Part shown: positions 1 through 64,000 of the stretch, in pieces
Position numbering within the stretch: position 1 is the first letter of the stretch
How the letters are laid out: every line of letters starts with the position of its first letter
Source of the DNA: Opitutales bacterium
GTDB taxonomy: Bacteria; Verrucomicrobiota; Verrucomicrobiia; Opitutales; Coraliomargaritaceae
Assembly (NCBI GenBank): GCA_030729385.1
Contig: JANQXM010000029.1
Coordinates: 24,853 to 88,852, forward strand
DNA: 64,000 nucleotides
Direction of reading: 5' to 3'
Translations under genes and position numbers: made by a program
The notes under the pieces: model-generated
What the model saw: the letters and a program-made list of their open reading frames with translations, nothing else
What the model was told of the DNA's origin: nothing
Database searches by the model: none

Positions 1-181
1 CTACACATTGGTTTACACGTGTAGTTCTGCGTGTGCTCTGAATGTCTTTAGCATGCCATTAGGATGCCTGATTGCTTGTTATTGTCTTTATATATAAGCA
101 TTTAGGAATTTTTTTGGCTTTTAAGATGTGTATGGGTATGCGTGTTCATCGGGTATTCTAGATTTTATTCTAAGCGATTGC

Positions 182-212
182 TTGACACGTGACTTGTTGG
201 CTGCAATATTCT
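182..212 (+). promoter_or_regulatory. candidate promoter for 263..3400 carrying a TTGACACGTG box
   Basis: TTGACA at 182-187 is followed 17-19 nt later by AATATT/TATTCT (205-212). The same CTTGACACGTG box and flanking AGATTTTA recur upstream of the paralogous gene at 3686-3696. Confidence 0.3.
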
Positions 213-262
213 TCTCCTCACATTCCCTTAACCCCACTAAAACTATATTTCTACTATAGTCT

Positions 263-3200
263 ATGAAACCCATGAAAACAAACCTCGCGCGGCATTTTGG
301 CCGCTCCATCGGGATCGCGCTCATCGCAGCCGCTCCTGCCGCCATCGCTGCTCCAGTCGGAGTTGCTGATGATTTTGAATCCTATACTTCCGGTGCGACG
401 CCTCTTGTTGCGGACTGGAGCACCACATACCAAGCGGATCCGTCGGATCAGCAGAATCTCTTTACAGTCGAGGATGCGCTCGGAGAGGGTGGCAGTAAGG
501 GATACTCGCTTGACGTGCTCACCGCAGAGCAGAGCTACAAGAGTCTGCGCCAAATTGGGGCGACTGGAGATGTAGTTATCGTTGAGGCTGACTTTCAGAT
601 CGCGATCGACGGCACTTTGCTCACCGACACTCCTAGCGGTGTCAACAAAGGTATCCTCGGGCTTGAAATTAGTAATACTCCGACTTGGTTTGATGGCAAT
701 GGCTTCACGGTAGCTCTTGCTCGCCGCGATAACGACTTCTGGGGGTTGTCATTGAATGCAGCTCCTTTTATCGAGGGCTTTGAAAATAACACGGCCTTGG
801 GGCTTCCACCTCGCGCAGGAGAGGGACTCGCAGCGCCGGCAGGGACTAGTGACTGGTTCACTGTGAGCCTTGCGCTCACAGACACGGGTGCTGCTTCACC
901 AGCATCTGGTTGGACCTGTGTTGCCACAGTGACCAATAGGTCAACTGGAGCCGTGGTATTTACCTCACCTTCATGGGACCTTCCAAACACAATTCTGGCT
1001 GGTTCAACTTTGTATGGCGGGCTTACTTCGCCGTTTTCTGGCTATACCGGAGACAAGGTGAATACCGTTGGCAAGGTTAGCGCAGCAACCGCCGACAATT
1101 TTAGCATCTTTGGCTATTCGTCGTCTATCGATGCGGACGGCGATGGATTGACGGAACTCGAAGAAGGCCTACTCGGCACGAGTGACAGCGATTCCGATTC
1201 TGATGATGATGGCTACAGCGACAAGTTCGAGGATGACAATGGCTACGATCCACTTGATGCGAACAGCAACCCATTGGTTACTCTCTATGCTGACTTCTCA
1301 GAGGCGAATGGGTATGTGGACGGCAACCTTAGTGGTCAAGAAGGCTGGCTAGGGCAGACCAACACTCAAGTCGATGCCACTGCTGGCACAATCAGCAATA
1401 CTGGCGCTGGATATATCCGCACAGTCCACGGCAACGGGGTTCTGGGGAGCACCGGAGGTAATCCGGCAACGGCTACAGGCACCTTCGCGACCGGAGACGT
1501 TATTTCGATAGATTACGACTATCAATTTACATTGCCGCCTGCTGTGAATTCCAATATGGTGGTCGCGGGATTCCGCGGGGAAACGGCATCTGATTCCAAG
1601 CCTAAGCAGGGCTTCAAACTAGCATATAACCAATTCTCGGCAGCAACTGGTGGAAACATCAAGTTCTGGCCGGATTTGGCCGATACTGTGAATGGCGACG
1701 CCCTTATTATTGATGGTTCTTTATTTGGTCTTAACGGTGCTGGTGATCCGGGAGTGGGCACTGGAGCTGTCGATCTTGAAAGCGATGACATTAGGATCTC
1801 CTATCTCGCTGAGTGCACCGATGCTGGCACCAATGCATGGGAGGTCACTGGCTTTACAGTCACTAATCTCACAACATCGCAGACCTGGAGTTACTCCGGT
1901 CCTACTCAGACATTCACTTACGATGACGACGGAGCCACTGTCCCAGCGACTCCAACGGAGGCGTTTTTCGCTCAGCAACTTGCACCGAACGGTCAAGCTA
2001 CCTTCACTGGAAGATCAAGCCGAGTTGTTCTTAAATATGCTACTAGTGGCGTCGACGCGGATATGGACGGTCTCTCTCAGGCTGAGGAATTGGCGCTCGG
2101 CACCTCCGACGGTAATGATGACACTGACGGTGATACCTTCAGCGACTTCGCCGAAGTGAACGCGGCGCCGACTACTGATCCGCTTGACGCGAATTCGTAT
2201 ACGGACGCTCCGCTTCGCTCGGAAGTGGACTTCAATGATTATGCTCTCGGGACGCCTTCCGGCACACTATGGAGCACCAAATGGTCAGGTGCCCCTACGA
2301 CTTCCCAGCAAAATCTGTGGGCAGTGGAAGCCGCCAATGGAGTGGACGGCAGCCAGGGTTATGCCCTTGATGTCACCACCGCTTGGCGCAACTACCATAC
2401 CATCAATCAGGCCTCCGTCACTGGAGATGTCCTGACTCTCAGTGGTGATGTTCGTTTCTCAACTACTGGAGCCCCGCTCAACGAAGAGCCAGCTCCTGGG
2501 ATCAATGGTGTCAACGATGGCTTTATCGGCCTTGTGGTCACCACGGAACCCGCATGGTGGCAGGTCAATAATACCAATGGCGGTTTCACCTTCCAGGTTG
2601 CACGTCGTGCTGATGACAACTGGGGCGTTTTCGTCAATGGATCTGTAGAGGCTTGGTTGTCCAATGCCGATATCGGGCTAGCTGGTGGACTCACTGCTTC
2701 TGAAAGTGACTGGTTCACTCTAAGTGCGCAGATTGCTCCGAACGCTGGTGGCACCGCTTATGAGATCGTCTGCACTGTCTCCTATCAGGGGACGCCACTC
2801 CACACCACTGCCGCGATCGAACTCGACAATGTGGTATTCCCAATCGGTGGTGCCATGTATGGCGGATTCTCCACGGGTTACAACAATGACCCTAGCAACA
2901 CGGGTTCCCCGCTTATCGGTTCTGACACCGTTTCGTTTATGCCTGTTGGAAATATTGCCAAGGTCGCTTCTGTGGACATGGACAACTTCTCCTTGGTCGG
3001 CTACAGCGACTCTATCGATATTGACATGGACAACTTGAGCCAGTCTGAGGAATTCCTCCTTGGAACTAGCGATCTCAACACAGACACTGATGGTGATAGC
3101 TACAACGACGATACTGAAGTGAACGCTGGAACTGATCCGCTTAACCCGCTCGACTTCCCAGTCGGAACGCCTGTTGATCCACAAGTTGGTTCCTTTGGCT

Positions 3201-3400
3201 TCACTGGTGGTGACACAGTGACCATTGCATTCACGGGTGAGGCGTCTACCGTCTACAAGTTGACGCATACCGTCGATCTGGCGACTTCGTTTGTGTGGGT
3301 TATGGACACTCCAGCCACTGACGGTTCGGGTAATGGTTCGGTTACTTACGTAATCCCAGATCCAGTGCCTGCGAACAGCTTCTTCAGAATTGAGGAATAG
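263..3400 (+). CDS. secreted 1045-aa modular repeat protein: two copies of a ~260-aa lectin-like module, a distinct middle module, three thrombospondin-type-3-like Ca-binding stretches and a C-terminal beta-sandwich
   Basis: N-terminal signal peptide (IALIAAAPAAIAAP). Internal duplication of aa ~33-292 and ~650-915. D-x-D-x-DG-rich stretches (DADGDGLTELEEGLLGTSDSDSDSDDDGYSD and two more). Ends in SFFRIEE. Followed by a strong terminator. Confidence 0.8.
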   Translation: MKPMKTNLARHFGRSIGIALIAAAPAAIAAPVGVADDFESYTSGATPLVADWSTTYQADPSDQQNLFTVEDALGEGGSKGYSLDVLTAEQSYKSLRQIGATGDVVIVEADFQIAIDGTLLTDTPSGVNKGILGLEISNTPTWFDGNGFTVALARRDNDFWGLSLNAAPFIEGFENNTALGLPPRAGEGLAAPAGTSDWFTVSLALTDTGAASPASGWTCVATVTNRSTGAVVFTSPSWDLPNTILAGSTLYGGLTSPFSGYTGDKVNTVGKVSAATADNFSIFGYSSSIDADGDGLTELEEGLLGTSDSDSDSDDDGYSDKFEDDNGYDPLDANSNPLVTLYADFSEANGYVDGNLSGQEGWLGQTNTQVDATAGTISNTGAGYIRTVHGNGVLGSTGGNPATATGTFATGDVISIDYDYQFTLPPAVNSNMVVAGFRGETASDSKPKQGFKLAYNQFSAATGGNIKFWPDLADTVNGDALIIDGSLFGLNGAGDPGVGTGAVDLESDDIRISYLAECTDAGTNAWEVTGFTVTNLTTSQTWSYSGPTQTFTYDDDGATVPATPTEAFFAQQLAPNGQATFTGRSSRVVLKYATSGVDADMDGLSQAEELALGTSDGNDDTDGDTFSDFAEVNAAPTTDPLDANSYTDAPLRSEVDFNDYALGTPSGTLWSTKWSGAPTTSQQNLWAVEAANGVDGSQGYALDVTTAWRNYHTINQASVTGDVLTLSGDVRFSTTGAPLNEEPAPGINGVNDGFIGLVVTTEPAWWQVNNTNGGFTFQVARRADDNWGVFVNGSVEAWLSNADIGLAGGLTASESDWFTLSAQIAPNAGGTAYEIVCTVSYQGTPLHTTAAIELDNVVFPIGGAMYGGFSTGYNNDPSNTGSPLIGSDTVSFMPVGNIAKVASVDMDNFSLVGYSDSIDIDMDNLSQSEEFLLGTSDLNTDTDGDSYNDDTEVNAGTDPLNPLDFPVGTPVDPQVGSFGFTGGDTVTIAFTGEASTVYKLTHTVDLATSFVWVMDTPATDGSGNGSVTYVIPDPVPANSFFRIEE

Positions 3401-3430
3401 TCGGTCTCTACAGACTTCTCTATAAATCTA

Positions 3431-3460
3431 GCCCCGGGAGTTTTCTCCCGGGGCTTTTTA
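3431..3460 (+). terminator. rho-independent terminator
   Basis: GCCCCGGGAG-TTTT-CTCCCGGGGC perfect 10-bp stem followed by TTTTTA, 31 nt after the stop of 263..3400. Confidence 0.8.
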
Positions 3461-3686
3461 TTGTCATACCGAGAGGTTTCATGCGGGAATTTTAGCCTCC
3501 TAGTAAACTTAATTTTACTTGTGTAGTTTTACAGGGTTTTAAGTGCATCTAGTTTTTCATTTGGTTATCATTAAAATTACCTAAACCCAATGTTATTATG
3601 GTATTTTGCTGTTTAATAGTGAGCTGAGCTCTAGGCGAAATTGCGCATGAATTGATAGTTTAAGATTTTATAATAGGACCCATTAC

Positions 3687-3714
3687 TTGACACGTGGATT
3701 GTAAGTAGTAGCAT
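3687..3714 (+). promoter_or_regulatory. candidate promoter for 3854..7453 (TTGACA-N16-TAGCAT) with a TTGACACGTG box
   Basis: TTGACA at 3687-3692 and TAGCAT at 3709-3714. The box and its upstream AGATTTTA are shared with the promoter region at 182. Confidence 0.3.
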
Positions 3715-3853
3715 CCGTATTTCTTACGATTCTCCTTATCCCTATATTCAACGCAGTCTTAGGCAATTGTCAGGTAGCGTCGTTGGTAATTCATTTTTCA
3801 TACAGTGCGATGTAGTAGCCTTTGCTTCACGCGTAAGTTAGTAACTTTTCCTG

Positions 3854-6800
3854 ATGAGACCGCTCACTTCAGCCATACGTTTTTCGTTCTGCACGCTCCT
3901 TCTGAGCATCGTGATCGCACAGTATTCTGTTTGCGCAGCACTTACGCAATCGGTCCAATTTACACCGGTTGAGGACGTCTACATTGAGAATGCGATCGTG
4001 AATGATGGGAACCAGCTGCGGTGCCAGTCCAGTGTGCGCACCGTCTATATGAAATTTACGGTTACGGGGATCCCCGCGGGCAGTGTGATTACTGATGTTA
4101 ACTTAAGCTTACAGGAAAATGGTGATACTGGTAACGGCACGCTCCGCTTTTTTCGTGGTTCAGACACTAGTTGGACCGAAAGTAGTATTACCGATCTGAA
4201 CGCACCCACCACACTCGATGAGGTGGGTATTCGCAGCGGCAGCGTGAGTAGTGCGGAGGTTATTGATGTCGACGTCGATTCACTGGTTACAGGCAATGAC
4301 GACTACACGGTCATAGTAGAGATGGACTCCGGTGGCAACGACGTTGCATTTGGATCGAGCGAAAGCGTTCGTATACCGTTACTCACAGTCACTTATGAGC
4401 TAGTATTGCCAGATGTATCGTTTGGTTTTGAAGAGACCTTTAACGACTTGCTTCTCGGATCTCAACCGACATCAATATGGAGCAGTAAGTGGGACGGGAA
4501 CAATCCCTCGCAGCGATTACTTTGGACGGTAGGGGCATCCAATGGTGTGGGTAGTTCGCAGGGGTATGCCTTGGATGTAACAACGGCTTCACGTAACTAC
4601 CATACGATTTATCAGACAGCTGTTGCTGGAGCTGTCGGGCATACGCTTAATTTGAGAGCTGACTTCCGCTTCTCGACTACTGGAGCTCCTCTCGACGAAA
4701 CGCCTGCTCCTGGAATCAGTGGTGTCAACGATGGCTTTATCGGGCTAGTGATCACCACGGAACCCGAATGGTGGAAGGTCGGTGGGACCAATGGTAATTT
4801 CACCTTCCAGATCGCACGCCGCGAGGATAACAACTGGGGTGTCCTCGTTGATGGAATCAATGCATGGTTGTCGAATGCTGACATAGGACTTGATCCCGGA
4901 CTCACTGCCTCGGAAAGTGACTGGTTCACTCTGAGTGCGCAGATCGCCCCGAATGCCGGTGGGACCGCTTATGAAATCGTCTGCACGGTCTACTATCAGG
5001 GAACCGCACTCTACACGCATCCCGCCATCGAGCTCGACAATACCGTCTATCCGATCGGGGGCGACATGTATGGAGGGTTAACGACTGGTTACAACAGCGA
5101 CCCTAGCAACACGGGTGATGCGACTGGAGAGGATGCCACTTTACAGATGCCAGTTGGATCGATTGCCAAGATCGCCAGTGTGGACGTGGATAACTTCTCC
5201 TTCCTTGTCTACCCCGATGCATTAGAGCCTCACGGGCTAACTATGGATCCAACAGCCCAAGATTTGGACGCGAATGGACTTCCAGACATTTGGGAGGCGA
5301 TCTACCAAGCTTGGGGGCTAGATCCGGCTGCTGATTCCGACGGCGATGGTGTAAATAATGGCACCGAGGCCGGCTTCGGGACTGATCCTTTTGATCCGTT
5401 TGTCAGCCCCAGTGTTAGCATCCGAAAAGGAGAGGGGAACAACATCATTTTGTCTTGGGCTCAGCTCGAAGGGCGCCCCGGTTCAGCTCTATGCTTTACC
5501 GAGTTCGGCACGCTGCCTTTACCGGTCGCTACTGGAACGCCAGTTTTAAACGGTGATCGTTGGGAGCTGACTATACCGATTTCGCAAGACGCCGAATTCT
5601 TTCAAATTGCTAGCTCGGAGAGCGACCTCGATGGCGATGGAGTGCCCGATTGGATCGAGCCTTGGCTAGGCTTTTCCAGCGATCCGGGTGACAGTGAGTC
5701 GGTTGCCCTCGACAAGTCTTATGATACCGATGGCGATGAAGTCCTAGATACGAACCTAAGCGGTGATCTCTCTGCATTCAACGAAATCTATCGCCGCTCA
5801 TCCCCTGGCGAACGACTGACTCAAGCACAAGCAGCGCGCTTACTTCTTCAAGGAACTTTTGGACCGGCTTCGGTTAATGAGGTCGACTATGTCGCGCGTA
5901 TTGGTGCGGAGGCATGGTTGGATGAACAGCTGTTGCTTCCTGTGTCTTTCACCCGTCCCTACATTGACGCGATCAAGGCAGACTTTGAAAATGGTCAGAC
6001 CGATCCCGATCTGGCGGGCTACCAGATCAACGGCGGAGGTGGCACGCCTTTCGTTGGCGGAGGCAATTACATGACCGCGTGGATGCGGGTGGCTTTACAG
6101 TCGGAGGATCAGCTCCGCCAGCGAGTCGCTTTTGCGCTCAGCCAGATTCTCGTAGGCTCTAGAAGTGCTGCCGGTCTGGCCAATCAACCTAGGGCTACTG
6201 CCGCCTATTACGATCTCATGATTGAGCATGCCTTTGGTAATTTTGAAGACCTTTTGTTACAGGTCTCGATTAGTCCTTATATGGGGAATTATCTCAGTCA
6301 CCTCGGCAATCGAAAGGCCGATGTTTCGATCGAGCGTTATCCAGACGAGAACTATGCCCGGGAGATTATGCAGCTATTTTCAATTGGGCTGTGGGAACTG
6401 AATTTGGACGGCACTCAAAAGCTGGACGCGCAGGGCGAGCCGATTCCCACCTATGGGAACTATGAGATCACTGAGCTTGCCCGTGTTTTTACTGGAACTC
6501 ACTACGCTTCACTCACGAACTCGGGCACATCGTTCGGATCTGGTTGGCGGGATGATGGTGATAGTGTAAACGAGTGGATGATTACGCCGATGAAGGTCTA
6601 TGCCGTGCAGCATGATTTTGATTCTAAGCAAGTCGTTGCTGGCAACGGAACATACCACACAATTCCTGCCAGAGGCACCACTGATGAGAATGCCATGCAA
6701 GATGTGGAGGACGTGATGTATCACTTGGTGCGCCATCCAAATACCGCACCGTTCATATGCCGTCAATTGATCCAGTTCTTGATCACTTCCAATCCTTCGC

Positions 6801-7453
6801 CGGAATATGTCGCACGGGTTGCTTCCGTATTCGTAGATAATGGTTCCAGTGTGACAGGTGATATGAATGCTGTCGTCCGTGCCATATATCTGGATGAAGA
6901 GGCGCGCGACCCGCTAGAGCACCTAGCTACGCCATACTTCGGTCAACTTCGCGAACCACTCCTGCGCTACATGCATTTAGCACGTATGCTGAAGCTCGAC
7001 CGCCATGAGGATCTTCTTACTTGGGATTGGGGAAATCATCAAGCAGAGACGCTTCAAGAACCGATGAAGGCACCTTCTGTATTTAATTATTATCGCCCCG
7101 ACTTCCGGCTCTTCGGCACGCTCGCCGATAACGGGCTGGATTCACCTGCTTTCGGAATCGTCAACTCATACTCGTCCATATCGTTCCCCAACTGGATGTG
7201 GCGTCTGTGCTACCACGGCTTCAAATATATTGATTACGACTATCCGGAGGACCTCTCTGAACTAGTTGCTCTTGCTGGTGACATTCCGGTTTTACTCGAT
7301 CACCTGTCCTTGCTTTACACCGCCGGAACTTTGAGCGCAGAGAGTCGGCAGATTATTACGACCGCGCTTACCTCGGAGTCGAATCTAACTGAGCGCGCAC
7401 GTCTGGCTGCTTACCTCGTCCTTGTTTCTCCTGAAGGCTCCTGCCTGAAATAA
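3854..7453 (+). CDS. secreted 1199-aa fusion: DNRLRE-type CBM-like module + lectin-like module paralogous to 263..3400 + TSP3-like repeats + C-terminal DUF1800 domain
   Basis: Signal peptide. aa ~190-460 align with aa ~650-915 of the upstream protein. The C-terminal ~550 aa carry DUF1800 hallmarks (ARLLLQGTFGP...AWLDEQLLLP; LRQRVAFALSQILVGS). Confidence 0.8.
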   Translation: MRPLTSAIRFSFCTLLLSIVIAQYSVCAALTQSVQFTPVEDVYIENAIVNDGNQLRCQSSVRTVYMKFTVTGIPAGSVITDVNLSLQENGDTGNGTLRFFRGSDTSWTESSITDLNAPTTLDEVGIRSGSVSSAEVIDVDVDSLVTGNDDYTVIVEMDSGGNDVAFGSSESVRIPLLTVTYELVLPDVSFGFEETFNDLLLGSQPTSIWSSKWDGNNPSQRLLWTVGASNGVGSSQGYALDVTTASRNYHTIYQTAVAGAVGHTLNLRADFRFSTTGAPLDETPAPGISGVNDGFIGLVITTEPEWWKVGGTNGNFTFQIARREDNNWGVLVDGINAWLSNADIGLDPGLTASESDWFTLSAQIAPNAGGTAYEIVCTVYYQGTALYTHPAIELDNTVYPIGGDMYGGLTTGYNSDPSNTGDATGEDATLQMPVGSIAKIASVDVDNFSFLVYPDALEPHGLTMDPTAQDLDANGLPDIWEAIYQAWGLDPAADSDGDGVNNGTEAGFGTDPFDPFVSPSVSIRKGEGNNIILSWAQLEGRPGSALCFTEFGTLPLPVATGTPVLNGDRWELTIPISQDAEFFQIASSESDLDGDGVPDWIEPWLGFSSDPGDSESVALDKSYDTDGDEVLDTNLSGDLSAFNEIYRRSSPGERLTQAQAARLLLQGTFGPASVNEVDYVARIGAEAWLDEQLLLPVSFTRPYIDAIKADFENGQTDPDLAGYQINGGGGTPFVGGGNYMTAWMRVALQSEDQLRQRVAFALSQILVGSRSAAGLANQPRATAAYYDLMIEHAFGNFEDLLLQVSISPYMGNYLSHLGNRKADVSIERYPDENYAREIMQLFSIGLWELNLDGTQKLDAQGEPIPTYGNYEITELARVFTGTHYASLTNSGTSFGSGWRDDGDSVNEWMITPMKVYAVQHDFDSKQVVAGNGTYHTIPARGTTDENAMQDVEDVMYHLVRHPNTAPFICRQLIQFLITSNPSPEYVARVASVFVDNGSSVTGDMNAVVRAIYLDEEARDPLEHLATPYFGQLREPLLRYMHLARMLKLDRHEDLLTWDWGNHQAETLQEPMKAPSVFNYYRPDFRLFGTLADNGLDSPAFGIVNSYSSISFPNWMWRLCYHGFKYIDYDYPEDLSELVALAGDIPVLLDHLSLLYTAGTLSAESRQIITTALTSESNLTERARLAAYLVLVSPEGSCLK

Positions 7454-7466
7454 CCCCAACAGAACC

Positions 7467-8888
7467 ATGCCAAAACGCATCTCTCGTCGAAAATTTTTAG
7501 GTGAAGCCTCTTGCGCTGGTATCGGCTCGCTTTCCGTGCTCACCAGCCTGCTTAACCTTAAGTTGGCGAATCAAGCGGCCGCCGCGAATCTATCCATCGG
7601 TGGGGATTGTAAGACTATCGTCTGTATTCTGCTCGCGGGCGGGATCGATAGCTTCAACTTCCTCGTGCGTAGAGACGTTGATGGCTATGCCCAATATTCG
7701 GGGGCGCGCACGGATCTAGCGCTTGGTTCCGAGACGCTTCTTCCGATCAATCAATCGGGAGTGGGGGATGGCAACCTCTACGGACTACACCCCAGCTGTT
7801 CAGGGCTCGCAGATATGTTCAACGGCACCGGTCCCTTTGCCAGTTCTGGGTCACGCCTTTCCTTTATCAGTAACATCGGCACGCTCGTGCAGCCCACGAC
7901 GCTCACGCAATACCAGTCAGGTAATTTTCCGCTCCCTAAGTCACTGTTTTCGCACATCGACCAGATCACGCAGTGGCAGACTTCTGTGCCACAGGGGCTT
8001 TCCGAACTCAGTGGTTGGGCCGGCCGCATGGCGGACGTGTTACACTCCGACTTGAACACGGGCGCCACGTCGATGTCGATTTCATTGGCGGGAAACAACG
8101 TCTTCCAGATCGGTAAAGACACACTTCAGTTTTCGATCACTGAAGACGGCGCACTCTTGCCGAGTGGTCCTGCTGCAGGTCTTGGCAGCACAGAAGCTCG
8201 CAAGAATTTCGCAGTCGATGGTCTCCTTGGTGGCACCTACAATAATATGGTTCAGGATGCGTTTGCGACACATGTGAGTAATAGCCACGACTCTCAGGCG
8301 GCCTTTAATGCTGTTTACCAAAGCATCGATGACTCTGCCATTGCACCGCTTTTTCCTAGCACCGGCATCGCTCAAGAACTACTCGCTGCCGCTAAGACGA
8401 TTAAGGCGCGCGAACAACTCGGGTTGCGTCGCAGCACCATTTTCATTCAGCGCGGCGGATGGGATCATCACGGTGAGTTACTGGTCACTCAGGCTGCGAT
8501 GCTGGAGGAACTCTCTGATGCAATTTCTGCCTATCAGCAGGCGCTTGAGATCTTAGGCGTGGCCGATGATGTTATCAGTTACACTGCCTCCGATTTTGGT
8601 CGCACACTGCGCTCCAACGGACGTGGGACCGATCATGCATGGGGAGGGAATCAAATGGTTTGGGGTGGTCCCATCGACGGTGGTAATGTCTTTGGAGCTT
8701 TTCCAGATCTGTCTTTGAATGGTCCTGATGATGTTGGGTTTGGCGGACGTATGCTGCCTACGACATCGGTCGATAAATTCTTTGAGGAAATGTCGCTTTG
8801 GTTTGGAGTCTCTTCTGCTGACATGAATATGGTGCTTCCAAATATCGGTAATTTTTCCACGGAGCCGACGATCGGTTTCATTTCTTAA
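7467..8888 (+). CDS. DUF1501 family protein with twin-arginine signal (sulfatase/alkaline-phosphatase-like fold)
   Basis: Tat motif SRRKFLGEA. Motifs GGIDSFN, GGWDHHG and FGRTLRSNGRGTDHAWGG are typical of DUF1501. It starts 14 nt after the DUF1800 gene, the classical PVC gene pair. Confidence 0.8.
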   Translation: MPKRISRRKFLGEASCAGIGSLSVLTSLLNLKLANQAAAANLSIGGDCKTIVCILLAGGIDSFNFLVRRDVDGYAQYSGARTDLALGSETLLPINQSGVGDGNLYGLHPSCSGLADMFNGTGPFASSGSRLSFISNIGTLVQPTTLTQYQSGNFPLPKSLFSHIDQITQWQTSVPQGLSELSGWAGRMADVLHSDLNTGATSMSISLAGNNVFQIGKDTLQFSITEDGALLPSGPAAGLGSTEARKNFAVDGLLGGTYNNMVQDAFATHVSNSHDSQAAFNAVYQSIDDSAIAPLFPSTGIAQELLAAAKTIKAREQLGLRRSTIFIQRGGWDHHGELLVTQAAMLEELSDAISAYQQALEILGVADDVISYTASDFGRTLRSNGRGTDHAWGGNQMVWGGPIDGGNVFGAFPDLSLNGPDDVGFGGRMLPTTSVDKFFEEMSLWFGVSSADMNMVLPNIGNFSTEPTIGFIS

Positions 8889-8913
8889 ACTTAGGGAAAG
8901 GGGAGTTTAGACC

Positions 8914-9420
8914 GTGGTAAAGCCTCGCCTAGTAATTTTGATTCCGGTGCTAGTTGGCATTGCGGTCATCGCCATCTTGTTCTCTCGCTCATCTCGACCG
9001 AGCCCTGAGTCGGCAATCGCATCTGTTGAAGCGCCCAGTCCTATACTCACGCAAAGTGAGGTCTATCGGGGACCGGATGGTAACGCCTATCTCGTTGAGC
9101 ACGGACTGCCTGAGAGCACCGCTGCGCAGGATTTAAAACTCGTCGGACGTGTGGTGGATGGCATGCATAGTCTCTTCAAAGAGCTAGACACTCGCCATGT
9201 GGCGACTAACGAGCAACTCTCCGCCTTTCTTACCGGAGCCAATCCAGAAGGCCTTCAGTATCTGGATACAGACTTACCCATTTTTCAAAACGGACTTTTG
9301 TGCGACCGCTGGGGACAAGCCTATATCGTCCACCCACTCGGCACTGGGCAGATCGAAATAAGAACAATCGGAGCAGACGGGATTCCTTACAGCGACGATG
9401 ACCTTGTCCTCCAGCCGTGA
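8914..9420 (+). CDS. membrane-anchored hypothetical protein with a GspG-like (T2SS pseudopilin G) C-terminal domain and no prepilin motif
   Basis: GTG start 8 nt after AGGGGAG. One N-terminal TM helix. C-terminus DRWGQAYIVHPLGTGQIEIRTIGADGIPYSDDD resembles the DPWGxxY...GxDG...DD signature of GspG. Confidence 0.5.
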   Translation: MVKPRLVILIPVLVGIAVIAILFSRSSRPSPESAIASVEAPSPILTQSEVYRGPDGNAYLVEHGLPESTAAQDLKLVGRVVDGMHSLFKELDTRHVATNEQLSAFLTGANPEGLQYLDTDLPIFQNGLLCDRWGQAYIVHPLGTGQIEIRTIGADGIPYSDDDLVLQP

Positions 9421-9471
9421 GGCATTCGTCGAAGTTCATTGCAAAATGAAAAAAGTAGCGCATGCGCGTCC

Positions 9472-9720
9472 CGAATGGCACTACCTTAAGACGAAATTAG
9501 GAGCTTATGTATTCAAGTATGTATATTCAACATTAAGCTTAAGGAGCCCGTGAGTCGTATGTTTTAGGTGGGGTGCTCTCGCCGAGAGCACCGTTCGCTG
9601 TTAGGATTAAATGCCGGAATCTTATGGATGGGTATCTGGCAGCGTCCGGCGAACGGTCGCCTCGGCGAGGCGACCCCACCTTTTCAAATACCCAAAGCCA
9701 TCTTAAGGTAGTGCCATTCG
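9472..9720 (+). mobile_element. MITE copy 1 (249 bp, 20-bp perfect TIR, 8-bp TSD GCGCGTCC)
   Basis: Identical to 39970-40218. TIR is CGAATGGCACTACCTTAAGA / TCTTAAGGTAGTGCCATTCG. Direct repeats GCGCGTCC at 9464-9471 and 9721-9728. Confidence 0.85.
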
Positions 9721-9756
9721 GCGCGTCCCTTAAATCTTGAATCGTTCAGCCGCTCG

Positions 9757-10848
9757 CTACTTCACTTCGTAGGGTTCGAGCTTAGCCCAATTAAACACGA
9801 CGCCTGTGCCAGGTGCATTTGGTGCGACCGCGCGGGCGTTGTCGACCACGAGTGGGCGCGTCGTGTATTCATCGATCGGGAAGCTGTGCACTTCGAGCCA
9901 GCCTGAGTCGGGTTGGCTAGAAAGTAGGCTAACATGTAGCTCTTGCATGCCATGTGTGCAAACAGTGACGCCGTGTTCATGTGCGAGCTTAGCGGCTGCG
10001 AGCCAACCAGTGACGCCACCACAGTTAGACGCATCGGGCTGGATATAACTAAGCTTTGACTGTTCCAATGCGTAGCCGAATTCGTGAATAGTATGGAGGT
10101 TTTCGCCCATAGCGAGCGGCACACCTGTGGCGTCCGCTATGGTGGCAAAGCCTTTATAGTCGTCGGGTATTGTGGGCTCCTCGAACCAGAGGATGTCATA
10201 TTCTGAAAATGCTTTGGCCGCTTCGATCGCTTGATCGACAGTGAGCGAGTAGTTGGCATCGACCATGAAAGTGATGTCTGGTCCGATTAGCTCACGCACT
10301 GCTTTGACGCGCTCGACATCTTCAGCAAGATTGGCGCGACCGACTTTGATTTTGACACCATTGAATCCAGCGGCGAGGTAGCCACGAATGTTGTTGAGCA
10401 ACTTCTCCAGTGGGAAGAGTAGGTCGATGCCGCCGCAATATGCCTTACAAGTATTGTCCGCTGCGCCAGCCATTTCCCAGAGTGGTTTTCCTGCCTTTTT
10501 GCAGCGAATGTCCCAGAGTGCGATGTCGATCGCGGATACTGCGAAGGCGGCGATGCCACCGCGCGCTACGTAGTGAACATGCCACTCCATGAAATCGTAG
10601 ATACCTTCGATGTCGTCACCGTCTTTACCGATGAGAACCGATTCGAAGTCGTGCTCGACCATGGCTTTGATTGAGTAGCCACCCTTGCCCCCAGTGTAAG
10701 TGTAGCCAGTGCCTTCGGTGCCGTCTTCGAGAGTGATGGTGACTGTAATGAGTTCAAAGTGGGTGTGGTCGCCGTGCTTTGCGTCGGTGAGGACTTCGGC
10801 GAGTGGCACTTCAAATAGGCGAGTGGAAATATTGGTAATCTTGTTCAT
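9757..10848 (-). CDS. enolase-superfamily (mandelate racemase/muconate lactonizing) enzyme, candidate 3,6-anhydrogalactonate cycloisomerase
   Basis: MR/MLE-type layout (VKIKVG, MVDAN, FEEP, GEN). Same operon as an AldA-like dehydrogenase. A GH117 elsewhere in the locus supplies the substrate. Confidence 0.7.
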
Positions 10849-10885
10849 AAATTAATCGGTTAATTCTAAATGGTTATTCTGCGAT

Positions 10886-12121
10886 CTATGGCTGGCGAGT
10901 CCATGCGCGGATATACTCGACTTGCATCTCAGTTGGGAAGCCGTCCGCTGTCGATTGCTCGGGGATCGGGAAGCGTTTGAATTGCTCATCCCATTCAATA
11001 TAGGGCGGGCGTAGACCGAGACTAAGCGAAAAGTTCATGGGCAAGTGCCAGTAGAGATTTTCCTGTTGGGCTACTTTTTTGCCGTCGATATACCATGTGA
11101 TTGTCTCAGGAGTTGTCTCCACTGCGTAGATGTGAAACTCGTCACGAGGATCCCAAGGAGCTTGCCATGAGTTGTCGCAGATCGATGGCTTTGTTTGATG
11201 ATTCATTGCCATCTTTTGTCCAAGCTCTTCATAGTGGCAGTTTAAATGAAGTCCTATATGGCTGACATCCGTGGTCGCCTGCAGCTTGGTTTTATACTCC
11301 GCAGTTTGCAGTCGCGCTAGATCGATCGAAGTGAATTCAACGTGCGGATATGCGGATGATCCTTCACTCGGGCGATTGTATAACCATGCAGCTGGGCTGA
11401 CTCCGGGGAATAGACTACAACCTTTGATTTTTGCCTCGAAATATCCGTAAGTCGTCGTGCCGTGGCTGATGACAATACCTAGTTTATAGAACTGCTCCAC
11501 GCCCCCAAATCCAATATGCGGTTCGTAGTTTGCACTGAGGTGTAACTTGCCGTCGGCTACCCATGTGTTGTCTTTGGACCATGATTGGTCGTCCCAAGGT
11601 TTTATGTCATAGTGCCACTTGCCGCCGTTGATATGCTCGCCCTCGAATTCGTCTGTAAGCATATCGATTGGTTGCCAAACGACACTTCTGTCAGGTTCAA
11701 GTAGAAAAGGTTTTGAGCGATCATTAGAATCTGTCGCGGGTAACTTAGTTTTTACCGCGATTGGCTTCTTTTCCACTGGAGGCTTCCCGAGATTGCGCAA
11801 ATAGGTCAATTGTGACGGCGTGATGTCGCCGCCATAGTGAGCGTCCCAGTCTTCTGCGAGTGAACGACTGGAGGCACTCAATTGATCCAACTCAATTTTA
11901 AAAATAGAGTTATCAGTTCGTCGTATAAACAAGGTATTCCCTTCGACATGCAGAATGCGTGCTTGAAGGCTATTACCCTGTGCATTCGTCAGTGTATGAT
12001 ACTCATCTTTTATTGGGGCTGTGTTCGTTGCACCTTCGCTTAGATTAGCAAGTAAAGGGGACGAACCATTCATGACGCATAGCATCGCAAGTATGAGTCC
12101 TGATAAACGGATGAGTTTCAT
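10886..12121 (-). CDS. secreted GH16-fold protein with an SHD1-like N-terminal domain and a non-canonical catalytic motif
   Basis: Signal peptide. GH16-like beta-jelly-roll landmarks (YGYFEAKIK, AAWLY, FHIYAVETTPETITWYIDG, VEYIRAW). VEFTSIDLA sits where ExDxxE is expected. Confidence 0.6.
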   Translation of the reverse strand: MKLIRLSGLILAMLCVMNGSSPLLANLSEGATNTAPIKDEYHTLTNAQGNSLQARILHVEGNTLFIRRTDNSIFKIELDQLSASSRSLAEDWDAHYGGDITPSQLTYLRNLGKPPVEKKPIAVKTKLPATDSNDRSKPFLLEPDRSVVWQPIDMLTDEFEGEHINGGKWHYDIKPWDDQSWSKDNTWVADGKLHLSANYEPHIGFGGVEQFYKLGIVISHGTTTYGYFEAKIKGCSLFPGVSPAAWLYNRPSEGSSAYPHVEFTSIDLARLQTAEYKTKLQATTDVSHIGLHLNCHYEELGQKMAMNHQTKPSICDNSWQAPWDPRDEFHIYAVETTPETITWYIDGKKVAQQENLYWHLPMNFSLSLGLRPPYIEWDEQFKRFPIPEQSTADGFPTEMQVEYIRAWTRQP

Positions 12122-12156
12122 AGGTCTGAAGATTAATGAATTGAACTGCGTTTTGA

Positions 12157-13620
12157 CTAGTTGAAGTTTACGTAGAAGGTCTTCTTCTCTAGGTATTGTT
12201 CGAAGCCGTATTTACCATCTTCGCCGCCGGTTCCGCTTAGCTTGTAGCCGTTGTGAAATCCCTGGTGTTGTTCGCCATGACCGCGGTTGACGTAGATTTC
12301 GCCGCACTCCAACTCGTCGTTGAGTCGTAGAATGTTTTGCATGTTTTGAGTGCAAACCATGGCAGCAAGGCCGTAGTCGCAATCGTTGGCGTAGCCGATG
12401 GCTTCCTCGATAGTTTTGAATTTGATGACGGGTAGAATCGGACCGAAGGTTTCCTCGTGCACGATGGTCATCTCCTGGGTGACTTCGGTTAGGATCGTTG
12501 GCTCGAACCAGTTGCCTTTCTCGAATTGCGCACCTTCTGGACGCTTGCCGCCATGGGCGAGGGTGGCGCCTTCTTCGAGGCTGACTTTGACTAGGTGCTC
12601 CATGTTGGCGAGTTCGCGCGCGTTGACCTTCGGTCCCATGTCACTGCTTTCGTCCATCGGATCGCCGACTTTGAGGGCTTTGACTTTGGTCATAAACTTT
12701 TCCATGAACGCGTCGTAGATAGTCTCTTGAACGTAGAGGCGTTCGTTGCAGGTGCAGACTTGGCCGCAGTTATCAAATCGGGAGTGGAGCGCTGCATCGA
12801 CTGCTATGTCTAAGTTGGCATCCTCCAATACGATGAAAGGAGCTTTGCCGCCGAGTTCGAGTTGGCAATGCGCCATGTTGTCCGCGGTCGCTTTAATGAT
12901 GGCCTGTCCGGCAGGCGTGCTTCCGGTCATCGTGACCATGTTAGTGATCGGATTGCGGCAAAGTGCGTCGCCCATTGTGCGTCCGGGACCGGTGACGATA
13001 TTGAGCACACCATCGGGAACGCCGGCTTTCTTAGCGAGCTCAGCGAGTTCGAGCGTTGCAAGTGGAGTTTCGGATGTTGGCTTCACTACGATCGTATTGC
13101 CAGCGACTAGGGCGGGACCGATCTTTCGCCCTGCGAGTGCGAGTGGGAAGTTCCATGCGGTGATGGCGACGACCACACCGCGCGGATTTTTATGGATCCA
13201 AATGTGCTCGTTTGGGTTGTCTGATTTTACCAAATCGCCATCCATACTTCGCGCCCACTCACAGGCATACTCGATGAATGAGCAAGTCACAGCCACTTCC
13301 ATACGGGCGACCTTGAGCAGTTTGCCTTGTTCACGCACGAGGAGCTCGGCGAGGCGCTCGCTGTTGGCTTTGATCTCTGCTACGAATGCGTAGAGAATCT
13401 CGGCACGTTTACGCGGTGGAAGTGCGCGCCATGCCGGTTGTGCCGCATTGGCAGCTTCGAGTGCGCGCTGTGCGTCGGTCTCGTCGCCGTCTTGAATGGT
13501 GGCAATGGTTTCATTAGTCGAGGGGCTGAGCACCTCGACGGTTTTACCGGTCGAGGCTTCAGTCCACTCGCCGTTGATGAATAGTTTGTAGTGCTGGGTA
13601 TTGGAGTTGTTTGTGCTCAT
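12157..13620 (-). CDS. NAD(P)+ aldehyde dehydrogenase, AldA-like; candidate 3,6-anhydrogalactose dehydrogenase
   Basis: Full-length ALDH with ELGGKAP and catalytic-Cys region GQVCTCNERLYV. Strong overall resemblance to lactaldehyde dehydrogenase AldA. Operon context with the cycloisomerase. Confidence 0.8.
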   Translation of the reverse strand: MSTNNSNTQHYKLFINGEWTEASTGKTVEVLSPSTNETIATIQDGDETDAQRALEAANAAQPAWRALPPRKRAEILYAFVAEIKANSERLAELLVREQGKLLKVARMEVAVTCSFIEYACEWARSMDGDLVKSDNPNEHIWIHKNPRGVVVAITAWNFPLALAGRKIGPALVAGNTIVVKPTSETPLATLELAELAKKAGVPDGVLNIVTGPGRTMGDALCRNPITNMVTMTGSTPAGQAIIKATADNMAHCQLELGGKAPFIVLEDANLDIAVDAALHSRFDNCGQVCTCNERLYVQETIYDAFMEKFMTKVKALKVGDPMDESSDMGPKVNARELANMEHLVKVSLEEGATLAHGGKRPEGAQFEKGNWFEPTILTEVTQEMTIVHEETFGPILPVIKFKTIEEAIGYANDCDYGLAAMVCTQNMQNILRLNDELECGEIYVNRGHGEQHQGFHNGYKLSGTGGEDGKYGFEQYLEKKTFYVNFN

Positions 13621-13638
13621 GATGTTGCTGTTTTAAGA

Positions 13639-16005
13639 TTATTCGAAGTCCCACATTTCAGGGAAGTAGCGATAGTAGCTCTTTCCGTAGGAGTTGGCTG
13701 AAGCGGTGACTTTCTCGTGCATTTCGCGGCAGTATTTCTTGGCTTCTACTTGGTCCCCAACGAGTAGGGTGTGGAAGTTCTCGGAAAGAACTGTGCCGTC
13801 GCTGCCGATCAACTTCATGTCGACTCGGAAGGTTTCATCCTGTTCGCCTTCGACTTTCCAGTTCACGTGCTGCACCTCAGTCGAGCTGTCGCCTTCAATG
13901 TCGACCTGGATGGATTCTTTCTGGCAAACTTCGCCTTTAGGGTTGGTGATGGTCCAACTCAGAGTGACGTCCTTGATGTCCTCGTGGAGGTCGTTGACGA
14001 GCCAGATCCCGGCTTGGAACTCTTTGCCTGGATTCCAGCGTCGTTTGCTGTATTCCAAGCTAACGAGCAGTGGTTGGTAGGCGCGTTTAACGTAATCGAA
14101 GGCGAGCTTCTTTTCACCGTAGTAGTCGATGATGCCCCATTTGATGTCGGGCATGTGTGTCATGAAGTGGCAAAGGGAAACGCAGCTCACGCGCGGTTTG
14201 CGGCGGCGGAAGTGCTCCAGCGCGAATTGAGCGATGATACCATGTGCAGTCTGTGTGCCTTCGACAAAGTCTTCCAGTGAATCGCAGCGTAGTTTGCCGA
14301 AAACTTCGACGTTGAGCACTTTAAGTATATCGATATCCGCCCAGTGGTAGCCCCAACTCGGTCCCATTGGCCAGAGTTCGTTTTCCGGAATGAATTTCTT
14401 CAGGCTCTCGACCGATGGTGAGGATGCGGCGGTTAGCTCGGGAATCACGCAGAAGTCGAGGCTGGGGTAGAACTCTTCCATCAGGGTGTGACCAGCGCCG
14501 TAATAATGCTCATTCGCATGAGTGGATTCCTTTGGCTTGTAGCCCAATTCCTGACCGAATGGTCCACTGAGCGGCGAGGCGTCAGCATAAGGAATATTGG
14601 TTACCTTGCGAACGGCTTCGCCGATGGTTTGCATGATGTATTTGTTGTCGCTCTCAACGTGAGCATTGGAGAAGTAAACTTCTTCGCCACCCATAAACAT
14701 AACTGCGCACGGGTGGTTGCGGCGTTGCTCGACAATTTGCACACACTCGTCGACAGCCGGCGAGAGGGCTTCGGGGGTAGCTTTATAGGCTTGAGTCGCG
14801 AAACAGAAGTTTGTCCACACTGTGATACCGAGTCGATTGCAGAGCTCGTAGAAGTGGGGGACCTCGGGCGGGTGCCAGCCGAAGATGCGGAGGTTGTTTA
14901 TGTTGGCTTCCTTGACCATGTTTAGGCGCAGATCGTATTTTTCATTTCGATTGCGACCATAGAGCATGGAGGGTGGACCGCTCCAGCAAGTCGAGCGCAG
15001 GAAGTGGCGCTTGCCATTGATCATGAACGTCCAGTCGTTCTCGACTTCCTCTTCGGTGAAGCCGGGATTACGTGTCATGGTGAGCTCTCGTATACCAAAG
15101 ACTTCGCTGTGGGTGTCCTGACCCTCGCCCTTGGCGCTAAGTTCTACTGTGAGTTCGTAGAGGTTCTGATCGCCCATATCCCAAGGCCACCAGAGTTGGG
15201 CATTCTTGACCGGGATTTCGACGCGCACTGTATTCGCTCCGTGAGCAACAGTCGCTGTCGCTTGATGGGTAATCGTGTCGGATGTGAAGTTCTCACCGCT
15301 CAGGCTGAACTCCAGGGAAATGTCCTGCCGGGAGTCGGCTTTGCTGTGAATTTCAACGTCGATCGAGACCACGGCATCGTCGCCATCGAGTTTCGACTCT
15401 ATACGCGTTTTCTTGATGCGTTGCTTGCCAGTGGCACGTATCTTAATTGGCTGCCAGATCCCGAGTGGGACGACGTCTGGCATATAGTCGCCGCCGAAAC
15501 AGAATTTGCGTCCCATCACATTGCGGTGGTTCCGCGGTGGCGGATCCATTTTGACCATGAGGATATTGCAACCCTGATACCATTTCTCGAAGCGTGCGAG
15601 ATGAGTGATATCAAACTCAAAGTGTGAGAACATGCCTTCGTGGCGCCCCAAGTAGGTGCCATTGACCCATGCTTCGCAGCCATAGTCGACGCCTTCGAAG
15701 CAGAGGCTGATCTGTTTACCTTTCAGTTCTTCAGGTGTGTCGAACTTGGTGATATACCACCATTCTAGCTCTTGCACCCACTTAGCACGTGCAAAGTTGC
15801 GACCAAAATAAGGGTCGTCGATTTCGCCAGCGCGCTGAAGGTCGGTATAGACGTCGCCGGGCACGCAGCCTTGGTTCCAACTGTAGAAGGTGCCTTGGTA
15901 TTCGGAGGCTAATTCATGGAAGCCTTCTTTGACGCCTTGTCCGGGGCGGATGCCTTGCATTTTCCAGTGGTTGCCACTGAGGTCGATTTCAATTCGTGAA
16001 TTCAT
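13639..16005 (-). CDS. GH2 family glycosidase (beta-galactosidase/beta-mannosidase-like), cytoplasmic
   Basis: GH2 N-terminal sugar-binding and TIM-barrel landmarks ([17 protein letters not shown]). Start moved to ATG 16005 ([11 protein letters not shown]), because the 29-codon upstream extension looks non-coding. Confidence 0.75.
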
Positions 16006-16160
16006 ATAGAATGAGTTGATGGGGGCGGAGTTACTGATTAAATACCGTAACTTACATACTCCTGTTGATTCTAGTCGAGCAAAAAAAATCAATTAGAATG
16101 TAAGTATTGGTAGGATGTTTACCCTCGGGTGTTTTCGGAAGGTAAGCATATTTCTATCTT

Positions 16161-16175
16161 TGTATCTAAAGATAT
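16161..16175. promoter_or_regulatory. operator-like site TGTATCTAAAGATAT in the GH2/AraC divergent region
   Basis: The identical 15-mer recurs at 40386-40400. It contains TATCT-AA-AGATA inverted arms. A weaker copy lies at 52724-52737. Confidence 0.45.
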
Positions 16176-16223
16176 AGAATTTTATTGTCGACGGAGTGAG
16201 CTTGCTATGTATCTTTTGGTTTA

Positions 16224-17075
16224 ATGGATTTACCCCTAGAGCCTGAGATTTACCATTGGATAGATACACCGACCCCGCTCGGTGCGCTTAACTATGCCGG
16301 TGTGTTTGTCACTCAGGAGGACTGGGGCTTGCGGCATATGCGTAGTTTGGAGTTCTATTCTCTCGCGCTCATCGTCAGTGGCGGGGGTATTTATCGAGAT
16401 GAAACCGGTGTTGAGATTGAGGTTGGGGTGGGCGACTGTATTTTTGTTGAGCCAGGGTTTTCGCATCAGTATGGGTGCCAAAGCGGTGGAGATTGGCGCG
16501 AAATCTATGTTTGCTTTAGTGGCGCAGCCTTCGATCGTTGGGTCGAGCGTGCCCGATTGAATGATCGGCATGTATTTCACTTAGGTGGTGTAGATCTTTG
16601 GCTGCCGCGTTGGAAACGTATCACGAACAGTCGTCCGAGGAATTTTTCCGAAGCAGTAATTACTCTATCTGATATACATTTATTGATTAATCACATCGCA
16701 GTTGCGGATCGCGTTGACTGGAGTTTTGAAGAACAAATGGAGGCGAGTAAGCAACATTTACAATCTCTCCCCCCGGAGGAACAGCCTAACTGGGAACTAC
16801 TTGCGAAAGAATGCGGGTGTAGTTATGAGACCTGGCGTAAGGCTTTTGTGAAGCAATTTGAAATCTCGCCGACGCGTTATCGGCGGACTGCCTTGATGAG
16901 GCAAGCCGGGCGCATTATGACGCGATATACTTTGTCCAACGATGAGCTTGCATCCCAGTTTGGTTGTAGTGATGGTTTTCACTTCTCCAAGCTGTTCAAA
17001 TCAGTGATGGGAGTGACCCCTCAATTATACCGCAAACAAGTGATGACTTCCGTGGGGAATGATCTCACGAATTAA
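16224..17075 (+). CDS. AraC family transcriptional regulator (cupin sensor + HTH)
   Basis: N-terminal cupin-like domain. C-terminal AraC HTH ([19 protein letters not shown]...[20 protein letters not shown]). Confidence 0.85.
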
Positions 17076-17106
17076 ACTATAGAAACGTATCCGAGTCTTT
17101 TTTGTT

Positions 17107-18813
17107 ATGATGAATTACACGAGTAGAGTTATGGTTAAGCGATATCGCTTCATTGCACGGCTGAGTTTGTTTTGCACATGTGTGTTAAGTTTGTCGGCTG
17201 TAGAGCGTCCGAACATCGTTATTATCATGTCGGACGACTCTGGCTACACGGATCTCGGTTGCTATGGCGGCGAGATTGAGACACCGAATATTGATCGGCT
17301 TGCCAAAAACGGTATGCGTCTGACGAATTTCTATAGTAATGGTCGTTGCAGTCCGACACGCGCCTCGCTCTTGACTGGTCTTGAACCAGCAAAGGTTGGT
17401 TTTGGTGGTGGCTCGCTCGGAGACTGGAGCCGTGAAATGCCGCAGCCGGCACGTCGTGGGCGCTTATCTTATGAGGTGCCAACTGTGGCTGAGCTATTAC
17501 GCGATAACGGTTATCGCACGCTGATGTCTGGTAAATGGCATTTAGGTGGCAGTCTCATGAAGTTTAATAAGGGGGCTCAGCAAGTTTGGAAGAATAGCCA
17601 TGAGGGCTGGGAGCTGACAAAGGAAGAAATGGAAGCCGATTATTTGGCACTGCCAAGTCAACGAGGCTTTGACGAGTATTTTGGGATCTATAGTGCGCAG
17701 GACAGCTTCTTTTTTAAGCCCGGACAGAACCATCCGTTTATGGAAGGCAACGAGAGGGCAAAGTTGGATTATTCGCACAACTACACTGTGCATTGTTGGC
17801 CCTCTGAGCCGGGTTCTCGTTACAGTGAGAATCACGGTAAGAGTGGTGCCGTCTTTAGCGCCACCGATGGTGTGACTGATCGGGCAATTGAAATGATCGA
17901 GCAAGCATCCACAGATGAAGCTCCGTTCTTTCTCTATGTTTCCTATCGTGCGCCTCACCGTCCTTGGCAAGCACCAGAGGCACTGGTGCAAAAGTATCTG
18001 CCCAAGTATGAGAACCTTCGGGCAACTCAGCAGGCACGGGTAGATGCATTGAAAGCGGAAGGACTTTTCCCCGAAGATGGGGCTTATAAACCAAGTTGGA
18101 TTCCAAGTGATGTTGATACCTTCCGCCGTCAATTGGCTATTCACGCAGCAATGGTGGATAGTATTGATCAGAATGTTGGGCGCCTAATGGAGTCGCTGGT
18201 TAAAACCGATGAGTTGGATAATACGCTGATCCTTTACTTCTCGGATAATGGATCTGTTTCCACTCTAAATGAATACATGAATGCGCCTTTCCGCGGCAGC
18301 AAAGCGTTGGTTTGGGAGGGTGGCTTAAAGACCCACTGCGTCGCTTTTTGGAAAGGTCGAATTAAGCCTGCTACGATTCGAAATGATCAGGTGTGGGTGG
18401 GGGACTGGTTACCAACCGTGCTTGAACTGGCGGGTGCCGAGTATCCCAGTGAATTTCGCGGAAAGAAGATCGAGCCATTGGATGGGCGCAGCGTGTTGCC
18501 TTTGCTTGAGGGCGGTTCGGTCGACCCGCACGACGTGCTCTATTTCAACGACAAGGGCCAGCAAAGCGTGATCTATAAAGGGCGTTGGAAGTTGCTCATC
18601 GAGCCGGGGTGGTATCTGCAGACTAGCGAGAAGCCCGGAGTCGCTTATGAACTCTATGATTTAACGACCGACCCCTCTGAGTCGCGCAATCTCTCTAAGC
18701 AAAAGCCGGAGATGGTGCAGCAGTTGACACAAATTGCCGAAGGTCGCGAGCAGGCTCAAGGGATCGTTGACTACGAAGAAGTCATCAAAGTCCGTCCAAG
18801 AGACCCTTATTGA
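17107..18813 (+). CDS. S1 family sulfatase (Cys-type formylglycine)
   Basis: Signal peptide, [21 protein letters not shown], and C-terminal [14 protein letters not shown]. Confidence 0.9.
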
Positions 18814-18876
18814 TACAGAGGCTTCTCGATAAACATTACAACTTACACACAACACGCGTTCTGCGCTTTTTGATTA

Positions 18877-21263
<2,387 letters not shown>

Positions 21264-21267
<4 letters not shown>

Positions 21268-23351
21268 AACATGGAATTCTAACTATGTTATTGATTTGCA
21301 TCGCGCTTGTTTCAAGTGCGGAGCAGTTGGTTGTCTTATCTCAAGATGGTCTGCATCCGCGCATCGAGACAACCGATCTTGAAATTATTTCACATGAAGG
21401 AGCGGGGATTGTTGTTGCGACCAATGGCAAAGACGAATGGCCGAACATTTCTTTCAAGTCGGTGGGTGCGCCTTGGGATCTGTCCGGATATTATACTGTA
21501 AAAGTGGATGTGACCAATCGTGGGAGCGCACCACTATTTGCAGGCATCCGTCTGGACAGCAAGCAGGCGGATAAAACAGAAACACCACAACATGCACAGG
21601 GGTTCGAGTTGCTACAGCCCGCAGAAACGCGGACGATTAGTATCCGCCTCGTGGCAGAAGATTGGGTGTTTGATCAGCCTCTTAAGCTAGTCGGCATGCG
21701 TCGTGCGCCGGGTGTCCCGTTGATGGAGGTATCCATGGTAGATCGTATTCAAGTGTTTGCCGGACATGTTAAAGGTCCGTGTCAATTTCAGATTAGTAAC
21801 ATTCGTGCTGAAGGTGAAATGAAGGCGGTTTCCTCTGATAACTTCCTGCCATTTGTCGACCAATATGGGCAATACAAGCACGACGATTGGACTGGAAAAA
21901 TTCATTCCGATGCAGATCTTCAAATGGCACTTTCAGCTGAGCTAGCAGATTTTGAGAAGCACCCTGGCGTTAAAAATCTGAGCCCGTATGGTGGCTGGAG
22001 AGATGGACCGAAGCTAGACTCGACCGGCTACTTTCGCGTGCAAAAGGTCGACGGTAAATGGTGGTTCGTCGATCCTGATGGTTACTTGTTCTGGTCGACT
22101 GGTCCCACCTGTATGGATTCCGATTTTGGATACACCGGTGTGCAGGATCGTGAAATATATTTTGAGGGACTGCCGAAAGATAGTGAACCACTTAGTCAAT
22201 TTTATGGTAAAAGTAGTTGGGCGCCCCATGGATTCTATGCGGATAAGGTGCCATTCACTATGTTCAAAACCTACAAAGCGAATCTCTACCGGAAATATGG
22301 GGAGGACTGGCAAGCGCAGTTCGAGGATATGGCGCACAGTCGTCTCAAGAGCTGGGGGATGAACACGGTGGCTAATTGGGCAAGTCCGAGTCTCTACAAG
22401 CAACGACGCACGCCGTATGTAGCGAATTTTTTCATTAGAGGTAACCGTTCACTTGAGGGCTCAAAGGGCTATTGGGGGAAATTTCACGATGTATTTGATC
22501 CTTCCTTCCGAGCATCGATCCAAAGGCAATTAAAACAGCGGAAGTTTGAGGCGAAAGATCCATGGTGTATTGGTTTCTACGTAGATAACGAACTCTCATG
22601 GGGGAACGATGGCATGTCGCTTTCGATCGAAACTTTGGCTAGCCCCGCGGATCAAGTAGCGAAACAAGTTTTCGTTCATGACCTTAAGGCGCATTACGTC
22701 GAGATCGATAAGCTCAATATTGCTTGGGGCACTTCGCACGACTCGTGGGAGGCTTTGCTACAATCAAGAGAAACTCCCGATGCGATCCGTGCCTCGTATG
22801 ACTTGAAGCGATTCTACAAAAAGATCGCCGACACCTATTTTCGAACAGTTCGCGATGAGCTAAAAAAGGCGGCGCCGAATCATCTCTACCTTGGTTGCCG
22901 TTTCGCATGGGTGAATGATGCGGTCGCTATCTCGGCCTCCGAGTTCTGCGACGTTGTGAGTTATAATAAATACGAACACAGCATCCGCAATCTGCACCTG
23001 CCGCATCACATTGATCGCCCATTGATCATTGGTGAGTATCACTTTGGCTCGACTGATCGTGGACATTTTCACCCCGGCTTACGTGAGGCAGACAACCAGT
23101 TTCTACGTGCCGAAAAATTTAAAGACTACTTCGCCAGTGCATTGGCCAACCCGCAAATGGTGGGCGTGCATTGGTTTCAGTATGTCGACGAACACATCGC
23201 AGGCAGAGCCGACGGTGAAAATTATAACGTAGGTCTCGTGGACATCTGCGACACACCTTACCCCGAAATGGTCGATGCCATACGCAAAGTTGGCGCTTCC
23301 TTATATCTAATACGAACCACCCCCACAGAAGGACACCCATGTCAGAACTAA
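21264..23351 (+). CDS. secreted glycoside hydrolase with an N-terminal CBM-like beta-sandwich and a TIM barrel; GH50-like exo-beta-agarase candidate
   Basis: Signal peptide. [17 protein letters not shown] and [10 protein letters not shown] segments. The family call rests on context and recollection-level similarity only. GTG start overlaps the upstream stop (GTGA). Confidence 0.45.
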
Positions 23352-24937
23352 AACAAGAAAATATCGAGATAGATGACGAGGCGACCAAGCCAGAAGATAT
23401 CGTCCCTCTTGGTCAGAAAATCTCCTACTCGATGGGTGTGGTTTCTGATCACTATGCCAACGTCTGCCTCGTGTGGATTTTTATCACGCCCTTCTTTGTC
23501 GATTTCCTTGGCCTCGGCGCTACGGTGGTTGGTCTCGCGTTGGCCGCTGCTCGGTGCTGGGATGCATTTACTGATCCGCTCGCTGGTCGTCTTTCTGATG
23601 CCTGCAAGAGTCGATTCGGTCGCCGTAAACCCTTTATATTTGTCGGAGCGATTTTAACAGGCCTGCTGTTTCCGATTATTTGGTTGGTTCCAGAGACTTG
23701 GTCAACGACGGCGATTACCGTGTATCTGTTTGTCGCTTTGATGCTCTTCTATTCGGTTTATTCGATTTTTTCGGTGCCTTACGAAGCGCTCGGCGCTGAG
23801 CTGACGCCAGACTACCGCGAACGTAGTAAAATCTTCGTGGTGCGTAAGTATGTGCAGGAATTCTTCAATCTCGGCATCGTCTGGATCTTTCCGCTCGCCG
23901 CTTGGCTCGGCACATTTGAATGGATCGGTGGGGAGATCGGTGGGGTGCGCGCTGTGAGTTGGGTCATCGCAATCGTCATCATTGGCGCAGGTATTATGCC
24001 GGCGATCTTTAACGTCGAGCGTTACAAGAATATCGCAGTGAAGGAAGGTGCTGGCAGCTTCAAGGATGCGCTTAAGGCTATGTTTCGTAACAAGCCACTG
24101 CTCATCGTTGTGGGGGTGATCTGCACCTACCTATTCGCGATCATGGCAACGGCCAATTTGTCTTACTTTGTTAATGTTTACTACATTTATGGTGGCGACG
24201 TGATTAAGGGAGCTAGCCTCGGTGGTATCGACGGCACTCTGCGTTTATTCTTCGCGCTAGCCGCGGCCGCAGTGATTGGGAAAATGACGGATAAGGTCGA
24301 CAAGCATAAGATCATGATGGTTTCAGTCGTTATCTTAATTGTCGCCTTCATTGGCATGTATTTCACCACCATTCCTGGTCGCCCATGGCTGGCCTTGTCG
24401 ATGAAGCCTCTAGTCGCGATCGGCGAGTGTGGTTTTTGGGTTTTGATCCTTTCCATGCGTGCCGATGTTTGTGACTGGGACGAATATAACACCGGCTCCC
24501 GTAGCGAGGGACTGATCGCTGCGATCACTAATTGGTGTAACAAAATTGCCATGACTGTGGCCATCGCGATCTCCGGATTTGTGCTACAGTATGTAGTTCA
24601 ATTCGACAGTAACCTGCCAGACGAGGACAAGGCTGCCATCGCGATTCAAGCGGAAGCGGAATACAATCTTCTTTCAGATGCCGACAAGTTCGTAGTTGAA
24701 GGCGAAGAGCCGATTTCGCTCGGCATGTATACCGACAATATGGAGCGCAAGGCGGTCATGGATCGGCAGTCTCCAGGGACGATGGAGCGCATGCGCTTAT
24801 TATACTCCCTTCCGCAAGCCGGCGCTTTGTTGATCTGTCTCTTACTCCTGTGGAAATATCCGCTCACGAAGGATAAAATGATGGAAATCCGTAAGGAACT
24901 CGAAGCGCGTCGTGGCGCTGTAGCTCCTAGTAAATAA
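23339..24937 (+). CDS. GPH (glycoside-pentoside-hexuronide):cation symporter family transporter
   Basis: About 12 predicted TM segments. MelB/GPH signature [14 protein letters not shown]. Overlaps the upstream gene by 13 nt. Confidence 0.8.
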
Positions 24938-24954
24938 AGTATATTATTTGGAAT

Positions 24955-26811
24955 ATGAAATCGATTCTCTTGCCCCTTGGTCTTTTGGGTTCCTCGCTGC
25001 TACTTGCTCAGTCAGAAGTAGTAGAGGTTCACCTATCGCCTAATTTTATTCGCAATATTGGTGGCGTCACCACCTTCGATCGTGATCAGTTTATCACCGT
25101 CCACGAGTCCTATGGCTCAAAGGATATGACGGATGATGAGCTGCACTATTTAGAAGATGTGCTCGATGCGCGGTATGGGCGAGACGGTGGTCTGCTCTCG
25201 TGGCAGGCAACTCATACCAAGGCTGATCCGAATAATCCGGATATGCCAGATGTTGAGGATATTAAAAGAGGTGCGGATGAGTATCGTAAGTCGCTTTTCG
25301 GACGTCAGCGCGAGTTGTCTGAGAAAATGAAAGAGGTCGTGATCTGCACGCACCCGGAAATTATGCACGCGACGCCGGATAACGAGCATGTGCCGTGGGG
25401 TCCTCGCTCCTACGAGGGAGTTGCTGAATATACTGCTCAGTTTCTGAAGCATTACTTCACCGACAGTGAACGTCCACGCTACCTCGAGGTCTTTAACGAG
25501 CCGTTTGTGAAAATTAAGAACATCAAAGGCGCGTCAGTTCAGACTATGTCAGAGCAGCATAATGTGGTGGCTAAGCGCGTGAAGGAATTGAATCCAGATG
25601 TTCTGGTCGGCGGTTATGCGGCGGCATGGATCGAGCTGGAGCATCGTAACTTTGGGCACTGGAATGATTGGCAAAAAGAGTTCATGGATATCGCTGGCGA
25701 GAACATGGATTTCTTTTCCTATCACCTCTATGACGGGGTCAATGTAGAAGGCGCTCCACGCGATCGAACGGGGAGCAACTCCGAGGCTATTATGGATATC
25801 ATTGATACCTATAGCCACCTCAAGTTTGGAGTAGCCAAGCCGCTCATGATTACTGAATACGGTAAGATCCCCGGAGGGAACATGGGCATGGTAGACTATA
25901 GCCCTAAGCGTTCTGCTGGCATGCTCTATTCGTTCAACGGTCAGCATATGACTTTCATGGATCACCCAGATCGTCTTATCAAAACCATTCCGTTTATTTT
26001 GGGTAAGGCAATGTGGACATACGAACTCAAGGGCGCAGGGAAGCCTGGGCAGGCGAATCCTTTTCTTCTGTGGCGTAAGACAGCAGAACGAGATTTTGTC
26101 ACCACCGACCTGACGCTCTTCTATGATTTCTGGAAAGGTGTCGAGGGGGAGTGGCGTGTCAGTCAGAGTTCGAATCCAGATGTGCGAGTCCAATTTCTTG
26201 CAGATCGTGACCGCTTGATTGTAATTCTAGGCAATCTCGCCTTTGAGCCTCACACGGTGCAACTTACTGGATTGGAAGGAGTGAATGTTAAAGCAGTTCA
26301 GGCGCGCTCGCTTATGACTCATGGTGAGCAGCCGATTGTAGACCAACGTTCGATGGATCGTATCCCTTCAACTGTAAATTTGCAGCCAGGCATGGGGCTC
26401 ATGCTCTTTGTTGATTTGGAACATTCAAAGCGTCCGAAGGCGCAGGTTAAAGAATACCGTGTGTATGCGACCGACTACTTGAAAGACATCGAAGCTGATC
26501 AGCCAATCGAGTTCCAATTCGACAACACGCCATCTGGAACTGGCACTGCTGTTCTTCGCGTTTCGCCAGGGCGTGAACTTGGCAAGGCAGTGTTGCCGAC
26601 ATCCATCAAGTTCAATGGCCATTCACTTAAGATCCCAACGAACTGGGCGGGTTCCGATCAAGCAGGTCGATCGAACTTCTTCGGCATGATCGAATTCAAT
26701 GTGCCTATGAAACACGTGGCGCAGACTAATGAAGTTGAAATCATTTATCCGGACAGTGGTGGCAAGATCGCCTGCGCTGTTCTTCAAATTAATCGAAACG
26801 AAAAATTGTAA
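24955..26811 (+). CDS. secreted clan GH-A glycoside hydrolase, GH86-like (beta-agarase/beta-porphyranase candidate)
   Basis: Signal peptide. Putative acid/base in YLEVFNEPF (E182) and nucleophile in LMITEYG (E301). Paralog of 30952..32901. Confidence 0.45.
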
Positions 26812-26816
26812 ATCTC

Positions 26817-27893
<1,077 letters not shown>

Positions 27894-27896
27894 ATC

Positions 27897-29522
27897 ATGA
27901 AACATTTACTGACATATACACTCCTATTATTGACCGCTCTTTCTGCTTTTGCGGAAAATCGTAAACAGCCAAATATTCTCTTTATCATTACCGATGACGA
28001 GTTTCGTGATCATTTCGGTTTTCTTGGTGGCAATTCGCTGACACCGAACATTGACCGCCTGGCTAATGAAGGCATCTACTTCGAAAATGGCTTTGTTTCA
28101 TCCAGTGTCTGCTCACCTAGTCGGTATACTTGCTTGAGTGGTCATTTCGCTAGTCGTTGCCCACAGCCGTATTTCCAGACAGGCACGACTGAAGACGGAG
28201 TGACCCGCATCCTCTGGAACCTAGGATTTACAGAAGGCCAGCCGAATATCCCGCGCGTGTTGCGCCAAGCCGGGTATGCTACCGGTTTTACCGGAAAGTG
28301 GCATTTGAATGGCACTATGCACCTAGTCGAACACATCGAGAAGGGAGCAGATCCCTACGATCCGGAAATTCAGAAGGTTATGCATGCAAATCATGACATC
28401 ATTGCCAACGAGATCAAACGCTTTGGGTTTGATTTCGCCGATGCGGTCTACGGTGGTAATCCCGACGACGATCAGACTTTGAAGAATACCAATTCCAATG
28501 TGCATAATCAGGAATGGAACACTAAGGCAGCCATTGACTTTATTGAGGCGAATCAGGATCAGCCGTGGTATATGTATTTTGCTCCGACGCTGATGCACGT
28601 GCCGGATACCTATGCATCGCTTGTCGGTGATCCGCGCAAGAGTGGTAAGGGAGTGCTTGATGCGCCGATCACCGGAGTGCAACCTTCACGTGCAAGCGTG
28701 CTTGAGCGCGCGAAGGCCGCAGGTATCCCAAACAAAAATGCTGCCGCTACCTGGCTGGATGACGGGATTGGTGCGATCATGGCGAAGCTTGAGGAACTCG
28801 AACTCGCTGAGGACACCTTGATCATTTTCTTCAATGACAACGGAATGGAGTATCACTCCAAGGGCACCAACTATCAGGGAGGGATTCGCACCCAGATTAT
28901 GGCTTACTGGCCAGGAGTCATCGAGCCAGGGACACGTCCGCAAGAGCTGGTTCAAAATACAGATTTCGCACCTACCTTCTTTGAACTGGCAGGCATCGAT
29001 CCACCGAAAAATATGATGCTCGACGGATTCAGCCTGACGCCGATTCTTCGCGGTGAGTCACCCGAAGATTGGCGCAAGGCCGTGTATAGTGAAATCGGTT
29101 TGGCGCGTGGTGTTGCAACCGCCGATTGGAGCTATGTGGCATTTTACGTGCCTCCAAGTTTAGAGCGCACAAAAGAAGCGCGTGTTGCTGAGGCCAAAGA
29201 GTATTACTACGGCGAGATGTTGGAGCAGCATCCGTGGATGGAACAAATGTATCCATTTTTGGAAGACGCTCCATACTATCAACTCGGCATGAAGCCGGGT
29301 GGGTATGCGTTTGAGAGATGGCAGCTAAAAGACCCGAAAAACACACCTTGGGCATCTAGCTACTTTGATCGCGATCAATTGTTTCACCTAAACAATGATC
29401 CGACTGAGACGACCAACCTCGCGAAGAACCCTGAATACGCAAACCAACTGAAGGAGATGCAAACACTCCTTGTTGAGTATTTGGAGAACCTGCCTGGTGC
29501 CTACCCAGGGTTGAAAGAATAA
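27897..29522 (+). CDS. S1 family sulfatase (Cys-type)
   Basis: Signal peptide, [38 protein letters not shown]. Confidence 0.9.
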
Positions 29523-29537
29523 AGTTCGATTCGCTAT

Positions 29538-30932
29538 ATGTTTCCAATTCTTAACAGATCTTTTTCGGTCGTATTGGTCATTCTTGTTGCTGGTCTCACT
29601 GGCTTGGCGGCTAAGCCTAATATTATAGTGATTATGGCGGATGATTTAGGCTATGGAGATTTGGGCTATACTGGTTCCAAAAATATCCCGACGCCAAATA
29701 TCGACCGATTGGCTGATGAAGGGGTGGAGTGCACCTTTGGTTATGTCACGCATGCGTATTGTGGTCCGTCACGGGCTGGGTTCTTGACTGGTCGCTATCA
29801 ACAGCGGTTTGGCTTCGAAACCAATCCGCCATATTCCAGAGACAATCCCATTACCGGAATGCCGGAAGACGAGTCTTTGTTTGCTGAGCGTCTGCAAAAA
29901 GCTGGTTATAAGACTGGGGTGGTGGGTAAGTGGCACATTGGATCGCATGGCATTCACCATCCCAATAATCGTGGCTTCGATTTCTTCTTCGGCTTTCTTG
30001 GGGGCGGGCATGATTTCTTCCGTGTGGATATGACTGAGCCTCTCGGTGAAGGGTATTTGGATACGTTGATGCGTAACGAAAAACCTGTGGATGTGAAAGG
30101 CTACCTAACCACACAACTCACCGATGAGGCGATCGGCTTTGTTGAACGTAATCAGGACGATCCGTTCTTTCTGTTCGTCTCCTATAACGCACCGCATTCT
30201 CCGCTACAGGCACCGGAAGAAACTGTGGCGCAATTCAGCCATTTAGAAGGTTGGGAGCGACAGACCTATTCCGCCATGGTCTTCGAAATGGATCGAGAGA
30301 TCGGACGTCTCTTGAGAAAGTTGGAAGATGCTGACCTTTCGGAGGAGACCTTGATCTTCTTTCTTAGCGATAACGGTGGTCCGCCTCACTGGGATAAATC
30401 TCAGGAGGCTTATACCTCCAACGGTTCCTTCCGCGGCTACAAGGGAGATACCTATGATGGCGGCGTTCATGTGCCGTTTCTTGCCTACTGGCCCGGCACA
30501 TTGCCTGCGGGAGGAAAATTCACTAAACCAGTCGTCTCGCTCGATATCGCGCGGACTGCGGTGTCACTCGCCGGAGGCGAAGCGGACGGGCTGGAGGGCG
30601 TTGATTTGATCCCTTATTTGACAGGAGATGACCAGAGTGCGCCGCACAAAGCGATTTACTTTCGGCGTCGTAACAGCACCGCATGGGCTGTCGTGACAGC
30701 TGATGGATATAAATGGATCAAGAACGATTGGGATCAGCAGAGTGAGCTCTACAATTTATTTTCCGATGTCAGCGAACAGAACAATATGATTAATCAAGAG
30801 CCGGAACGAGCCGCCACTTTGAAGAAGATTTGGCAGGAGTGGAACGAGCAAAATATCCCCCACCACTTTTCGGATATTGCCCCCTTTCATCGAGACGTGA
30901 AGCAATTCTACAAGAATATGAAACCCGAATAA
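29538..30932 (+). CDS. S1 family sulfatase (Cys-type), same subfamily as 49657 and 51154
   Basis: [43 protein letters not shown]. Confidence 0.9.
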
Positions 30933-30951
30933 TTTAAGTGTTTAAGAACCA

Positions 30952-32901
30952 ATGAATATGAAATCTGAATGTATACTACTCGCGGCGGTCGCCTTGTCTC
31001 TTACTGGATGTCAGCCTGAACCCACAGCATTAATCGCCAGCGATGGTCCTTTAGACCTTTCAAAGCCGCATATCATAGTTGAACCAAACGTGACTCGTGC
31101 TATCGGCGGTGTCTCGGAAGTTGATCGTAAACGCTACTTTTCGGTGAGTGATCACGGCACCAATTTCGACAAGCGTGTGCCCGACGACATTTACGACTAT
31201 CTCGTGCATTACTTAGGCATCACGTTCGGGCGTCAACTCGGTCCGGTTAAATGGACTGCCTCGACGCTTCCTGAGGATCCGAATCATCCGGGTTATGCGG
31301 ATGTTTCCAAATTGAAGAAGCAGAAGTTAAGTCAGCCGGGTGAACAATTCGTGAAAGACTTCGGTCCGAATCTGGACGTTGCAGCGCACGGCAACCATAA
31401 CGCATACCCTGAGTATATGGGTAAGTATACAAAAGAGGGCGCCATGAATCATGGCAAACTTGAGTATGTGCCCGAGAATATCGATGCGGCGGTCGAGCTG
31501 GCTGCTGCGGTATTCAAATATAACTATAACGACTTTGACCGTCCCAAGTTCTATGAGCCGCTCAATGAGCCGCATTGGATGTTCTTTGTTGATCAGCACT
31601 TTGCGGACTGGCACTTGGCCGTTCAAGAGAAGTTCCATGAAGTCCATCCTGATGTGAAAGTCGGCGGAATGTGTATGTCGGTATCCTACTTTTATCGCGA
31701 CAATTACCAGAACTTCAACGGTATGAAGGGCTTTTATGATGCGACGGCGGGAAAAATGGATTTCTATTCATTCCACTCTTACGATTACTTTGATTGGACG
31801 GACGGAGACTTTCGTGGTCGTGTGCAGTCCGGTCTGCCACTTGAAGGCACGCTCGATCTATTGCAAAACTATGCGGTGCTCGAAGACGGTAAAGAAGTGG
31901 ACGTTGTTATCAGTGAGCAGGGTGGCTACATCAATGTGCAACCAAAGGGCATGTATGATGGTGAGGCGCTCGCGGCTAAGATCGCCGAGAAGCACTTCCC
32001 TGAAGACACGTGGGAGAATGAGCTAAAGAAACGCTCTATTGTATGCTTCGTGCACGTAAGTAGCATTATCGCTAATACGATGACTTTCATTGATCATCCA
32101 CATACGGTGCAAAAGTCTGTGCCTTTTCTGTTGCCGAATACGTGGAATTGGGACCCCAAATATTACGCGGGTTTGTATGTTCCTGAAAACTACACTGATG
32201 AGTCTAAGTGGGTGCAGACGCACATGCTAGACTTCTACAAGTTGTTCCGCGGTGTCGATGGTCGTCGCGTTCAGGCGTTTTCTAGTGATCCTGATTTGCA
32301 GACCCGCGCCTTCGTCGATGGTTCGAAATTATATATCGCAATTAACAACCAGAGTTGGCGCTCCGAGTCGGTAAATTTGTCTGGAGTGAGTGCTTCGAAG
32401 GTTGAAATACGCCGCTTTGGGCGGAATGAGGATTTCACTGCTTACTTTAATGAGGCAGTTGTGGATACACCGGAATTGTTAGAACTGGCAGGTCGTGAAT
32501 CGGTGGTGATCGTGGCGGATATGGGGACAGACATTAAAGAGCAGTCACGTATTAACGAAGTGGTTCACTATTCGAATCAAACGCGTTTACCCCTAAGCAA
32601 TGCAGAGTTCACAATTGAGACGCCGCTGGACTCAAAGATGCAATATGCGATTTTACGAGTAGGACTCACGCGTCCCAGTGGGTCGAGTCACGAAGCGATC
32701 ATTGAACTGAATGGAAATGCTTTAGAAGTGCCTGTTGAGAATAGCGCAGACCGCTTTGACAAAGGTGAGTATGCGACGACTAAGTTGATCTACCTGAAGC
32801 CATCTCAATTACAGGAGGTGAACACGGTTAAGGTCAGCTTTCCCGACGGTGATGCTGGTTCTGTTGGCACGGTAGTGATTCGATCTGGTGTGTTGGAGTA
32901 A
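30952..32901 (+). CDS. lipoprotein, clan GH-A glycoside hydrolase, GH86-like paralog
   Basis: Lipobox [16 protein letters not shown] (acid/base) and VVISEQGG (nucleophile). Overall collinear with 24955..26811. Confidence 0.45.
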
Positions 32902-32948
32902 CCGCAAAATGGAGAAAGTTTACTTCTGATCTGAAACGAAAAAGCACT

Positions 32949-34298
32949 ATGAAAAAAGCCGCGGCTGTGTCGATTCTTGTTGTTACCACTTTGGTTGTTG
33001 GAGTTGGTTATTTATTATATTTAGATGCGGCTAAGCGCAGTCGTCCCGCAGTGGTTGAATCGCCACCAGAAAAAGCTCCGGTCCCAGTGGTCGAATCACC
33101 AGTTATTGTGGAAGTGCCAGACACTGAGCCGCCCAAGCCCGTCCCCGAGGTTGTGACTGAATCTGTGCCCGATCCTGAGCCGATCCCCGTCCCTGATCGC
33201 TATGCCATGTTGGTGATTGCCTCGGCGGATGGGCGCGAGTTGGAGGCTCAGATTCTCGATGTAACTGCAAAGACTGCATTCATTCGACGGGAGGATAAAA
33301 TTATCTTCGAAATTCCACTGGATAGACTAAACGCTTCGTCTTTAGGGGTAGTTGATGCATGGCGCGGAGCCTATGCGCACTTGGTCACACCAGAACAAAA
33401 AGCATTTCTAGCTGGTCCGAAAATCAAGCCAGAAGTCGCGGCTCATTCCGTCGATGATACAGTGCCTGAAACGCTCGCGGATGACGATAACCCCACCGGC
33501 CCTTTTGTGAAAGATCGCATACCGGGTGTGGCGTGGGAGCCCGTTAAAGAGATGACGGATGAGTTTGATGGTCGTCGCGTAGATGAAGATAAATGGCAAA
33601 TCGAGCCGAAAGGAAATGGTTGGAACTGGATAGGGCGTGCCCCGGGATTGTTTTTGGCCGACAACGTGTCGGTTGAGGATGGGAAATTGAAAGTTACGGT
33701 GAGCAAGCTTGATAAACCCGAGACTATAAACGGTAACGAGTTCCTATATCAGGGGGCGATCGTGCGTTCGCATCACGCGGGTGAGTTAGGATGGTTTTTT
33801 GAATGTAAGATGAAGGCCAATGCGACTGAAATGTCTTCGACTTTTTGGCTGATGACCAAAGGCCACACCATCAAGAAACTCGAAATGGACATTCAGGAAT
33901 GCGTCGGGACGATTTCGGATAATGCGGATCCTTGGGTGAATGGCTGGGATCATATTTTCCACTCCAATTTGATTCATCGTAAAAACCAGCATAACCCCGA
34001 GCCAGTTCAAATTCAGAAAGGGCTCAAACTGAAGAAGGAAAATCACAAGCGCTTTTACACCTATGGGGCGTGGTGGAAGTCGGAGCGGGAAGTGCTCTTC
34101 TATCTGGACGGGGAGCATGTCTATACACTGGTGCCGGAAGTCGATTGGGATGTGCCCGCCTATATTCAAATGGCGATTGAGACCTACGATTGGAATCCCG
34201 TCCCCGAGCGTGGGAGTATGGTAGAGCGGGGAAGCCTCGAACAACGCCAAACGCAATACGAGTGGGTGCGCACTTGGCGGGCGGTTACTTCTCAGTAG
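32949..34298 (+). CDS. membrane-anchored GH16 with a Pro-rich linker and SHD1-like domain
   Basis: N-terminal TM and PEP/PVP-rich linker. SHD1-like segment GRELEAQILDVTAKTAFIRREDKIIFEIPLDRLNASS. GH16 catalytic motif LEMDIQE. C-terminal YEWVRTWR. Confidence 0.8.
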   Translation: MKKAAAVSILVVTTLVVGVGYLLYLDAAKRSRPAVVESPPEKAPVPVVESPVIVEVPDTEPPKPVPEVVTESVPDPEPIPVPDRYAMLVIASADGRELEAQILDVTAKTAFIRREDKIIFEIPLDRLNASSLGVVDAWRGAYAHLVTPEQKAFLAGPKIKPEVAAHSVDDTVPETLADDDNPTGPFVKDRIPGVAWEPVKEMTDEFDGRRVDEDKWQIEPKGNGWNWIGRAPGLFLADNVSVEDGKLKVTVSKLDKPETINGNEFLYQGAIVRSHHAGELGWFFECKMKANATEMSSTFWLMTKGHTIKKLEMDIQECVGTISDNADPWVNGWDHIFHSNLIHRKNQHNPEPVQIQKGLKLKKENHKRFYTYGAWWKSEREVLFYLDGEHVYTLVPEVDWDVPAYIQMAIETYDWNPVPERGSMVERGSLEQRQTQYEWVRTWRAVTSQ

Positions 34299-34347
34299 CC
34301 GATTGCAATTTGAGCTCCAGGCTCTAACTTAAAACGAAATTATAACT

Positions 34348-35205
34348 ATGCTACGTATACTATTGCCTCTCTTTGCCACGATTACACTACCAGCTCTTGC
34401 TTCCGATTGGCGTCCGCTCATTGATCAGGAGCTCTCTAACTTTGAAACATGGATGGGGGTCCCGCATTCGACCGTTGAGGGTTTGCCAGAGGGCACTTAC
34501 CAGTCGAGTAATGTTCATAAAGGCACGCCGATCGGACTGAATGCGGATGTGAAGAACGTCTTTACCGTGGTGGAAGAAAATGGAGAGCCTGTGCTCAAAA
34601 TTACGGGCGAAATTTATGGAGGTTTGACTACACTCGAAAGCTACTCGAACTACCATTTGAGTGTGCAGGTAAAGTGGGGCGATAAGAAGTGGGAGCCGAG
34701 GCTCAACGATCTGCGCGATAGTGGCATCCTCTATCATTGCCATGGTGAGCATGGAGCCTTTTGGCAGGTCTGGATGTCTTCGCTGGAGTATCAAGTGCAG
34801 GAGACGGATATGGGCGACTTTATCCAAATTGCCGGTCCGAAAGCGGAGATTCGAACCACCAAGCTAGATGGGGTGAAACGTCTGCGCTTTGATTCGGCAA
34901 GTGAGACTTATAGCAGTGGCTATATTAGTGCTTATCCGGAGCCTGATGCACCGCATGGAGAATGGAACCTGCTTGAAATCTATGTTATCGGCAACGACGC
35001 GATCCATGTAGTCAATGGCGAGGTGGTCATGGTCGTAGAAAACGCAGTCAAGAAGGATGGCACTCCTCTGACCTCTGGTCAAATTCAGATCCAGTCCGAG
35101 GCGGCCGAAGTCTATTATAAGGATTTTAAGATCCGCTCGATCGAAGATTTCCCTGAAGCGATACGCTCAAAGGTTCGTTTCAAGGTTGAAGCTGCGCAGG
35201 ATTAA
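34348..35205 (+). CDS. DUF1080 (3-keto-disaccharide hydrolase-like) secreted protein
   Basis: Signal peptide. Typical DUF1080 features: WMGVP..., [49 protein letters not shown]. Confidence 0.7.
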
Positions 35206-35236
35206 AGCATTCTAGGGAGTGCAGTGATGCATTTAT

Positions 35237-35397
35237 GAGGTAGCGCAGGCCTGTCCCAGACCGCAGGAGACTTGCGAGACGTTACGGATGTTTGCGGGGA
35301 GATTGAGCCAGACGGGATACTGCTTTTGCTCGTCCAGTTTCGTGTCGGCGAGATGTCTCGGACGTTCGTGCGGTCTGGGACGGACCTGCGCTACCTC
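35237..35397. repeat. 161-bp long-hairpin (palindromic) intergenic element with 29-bp terminal inverted arms
   Basis: GAGGTAGCGCAGGCCTGTCCCAGACCGCA (35237-35265) versus the reverse complement of 35369-35397 gives 27/29, with more imperfect pairing inward. It lies between convergent genes. Confidence 0.75.
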
Positions 35398-35442
35398 TAT
35401 ATTCAATCCTACATCTTTGAGGCTTATTTCGCTGACACTACT

Positions 35443-36264
35443 TTAGCTTTTTGATTTTTGGACTCGGTCGAAGAACCGATAGGTCGTTGCCACATGCTTC
35501 GTCCAGTAGGGCCATTCGTGGCCGCCTGGGTGCTCGGCGTATTCGTGTGGGATGTCGGCCTCTTTTAGTTGTCGATGGAGGGTGCGATTCCCTTCGACCA
35601 GCGGATCATCGATGCCGCAATCGAATTGAAAAGGAGCTAAGTGCTCTTGGTTGCGTTGTATCGCTGTAATTACTGATACGGCATCTGGATCTTCGATGTC
35701 ATAGCGCTCGAGTGGTTCTTCGACGAATTGACCCATCTCCTCGAATACGGTGATGGATGAGTGTCCAGAGAAGGCTTTGAACTTGCCGGGATGACTCGCG
35801 CCTATGCGGAGTGCGCCGTAGCCGCCCATCGAGAGGCCTCCGATGAATAGAGGTGCGTCTTTGGCGTTGCCAGTGACTTCATGCACAAGTTGCGGCACAT
35901 CCTCGACGATCCAGCGCTCGAAGTCCTGACTGTTGTGCTTCAAGTAACCGCTGCCGTCGCCCCAGAGCCCATCGGAGGGTGTGACTAAAATCATCGGCGC
36001 AACTTCACCCTGATCAATGAGCGCCTGCAGAGTGGTGTGGGCTTGCCCCATGCCGTTCCAAATCCAGTGGCTACCATAGACTCCATGGAGCAGTATGACG
36101 ACGGGCATGCTTTGCCCTCGTTGCACTTGATTCGGCACATAGACGGAGCAATCGGCGCGCGCCGTCAGAGCGGGGCTTTTTACCGTCACATGTTTTAGCA
36201 TACCTCCCTCGCAAGGGAAGTCGCCGATCTCTGTGGTGCGAAAATGGGACTTTGTATCAGCCAT
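35443..36264 (-). CDS. alpha/beta-hydrolase of the esterase D / CE1 (putative esterase) family
   Basis: LLHG...GLSMGGYGA nucleophile elbow, C-terminal HEYAEHPGGHEW. Last gene of the ferredoxin-P450-ADH operon. Confidence 0.7.
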   Translation of the reverse strand: MADTKSHFRTTEIGDFPCEGGMLKHVTVKSPALTARADCSVYVPNQVQRGQSMPVVILLHGVYGSHWIWNGMGQAHTTLQALIDQGEVAPMILVTPSDGLWGDGSGYLKHNSQDFERWIVEDVPQLVHEVTGNAKDAPLFIGGLSMGGYGALRIGASHPGKFKAFSGHSSITVFEEMGQFVEEPLERYDIEDPDAVSVITAIQRNQEHLAPFQFDCGIDDPLVEGNRTLHRQLKEADIPHEYAEHPGGHEWPYWTKHVATTYRFFDRVQKSKS

Positions 36265-36272
36265 ATGGATAC

Positions 36273-37385
<1,113 letters not shown>

Positions 37386-37395
37386 AATTGGAGAA

Positions 37396-38535
37396 TCAAC
37401 GGGCGTTGAATTTAGCACGAAGCATTTCGTAGCCGACTTTACGAGAGTAGTCTTCCTCGTGCTCAATGAGCTCGGTTTGATCGGTGACTTCAATCGATGC
37501 TACGGACTCACTGAGTTTTTGAACGATGCCGCGCATGATAGCGCGAGCGTGGTGCTGACCGAGGCAGTTATGGATGCCGAAGCCGAAAGCGATGTGTGGG
37601 TTCGGCTTACGGTCGAGGCGCACTTCGTTGGGTGCTTCAAAAACCTCGGGGTCGCGATTTGCCGAAGACCAGCAGAGTGAGACGCGGTCGCCAGCTTCCA
37701 CTTCGTGACCATGCACATCTGTTTTAACTGGGCAGACTCGTCCAATGTGAGTGAGTGGTATAAAGAGACGGAAGAACTCTTCGCAGGCGGTATTTAGCAT
37801 CTCAGGGTGCTCGCGGATGCACTCCAGTGCTTTCGGGTTCTCGGCGAAGTATTTAAGGATACGGGTTGCGGTGTGGATGATGGTATCGCGACCACCGGCA
37901 AAGGCGATGTTGGCATAGCCCAGTTTTTCTTCCATCGTTAGCTTACGTCCTTGGAACTCAGCTTGGTTCAATGCGGAGAAGAAATCCTCGCCGGGATTTA
38001 CCTCGGCGGCTTCGAACATCTGCTGAGAATATTTTTCCATGAACGGTCCCTTGGATTTTCCGTCGCCGTCTTTGAAGACGTGGATGCCCCAGCTGATCCA
38101 AAGCTCGGCTTCTTTTTCGTCCACGTTGAGCAGATAGGTGAGGGCGTGCGATTGGAGGGGGATGGCAAAGTCTTTAACAATATCGATCTCGTCGGCCGCG
38201 CATGCTTCAGTGAGCAGGCGCTCGATTAAGGAATGTATTTTTGCGAGCACCTCTGGCTGTTTAGGACGGAGAAAGAAGGGCTCGACCAGTTTGCGGTATT
38301 CCGCATGGACGGGTGGGTCGACTTCGAGAGGATACTGGCGCACGGTGCGCACATCTTCTTCGGAGGGGATCGGCACACGGCGGGGCGCATCCGAGCTGAA
38401 GGTAGTGTAATCTTTGGCGGCTTTGCGCACGTCCTTCAATCGAAGGATCATGGGGATGGTTTCTCCCTGGTGCTGAGCAGCGAGGACTGGGCACTTAGCG
38501 CGCGCCTCACGAAAGGGGTCGTTGTAATCTTGCAT
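37396..38535 (-). CDS. cytochrome P450 monooxygenase (candidate 6-O-methyl-D-galactose demethylase type)
   Basis: I-helix AGGRDT, ExxR (EEFFR), heme loop FGFGIHNCLGQHHA. Adjacent 2Fe-2S ferredoxin. Porphyran/agar locus context. Confidence 0.8.
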   Translation of the reverse strand: MQDYNDPFREARAKCPVLAAQHQGETIPMILRLKDVRKAAKDYTTFSSDAPRRVPIPSEEDVRTVRQYPLEVDPPVHAEYRKLVEPFFLRPKQPEVLAKIHSLIERLLTEACAADEIDIVKDFAIPLQSHALTYLLNVDEKEAELWISWGIHVFKDGDGKSKGPFMEKYSQQMFEAAEVNPGEDFFSALNQAEFQGRKLTMEEKLGYANIAFAGGRDTIIHTATRILKYFAENPKALECIREHPEMLNTACEEFFRLFIPLTHIGRVCPVKTDVHGHEVEAGDRVSLCWSSANRDPEVFEAPNEVRLDRKPNPHIAFGFGIHNCLGQHHARAIMRGIVQKLSESVASIEVTDQTELIEHEEDYSRKVGYEMLRAKFNAR

Positions 38536-38556
38536 AGGGTATTTGTGGGCTTTTGC

Positions 38557-38871
38557 TTATTCTTCGGGAGCGACTTCGACGATGAGACCATCGAGTTCGT
38601 CGGTTAATTCGATTTGACAGCATAGGCGGCTATTGGGCTTTTTGTGCTCATTAAAATCAAGGGTATCCATTTCGATCTCATCGGCGCTACCAATTCGATC
38701 CTGCCAGTCATGAGTGACATAGACATGGCAAGTTGAGCAGGAACAAACGCCGCCGCAATCACCAGTGATACCTTCGACATCATTGTCGGTTGCGATTTCC
38801 ATCAGGGTGCCGACGGCATCTTCGACCACGACCTTTTCGCCGTTTTGCTGAATAAAAGTAATTTTGGGCAT
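38557..38871 (-). CDS. [2Fe-2S] ferredoxin, adrenodoxin/putidaredoxin type
   Basis: 104 aa. CGGVCSCSTCHV (C-x5-C-x2-C) plus distal Cys in LCCQIEL. Confidence 0.85.
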   Translation of the reverse strand: MPKITFIQQNGEKVVVEDAVGTLMEIATDNDVEGITGDCGGVCSCSTCHVYVTHDWQDRIGSADEIEMDTLDFNEHKKPNSRLCCQIELTDELDGLIVEVAPEE

Positions 38872-38949
38872 AATTGTATTCGGTTTGGTTATTTAGGTGA
38901 TTAAAGCTGCTTATTCTATCCGATTTACGCCGCACAAACTAGCGCTCTA

Positions 38950-38984
38950 TTGCCAAATTGTGATACTTTCTTGCCATATTGTGA
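38950..38984. promoter_or_regulatory. direct repeat TTGCCA(A/T)ATTGTGA x2 with 21-bp phasing in the ferredoxin/AraC divergent promoter
   Basis: 38950-38963 and 38971-38984 match 13/14. Spacing is exactly two helical turns, a typical AraC-family operator layout. Confidence 0.45.
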
Positions 38985-39006
38985 GGTTTGATATTGAATT
39001 AATCGA

Positions 39007-39846
39007 TTGAAAGCTATCAGAGAGCAGGTGCCACTCGGCACGGAGCAGTCGTTTTCCGCCTATCGGTATGAAGGGGCAGAGTTTGATGCACCGTATCATT
39101 TTCATCCCGAAATCGAGGTGGTCTATATTGAGGAGGGGCGTGGCATTCGTGTGGTCGGGGATCATTCGGATTCGTTCTATCCAGGCGATCTATGTTTGTT
39201 CGCTCAAAATCTGCCTCACTTCTATCATGCGGATCAGGCAGGTCGAAGGGCGTCTTCTTTAGTTGTTCAGTTTTTACCGGAGGTGATTCGCTCGCTCCTT
39301 TCGACTCCGGAGATGCGCCCTGTCCGTGAGCTGTTGAAAGACGGGCAGCGCGGGATTCGGTTCTCGGGTAATACGGCAGAGGGTTTACATTCCTTGATTT
39401 TGGAACTTGTTTTAGCCGATGGACCTGAGCGCATGCTACGACTGCTAGAGCTATTGACCGCACTAGCAGGACAGGGGGAGCGTCAACTGTTGTCCAGTAT
39501 TGGCTACACCTATGATGCGGATGACAAACAGGGGCAGCGTATCGAGCGAGCTTGGCAGTTGCTAGTGACGCAATCCTCGGATGCTTTGACACAGGCTGAT
39601 GTGGCCGCCGCCATGCACATGAGCGTCTCGACGTTTAGCCGATTTTTTCGGCGTGCTACAAACCGGACTTTTACTGAAGCATTGCTCGAAATACGCTTAG
39701 GGCATGCCTGTCGCCTTCTGGCGGAAAGCGATACGACTATCAGCGAAATTTGCTATGCCTGCGGGTTCAATAATCTCTCTAATTTTAATCGCCAATTCAA
39801 GAAGCGCTATGGTCGCTCGCCGCGTGAATGGCGGAAGTTGTTTTAG
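39007..39846 (+). CDS. AraC family transcriptional regulator (cupin + HTH)
   Basis: Cupin motif (HFHPEIEVVYIEEG). C-terminal AraC HTH (FSRFFRRATNRTFTEALLEIRLGHACRLL...GFNNLSNFNRQFKKRYGRSPREWR). The TTG start is uncertain. Confidence 0.8.
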   Translation: MKAIREQVPLGTEQSFSAYRYEGAEFDAPYHFHPEIEVVYIEEGRGIRVVGDHSDSFYPGDLCLFAQNLPHFYHADQAGRRASSLVVQFLPEVIRSLLSTPEMRPVRELLKDGQRGIRFSGNTAEGLHSLILELVLADGPERMLRLLELLTALAGQGERQLLSSIGYTYDADDKQGQRIERAWQLLVTQSSDALTQADVAAAMHMSVSTFSRFFRRATNRTFTEALLEIRLGHACRLLAESDTTISEICYACGFNNLSNFNRQFKKRYGRSPREWRKLF

Positions 39847-39969
39847 GGACTGTCTGAAGTCAGCTTCAAAAATGTTGGACTAAATTTGGAGGTCGCGCTG
39901 GTGCGTATCTGCGCCGCACTAACGTTCGTAATGTCTCGCCAACAACGACGGATGCGGTGCGGGACGGAC

Positions 39970-40218
39970 CGAATGGCACTACCTTAAGACGAAATTAGGA
40001 GCTTATGTATTCAAGTATGTATATTCAACATTAAGCTTAAGGAGCCCGTGAGTCGTATGTTTTAGGTGGGGTGCTCTCGCCGAGAGCACCGTTCGCTGTT
40101 AGGATTAAATGCCGGAATCTTATGGATGGGTATCTGGCAGCGTCCGGCGAACGGTCGCCTCGGCGAGGCGACCCCACCTTTTCAAATACCCAAAGCCATC
40201 TTAAGGTAGTGCCATTCG
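39970..40218 (+). mobile_element. MITE copy 2 (identical to 9472-9720)
   Basis: Same 249 bp and the same 20-bp TIR. Flanking 8-mers are GGACGGAC (39962-39969) and AGACGGAC (40219-40226). Confidence 0.85.
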
Positions 40219-40268
40219 AGACGGACGGGATTCTGCGTTTGTTCGATTTTGTGTTGTCGTGAGTTTTC

Positions 40269-40339
40269 GACGTTCGTGCGGTCCGGGATCCGACTTCGCC
40301 CTACGGGCTACGCCGGGACGCAGCGGGCCTGCGCTACCT
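40269..40339. repeat. degenerate end of the 35.2-kb palindromic repeat family
   Basis: GACGTTCGTGCGGTCCGGGA ... CCTGCGCTACCT matches the right end of 35237-35397 (GACGTTCGTGCGGTCTGGGACGGACCTGCGCTACCT), with a ~39-nt insertion. Confidence 0.5.
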
Positions 40340-40385
40340 TTTCCTTCTTATGGAAGTCCGCCACGAATCTTTCATGGGCTTTGTG

Positions 40386-40400
40386 TGTATCTAAAGATAT
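40386..40400. promoter_or_regulatory. operator-like site TGTATCTAAAGATAT upstream of the sulfatase-GH16 fusion gene
   Basis: Identical 15-mer to 16161-16175, located 66 nt upstream of ATG 40466. Confidence 0.45.
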
Positions 40401-40465
40401 GCGCTGAGTCATCGACGTGTCTGAAAAAAACAGGATGCTTTCCTTTGTTCTATACTCCTCTTACG

Positions 40466-43162
40466 ATGACCCCATCCCATGTTTCTATCTTTCTAGGTCT
40501 GACGCTGACTCTACTGAGCGCAGTGGCCAAACCGCTTTCGCAGCCGAATATCCTTTGGATCATTACCGATGATCAGCGCAGTGATTCGGTCGCCGCATTT
40601 AACCGTGCCACGACGGGGCAGGCTGAAAGTAAGCTTGGCTATGTTGAGTCACCTAACCTTGATGCGCTGGCTGCCGAGGGGACACTCTTTACGAATGCTT
40701 ATTGCAACTCGATGGCTTGTGCGCCGTCTCGGAGTTCCATGCATACTGGTAGATATCCTCATCGCAGTGGTATGTATGGATTTCGTAAGGCACATCAGGC
40801 GGTGGATGTCCGAAGTCGGATGATCCCTGAAGTCATGTTGGAGCATGGCTACCAGCCTTCGATGTTTGGTAAGAGCGGTTACTATATTTTCGATTGGGAA
40901 AACTACAACAACTGGAAAGACCCAGGTTATTACGATCCTTTTATCACTAACAATACGCTGCAAAAGACAGACGGAAGTGACTTCTGGTTTAACAAGCCCT
41001 GGTCGTCTGAGCTGCATAAGGTGATCGGCACAGAAGAGGTCTTTCGATATGCGGACGGCAGCGTGAAGCGCTATTGGACGAATCGAGTTGAACGTGATCT
41101 GACAGTGGAAGAATTAGAGACCCGAAAGGAAGTCGAGGCGGAGCTTGATATACTACGCAGCTATACTCGCTCTAACCCGGAGCTCATCATTGGGGGGGTG
41201 TCGCCAGCGAAAACAGGTGAGACCTTGGATGGGGCTATTGTTCAATCGATGCAGCGCTATTTTACTAACGAAGGGAAGGACTATACTACAGTCACCGGAG
41301 ATCGCACAAAAGGTCCCGACCCAAGTCAGCCACTTTTTGTAAATTTAGGCTTCGTCTTCCCGCATACGCCTGTCCTGCCGACGAAAGAGTTTCGGGATCG
41401 GTTTAAAGATAAGCAGTATCGGATTCCTGAATACGAGGCATTTGAAGCTGAGTCGATGCCAGGGTCGCTGCGGGATCTGCGCGAGGATATGGACTTTTCA
41501 CGAATGACCGATGAGGAGAAGCAGCAAGCGATTCGTGACTACTATGCATTCTGTGCGATGGGGGACCATTTGATTGGGCAGGCGATTCAGTCCTTCAAAG
41601 ACTACTGCGCAAAGCATGATCAGGAGTATCTCATCCTCTATGTCTGTGGCGACCATGGCTGGCATTTGGGTGAGCAGGGGATTGAGGCTAAGTTCGGTCC
41701 TTGGTATCAAACTGTGCACGACAGTGTGATTGCGGTGTCTTCCGATAAATCTCGTTTCCCCTCTGGTAAGATTGTTCACGACTGGGTCGAGTTTGTAGAC
41801 TTCGCTCCAACGTTTTATGAAATGGCAGAGATTAATTCTGAGGTGCATCCCGGACTCGATGGAGTGAGCCTCTTGAAAACACTCTATAGCGGACCGCAGC
41901 GGGATTACGTAATCGGGGAGATGAATCAGGTGCGCGGAGATCGTGCCTATTTGCGCAGTGAAGACTTTGCTTTTGCCATGCGGGTGCGGCCTTTCTGGAC
42001 TAAGCCTGGCGAAGGCTATGCTCCAGGTGAGCGTATTCGTTGGGGACTCGATGCGCCGACTGAAGAAGTTGATATGTCTCTTTATGATTTACGTCTCGAT
42101 CCTGATGAACGCCGTAATGTGGCGCAGGAACCCGAGTATCAGGCATTGGCTGCGTGGTTCCGTCAGAAGTTGGGTTCCATCGTGCTGGGTGACGGCAGGC
42201 TGGAAGTGGACTGGACTCAGGAGAACGTTTATAGCGTTCACAATTTTGCGAAAGGTGCGCACGATGGTAAGCTCGATATTCCGGAATCTGTGATGCCGCA
42301 TGTGGAACTGCCCGAGGATCCACGTGCCTTGGCTATTGAAGCTTTGAATGCAATTCCCGAACCGGAAGGTCCTTATTCGATTGATTTGCCAGAAGAAGTG
42401 AACTGGGAGTCGGTCGCTGAATTGTCGGATGAGTTTGAAGGTGATGCGCTGGATTTAACGAAATGGCATGCCGATCCGATGGCTCATGGCTGGGGCTGGG
42501 TGGGTCGTCCTCCTGCTATTTTTTTAGAGCGAAATGTCAGTGTCGATGACGGTAAGATGAAAGTAACCGTGGGTAAGCTGGATGAACCAGTCTATGTGGG
42601 CGGAGATCGTTTTGTCTATGAGGGAGCGATCGTGCGCTCGATATTGCCTGCTGCTACAGGTATGTATGTCGAATGTAGAATGAAAGCCAATGCGACCGAG
42701 ATGTCTTCCACTTTTTGGCTCATGACAAAGGGCGATACCAGCTTGTCCCAGGAACTCGATATTCAAGAGTGTATCGGCAAGCCGGTTCAGGAAGCTGTGG
42801 ATTGGGCCCAAGACTGGGATCGAATATTTCATTCCAACATGATTCGAAGAAATCCAGATATGGAGCCCGACCGTGTTCAACTGCAAGACCAGCGCTCGAT
42901 GACAGAGAGGAACTCCCAGGACTTTCATGTATATGGCGCCTGGTGGAAATCTGAGCGAGAGGTTCTCTTCTATCTTGATGGCGAGTATCAGTATACGATA
43001 CGTCCAGAGGTCGATTGGAATATGCCGGCCTATATTCATATGGCGATTGAGACGTATGACTGGAATCCAGTCGGCGATACCGGCACCTTAATCGAGCACG
43101 GCACCCTTGACGAGCGCACCACGCAATACGATTGGATTCGCACCTGGCGAGTGAGCGAATGA
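40466..43162 (+). CDS. bifunctional-architecture protein: N-terminal S1 sulfatase fused to a C-terminal GH16 domain
   Basis: Start set to ATG 40466 ([21 protein letters not shown] signal peptide). [27 protein letters not shown] and [14 protein letters not shown] mark the sulfatase. The last ~270 aa are ~60% identical to the GH16 of 32949..34298, including ELDIQE. Confidence 0.8.
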
Positions 43163-43193
43163 AGAAATACTAATCACCTGAGATCATACGATT

Positions 43194-45170
<1,977 letters not shown>

Positions 45171-45171
45171 T

Positions 45172-45702
45172 TTAGAACGACGGGATTAATTCCGACCACT
45201 TTTCGGCATTCCAAACGACCGGCGCTTTAAAGTTACGCGCTTCCTTCTCGTAGAGTGTCTTTAAGGTTTCCACAGTTTCGGGGAGTTGATCCTTGAGATC
45301 GTTGGATTCTGTTGGATCGATACTTAGATCATAGAGCGCAAGCTTCGGCTTTGAGCCTGCTGTAGTTTCCGTGTAGAGATTCGCTTCGATGCTGCCCGTG
45401 AAGCGCAGAACATGATCGCCTTTGACGACTGCCCAGCCGCCGGGAGCTTTCTGACGCTCCATATACTTTGGCACCAAAGAGGTGTAATGCAGGAAGCCCC
45501 AGGCTCGTGCGTGGATGCCGGACCAAAGCATGTATTCATGGACCGGTGACGTATCTTCTCCTGTTAGCAGAGGCAGTAAGCTTTTTCCGTCGATCAAAGT
45601 GGGCACATTGAGATCAGCGGCGTCGATGAAAGTCGGCATGATGTCCATACTGGAGACCAGTGCGTCGGACGTTCCGTGCTGAGTGATCCCTCTGGACCAA
45701 AG
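45172..45702 (-). pseudogene. 3-prime remnant of a sulfatase gene (C-terminal ~175 aa only)
   Basis: Encodes ...HGTSDALVSSMDIMPTFIDAADL...DGKSLLPLLTG...LYDLSIDPTESNDL, the C-terminal subdomain of S1 sulfatases. The open frame ends at a stop at 45748-45750, and no catalytic N-terminal domain lies upstream. Confidence 0.75.
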
Positions 45703-45767
45703 GAAATGACTCCGAGTAATGAAACAATGAATGGACGACTCATTGGATTAATCACTACGTAGCGCGG

Positions 45768-46510
45768 TTAACGATAAGCGCGACGGCGAGAGCCTATCGA
45801 TGCGATTAAAGCCAGAGCACCTGCGATCAGTGAAGCCGCGCCTGGCTCTGGGATGGCCACATAATTAGATTTCGTTGTCAGGGCGAATCCGGCAAAGCCA
45901 CTAATGACATCCCCGTGATTTCCCCAGAGAATTGTGACACTGTTCGCACCTTTGACTTTCTTAAAACTGAATGTGGTGCTAGCTGCTTTGGGGCTGCCTG
46001 CATCATAATTCGTTATTTTCGTTTCGGACTGCTTGCCGTTGTAGCTTATAGCGAATTGGTGTCACTGTTTTCGCTGTCACCAGTTCCCCAGAGTGTAAGC
46101 GTTACTTCCTGTCCGTTCGGGATATCACCTAAACCAGAGATCGTAACTTCATTTCCAAGTGGCTTTGATTTTAGTGAGGCAAAGAGGTAACTGTCCAAAA
46201 TCGCTGTGTCGATGAAGTGACCACGGGAGGTATTCCAATTATTATTAGAGTGGACGGTAATTTTGGCATTATGGAGTCCGCGGGCAGACAATTGGGCATT
46301 GTTTGCCTGGCTGCTCACGTGGTTGATTGGAGCCGTCACGTCGACATCCGGAGCGAAATCCCGGTAGTCGGAAGTAGAGATTGGCGCTAAGTTCTCTTTG
46401 TGAGGCGCCGTAAAATTAACGAGAATCGTGGCATCTATATCCTTCGCCGAGAGGTTGCTGATGAAAACAGGTAGAAGCGCGGTGATAAGAACAAGGTAAG
46501 TGACTTTCAT
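45768..46510 (-). pseudogene. PEP-CTERM sorting-signal protein interrupted by a frameshift
   Basis: The 154-aa ORF (46046..46510, signal peptide) stops at 46046. A different frame continues from ~46061 to 45768 and ends in VAIPEPGAASLIAGALALIASIGSRRRAYR, a canonical PEP-CTERM anchor. Confidence 0.65.
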
Positions 46511-46616
46511 CGTTGGGAATTGGCTAAGTGGGTAGTTTTATAATTACATGTGTAAAGTTATTTTCTTTATTACATTCCTCAAGTAAATACTGGCGATGGG
46601 ATTACACCGCCTACAT

Positions 46617-48173
46617 TTAAGGATCCATGGAGCGGACGTAATCGGTTATACGGCTTCCATTTGAGCGTTCGATGGGAGTGTAGCGCTCTCTCCAGTTGTT
46701 GGCAGTTTCGGGGTTCGTCCACGCACGCACGTAGTCGACTTCGAATGTGGAGGGTAGGTCGCTCTCTTCGGGCACGCCAAGCCAGTCGAACATCGTTTCG
46801 GAGTCGAAGACCATATACTGCGGACCATGCCAGCGTGTGTTATTGACACGGCGAACGAGCACACCATCGACGAAGTATTTGATCGTCTCCGGAGTCCACT
46901 CGAGACCATAGACGCGGAAGTCACCCGCAAGTGGACGTTCCGCCACCCATGAGCCACCGAGGCTGTAATGTTTCGGATTCGCAGCAGTCTTAAAATCATG
47001 GAGGTTCATGTTGTATTTAAGCTCCTTGCCTTTGGCTTTACCACCGATCTCGAAGACATCGATTTCGAGTCGTATGTGCGTGTCAGTCGCTTGGTCGATG
47101 GAGCTTCCTGTGAACCACCAGGCACTCGATCCCGCAGAGGCCATTGGCTTGGCCCGGATTTCAAAGTATCCGTAGTTGATGCGCTCCTTACTGACGATGC
47201 TACCACTTGCGTAATCTTTATAAACATTGTGGCTCCTGTAAAATTGCTCGTGTGGAAGGCTTGAGTCTTTCACCATTGTGATGGCCATCTTACCATTCTC
47301 GACACGAACATGACGCGCCAGAAAGCGACCTGGTATACGCCCATACCAGTAGGGGTTGTGGTCATGCCACTTATCAGTATCTAGGCTATTTTCGTTGAAC
47401 TCATCCCACATGGGTGTGAAGGGTTGCCATTGCCCTTGATTGGCTTGGTCGGATAGAGGTAAGGCGTCGGTCTGCCGAACCGGGAGTGGTTCGGGGAGTG
47501 CGCCATTACGTGTCCAGTCACCTTCTGTCGGAACCTTTAAATTCCATTTTTCTTGAAGGTAATGCCCAATGGCTTCGATCGGCTCGAATACGATGAAACT
47601 GCGGTCGTAGACCAAAACTTCGGCAATATCGCCATAGAGATGCTGCTGGTGATAGAGGTGCTTTGAGCCGATGGTCATCGTGGCACGTAAATCACTGCGA
47701 AAGAGATCGTAGATGATGCGTGCTTCCATCGCGCCGGCATCTTCTGCCGTATTCAGTTGTATGCCAGGCTCTTTATTGTCTTCCGGGAACTCTTCGGTTG
47801 TTGAAGAGATGAGCCGTTGCCAACTATGGTCAGTCGCTTGCTCGGCTGTGCGTTGAAAAACGATGAATATGGAGTAGCCATTGATCTTCTGGCTAAGCAC
47901 GGGGAGGTTCAATCGCTGTTTCCCGGAGAAGCGAATCGCGGGTTCACCGTGTAGTGCCTGCATGGCATAAATCGGCGCGTAGTCGGCTTCGGCGGTGGCG
48001 TGATTGTCTTTACCGCTGAGGTCATTCCAGCAAAGCACATGCCCTGTGCTATCGAGCTCGATTGATTCTTTCACCGAGCTGTCGAGATGGAGGACGAGTC
48101 CCTTGGTGGGAAGTTCTGCATGAGCGATTGACATGCAGAGCGAGAGGCTAAGGAGTAGGTTGCGATAACGCAT
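46617..48173 (-). CDS. secreted LamG-like (concanavalin-type) domain + GH16 glycoside hydrolase
   Basis: Signal peptide. N-terminal Laminin_G_3-like region (LVLHLDS...NHATAEADYAPIY...IRFSGKQRLNLP). Canonical GH16 motif EIDVFE. C-terminal VDYVRAW. Confidence 0.8.
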   Translation of the reverse strand: MRYRNLLLSLSLCMSIAHAELPTKGLVLHLDSSVKESIELDSTGHVLCWNDLSGKDNHATAEADYAPIYAMQALHGEPAIRFSGKQRLNLPVLSQKINGYSIFIVFQRTAEQATDHSWQRLISSTTEEFPEDNKEPGIQLNTAEDAGAMEARIIYDLFRSDLRATMTIGSKHLYHQQHLYGDIAEVLVYDRSFIVFEPIEAIGHYLQEKWNLKVPTEGDWTRNGALPEPLPVRQTDALPLSDQANQGQWQPFTPMWDEFNENSLDTDKWHDHNPYWYGRIPGRFLARHVRVENGKMAITMVKDSSLPHEQFYRSHNVYKDYASGSIVSKERINYGYFEIRAKPMASAGSSAWWFTGSSIDQATDTHIRLEIDVFEIGGKAKGKELKYNMNLHDFKTAANPKHYSLGGSWVAERPLAGDFRVYGLEWTPETIKYFVDGVLVRRVNNTRWHGPQYMVFDSETMFDWLGVPEESDLPSTFEVDYVRAWTNPETANNWRERYTPIERSNGSRITDYVRSMDP

Positions 48174-48202
48174 AAAGGGGAGTTCTATTTGATCGGGGAG
48201 GT

Positions 48203-49645
48203 TTATTGAACGGGAATAATTTGAACAGTATGCACATCGGGTTTTGCCAATGCATAAAGTGACTCGGAAGTCTCCTCTAATTCTTTGAGCATGGCGTCAT
48301 ATGCATCGAAATGTTGTAAATACTGACGAAGGTTTGATTTAACATAATCGGAAGGTGCGCTCCAAAGACCTTCGGGGTGTTCGCCAGCGAGTAGGCGTTT
48401 AATCATCGCTTGATTTTCATGCACGTCATTTGCGTTGTGCCCTTTGATTTTAGATAGGTAGCCGATTGTCCAAACGACTGTGCGAATTTTGGCTGCTAGT
48501 TTTGCTCGTTGTTGGCTAAGCGCGTAAACTTGATTAGACTGTTGGACTTGCGGTGCGTTATCCAAAAGCGCGAGATTGATACCAACCTCTAGTTCCTCTG
48601 CGGTGAAGCGGCCGCATTCGAGTCCGTCGATTTGGAGGCTATGTGTGCCAGGGGAGAGACCTTTTACGACTAGGCTCTCTTGATTGAATGTGCGCTCGAA
48701 GGGAATGAGTGTGGCGACATTTCGGTAGGGTGCCGTCGGGAATGGTAGTGAGCTGGCGGTGTATTCGAATGAAAGGCCATTTCCGATTGAATGCAGCTTT
48801 TGAATGGAACAGTTGTAAGTGGATTCGACCGACGAGGATGGTGCATCAAGTTCAAGACTTGCGACTGATCCTTCCAGTTCTTGTGCTTTGAGAAAGAGGT
48901 AGGCCATCACCATGTGCCCGTCGGGTCCTGGGTGCACGCGGTCGGTTCCGATGATACTGGCATCCGGTGCTTTCGTTTGGATCTGAGTATTGATTGCTAA
49001 CATCGGTGTATTAAAATCAATGACTTGCAGATCGCGTTTGTTCGCTTTAAGTGCAATCGCCTCTTTGTAGAAAATGCGAATGAGGTCGTTTTTCCCTTGT
49101 CCAAACTTGTATAGATTTGCTCGAGCTTTTTCATTGACCATTGTCTGGTCATACGGGGAGGGCGTGATGAGTATTGGGTCCGATATGCCCAGCTTGACTA
49201 AGTTTTCGAGTAGTTGTGCATAATTAGCTTGATACCAAACGAGTTGTTTTTTGTTTGCCGCATTCAACGCTTCGATGGTTTGTGCACTGTTAAATTGATC
49301 GCCGCCTACGTCATTCATGCCAAGCATTATGGTGGCAGTTGTCGGGCGATACATGCGCACATCGCTTTCCCATATGCCTTCGCCTTCTAATGATGCTCGC
49401 TGATATCCCCCTTGTGCATTGTCGCCGCTGATCCCGACATTAAAGCAGAGGATGCTAAGCTCTGGATAGCGTGTCGCGTAGAATGTCTGAATTAATGTGT
49501 GGTAGCTGCCGCCGTGGGTAATGCTATCGCCGATAAATGCCACGCGTTCATTGGCTTTGAACGGCTTTGCACTTACTGAAAGTGCGAGTAGGAGTAAGAA
49601 AAAGGTGCCTGTTAGGACAGAAATCGAAATTCTATTTTTCATCAA
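48203..49645 (-). CDS. secreted SGNH/GDSL hydrolase family protein with a C-terminal extension
   Basis: Signal peptide. Block I FIGDSITHGG, block V DRVHPGPDGH. The ~230-aa C-terminal region is unassigned. Confidence 0.7.
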   Translation of the reverse strand: MMKNRISISVLTGTFFLLLLALSVSAKPFKANERVAFIGDSITHGGSYHTLIQTFYATRYPELSILCFNVGISGDNAQGGYQRASLEGEGIWESDVRMYRPTTATIMLGMNDVGGDQFNSAQTIEALNAANKKQLVWYQANYAQLLENLVKLGISDPILITPSPYDQTMVNEKARANLYKFGQGKNDLIRIFYKEAIALKANKRDLQVIDFNTPMLAINTQIQTKAPDASIIGTDRVHPGPDGHMVMAYLFLKAQELEGSVASLELDAPSSSVESTYNCSIQKLHSIGNGLSFEYTASSLPFPTAPYRNVATLIPFERTFNQESLVVKGLSPGTHSLQIDGLECGRFTAEELEVGINLALLDNAPQVQQSNQVYALSQQRAKLAAKIRTVVWTIGYLSKIKGHNANDVHENQAMIKRLLAGEHPEGLWSAPSDYVKSNLRQYLQHFDAYDAMLKELEETSESLYALAKPDVHTVQIIPVQ

Positions 49646-49656
49646 GTGAGGAGTGT

Positions 49657-51126
<1,470 letters not shown>

Positions 51127-51153
51127 ATGCTGTGGGGTTTTCGGTATATTAAA

Positions 51154-52623
51154 TTATTCGATTGTGGACGGTGTTTTCTTTGCGGCCTCTGCTTTGAGTT
51201 TTGCGTTGAGCTCGTCATACATTTTCAGGCGCCATTCCTGATATTCGTAAGCGTGAATTTGATTGTTTGCGATGTTGTCTGCGTTCCATTCGTTCCAGAG
51301 CTTGGCTAACTGTGCGCGCACTTCAGGTGCTTGTTCGACGATGTTGTTCCCCTCGTAAGGGTCTTGTGTCATGTCGTAGAGTTCGGGGCCTTTGGACTTT
51401 CCTTTTTGGTGAAGGTATTTGGCTTTAGGCGTACGGACCGCCCAGGTTCTGTCTCCGCGCTCACGCCAAAAGAGTGCCTCGTGTGGCGTGCCTGTTTCTT
51501 CGTTGGTGAGGAAGGGGACGAGGTTGGTTCCGTCGAGAGCCGGGGCAGAGTCATCACCGCCAGCAAGCGCGACGGCAGTGGCTGTGATATCCAAAGATGA
51601 AACGGGATGCGGGTAAGCCTTGCCTTTTGGGAGGCCTGCGGGCCAGTGCATGACGAATGGCACATGGACGCCACCTTCATAGACTGCGGTTTTGCCATCC
51701 CTATATGGTCCATTGTCCGCCCAGTCTTCGTAATCGTTCCATGGCTGAGGAACGGCTCCACCGTTATCAGTGAGGAAGAAGATTAGGGTGTTTTCAAATT
51801 TGCCGGATTCTTTGAGCGCATGAATGACCATGCCAATGCCTTCATCCATCGCATCGATCATAGCTGCATAAGTGCGACGCTTGGGGTCTTTGATATGGGT
51901 GTATTTGGCGATGTATTCTTTCGGTGCTTGCAGTGGGGAGTGCGGCGCATTGTAAGCGAGATAAAGGCAGAATGGCTGATCGCCATCGGAGACGAACTTA
52001 GCCGCGTCTCGGCTGAGTGCGGTAGTCAGGTATTCGTTGAATTCGGCTGTATTTTTATTGCGTAGCAGTGGCAGCGAAGTGCCTTCGTTGGCGCCGTAAT
52101 TTGGTTTTCCACTTTCTAAGATTAGTGACATATGAGTATTCACGTTTCGCGGGAAATAATCATGTCCGCCCGAGAGGAAGCCGTAGAAGTAGTCGAAGCC
52201 GCGATTGTTTGGGTGGAAGGGCTCTGCGGCGCCTAAGTGCCATTTTCCGATGATACCAGTTCGGTATCCAGCGGCTTGCAAGCGTTTGCCGAAAGTCTTC
52301 TCAGTGACGGGCAAGCCCATGTGAGGATCGAACGGAGAATAGGTGGCGTTGATTTCCATTCCGAAGCGTGCTTGATAGCGACCTGTGATTAGACCCGCGC
52401 GGGAAGGACCGCAATATGCGTGCGTAACATAGCCGTTTTCGAGAATGACACCGTTTGTAGCTAGGCGGTCGATTTCGGGCGTTTGAATATCTTCGGAGCC
52501 AGTGAAGCCTAAGTCCGCGTAGCCGAGATCGTCGGCGAGGATGATGAGAATGTTCGGCTGCTTACCCGCTGCATAAAGTGTCGTCGCAGAGAGTAGAAGG
52601 TAGATGAGTGCGTGAATCTTCAT
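51154..52623 (-). CDS. S1 family sulfatase (Cys-type), tandem paralog B
   Basis: PNILIILADDLGYADLG, CGPSRAGLITGRY, LYDMTQDPYEGNN. 489 aa and collinear with 49657..51126. Confidence 0.9.
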   Translation of the reverse strand: MKIHALIYLLLSATTLYAAGKQPNILIILADDLGYADLGFTGSEDIQTPEIDRLATNGVILENGYVTHAYCGPSRAGLITGRYQARFGMEINATYSPFDPHMGLPVTEKTFGKRLQAAGYRTGIIGKWHLGAAEPFHPNNRGFDYFYGFLSGGHDYFPRNVNTHMSLILESGKPNYGANEGTSLPLLRNKNTAEFNEYLTTALSRDAAKFVSDGDQPFCLYLAYNAPHSPLQAPKEYIAKYTHIKDPKRRTYAAMIDAMDEGIGMVIHALKESGKFENTLIFFLTDNGGAVPQPWNDYEDWADNGPYRDGKTAVYEGGVHVPFVMHWPAGLPKGKAYPHPVSSLDITATAVALAGGDDSAPALDGTNLVPFLTNEETGTPHEALFWRERGDRTWAVRTPKAKYLHQKGKSKGPELYDMTQDPYEGNNIVEQAPEVRAQLAKLWNEWNADNIANNQIHAYEYQEWRLKMYDELNAKLKAEAAKKTPSTIE

Positions 52624-52772
52624 TGCATACGATGTTTAATAGCCCGAAAGATGGGTGCGAATGTGCCAGTTTCGTCGTGCTTAAGATGCAAGAAATATCG
52701 AAGATTAGATATGCCCCTTCAAACTATCTTTGGATATTTAAGCAGTGTTAATGTTTCACGTGGGGTATCAGC

Positions 52773-54284
52773 CTATTGGCTGAGAGGCACGGTTCGATTT
52801 AGGTTGTTACGTACGCTAATGTAGTGTGCGCGCATGGACTTCACTTTGCTGGCGTATTCGGGGTTTAAGATCAAATTTCCCTTTTCCTTTTCGTCCGGAT
52901 TGTTGGCCAAATTAAATAAGGCGATCGGTTCCATTTTGGTGAGCTTATGGTCGGATTGCATGATTAATTTCCAATCGCCCTGTCGAAGCATTAGTTCATT
53001 ATTAGCACCGGCTTGTAGCATGACTTCATCGCGGGCTTCAAAGTCGTCACCTTTCAGGAGAGGGAGGAAGCTATAGGAATCTTGAGCTTGTTTGTTTTTA
53101 ATCTGATAGCCTGTAATCTCAGCGATGGTGGCGAGTATATCGGTTCCATTGATGAGCGCATCGCTGCGTGATCCAGCTGGAATGACGCCTGGCCAAGAGA
53201 CGATCAGTGGCACTAGGTGCCCACCTTCGTGGGCGTGATTCTTAGTGCCGCGCACCAAGCCACCATTTGAAAAATGCCCCGCTTGAGCGGCGCGTCCATC
53301 TGAGAGACCGCCGTTGTCCGAAGTAAACATGATAAGCGTGTTTTCGTAGGCACCGGATGTCTTTAGAGCTGTGACGATCTGTTCGACTTCCCAGTCGATC
53401 ACACGATTCATGTCTGTGTGATGGGTCGGTGTGGTGCCGCGAATTTTTCTTCCCTCTAGCTCAACAGGAGGTGTGTGTGGAATGTGCACTGCGGGTGACC
53501 AATAACAGAGGAAAAACGGCTCTTTGGTTTGAGCGCTACGCTTGATGAAGCCTGTGGCTTTCTCGGCGAGGATTTTATTGATTTCGTATGCGTCCCATTC
53601 TGAGTCTCCGGTGCCCGGCCCCTTGTCGGATATAAAAAACGGATCTTTGGCAGTGTTTTTGTCGTAGTGGATCAGCTTAGAATTTTCATTGAAAGGTGCC
53701 CATTTGCCATTCTCGAAAGCAACATATATGGGGCCTTGAACGCCGGTAGGCAGGGTGTAGTCGTAGTCAAATCCGAGATCCTGTGGCCCGAAGGCGATCC
53801 ATTCGTTCATCTCTACATTCAAGGGTGTATCGCCCCGGTCGTCGCCCCTGTAGAATTTATCACTGTTCTTCTGATAGAAGTCGCCTCCGAGGTGCCACTT
53901 GCCGACGAATCCCGTAGTATAGCCGGTTTCTTGAGCGACGGTTCCAAGCGTCGCATCGTCTTCGGTTATTGCAGTCGGGCGGAAAGTGCCCCAGACGCCC
54001 CAAGGGGCATAACTTCGATAGTTATAGTTGCCGGTCATCACCGCGTAGCGACTCGGCGAGCAAAGTGCAGTCGGCGAGTGCGCATCTGTGAACCACATTC
54101 CCGAATCTGCTAATGCGTCCAGGGTGGGGGTCGGCGCGAGTGCTGGCTGTCCTGTGCGTTCAGTATGCTGGCGGCCGACATCTCCCTGGCCGAAATCGTC
54201 GGCCATGATCAAAACGATGTTGGGGGTGCTTGCTTGAGCGAGGAGTGAGAGAAGCGGAATGAATGGAAGTAAATATGTTTTCAT
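52773..54284 (-). CDS. S1 family sulfatase (Cys-type)
   Basis: PNIVLIMADDFGQGD, CSPSRYAVMTGNY, LFNLANNPDEKEKGN. Confidence 0.9.
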   Translation of the reverse strand: MKTYLLPFIPLLSLLAQASTPNIVLIMADDFGQGDVGRQHTERTGQPALAPTPTLDALADSGMWFTDAHSPTALCSPSRYAVMTGNYNYRSYAPWGVWGTFRPTAITEDDATLGTVAQETGYTTGFVGKWHLGGDFYQKNSDKFYRGDDRGDTPLNVEMNEWIAFGPQDLGFDYDYTLPTGVQGPIYVAFENGKWAPFNENSKLIHYDKNTAKDPFFISDKGPGTGDSEWDAYEINKILAEKATGFIKRSAQTKEPFFLCYWSPAVHIPHTPPVELEGRKIRGTTPTHHTDMNRVIDWEVEQIVTALKTSGAYENTLIMFTSDNGGLSDGRAAQAGHFSNGGLVRGTKNHAHEGGHLVPLIVSWPGVIPAGSRSDALINGTDILATIAEITGYQIKNKQAQDSYSFLPLLKGDDFEARDEVMLQAGANNELMLRQGDWKLIMQSDHKLTKMEPIALFNLANNPDEKEKGNLILNPEYASKVKSMRAHYISVRNNLNRTVPLSQ

Positions 54285-54369
54285 ACATGAAAGGCTATAT
54301 ATTCAATAAGTTTACGTGTTTTAGGATATTTTGCTTGCCAATATTACACGTGCAAACTTATTTCTTCAT

Positions 54370-55098
54370 ATGTCTACCCATACTAACTACAAATCCTCCA
54401 AAACGATTCGTGCGTTCACTTTGATTGAATTGCTTACAGTCATCGCAATTATTGCGATTTTAGCGGGCATTCTTATTCCGGCTGTCGGGAAAATTCGTGA
54501 GAGTGCGAACATGTCAAAGTCGGTGAGTAACCTACGGCAAATAGGCAATGGTTTAGAATTGCTTGCGATGGATGGCACTGAGTATTTCCCACCTAATACT
54601 TATCCCCCATATGCAGGAATGGATCGAAGGTTCGCTAACTGGGGTTGGTGGGATTTAGTCGGCGAGAAGTTGGGGTTAGTAGAGCGAATGACTAGTCCGA
54701 ATGATTATGTTTGGAAAATCGCACCCCACGAAAGTATTTTCCAGAACCCAGGGTATGAGGTGGAATTTGATCCGGATGATGCGATTAAGACTTCGTCATA
54801 CGGATATAATTACGTGTCATTTGGTCAATGGTGGTGGCACCCCAATCCTGATAATAACAAAGGCAAGAAAGTGCCTGAGAAAAAGTTCAACATCTTGAAT
54901 CCATCTCAGCTTGTCATGGTGGCGGAATCAAATGGCGATGGATTGGCAGATCAGTTAGTTTGGCCTAACTGGAAGGCTGCTGGTGTGAACGATAAATACA
55001 AGGGCGGAGGTCATTACCTCTTTGCCGACGGCCATGTCGAGTGGCTGGCTAAAGAGGTTGTGATGGCCGACATCAATAAGTATTTTGTCAATAAATAG
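54370..55098 (+). CDS. prepilin-type N-terminal cleavage/methylation domain protein (DUF1559 / H-X9-DG-like pseudopilin)
   Basis: [26 protein letters not shown] prepilin motif. C-terminal [15 protein letters not shown]. Start set to ATG 54370. Confidence 0.8.
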
Positions 55099-55127
55099 TC
55101 TGTTGTAAAATACCACTAATTGCTGAT

Positions 55128-56162
55128 CTATGAATTTTTCATAGCGGTGCCAGTGGATGCGCGAATGAGTAATCTTGATGGGATGATTTGTGCTTCGGGC
55201 TTCTGCTCTTTATTTTCTTCGGCTTCAACGATTTTAATAAGCATTTGAATGGCGGCTTGTCCGACCTTCTTTTCGCCGAGGGCCACGGTTGTGAGCGGTG
55301 GGTTTGAGAGTTGACCGAGACGCTCGTTGGTAAAGCCCATTACTGAAATATCTTCGGGGACGCGTAGTCCAGCTCGCTGGATAGTGCGGATGGCGACAAC
55401 CGCCATCTCGTCATTGGCGCATAGAATTGCTGTAGGAGGTTGCTTTGCTTCGAGGAGCCGTTTGACCGCGCGTTCGGTTTCGTCGAAATCCCAGTTGCCT
55501 TTTTCCAGATAATTTGGACCTAGGCTGAGCCCGAATTTACCAAGCGCATCCAAGAACCCCGCTTGACGTTCTGTGCTTGAATTACTTTGTTGGTCACCCG
55601 CGACAAAGGCGATTTGTTTGTGCCCCAAGCTTGCTAGGTGTTCAACTGCCAGAAAGCTGCCGCCTGTATTATCAGGGTCGACTTGATATGGGGACAGTCC
55701 TTTATAGCAATTATTGCAGACCATTGGGATGTCGTAGCGCTTGAGTTCATTCCTTAGATGAGCGGTTTCGTCCATGTCAGGGAGGATATTACATGCGAGG
55801 ACACCTGCAACACGTGCGCCAAGGAACCGCTTAATGGCAGCTTCATTCTCTTTGGGAGAGTGCACGGACTCAACTTTTAAGGAGTATGCGGAATCTTGTA
55901 GACCTAATAGGGAGCCCTCAAGTATACGACCGCCCCATTCGAGATCGAGGGCACCGGTCATACAGCCCAGAAGAAAGCTCTTACCAGTTTTCATTGACAT
56001 GGCAATTTCGTTACGGCGATAGCCTAAATCGCTGGCAGTTTTGATGACTCGCTCGGCGGTCGCTTCGGAAATGCCGAGACTTTTGTATCGGTCATTTAAT
56101 ACTGCGGATACCGTTACGCGTGAAAGGTCGAGTTGTTTAGCGATGTCGATAAGCTTAATCAT
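55128..56162 (-). CDS. LacI family transcriptional regulator
   Basis: N-terminal HTH MIKLIDIAKQLDLSRVTVSAVLN. Periplasmic-binding-protein-like C-terminal domain. Confidence 0.85.
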   Translation of the reverse strand: MIKLIDIAKQLDLSRVTVSAVLNDRYKSLGISEATAERVIKTASDLGYRRNEIAMSMKTGKSFLLGCMTGALDLEWGGRILEGSLLGLQDSAYSLKVESVHSPKENEAAIKRFLGARVAGVLACNILPDMDETAHLRNELKRYDIPMVCNNCYKGLSPYQVDPDNTGGSFLAVEHLASLGHKQIAFVAGDQQSNSSTERQAGFLDALGKFGLSLGPNYLEKGNWDFDETERAVKRLLEAKQPPTAILCANDEMAVVAIRTIQRAGLRVPEDISVMGFTNERLGQLSNPPLTTVALGEKKVGQAAIQMLIKIVEAEENKEQKPEAQIIPSRLLIRASTGTAMKNS

Positions 56163-56390
56163 CAAAGTATTACTTTACATTATAGTAAAGCTGTCAATCA
56201 GTTGTTTACTAATCTTCTTTCGCAAGTTTGTGATCACTTTCCAGTTGCTTCGTCCGACTGGTCATATCTTAATTTAACATTACACGAGAAATCATGTTTT
56301 AATCTCCAGGTTTATTTCGATTTCGATTCTATGCATCGAAATGCCTCGGAACTGACTTGCCGCCTCTTCTTGAGGTTAAATTTAATATAT

Positions 56391-57437
56391 ATGAACATGC
56401 CTGCTATCGAACCCGATATAGAACAAAATCTATCCACTTTCGCACGACGCCTCCAAGGAGTGGGGCGTATCATTGAAGATCCAGATAACAATGTGTGGGG
56501 CTGCTCGCCGATCTATGATGAGGCTGGAAATGTCCATGTATTCTACTCTAAGTGGGTCAATGAATCCGCACATGAGGGCTGGTTAACCTGTAGTCAGATC
56601 GGCCATGCAGTGGCATCGCACCCTGAAGGACCCTATGAGATCCAGGAGACGGCACTCGTCGGGCGCGGAGGCGATTACTGGGATAGTATGACTATTCATA
56701 ACCCGACGATACATAAAATCGGTGATCTCTATTACCTGTTTTACATGGGTAATTCTGACGGGACGGTAAATACGAAGCGTGCAGGCGTTGCCGTTTCCGA
56801 TTCGCTCTATGGACCCTGGGAACGTTTCGACCAGCCATTGGTTAATGCCGGTTCGCACGAGTCGGATGATTGGGATAGTCTGGTGACTTCAAATCCCGCT
56901 TTCTTGCAGACGCCTGACGGTGAGTGCCGACTCTACTATAAAGGCTGGAATCGCAATGACTGGGAGCGTGATTTGTCTGTTGGCACTCGCCCTGGAACTG
57001 CGGATACAGGGCTCTTGACGAATCGCGCGTATGGCTTGGCTTCCGCGCCATCGCCGCTGGGGCCTTATGTTAAGTATAAGGGAAACCCGATCATAAACAT
57101 GCGCACCCAGTTGCCCGGAGCGCAGACGGAGGATGCCTATATTTGGCAGGAAGATGGACTGTATAAAATGATCCTGCGCGACATGGGTTTTTATAATCAT
57201 GAGTATGGTCTTTATCTGGAGTCCAAGGATGGGCTGACTTGGGATAAAAAGCCGCAGATTGGATATTTAAATTCGCAGGTCTATCTTCCGGAGCCACCTA
57301 ATGGCTTGGATCGTGAAGGGCGTTTTGAGCGTCCGCAGTTACTAATGAAAGACGGTAAGCCAGAGTATCTTTTCTGTGCCATCGTAGGTGGTAGATACAA
57401 CACTTCTTCTGGTGCCGTATTAAAGATCAAAGGTTAA
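56391..57437 (+). CDS. cytoplasmic five-bladed beta-propeller glycoside hydrolase (GH43-like; family not resolved)
   Basis: Start set to ATG 56391. Repeated propeller-type blades (NVHVFYSKW, IHNPTIHKIGDLYYLFYMG, ECRLYYKGW, EDAYIWQEDGLYKMI). No signal peptide. Confidence 0.5.
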   Translation: MNMPAIEPDIEQNLSTFARRLQGVGRIIEDPDNNVWGCSPIYDEAGNVHVFYSKWVNESAHEGWLTCSQIGHAVASHPEGPYEIQETALVGRGGDYWDSMTIHNPTIHKIGDLYYLFYMGNSDGTVNTKRAGVAVSDSLYGPWERFDQPLVNAGSHESDDWDSLVTSNPAFLQTPDGECRLYYKGWNRNDWERDLSVGTRPGTADTGLLTNRAYGLASAPSPLGPYVKYKGNPIINMRTQLPGAQTEDAYIWQEDGLYKMILRDMGFYNHEYGLYLESKDGLTWDKKPQIGYLNSQVYLPEPPNGLDREGRFERPQLLMKDGKPEYLFCAIVGGRYNTSSGAVLKIKG

Positions 57438-57452
57438 GCCTAAGTATAGTAT

Positions 57453-59984
57453 ATGAGAGAAATTTTTTGTATGAACCCGGAGTGGAAGTTCCACCTCGGC
57501 GATATTGAATTCCGTAACTTTGCTGCGATCCACGAGAGCCGCTTTAAAGCTCCTGAATGGATGAAGGCTGGCAATCAAGGCTTGTCGAAGCCCGGTTATC
57601 CAGATGCCGAATGGCGCGAGGTAAACTTGCCGCATGATTATGTGATTGAGGCTGACTTTAGTCCTGATGCTAATGAGGTGCATGGTTCGCTGCCAGTGGC
57701 GATTGCATGGTATCGCAAGGTCTTTGCATTGCCTGCGGAAGATGCGAAGAAGCGGCTCTCCTTGGAGTTTGATGGTATATATCGTGACTGCGAAATTTGG
57801 CTTAACGGTCACTTTGTCGCCCGTCATGTCTCTGGCTATACTAGCTTTGTATGTGACATTACCGAGCTTTGTAATTTCGGTGATTTGAATGCCTTGGCCG
57901 TTCGCGTCGATGCAACTGGTTTCGAGCTGTGGTCTTACGAAGGGGGTGGTATTTACCGCGATGTTCGCCTCGTCAAAACGAATCCAGTGCATGTGCCTTA
58001 CTGTGGCACTTGCGTGCGTGCCGAGATCGAACACTGTGAGGCTCCAGAGTCTGCGAGTGTTGCGATTGAGACGACTATTAAAAATGATAGTCGCGAGCCA
58101 GTGGCAGTGGATGTTGTCAACACCGTGCTCGATGCTGATGGCGCTGAGGTGTTGGTCGAGTGTGCAGAGATGGTGATCGACATGGTGTCATCGGGTGTCG
58201 TGGAGCAAATCGTCGAATTTGCTGCACCAAAGCTGTGGTCGCCAGAGACGCCTTACCTTTATTCCGTGCGCACGGAGATCCGTATTGCCGACGAGGTGGT
58301 CGATACATATAGCACGACTTTTGGAGTGCGTTCGATTCAGTTTGATAGCCGCAAGGGCGTGTCTCTCAATGGCAAGTCGATTAAATTGAAAGGTCTGTGT
58401 AATCACCAAGATCATGCAGGTGTTGGCATCGCGATTCCGGATCGATTGCAAGAGTGGCGTGTGGAGCAGATGAAGAAGATGGGCTGCAATTCCATGCGCA
58501 CCGCTCACAATCCGCCAACGCCAGCACTCCTAGATATTTGCGATCGCCTTGGACTATTGATAATGGATGAGGTGCGGATGCCGGGCACTTCTAAGGAATT
58601 AATGGGGCAGATGGAGTCGTTGATTATTCGCGACCGAAATCATCCCTGTGTGATCCTTTGGTCACTTGGTAATGAGGAAATGCTGATTCAGGAAAACGTC
58701 GTTGGTGCGCGCATATTACAACGCATGCAAGACCGTGCTCATCAGATCGACCCTACGCGTTGTTGCACTTATTCTGCTAACTGCGACTTCAACGAGATCG
58801 TAGATAACTTCCTCGAGCACGGCTTTCATATCGATGTGTTTGGTGCGAACTACACCGCGCGCCGCGGTGACGACGGCAACCTTTTCTGCGAAGCTGAACG
58901 CTATGATGAATTTCATGCCAAACATCCAGATATCGTATTGCTTGGCGGTGAGACTGGTGGGTCCGGTGCAACTCGTGGTCTCTATGGCCAGGAATACTAC
59001 AATGGTGAGCCTCATAAGCCAGATACGGGCGACCTCGGTATTGATAACTATGTCGACCTTAATCCAGATCGAGTAGGGGATGCTACTGCCTTTAATGAAA
59101 CGATGACACCATGGGGCCGTTCAATCGAAGATACCTGGCGCGACTGCGCTGAGCGCGACTTCCTCGGTGGCACTTTCCTATGGACTGGTTTCGATTATCG
59201 CGGCGAGACATATCCATTCAGCTGGCCTGCGGTTGTTACACGTTACGGTATTATGGATCTATGCGGTTTCCCGAAAGATGCCTTTTATTACCATCAAGCC
59301 TGGTGGACAGATACACCGATGCTTCACATCTTTCCGCATTGGAATTGGGCAGGCCGAGAGGGCGAAGTCCTCGATGTATGGTGCTACAGTAATTGCGCCG
59401 AAGTCGAACTTCACCTCAATGGCGAGAGCCTCGGCCGCCAAGCTATGCCACTCAATGGTAAGCTCGTTTGGGATGTGACCTACGCCCCAGGTAAACTCGA
59501 GGCGATTGGCTATGATGCTGCTGGTGCTGAGATTCTGCGAACTGTTATTGAGACCACAGGCGCTCCCGCTGCGGTCCGCTTGATTCCCGATAGCGAATCG
59601 CTGTCTGCCGACGGTCGCGACAATGCCATCATTCAAGTCGAAGTGGTCGATACTGAAGGTCGTGTCGTGCCGACAGCTGACAACGAAATCCATTTTGTAA
59701 TCGGGCAGGGGGTGACCCTTCTCGGTGTTGGCAACGGCGATCCTATCAGCCACGAATCAGATAAAGTTCCGTTTCGTAAGGCCTACAATGGTCTCGCGCA
59801 GCTGATCCTCCGAGCTGGACGAGTCGCGCAGACGGTAACTATTCAAGCGAAGGTCGAAGGCTTAACGACCGCTGAGGTCACATTGACACTTGGAGCTCCC
59901 GAGGTGGAACCACTGATTGTTTTGTCTGAGTCGCCAACCTCAGGTCATGGCAAGCATGTTAATTCGATCGACGGTGCCCTGTAA
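57453..59984 (+). CDS. GH2 beta-galactosidase-like, cytoplasmic
   Basis: [24 protein letters not shown]-terminal Ig-like domains. No signal peptide. Confidence 0.85.
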
Positions 59985-60133
59985 ACTTTTCGCGGAGTAA
60001 TTGTCGTGGTAAGTCACTACTAGCGCATTAGCAGTTCTTATGTTGCGTGAGTATGTAACCATCTTTTTTGCAATGTAATCACGACGTCCCGCATTTGTGA
60101 GAAATGTGTTGCGATAACCAAATTCACATATTT

Positions 60134-60166
60134 GATTTACACGTGTAATAATTACACGTGTAAATC
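60134..60166. promoter_or_regulatory. perfect 33-bp palindrome made of two TTACACGTGTAA 12-mers, upstream of the giant gene
   Basis: GATTTACACGTGTAAT-A-ATTACACGTGTAAATC. Each half is itself palindromic around CACGTG. It lies 56 nt upstream of ATG 60222. Confidence 0.5.
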
Positions 60167-60221
60167 ATGTGTTTACGTCAGTTTGCTAATTCTGGCGCTC
60201 TATTCTGATAAATACCCTAAT

Positions 60222-63200
60222 ATGTTTATGAAAAACAGGTTAACCCATAACGACTCCAATGAACTGATTGCTACTATAGCGAAAAGAGATGTTCTCGGGA
60301 TTAAATTTAAGGCAAATGGACGTGCATCAAAACAGGGCTTTGCCTTGGTAATCGCATTAGGTCTAATGGCTTTTGTGCTTTTATTACTTCTAAGTATTAG
60401 CACATTAGTTCGGGTTGAGAGCTCTAGCGCTCAGAATGGTAAAGACCGTTTGAGAGCTCGAATGAATGCTCAGTTGGGGGCATATATAGCACTCGGAAAT
60501 TTGCAGAAAATGGCAGGCTCCGATCAGCGTGTCACTGCGCGTGCGGATATTCTTTTGGCTCCGAATAGCACTCCGCTGACGGGTGCAGGGCAGTGGACTG
60601 GAGTTTGGTCCAGTAAGTCTAATACTAGTGATGCATTTGATCAGAGCGTGGGCTTGGACCAACATCAGCCGCAGTGGCTAGTTAGTGGAGATATCTCTAA
60701 TTTTGTAGATGCGAATAATCGTCTCACGTCATCCCCAGCAAATGCTGCTAACACTATAAAGATGGCAACACTAGGCTCATCCGTAGAAGTCGCTGAAAGT
60801 GAAGTCGTGGTACCAACGGAAACTATTCTAGGTGAGTCCGATTCGGGAATTGGGAAATACGCGTATTGGGTTAGTGACGATGGGGTCAAAGCGCGTGTTA
60901 ATCTGAATAATCCCTATGCGGATAGCTCATTGACTGATTCAGATTATTACAGTGCGGCAACCGCGCAACAAGGCGATCCATCAGCGGCAAAAGCTAGCGA
61001 CAGTAGCCGCCCATATCTTGCCGATCCCTCGAATACTTCATTGTGGAAGAATCCTACCAGTGGCTTGGATCGAGTTGTCGGATATAAGACCCTACCGCTT
61101 GTAGGAGCGACTGGTAGCGCTGATATGGTATCGCGTCAGTTCTATCATGATTTTACGGTTCATTCCAAGAGCGTGCTTTCCGATGTTAAAAACGGAGGTT
61201 TAAAACAAGATTTATCGACTGCCCTGATTGACCCAGCTGCGAATGGCTTGACCGGTCAGGTCTTCTCAGCCACCGCGGGCGGAACTGCTGACGAAGGGGA
61301 TCCTGGTGGTCCACGCTGGACTCAGCTTGGAGACCATTACCGCTTGGCGCACGATACGAGTTCAGGTGCGATCAATTTCCGCCTGCCGACGAATGATCAA
61401 GTCGGAATTACACCCGTAGTGACTCGCTTAAATTTTGTAATTCAAGCGTTTGCGGAGAAGTATCAAACGCTAGTTCCTGGTCAAAATCTCGCAAATGACT
61501 ACCGCTATACTGTGGGAATTTTTCCGCTGATTACGCTCTGGAATCCATACGATGAGGATCTGGTAATTCCTGATTTGGGCTTCCAAACGGATATGCGTGG
61601 CGTCTATTTGACTGAGGCGCCTGAGGGAGATAATAACATACTAGACCTAATCAAACAGTGGGGCATCATACCGCATCCGGACGATCAAAACAGAGGTATG
61701 ATGGGTATGACGATCTCTGGAACGACCATTCCAGCAGGCACCGCTATTAATTTTGCTCCCCCTGTAAACTCCTATATAAATTGGACCAACGCTGAGCAAA
61801 ATGTGCTGGTGCCTGGTGCAAGTGCGGAATTTGTGAATGGTTTTTACTCCGCTCCAGTGGAACTTCCAGTGACCGCTGCGCAATATCCTTTCTATTTGAA
61901 CGGTAGCAATGCAAGCGTCTGCATGGCTCCATACGCCAATGTCGATACGCAGGTGACAAATCTATATGCGACAACGTTTGAAGAGGACCCGAATCTTGCG
62001 GATCGTTTTTTGGTTTTTGCCACGATTGGTCCCGGTGGTTACTATCGTAATCATCCTTGGTATTCTCCACGGGTGATTGATGTAGATCGATTTGGTGAGG
62101 CGGATTTTAGTTTCATTCAGCCGCAAAACGCATCAGCTGGAACTCCTTTTGATGATTTTTCCCCCATCGATTTGGCAACGATTCGTCAACACGCTCATAC
62201 AATTACGGGCATCGCTCGGATTATAAACTTTCCTAAGTCGGACGTTCGTGAAACTCAAAAAATTCATCTGCTTAGCCAAATGAATCCTCGCGCGCAGATT
62301 ATTCAGGATCAGATGCACGTCCGCATTCAACAACAACAGAACTCTGCTGATAGAAACTATCAATATCGCATGATTGGTTTTGGGCAATATGCGTGGTGGC
62401 AAGGTAACAATCTACCCAATTTCCTAGGAGGAACAGATAGCGAGATTTCTTACGTCGGCTTGGGTAACACTGCTTCCTATGGAAATGAACAAAGTATATT
62501 GTTTGAGGCACCGACTCGTGTGCCACTAGGGATTGGGCAGTTCATGCATGCGAACTTGTCGAACATTGGTGAACTTTCCTACAACTTTGAAGGTAAGAAC
62601 TGGTATAGTAATCTACAGCAGCCACACACCACCCCTGCTTACGCGATAGGCAACTCGATAGCGAATATACACCTCCCGTTGAGTAGCACTAAAGAGGTGA
62701 TTAATTCGAGTTCTCCGATGTTTGATGGTGCGTCTGGAAGTTACTTTAAGGCAGACTGGGCGGGTGCGCATTACGACTATTCATACGAGCTCAATGATGC
62801 ACTCTGGGATCGCTTCTACATGTCGACAATACTGCCCGATAATCAATCGAATGTCAGCTTCCCATTGCCCAATGCACGGATGACTAAATGGAAGGCGGCA
62901 GCCACGGATCAGGATCTAACCAGTAGCGACGAGTCGGCCGCACATATAATGCTAGAAGGCGGGTTTAATGTGAACTCGACTTCAGTAGCTGCATGGACGG
63001 CAGTGCTTGGTGCATTGCGCGACGTGGATACTCTCGGGCAGGGCGCTTCGGCTACGACCCTACGACATAATTTTTCACGCTTTACGGCTCCTGAGTTTGA
63101 GTCGACGGGCTTAATACCTGACTACGGTCAGAACGATCGCCAAGAGTTGATTGCAGGGTTTCGTAGTCTTTCCGACGATCAAATCTCAGACTTGGCTGGA

Positions 63201-63803
63201 GCTATCGTAAAAGAGATACGGACCCGCCGGTCAGCGACTAGTTATCCATTTCTATCGTTATCAGATTTCATAAACCGCTCAATATCTCCCGATGATGTTT
63301 CATCTGCTACAAAGAAGCGTTTTGCATACATGGGCGCGCTTCAGTTTGCTATCGATCAGTCGAGTGTGAACGGAAAGCCAGCAATTGATGAGGGTTGGCA
63401 GTCGCAAAGTGGCAGCGGTCTTTGGGACGACGAATACATTTCTCCGACCTTACCCAGTGATTCTAGCCCGTTCCAGTCAGATTCAATTGAGGTGATCCGC
63501 AATCGCCCGTTTATGGATGCGGCACCGGGTGCGCTCACTCAGGCGGATATACTTGCGAAGGTTGGCTCAATGCTCACTGCGCGTAGTGATACGTTTACGA
63601 TCCGTGGCTATGGTAGCGCAAATACAATCACCACTGGGAAAGTCGATGGTTCGGCATATTGCGAAATGATCGTTCAGCGCACGCCAGAGTATTATGATAA
63701 TGTGGATGAAAATTATGATGTCGCCACAGATCCGACGAATCAACGCTTCGGTCGTAAATTCGAAATTGTTTCCTTTCGCTGGTTAAGCGATGGGGAAATC
63801 TAA
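60222..63803 (+). CDS. 1193-aa membrane-anchored giant protein, GspK-like ends (possibly Verru_Chthon cassette protein A-like)
   Basis: Start moved to ATG 60222, because the TTG at 60132 lies inside the palindrome. N-terminal anchor QGFALVIALGLMAFVLLLLLSIS resembles minor pseudopilin GspK leaders. The C-terminal MLTARSDTFTIRGYGSA...CEMIVQRTPEY is typical of that class. Confidence 0.5.
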   Translation: MFMKNRLTHNDSNELIATIAKRDVLGIKFKANGRASKQGFALVIALGLMAFVLLLLLSISTLVRVESSSAQNGKDRLRARMNAQLGAYIALGNLQKMAGSDQRVTARADILLAPNSTPLTGAGQWTGVWSSKSNTSDAFDQSVGLDQHQPQWLVSGDISNFVDANNRLTSSPANAANTIKMATLGSSVEVAESEVVVPTETILGESDSGIGKYAYWVSDDGVKARVNLNNPYADSSLTDSDYYSAATAQQGDPSAAKASDSSRPYLADPSNTSLWKNPTSGLDRVVGYKTLPLVGATGSADMVSRQFYHDFTVHSKSVLSDVKNGGLKQDLSTALIDPAANGLTGQVFSATAGGTADEGDPGGPRWTQLGDHYRLAHDTSSGAINFRLPTNDQVGITPVVTRLNFVIQAFAEKYQTLVPGQNLANDYRYTVGIFPLITLWNPYDEDLVIPDLGFQTDMRGVYLTEAPEGDNNILDLIKQWGIIPHPDDQNRGMMGMTISGTTIPAGTAINFAPPVNSYINWTNAEQNVLVPGASAEFVNGFYSAPVELPVTAAQYPFYLNGSNASVCMAPYANVDTQVTNLYATTFEEDPNLADRFLVFATIGPGGYYRNHPWYSPRVIDVDRFGEADFSFIQPQNASAGTPFDDFSPIDLATIRQHAHTITGIARIINFPKSDVRETQKIHLLSQMNPRAQIIQDQMHVRIQQQQNSADRNYQYRMIGFGQYAWWQGNNLPNFLGGTDSEISYVGLGNTASYGNEQSILFEAPTRVPLGIGQFMHANLSNIGELSYNFEGKNWYSNLQQPHTTPAYAIGNSIANIHLPLSSTKEVINSSSPMFDGASGSYFKADWAGAHYDYSYELNDALWDRFYMSTILPDNQSNVSFPLPNARMTKWKAAATDQDLTSSDESAAHIMLEGGFNVNSTSVAAWTAVLGALRDVDTLGQGASATTLRHNFSRFTAPEFESTGLIPDYGQNDRQELIAGFRSLSDDQISDLAGAIVKEIRTRRSATSYPFLSLSDFINRSISPDDVSSATKKRFAYMGALQFAIDQSSVNGKPAIDEGWQSQSGSGLWDDEYISPTLPSDSSPFQSDSIEVIRNRPFMDAAPGALTQADILAKVGSMLTARSDTFTIRGYGSANTITTGKVDGSAYCEMIVQRTPEYYDNVDENYDVATDPTNQRFGRKFEIVSFRWLSDGEI

Positions 63804-63833
63804 ACTAGCCATTATTTCATTCGCATACTTATT

Positions 63834-64000
63834 ATGATTTCGAAGAAAAGTCTCCTTGTAGTCTTGTTGACGTGTTTTTGCATGCTGCAAAATGTGTCTG
63901 CCCAAAGCGACGAAGCTGGTTCAGCTTATATTGTGCAATTGCTGTATTTGAATGCTCAAAACCAATCTGCTGCGAATGCTGCGATGGGCGTGAGCTTGAA
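63834..64000 (+). CDS. 5-prime part of a secreted hypothetical protein (runs off the window)
   Basis: ATG 63834. Signal peptide MISKKSLLVVLLTCFCMLQNVSAQS. Open to the window end. Confidence 0.5.
   Translation, partial: MISKKSLLVVLLTCFCMLQNVSAQSDEAGSAYIVQLLYLNAQNQSAANAAMGVSL

Follow-up and report, generated by a model that had tools for sequence, protein, structure and literature searches.

Within the window, by which we mean the whole 64,000-nt stretch of Opitutales DNA analysed here, lie three adjacent genes on one strand that encode a secreted DUF1800 protein, a Tat-exported DUF1501 protein and a small protein anchored by a transmembrane (TM) helix (Table 1). Their coordinates and spacing, previously read from the sequence, agree with the ORF list: genes 1 and 2 are separated by 13 nt, placing the gene 2 ATG 14 nt past the gene 1 stop, and the 25-nt gap between genes 2 and 3 contains a GGGGAG Shine-Dalgarno-like run. 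No terminator was seen between the three genes. Given the close spacing on the same strand, the lack of an internal terminator and an order kept in 23 other genomes, the set looks like an operon. A transcription unit shared with the upstream gene is not supported: a strong terminator hairpin lies between that gene and the cassette, and a promoter-like site of the cassette's own stands ~140 nt before gene 1. The downstream gene is convergent with the cassette.

Table 1. Features of the three-gene cassette and its upstream flank (positions in the window)
Feature	Position	Strand	Basis or remarks
Upstream 1045-aa TSP3-repeat protein	263..3400	+	Two copies of the 270-aa module; separate transcription unit
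Terminator-like hairpin	3430..3455	+	11-bp stem, 9 G-C pairs, T-run; after ORF 263-3400; upstream cassette boundary
Sigma-70-like promoter match	3687..3714	+	TTGACA, 16 nt, TAGCAT; 10/12; consensus match only
Gene 1, secreted multidomain DUF1800 protein, 1199 aa	3854..7453	+	
Putative Sec-type signal peptide, aa 1-28	3854..3937	+	Hydrophobic helix 5-25, ...SVCA/AL; sequence and helix in model
CBM96 / DNRLRE module, aa 34-180	3953..4393	+	Pfam, NCBIfam, Foldseek
~265-aa module without assigned fold, aa 193-455	4430..5218	+	Two paralogous copies in ORF 263-3400; low pLDDT
TSP3-like Ca-binding stretch, aa 470 and 494	5261..5398	+	Two D-x-D-x-[DN]-G motifs; TSP3_bac below cut-off; MtsD-type match
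Small predicted beta-sandwich, aa 520-590	5411..5623	+	Six strands, pLDDT 76-88
Third TSP3-like motif DLDGDGVPDWIE, aa 591-602	5624..5659	+	Motif
DUF1800 domain, aa 662-1194	5837..7435	+	Pfam E=3.9e-75; predicted all-alpha
Gene 2, DUF1501 protein, 473 aa	7467..8888	+	Twin-arginine signal SRRKFL, aa 6-11
Gene 3, 168 aa, GTG start	8914..9420	+	N-terminal TM helix aa 4-26, variable linker, GspG-like head aa 80-164

The gene 1 protein, identical to the NCBI entry 'MAG: DUF1800 family protein [Opitutales bacterium]', carries the expected DUF1800 domain at its C-terminus, with ~55 residues, many of them polar, invariant across 24 cassette orthologues. The DNRLRE-type, CBM-like module anticipated at its N-terminus was recovered by Pfam as CBM96 (E=6.6e-15; score 55.8 bits, cut-off 26) and by NCBIfam as DNRLRE_dom (aa 59-180, E=1.5e-13). 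DUF1800 is joined here to a bona fide CBM-family module. The top Foldseek match of the module is 8wab, a chondroitin-sulfate-binding CBM (E=8e-6). The founding CBM96, TM6-N4 of the alginate lyase Dp0100, binds internal alginate chains (PMC9971899). With TM6-N4 and 8wab the window module has in common a family HMM score above cut-off, a predicted beta-sandwich and its best structural match, 8wab; it differs in being attached to DUF1800, where a lyase or hydrolase of polysaccharides would be the usual neighbour.

What of the remaining N-terminal elements? The TSP3-like stretches are present as three copies of D-x-D-x-[DN]-G-x-x-[DN]-x-x-E (aa 470, 494 and 591), with Pfam TSP3_bac itself reaching E=0.0033 at best, below its cut-off, and the beta-sandwich is predicted with pLDDT 76-88 (Table 1). 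For the 270-aa module described as lectin-like, one half of the description stood: gene 1 aa 193-519 share 61% identity with aa 654-966 of ORF 263-3400 and 32% with its aa 33-293, confirming paralogy with the neighbour. The lectin-like label did not stand, as the module has no Pfam family match, is modelled at pLDDT 24-33 across half its length and has no similarity to ConA-like proteins in profile comparison. It is missing from the 930-937-aa gene 1 orthologues. The module common to gene 1 and ORF 263-3400 is a recent copy, for which ORF 263-3400 was donor or recipient.

Gene 2 encodes the predicted Tat-signal DUF1501 protein (Pfam aa 49-419, E=6e-27). In its SRRKFL motif, R7, R8 and F10 hardly vary among 21 orthologues; the TIGR01409 score is below cut-off. 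Further invariant positions are D61, T139, S162/H163/D165, D333/H335 and D389/H390, and this set of D, T, DxH and DH we take to be the pattern expected of an alkaline-phosphatase-superfamily metal site. Presumably, DUF1501 also belongs to the Pfam clan of alkaline-phosphatase-like families. We base the assignment on this motif pattern and the presumed clan, because profile comparison of DUF1501 with the sulfatases of the window was not significant (probability 5%, N-terminal motif misaligned). T139 might be the nucleophile, which is only a guess because residue 62, the neighbour of D61, is not conserved. Sequence and profile searches returned no PDB relatives of DUF1800 or DUF1501, and nothing in the Foldseek list for the full-length gene 1 model credibly matched the helical DUF1800 region.

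The third protein is, as had been proposed, anchored, GspG-like at its C-terminus and devoid of a prepilin leader. Over its last 85 aa it can be aligned to the globular head of the major type II secretion pseudopilin GspG/PulG/EpsG (PF08334, TIGR01710; PDB 1t92, 5wda, 3g20, 4lw9), including D(P/R)WG and the G-x-D-G...DD loop, here DRWG and GADGIPYSDDD, and the invariant residues DRW...H...E.R..G.D......DD include the stretch aligned with the PulG GPDGVPESNDDI loop. Four methods agree on this likeness, which is real though weak: the T2SSG (E=0.009) and TIGR01710 (E=0.001) models both score below cut-off, phmmer matches aa 80-164 to PulG/GspG in the PDB (E=1.1e-4), and the six best Foldseek matches in the PDB are all major pseudopilins (best E=8e-3). 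Unlike GspG, the protein has neither Glu5 nor the G-F-T-L-I-E leader, which is absent from 13/13 homologues, and the ORF cannot be extended upstream; TM helix and head are set apart by a linker whose length varies (roughly 30-70 aa); and the gene accompanies DUF1800/DUF1501 instead of secretion genes, except in Lentimonas. There, genes for prepilin-type proteins, a T2SSE ATPase and a T2SSF platform protein come immediately after the cassette. Type II secretion is known to carry folded Tat substrates. Together with the GspG-like head and its conserved Ca-loop-like motif, this could suggest a cargo adaptor that presents folded DUF1501 and DUF1800 to a type II secretion/pseudopilus machine for passage across the outer membrane. 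We regard this as quite unlikely: secretion genes adjoin the cassette in a single lineage (L001 = L013) among the loci examined, the protein lacks prepilin cleavage motif and Glu5, and its variable linker is incompatible with pseudopilus assembly.

How widespread is this arrangement? A profile of the third gene, scanned against 185,579 species genomes, retrieved 32 loci, all in Verrucomicrobiota. Where enough upstream DNA was available, tblastn placed DUF1800, DUF1501 and the third gene in this order on the same strand in 23/24 loci, with a median DUF1800-DUF1501 gap of approximately 23 nt. All three genes were likewise found at six of seven loci reached through DUF1800 homologues, the seventh contig (L002) ending inside DUF1501. 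At locus L017, the third gene follows a squalene-cyclase-repeat protein without DUF1800 or DUF1501, so its link to the pair is not a strict one. Sequence identity to the window proteins is correlated between DUF1800 and DUF1501 (r=0.98) and between each of these and the third gene (0.81). What is new here is the conservation of the three-gene set as a cassette in Verrucomicrobiota, with one copy in the window; in the searchable literature we found no description of the third gene alongside the pair.

DUF1800 proteins had been assumed to be usually stand-alone. At least in this clade they are not: 105 of the 150 closest cluster representatives have N-terminal extensions of at least 150 aa, and 28 of at least 1000 aa. 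All 23 cassette DUF1800 proteins from the genome scan are extended, by 211-1364 aa carrying swappable modules, so N-terminal fusion is the norm in the clade, not the exception. Pfam heads on these 23 plus the window protein comprise TSP3_bac (13), CHRD (10), PA14 (5), CBM96 (4), DUF1349 (3), H_lectin (2) and GLEYA (1). With PA14, H_lectin, GLEYA and CBM96 on its relatives, the earlier idea that the pair acts on glycans gains support.

Adhesins, too, contain TSP3, CHRD and PA14, and such heads therefore need not mean catalysis on glycans. One could therefore envisage a non-catalytic surface adhesin or fibre, with gene 1 as a Ca-stabilised adhesin, DUF1800 and DUF1501 as the base that supports or anchors it and the pseudopilin-like protein as membrane foot. 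TSP3_bac, PA14, GLEYA, CHRD and H_lectin are heads of the kind that adhesins typically have, the neighbouring TSP3 protein has a module in common with gene 1, and the third protein bears a pilin-like head. However, Tat export and the invariant Asp/His/Thr constellation of DUF1501 point to a cofactor-containing enzyme, the number of invariant, often polar DUF1800 residues exceeds what a scaffold would lead one to expect, and pairs lacking adhesin-like heads are reported from Proteobacteria (PMC5122149), making an adhesin improbable.

The cassette is surrounded by a dense agar/porphyran locus with GH16, GH86-type porphyranases, a GH117-like protein, GH2, P450, ten sulfatase-domain ORFs and AHG-dehydrogenase-like and cycloisomerase-like genes. 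From this position, it might be an accessory of that locus, induced by algal galactan and acting on sulfated galactan oligosaccharides, for example in an unusual desulfating or debranching step. A Coraliomargaritaceae orthologue (L005/L006/L011) likewise lies near a sulfatase, a GH117-like and an MR_MLE gene, and CBM96-type modules bind polyanionic glycans (PMC9971899; 8wab match). Yet among ~35 related cassettes, a sulfatase, GH117 or MR_MLE homologue occurs within 8-10 kb only in that lineage and at L032. With a sulfatase at about that distance in just two other lineages, the functional link to the sulfated-galactan locus put forward earlier is not borne out. Other annotated loci adjoin tRNA synthetases, arsenic-resistance genes, glycosyltransferases or type II secretion genes; close orthologues with the same CBM96 head sit beside arsenic-resistance and type II secretion genes in Lentimonas (L001) and beside glycosyltransferases at L003. 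The promoter-like site, the insulating upstream terminator and the convergent downstream gene also speak against an accessory role. Sulfatases and CAZymes abound in Opitutales genomes, and chance adjacency is therefore likely. We consider a role in galactan use unlikely and the position probably incidental, at most a lineage-specific recruitment.

Elsewhere, circumstantial and independent links tie both families to glycans. In Proteobacteria, a DUF1800/DUF1501 pair was co-transferred with a bacterial chitin synthase and a sugar epimerase (PMC5122149). That pair (PF08811/PF07394) resembles the window cassette in gene order (DUF1501 immediately after DUF1800), Tat motif on DUF1501, predicted operon and the circumstantial polysaccharide link (PMC5122149), whereas in the window DUF1800 makes up the C-terminal part of a larger protein, which also bears CBM96 and further modules, and the membrane-tethered GspG-like gene follows. 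In Planctomycetes and Verrucomicrobia, DUF1501 also pairs with PSCyt1/PSCyt2/PSD1 (DUF1549/DUF1553) proteins, some bearing Laminin_G_3 or F5/8 type C domains (PMC3542564). Both systems combine a Tat-signal DUF1501 with a large exported partner and vary the architecture around a constant core (PMC3542564), but in the window this partner is a DUF1800 protein instead of a PSCyt/PSD1 protein with a cytochrome-c motif.

What, then, might the cassette do? We favour, with a probability of about 50%, an envelope complex, periplasmic or at the surface, that acts on a glycan or glycoconjugate, with DUF1501 as its metal-dependent catalytic subunit. The Sec-exported gene 1 protein would bring a lineage-variable targeting head, here composed of CBM96, the 270-aa module, TSP3 Ca-binding repeats and the small beta-sandwich, joined to the constant all-helical DUF1800 domain. 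The heads would target the glycan, and DUF1800 would serve as conserved partner of DUF1501. The latter, exported folded via Tat, would probably carry out the catalysis as a hydrolase or transferase that depends on metal and is of the alkaline-phosphatase/sulfatase type, and the part of the substrate it attacks may be an anionic substituent. Gene 3 would supply a GspG-like domain tethered to the cytoplasmic membrane, not a processed pilin, which may dock or retain the complex there. The cassette thereby offers a point of entry, open to testing, into two large protein families without assigned function.

The three ORFs lie exactly where the sequence-only reading had placed them, on one strand and closely spaced, with 13 nt between genes 1 and 2 and 25 nt between genes 2 and 3. 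In the 25-nt gap, a GGGGAG run precedes the GTG of gene 3, whose ORF begins at the first start codon past an in-frame stop, and NCBI already holds the identical gene 1 protein ('MAG: DUF1800 family protein [Opitutales bacterium]'). A hairpin marks the boundary with the upstream gene, and the gene downstream of the cassette is convergent. The candidate promoter from a consensus scan and the terminator-like hairpin suggest that the cassette is set apart as a transcription unit of its own. An Rfam scan of 3300-9900 returned no credible RNA family.

Features of the cassette and its surroundings in the window
Feature	Position	Strand	Description
Upstream gene	263-3400		1045-aa TSP3-repeat protein
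Terminator-like hairpin	3430-3455		strong; between upstream gene and cassette
Promoter-like match	3687-3714		5' side of the cassette; consensus scan
Gene 1	3854-7453	+	1199 aa, DUF1800
Gene 2	7467-8888	+	473 aa, DUF1501
Gene 3	8914-9420	+	168 aa, GTG start, GspG-like head
MITE-like element, copy	9471-9721		~250 bp, intergenic
Agar/porphyran-type gene content	9757-38535		GH16, two GH86-type porphyranase-domain proteins, GH117-like protein, GH2, sulfatases, P450, AraC regulators, aldehyde dehydrogenase and enolase-superfamily genes
MITE-like element, copy	39969-40219		~250 bp, intergenic
Sulfatase-GH16 ORF	40259-43162	+	967 aa; sulfatase (aa 96-524), C-terminal GH16 (aa 803-936)
ORF at edge of polysaccharide utilisation region	60132-63803	+	1223 aa; no Pfam match at E<=1e-3

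The large protein encoded by gene 1 ends in the DUF1800 domain that had been claimed for it: Pfam PF08811 matches aa 662-1194 (E=3.9e-75, 254 bits against a cut-off of 26.1) and spans model positions 1-416 of 419. This domain is predicted to be all-helical, and ~55 of its positions, many of which are polar, do not vary in the alignment of cassette orthologues. PDB searches with it, by single sequence and by profile, gave no match, and Foldseek of the full-length gene 1 model found no credible match to the helical part among the listed hits, the CBM96 region alone being matched meaningfully (best match 8wab, E=8e-6). That region is the DNRLRE-type, carbohydrate-binding-like module described at the N-terminus, now backed by two models above their cut-offs, CBM96 in Pfam (PF24517; aa 34-180, E=6.6e-15, 55.8 bits against 26) and DNRLRE in NCBIfam (NF033679; 51.1 bits against 34). 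The TSP3-like calcium-binding stretches stood as motifs, with three copies of D-x-D-x-[DN]-G-x-x-[DN]-x-x-E at aa 470, 494 and 591, but not as a family assignment, the HMM for the bacterial TSP3 repeat (PF18884) scoring 17.7 bits against a gathering score of 25. Structure prediction places a small beta-sandwich at aa 520-590.

A further module of 270 aa had been described as lectin-like and as a paralogue of a stretch in the neighbouring giant protein. The paralogy is borne out: aa 193-519 of gene 1 share 61% identity with aa 654-966 of the upstream protein and 32% with its aa 33-293. We dropped the lectin label because Pfam gave no match to the module even at E<=10, a homologue search with it was nearly empty (one extra protein), the AlphaFold model of gene 1 is unusable over aa 190-310, and its comparison by hhalign with ConA-like proteins from the window (3-keto-disaccharide hydrolase, GH16) came out no better than that with unrelated controls. 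The module is a local novelty, carried only by gene 1, a Puniceicoccaceae orthologue, neighbour-type TSP3 proteins and one fragment. Together with the TSP3 stretch that follows it, it is common to gene 1 and the adjacent upstream gene (61-68% identity), and it has probably been swapped between the two; this identity, and its absence from the 930-937-aa DUF1800 orthologues, suggest that the exchange was recent. It is missing from the 1200-aa Coraliomargaritaceae orthologue as well.

Is gene 2 an enzyme? It encodes the expected DUF1501 protein with a Tat signal: PF07394 covers aa 49-419 (E=6e-27, 95.2 bits against a cut-off of 27), and a twin-arginine motif, SRRKFL at aa 6-11, precedes a hydrophobic stretch and AAA, with R7, R8 and F10 nearly invariant across 21 orthologues; the TIGR01409 score of 14.3 is under its cut-off of 16.7. 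The orthologue alignment shows D61, T139, S162/H163/D165, D333-x-H335 and D389-H390 to be invariant, and from D61, T139, D333-x-H335 and D389-H390, together with Tat export, we infer a fit to a metal-dependent enzyme of the alkaline-phosphatase superfamily. A comparison by hhalign with seven sulfatases of the window was not significant (probability 5%, E=0.007 for a single comparison), the C-terminal SD-x-G strand alone being sensibly aligned, and PDB searches by single sequence and by profile returned no match and no solved relative. A less likely rival, in which the cassette is a non-catalytic adhesin, has the adhesin-type heads of the DUF1800 partner in its favour and the Tat export and invariant residues of gene 2 against it.

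Gene 3 has an N-terminal hydrophobic helix (aa 4-26), which a linker joins to a C-terminal domain reminiscent of the head of GspG, the major pseudopilin. With phmmer, aa 80-164 matched PulG/GspG among PDB sequences (5wda, 1t92; E=1.1e-4), placing D-R-W-G and GADGIPYSDDD opposite D-P-W-G and GPDGVPESNDDI of PulG. In a Foldseek search of the PDB with the gene 3 model (pLDDT 74-84 in the head region, 64 overall), the top six matches were all GspG-type pseudopilins, albeit weak ones (E=8e-3 to 0.2, TM-scores 0.34-0.40). Gene 3 differs from GspG proper: its scores stay below the cut-offs of PF08334 (16.6 bits against 21) and TIGR01710 (19.1 bits against 88.85), and the prepilin leader with its G/F-T-L-I-E cleavage/methylation motif and Glu5 is absent from its N-terminus (MVKPRLVILIPVLVGIAVIAILF) and from all 12 aligned homologues (13 sequences), as the sequence-only reading had it for the window protein. 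Could the third protein nevertheless be a secretion adaptor, linking the cassette to type II secretion? In Lentimonas (L001 15394-22357, equivalent to L013 8921-15881), the cassette is followed directly by two prepilin-type genes with GFTLIE and GFTLLE leaders, a T2SSE ATPase and a T2SSF platform gene. The other loci, however, lack equivalents of these secretion genes, the adjacency being seen in that lineage only, and we therefore regard the adaptor as a minor rival.

In Verrucomicrobiota the three genes are conserved together as a unit. Homologues of gene 1 that combine CBM96 with DUF1800 occur in Lentimonas, Coraliomargaritaceae, Puniceicoccaceae and other Verrucomicrobiota, and each one looked up is followed by DUF1501 and, where the contig is long enough, by a gene of 170-190 aa. 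The same two genes also lie downstream of less closely related DUF1800 proteins, 1400-1770 aa long, the last gene being homologous to gene 3 (blastp E 6e-71 to 7e-12). Scanning one genome per species across 185,579 species with a gene 3 profile yielded 32 loci, all in Verrucomicrobiota (Opitutales, Akkermansiaceae, Verrucomicrobiaceae, Roseibacillus, Rubritalea). Of the 24 where sufficient sequence is available upstream, 23 show DUF1800, DUF1501 and gene 3 in that order on a single strand. Cultured bacteria with the cassette include Lentimonas, Coraliomargarita, Roseibacillus persicicus and Rubritalea spongiae. Identities to the window proteins co-vary, with r=0.98 between DUF1800 and DUF1501 and 0.81 between each of these and gene 3. 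The exception, L017 (6506-8486), is the only complete locus without DUF1800/DUF1501 before the gene 3 homologue, which there lies behind a 472-aa squalene-hopene-cyclase-type repeat protein. At another locus, L007 (13910-14415), DUF1501 and the gene 3 homologue are separated by a pair of small genes, of which one encodes an Unstab_antitox (antitoxin-type) domain.

The constant DUF1800 domain is coupled to changing heads. Each of the 23 DUF1800 proteins that the genome scan placed in a cassette carries an N-terminal extension, of 211-1364 aa, and among these and the window protein (24 in total) Pfam identified TSP3_bac in 13, CHRD in 10, PA14 in five, CBM96 in four, DUF1349 in three, H_lectin in two and GLEYA in one. 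This reinforces the broader claim that DUF1800 is linked to glycan-binding modules. The premise that DUF1800 proteins usually stand alone is wrong for near relatives: among 8024 representatives of 50%-identity clusters matched by the gene 1 domain (E<=1e-3), the domain is preceded by at least 150 aa in 105 of the closest 150, by at least 400 in 63 and by at least 1000 in 28. In this clade, then, N-terminal fusion is the norm.

Beyond the cassette, the window consists of an agar/porphyran-type utilisation region. Its aldehyde dehydrogenase and enolase-superfamily genes are of the 3,6-anhydrogalactose pathway type, and it includes ten sulfatase-domain ORFs, AraC and LacI regulators and an MFS transporter. 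It is tempting to let this adjacent seaweed-polysaccharide locus name the substrate, and a rival explanation accordingly gives the cassette a galactan-specific accessory role. Yet among ~35 related loci, only those of the Coraliomargaritaceae lineage and one further locus, L032, have a sulfatase or galactan-pathway homologue nearby, at a distance of no more than 8-10 kb; other annotated loci adjoin tRNA synthetases, fatty-acid synthesis, arsenic-resistance, glycosyltransferases or, in Lentimonas only, the type II secretion genes. With co-localisation conserved in only two lineages, the link to sulfated galactan is weak, and the inference is corrected here. The region also holds an unusual sulfatase-glycosidase fusion, and the two copies of the MITE-like element are internally identical, their termini formed by perfect inverted repeats of 21 nt (CCGAATGGCACTACCTTAAGA) and their inner part carrying an imperfect one of 33 nt; Rfam gave no match for the copy at 9471-9721.

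What might the cassette do? We found no functional study of DUF1800 or DUF1501 (PF08811, PF07394) in the searchable literature, where papers on biomineralisation and T6SS mention them incidentally. Circumstantial links to glycans come from co-transfer of the pair with a bacterial chitin synthase (PMC5122149) and from the pairing of DUF1501, strongly expanded in PVC bacteria, with PSCyt/PSD1 proteins bearing LamG or F5/8-C domains (PMC3542564). The most likely picture, to which we give a probability of roughly one half, is an envelope complex in which the variable heads of the DUF1800 protein would target a glycan, DUF1501 would be the catalytic subunit with DUF1800 as its obligate partner, and the GspG-like protein would serve as membrane tether. 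Of the earlier interpretation, the glycan link and the operon-like unit remain, while the specific substrate and the rarity of the fusion do not. A bolder and rather doubtful version makes the triad a previously undescribed envelope machine of Verrucomicrobiota, with an unprocessed tether derived from a pilin, an enzyme of DUF1501 plus DUF1800, and a substrate range reset by head swapping. If true, this would be the first function for both DUFs, and the substrate class of the entire DUF1800/DUF1501 superfamily, with its more than 8000 50%-identity clusters, could be read from the heads.

The DUF1800/DUF1501 gene pair was already known, though uncharacterised, and is here extended by a third gene and by the variability of its heads. 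DUF1800 and DUF1501 are large families without an assigned function, for which the present data offer three handles: a conserved three-gene unit, interchangeable glycan-binding or adhesin heads, and a list of invariant residues for both proteins. They guide the choice of proteins for co-expression, of residues for mutagenesis and of ligands for screening, so that the function of the two DUFs becomes experimentally approachable.

What the first reader, a model, noticed from the sequence alone, without database searches (positions are those of the whole stretch)
40466..43162. Sulfatase-GH16 fusion protein
A single 898-aa secreted polypeptide carries a complete Cys-type S1 sulfatase ([13 protein letters not shown]; [14 protein letters not shown]) followed by a linker. 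The C-terminus is a complete GH16 domain with an intact ELDIQE motif, about 60% identical to the stand-alone GH16 at 32949..34298. Desulfation and backbone cleavage of sulfated galactans are normally done by separate proteins. A covalent fusion implies obligate coupling, for example removal of L-galactose-6-sulfate or another blocking sulfate immediately before endo-cleavage. It would also be a useful handle for assigning specificity to both domains. The same GH16 module appears in this window behind three different N-terminal partners (SHD1-like, sulfatase, LamG-like), which indicates active domain shuffling.
Basis: partly seen in the sequence, partly recalled or inferred. Interest (0 to 1): 0.65.

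Follow-up and report, generated by a model that had tools for sequence, protein, structure and literature searches.

The report
Sulfatase fused to porphyranase-type GH16
A marine Verrucomicrobia bacterium encodes one secreted protein that joins a sulfate-removing enzyme to a red-seaweed-sugar-cutting enzyme; the fusion is real, conserved and rare, has arisen more than once, and offers a handle on an uncharacterised marine sulfatase group, but it is a new combination of known parts.

Summary
Window 40466..43162 (+) is one uninterrupted 898-aa ORF. It has a Sec signal peptide, a Cys-type S1 sulfatase (aa 26-611, C85-A-P-S-R), a ~35-aa linker, and a complete GH16 domain (aa 646-898, ELDIQE) closest to Zobellia porphyranase B.

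It is not an assembly artefact. Metagenome contigs from two studies cover it with no differences. Full-length orthologues exist in Coraliomargarita akajimensis (Caka_0378, 73% identity) and three other assemblies. Both halves are under strong purifying selection (dN/dS 0.06 and 0.08).

The fusion is rare. I found only nine 90%-identity clusters with any sulfatase/GH16 fusion. They represent at least four independent events, including reversed GH16-sulfatase proteins built with two other sulfatase subfamilies.

Those enzymes cut next to L-galactose-6-sulfate and leave sulfated products. I favour the reverse order: the GH16 cuts and the tethered sulfatase then desulfates the product. This order is inferred.

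"The same GH16 module behind three partners" is wrong. Only one other GH16 in the window is a close paralogue (56%); the other two are ~27% identical and belong to other GH16 lineages.

The sulfatase belongs to a widespread marine subfamily with no close solved or characterised relative. Verdict: an uncharacterised new variant of the known multimodular GH/sulfatase theme, of moderate interest.

The parts
40466..43162 (+). Whole gene: 898-aa sulfatase-linker-GH16 protein, including the stop codon
   Evidence: ORF list and translation. Zero-difference coverage by independent contigs. Full-length orthologues.
40466..40531 (+). Predicted Sec signal peptide (aa 1-22, ...LLSAVA|KP). There is no lipobox Cys.
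   Evidence: Read from the sequence. AF2 predicts helix 7-17 followed by low pLDDT. No signal-peptide predictor was run.
40541..42298 (+). S1 formylglycine-type sulfatase domain (aa 26-611), including a ~150-aa insertion (aa ~140-285) and the C-terminal subdomain. Stand-alone orthologues end at about aa 611.
   Evidence: Pfam PF00884. Alignments A1/A2. pLDDT is mostly above 90. The Foldseek hits to this half are S1 sulfatases at 16-21% identity.
40718..40732 (+). C85-A-P-S-R89 formylglycine motif (Cys type)
   Evidence: Nearly invariant in 44 family members.
42299..42400 (+). Interdomain linker (aa 612-645). Its sequence varies but its length is conserved, and it has a short predicted helix at aa 619-628.
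   Evidence: Alignment A1. Low pLDDT. dN/dS 0.09 against P0003.
42401..43159 (+). GH16 catalytic domain (aa 646-898), PorB-type beta-porphyranase-like
   Evidence: PDB sequence search: 3JUU 3e-57, 4AWD 9e-36, 4ATE/3ILF ~1e-24. Foldseek: 3JUU, 37% identity, TM 0.75. Pfam PF00722.
42752..42769 (+). E763-L-D-I-Q-E768, the ExDxxE catalytic motif. It is identical to PorB's ELDIQE.
   Evidence: Conserved as ELDIQE/EIDIQE/EIDVQE in all five full-length orthologues.
32949..34298 (+). Stand-alone paralogue: membrane-anchored 449-aa GH16. Its catalytic domain is 56% identical to the fused one and is its nearest clade in the tree.
   Evidence: Tree: sister with 90/63 support.

Best explanation
This is a secreted enzyme with two catalytic domains, encoded in the agar/porphyran degradation locus of a Coraliomargaritaceae-like member of the Verrucomicrobiota.

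The C-terminal GH16 is a PorB-type endo-beta-porphyranase. I expect it to bind the sulfated agar chain and cut the beta-1,4 bond between D-galactose and L-galactose-6-sulfate.

The N-terminal domain is a Cys-type, formylglycine-dependent S1 sulfatase from an uncharacterised marine subfamily. It is tethered by a ~35-residue flexible linker. I expect it to act on the oligosaccharides the GH16 has just made. The most likely reaction is removal of the 6-sulfate from the L-galactose newly exposed at the non-reducing end. That would open the chain to the exo-enzymes encoded nearby (GH117/GH43-like, GH2).

The fusion would then work by proximity. The GH16 targets the sulfatase to its substrate, and the product is handed on before it diffuses away.

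Shown here: the architecture, intact catalytic motifs, conservation, purifying selection on both halves, locus context, and independent recurrence of GH16/sulfatase fusions.

Inferred: the substrates, the order of the two reactions, and where in the cell the protein works.
For: - Both domains are complete, with catalytic motifs intact.
- dN/dS against the 92%-identical orthologue is 0.056 for the sulfatase, 0.077 for the GH16 and 0.09 for the linker.
- Five full-length orthologues exist, including C. akajimensis Caka_0378. Their GH16 and sulfatase trees are congruent, which indicates a single old fusion.
- The window is an agar/porphyran locus: two GH86 genes with porphyranase domains, a GH117 (3R4Y, 7e-168), three GH2 genes, a P450, MR_MLE and Aldedh genes (the AHG-catabolism type) and about 8 sulfatase genes (7 stand-alone plus the fusion) and a 3' sulfatase remnant.
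- In the published pathway, endo-porphyranase acts first, then an exo L6S 6-O-sulfatase at the non-reducing end, then an alpha-L-galactosidase (GH29/GH117), then GH2.
- Independent fusions in the opposite order join the same GH16 clade to two other sulfatase subfamilies (P0126/P0128 and P0130). These also lie in loci with GH2, GH16 or GH117-like genes.
- The sulfatase subfamily sits directly after a divergent GH117-like gene in Formosa agariphila. The same GH117-like gene directly precedes the reversed fusions.
- None of the five other window sulfatases I tested has the known L6S sulfatase (S1_11: 7LHA, 7SNJ) as its best PDB hit. That role is therefore open in this locus.
Against: - There is no biochemical evidence for either activity, for the substrate or for the order of action.
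- The sulfatase is only 16-21% identical to any solved S1 sulfatase, and none stands out. Its specificity is a guess from context.
- The canonical His two residues after the catalytic Lys is absent (K136-S-G). It is not conserved across the subfamily either.
- Other sulfatases in the locus could be the L6S enzyme, for example 27897..29522, which is conserved next to GH117.
- No formylglycine-generating enzyme gene was seen in the window.
- No transcript evidence was found. Three metatranscriptomes from the same study gave nothing.
- The AF2 confidence for the GH16 half was modest.
- One lineage (P0007) lost the GH16 half, so the coupling is dispensable.
Confidence: 0.55

Rival explanations
1. 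One reading: the sulfatase acts first, in endo mode. It removes a blocking sulfate on the polymer (L6S or another ester such as a D-galactose sulfate of complex agars), and the fused GH16 can then cleave.
For: The sulfatase subfamily is uncharacterised, so an endo mode is not excluded. Natural agars carry sulfate esters other than L6S; this is general knowledge and was not tested here. The ~150-aa insertion in the sulfatase could form an extended binding surface.
Against: PorA/PorB-type GH16 enzymes cut at G-L6S and give the sulfated disaccharide as end product. [quoted passage not shown] The fused GH16 has PorB's MSSTFW and ELDIQE active-site strands unchanged.
Confidence: 0.2
2. Only one domain is catalytic. 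The other serves as a substrate-targeting (CBM-like) module: either the GH16 is a binding domain for the sulfatase, or the sulfatase fold is a sulfate-recognising anchor for the GH16.
For: A distant relative (P0046, 940 aa) joins the same sulfatase family to a GH16-like domain whose motif has degenerated to ELIVQL. GH16-fold domains can therefore be kept without catalysis. The canonical His after the catalytic Lys is missing in the sulfatase.
Against: ExDxxE and CxPxR, and the sulfatase metal and acid/base residues I could place (D35, D36, R89, K136, H300, D396, H397, K409), are kept in all five orthologues. dN/dS is below 0.1 in both halves. The missing His is a trait of the whole, highly conserved subfamily, not a lesion in this protein.
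Confidence: 0.1
3. Artefact: a frameshift, a misassembly or a chimeric contig has joined two separate genes.
For: None found.
Against: Contigs of runs from two studies match with no differences across the junction. There are five orthologues with the same architecture, including one from a finished isolate genome. The two domain trees are congruent.
Confidence: 0.02

Closest known systems
Zobellia galactanivorans beta-porphyranase B (PorB, PDB 3JUU). Published beta-porphyranases fall in subfamilies GH16_11 and GH16_12.
   Same: Full-length GH16 domain match (E=3e-57, 38.5% identity over 257 aa; Foldseek TM 0.75). The ELDIQE catalytic motif and the MSSTFW strand are identical.
   Different: PorB is a single-domain enzyme. 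Here the domain is the C-terminal module of a sulfatase. The subfamily number was not assigned because no dbCAN-sub models were available.
P36 GH78-S1_25 bifunctional enzyme of the Formosa agariphila ulvan PUL (sulfatase module: PDB 6HR5)
   Same: One polypeptide carries a glycoside hydrolase and an S1 sulfatase that act on the same sulfated algal polysaccharide. This is the characterised precedent for GH/sulfatase fusion.
   Different: It has a different GH family (an exo-rhamnosidase), a different sulfatase subfamily and a different polysaccharide (ulvan). There the sulfatase acts before an exo-GH on the same terminal sugar. Here the GH is endo-acting and probably acts first.
BpS1_11 / BuS1_11 exo-L-galactose-6-sulfate 6-O-sulfatases of gut Bacteroides (PDB 7SNJ, 7LHA)
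   Same: This is the only characterised porphyran sulfatase activity, and it is the step I propose for the fused sulfatase. The overall S1 fold is shared.
   Different: Only 16-18% identity, and the sequence match covers only the N-terminal region (E=2e-16). The fused sulfatase is not a member of S1_11. It has a ~150-aa insertion, and about 610 aa against about 500.
Multi-domain sulfatases of marine Planctomycetes (Kim et al. 2016, PMC4807772)
   Same: That genome survey reports sulfatases longer than 600 aa fused 'most often' to glycoside hydrolase domains, and proposes gene fusion as the driver.
   Different: It gives no specific sulfatase-GH16 example and no biochemistry. It concerns a different phylum.
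Caka_0378 (ADE53403.1 / D5EMJ7) of Coraliomargarita akajimensis DSM 45221
   Same: A true orthologue: 904 aa, 73% identity, 100% coverage, in the same kind of locus.
   Different: It is annotated only as 'sulfatase-like hydrolase/transferase'. No paper in the searched library mentions it.

Membership tests
Glycoside hydrolase family 16 (galactanase clade) | GH16 beta-jelly-roll domain detectable by profile and by structure | tested here: met
   PF00722, 2e-7. 16 PDB GH16 chains hit, all of them porphyranases, agarases, carrageenases or generically titled GH16 enzymes. Foldseek finds 3JUU with TM 0.75.
Glycoside hydrolase family 16 (galactanase clade) | Catalytic ExDxxE motif (nucleophile, helper Asp, acid/base) | tested here: met
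   E763-L-D765-I-Q-E768. Aligned to PorB's ELDIQE. Conserved in five orthologues.
GH16 beta-porphyranase (PorB type) | Closest characterised relatives are porphyranases rather than agarases or carrageenases | tested here: met
   PorB 197 bits, BpGH16B 127, PorA 90, AgaC 50, kappa-carrageenase 34.
GH16 beta-porphyranase (PorB type) | Endo-hydrolysis of the G-L6S beta-1,4 bond of porphyran | not testable with these tools
   Needs an enzyme assay.
S1 formylglycine-dependent sulfatases | Sulfatase (alkaline-phosphatase-like) fold with the C/S-x-P-x-R motif | tested here: met
   PF00884, 5e-28. C85-A-P-S-R89. The Foldseek hits to this half are S1 sulfatases.
S1 formylglycine-dependent sulfatases | Metal-binding and catalytic residues (Asp-Asp, Arg, Lys, His, Asp-His/Asn, Lys) | tested here: inconclusive
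   D35, D36, R89, K136, H300, D396, H397 and K409 are present and nearly invariant in the subfamily. The His normally two residues after K136 is Gly. No coordinates were available to look for a substitute.
S1 formylglycine-dependent sulfatases | Post-translational Cys-to-formylglycine maturation by FGE or anSME | not tested
   No maturase gene was recognised among the window ORFs I scanned.
SulfAtlas subfamily S1_11 (exo-L-galactose-6-sulfatase) | Close sequence relationship to BuS1_11 / BpS1_11 | tested here: not met
   7LHA gives E=2e-16 on the N-terminal region only. Identity by Foldseek is 16-18%, no better than a dozen other subfamilies.
Multimodular GH + sulfatase enzymes | Two catalytic modules in one continuous polypeptide | tested here: met
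Multimodular GH + sulfatase enzymes | The two modules catalyse linked steps on the same substrate | not testable with these tools
   Only supported by context and by convergent fusions.

The most novel reading that the evidence does not exclude
The repeated, independent welding of PorB-type GH16 to three different S1 sulfatase subfamilies, in both domain orders, marks those subfamilies as the missing marine porphyran/agar sulfatases. That includes the widespread ~610-aa subfamily found here. No marine porphyran sulfatase has yet been characterised. The tethered enzyme would work as a cut-and-desulfate machine, with a measurable kinetic advantage over the separated domains.
Probability: 0.3. 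Interest if true: 0.6.

Novelty: new variant of a known kind. Interest (0 to 1): 0.45.

Why it matters
Only two porphyran sulfatases have been characterised, both S1_11 enzymes from gut Bacteroides. Marine sulfatases have been hard to produce in active form: none of those tested in a 2026 screen was active.

The sulfatase half belongs to a large uncharacterised subfamily. A search with the full-length protein returned 901 hits, and nearly all of those listed matched only the sulfatase half. They come from Verrucomicrobiota, Kiritimatiellota, Planctomycetota and Bacteroidota, including Formosa and Zobellia.

A natural fusion to a porphyranase-type GH16, together with convergent fusions to other sulfatase subfamilies, gives a concrete, testable substrate hypothesis for that subfamily. 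It also gives a ready-made construct for asking whether tethering improves the breakdown of sulfated galactans.

It does not overturn any concept. GH/sulfatase fusions are already known in ulvan degradation and in planctomycete genomes.

Tried and rejected
I could not look for the maturase, for further copies in the window's own genome, or for taxonomic markers.
- SulfAtlas and dbCAN-sub typing were not available. NCBIfam gave only sub-threshold generic hits. PDB sequence and fold searches gave no close sulfatase relative.
- For transcript evidence, the RNA run search returned only three metatranscriptomes from the same study. None had contigs on the gene. This is uninformative rather than negative.
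- Literature searches for Caka_0378, D5EMJ7, T2KN05, ADE53403, CDF79823 and the guessed F. agariphila locus tags found nothing.
- Promoter and terminator scans around the gene were at chance level.
- I considered that stand-alone P0007 (624 aa), which nests inside the fusion clade, meant two separate fusions. I rejected this. The GH16 tree of the five fusions mirrors the sulfatase tree. The P0007 locus is syntenic, and it has a MITE-like inverted-repeat element and no GH16 remnant where the domain would be. That indicates secondary loss.
- I considered the longer GTG start at 40259. I rejected it because orthologue N-termini align to the ATG start.
- A census of 20 long PorB-like GH16 representatives found CBM6/35/4_9/96, ricin, Ig-like/CarboxypepD_reg, fimbrillin-like/LRR and T9SS-tail partners, but no sulfatase.
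Full report
**1. Observation**

The + strand carries a single ORF across the reported interval. From ATG 40466 to the stop at 43160-43162 it encodes 898 aa without interruption. A GTG at 40259 would extend it, but the N-termini of the orthologues align to the ATG start.

Pfam finds Sulfatase (PF00884, aa 27-455, 5e-28) and Glyco_hydro_16 (PF00722, aa 734-867, 2e-7). The N-terminus ([21 protein letters not shown]|KP) looks like a Sec signal peptide with no lipobox. This is read from the sequence; no predictor was run.

**2. Is the fusion real?**

Logan contigs from runs of two different studies cover 40200-43300 with 0 differing letters and 0 gaps: X1 (17 kb, seawater metagenome) and X4 (28 kb, depth 41, aquatic metagenome). 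One of these may be the source sample.

Full-length homologues with the same architecture exist:
- an unnamed Logan contig (P0003, 92% identity);
- Coraliomargarita akajimensis DSM 45221 (P0004 = Caka_0378 / ADE53403.1, 904 aa, 73% identity, 100% coverage);
- a JGI metagenome contig (P0005);
- an Opitutaceae MAG (P0006).

Nei-Gojobori dN/dS against the P0003 gene is 0.056 for the sulfatase, 0.091 for the linker and 0.077 for the GH16. Both halves are therefore under strong purifying selection. An artefact is effectively excluded.

**3. Anatomy**

*GH16 half.* The best solved relatives are all porphyranases: PorB 3JUU (3e-57, aligned over PorB residues 25-275), BpGH16B 4AWD (9e-36), and PorA 4ATE/3ILF (~1e-24). 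Agarases and kappa-carrageenases score far lower. Identity to PorB is 38.5%. Foldseek gives 3JUU a TM score of 0.75. The catalytic ELDIQE and the MSSTFW strand are identical to PorB.

*Sulfatase half.* The following residues are present and nearly invariant across 44 family members: D35/D36, C85-A-P-S-R89, K136, H300 (the PH-x-P motif), D396-H397 and K409. The His usually found two residues after the catalytic Lys is Gly here, and it is not conserved in the subfamily. Its significance is unknown.

The AF2 model is confident for aa 26-611 (pLDDT mostly above 90). It is low for the linker (aa 612-645, with a short helix at 619-628) and only moderate for the GH16, because the alignment was shallow there.

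No solved sulfatase is close. A dozen S1 subfamilies, including S1_46, S1_11, S1_7 and the unclassified PsS1_NC, match equally at 16-21% identity. Stand-alone orthologues of ~604-640 aa end exactly where the linker starts.

**4. Context**

The window is a large agar/porphyran locus of PVC type. It contains:
- two GH86 genes with porphyranase beta-sandwich domains;
- a GH117 (3R4Y, 7e-168);
- three GH2 genes;
- four GH16 genes in all;
- seven stand-alone sulfatase genes, the fusion, and a 3' sulfatase remnant;
- a P450;
- MR_MLE and aldehyde dehydrogenase genes of the anhydrogalactose-catabolism type;
- AraC and LacI regulators;
- DUF1800/DUF1501 genes.

In C. akajimensis the orthologue lies in the order GH117 - S - S - GH86 - GH86 - S(620 aa) - FUSION - GH16(449 aa) - MFS. 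The 620-aa sulfatase is a 50%-identical stand-alone paralogue of the fused sulfatase. The 449-aa GH16 is the orthologue of window 32949..34298. Both domain types therefore also exist as separate genes, right beside the fusion.

**5. Origin and distribution**

In a GH16 tree the five fusion domains are monophyletic (100/100). They are sister, with moderate support (90/63), to the Coraliomargarita stand-alone GH16 pair.

In the sulfatase tree the same five group together with the same internal topology. One stand-alone protein, P0007 (624 aa), sits inside this group. Its locus is syntenic with the window. It shows no GH16 remnant after the stop codon. Instead it has a 329-bp (11879-12207) element with 33-nt inverted terminal repeats. 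I read this as one fusion event followed by one secondary loss.

The fusion is rare. Searching 5.8 billion clusters for the GH16 half inside proteins of 494-1571 aa returned 78 hits. Only P0002-P0006, P0126, P0128 and P0130 among them carry a sulfatase. Among 20 long representatives of PorB-like GH16s from the exhaustive 1.84-billion-protein search, none has a sulfatase. Their partners are CBM6/35/4_9/96, ricin, Ig-like, CarboxypepD_reg and fimbrillin-like/LRR domains and T9SS tails.

**6. Convergence, the most informative result**

P0128 (895 aa), P0126 (truncated) and P0130 (818 aa) have the opposite order, with the GH16 at the N-terminus and the sulfatase at the C-terminus. Their sulfatases belong to two other subfamilies: one about 31% identical to the window's S1_19-like pair, the other giving a strong SGSH_C hit. 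One cluster member of P0130 is labelled Kiritimatiellia.

The GH16 domains of these reversed fusions form a separate, well-supported clade. That clade also includes P0125, a GH16 fused to a GH32N/43-like domain. The neighbouring clade includes P0122, a GH16 fused to a GH28-like domain. The 2026 preprint notes GH28 genes in a Cellulophaga porphyran PUL.

P0046 joins a different branch of the present sulfatase subfamily to a distant GH16-like domain whose motif has decayed to ELIVQL. Its sister sequences fuse that sulfatase to a GH43-like domain or to a second sulfatase.

Sulfatase/GH16 fusion has therefore arisen at least four times.

The reversed fusions directly follow a divergent GH117-like gene. 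The same GH117-like gene directly precedes the stand-alone subfamily member in Formosa agariphila.

**7. Mechanism**

Published work sets the order of events. GH16 porphyranases cut between D-galactose and L-galactose-6-sulfate and end at the sulfated disaccharide (PMC8360166). [quoted passage not shown] After that, GH29/GH117 alpha-L-galactosidases and GH2 act (bioRxiv 10.64898/2026.05.19.726164; bioRxiv 10.1101/2023.03.30.534863; PMC9096561). Endo-enzymes are usually not impaired by sulfate, whereas exo-enzymes are.

I therefore propose that the GH16 cuts first and the tethered sulfatase desulfates the freshly exposed non-reducing end. The benefit of the fusion would be proximity and targeting.

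None of the five other window sulfatases I tested has the known L6S sulfatase as its best PDB hit. They look like S1_19, S1_15, 7ALL-like and 9FVT-like enzymes. The L6S role is therefore unassigned in this locus, and the fused sulfatase is one candidate among several.

I give that 0.2. A non-catalytic role for one domain gets 0.1, given the intact motifs and low dN/dS.

**8. Comparison and novelty**

The closest characterised precedent for the architecture is the GH78-S1_25 ulvan enzyme of F. agariphila. A planctomycete genome survey had already noted many sulfatases fused to GH domains (PMC4807772).

No paper in the searched library mentions a sulfatase-GH16 fusion or Caka_0378. The database annotation of the orthologue ignores the GH16 half.

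This is a new domain combination within a known theme: an endo-GH16 porphyranase type joined to an uncharacterised S1 subfamily. I rate it a new variant of a known kind, with interest 0.45. Most of its value lies in giving a substrate hypothesis for a large uncharacterised marine sulfatase subfamily.

**9.

- The GH16 at 10886..12121 is kappa-carrageenase-like (NF041449, 309.8 bits) and only 27% identical over a partial (~109-aa) alignment.
- The GH16 at 46617..48173 is also 27% identical.
- Only 32949..34298 is a close paralogue, at 56%.
- Shuffling of this GH16 type is real, but it is documented by the out-of-window proteins described above.

Noticed in passing
L006:11879-12207: In the Verrucomicrobiota MAG that carries stand-alone P0007, the place where the GH16 domain would be holds a ~330-bp element with 33-nt terminal inverted repeats (91% complementary) and no GH16 remnant. 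It looks like a MITE associated with loss of the 3' half of the fusion gene.
   Followed up: partly
window 10886..12121 (-): This GH16 is kappa-carrageenase-like (NCBIfam NF041449, 309.8 bits, just under the 350 cutoff) although it sits in an agar/porphyran locus. The locus may target mixed or hybrid red-algal galactans.
   Followed up: partly
P0046 (940-aa metagenome protein): The same sulfatase subfamily is fused to a distant GH16-like domain whose ExDxxE motif reads ELIVQL. It is probably a non-catalytic, binding-type GH16 fold.
   Followed up: partly
P0122, P0125 (metagenome proteins); L003 and L004 loci: A clade of N-terminal PorB-like GH16 modules (60-78% identical to each other) is fused to different C-terminal catalytic domains: GH28-like, GH32N/43-like, and two sulfatase subfamilies. 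The endo-porphyranase module may be repeatedly welded to downstream pathway enzymes.
   Followed up: partly
L005:8723-11845; L003:8723-12688; L004:8757-12457: There is a conserved gene pair. A divergent GH117-like gene (34% identical to the window's GH117, 59-65% identical among the three copies) is immediately followed by the ~610-aa sulfatase subfamily (Formosa agariphila) or by a GH16-sulfatase fusion.
   Followed up: partly
L007:2605-5121: The Opitutaceae MAG that carries fusion orthologue P0006 also encodes an 838-aa protein that combines a sulfatase with a GH43-like domain.
   Followed up: no
window 40865..40879 (FGKSG, aa 134-138): The whole sulfatase subfamily lacks the canonical His two residues after the catalytic Lys (K-x-H). 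The C. akajimensis paralogue has a His one position later (K-D-D-H).
   Followed up: partly
window 16224..35205 versus L001: Synteny differs from C. akajimensis. There the fusion lies between a GH86/sulfatase pair and the 449-aa GH16. In the window the fusion sits ~6 kb downstream, beyond the P450 operon and an AraC gene, next to a repeat-rich stretch (39888-40343).
   Followed up: partly
L001:2615-4023 versus L002:2614-4023: In one C. akajimensis-like run the 469-aa sulfatase is called as two overlapping ORFs (181 + 296 aa). In the other run it is intact. This is either a frameshift variant or an assembly error.
   Followed up: no
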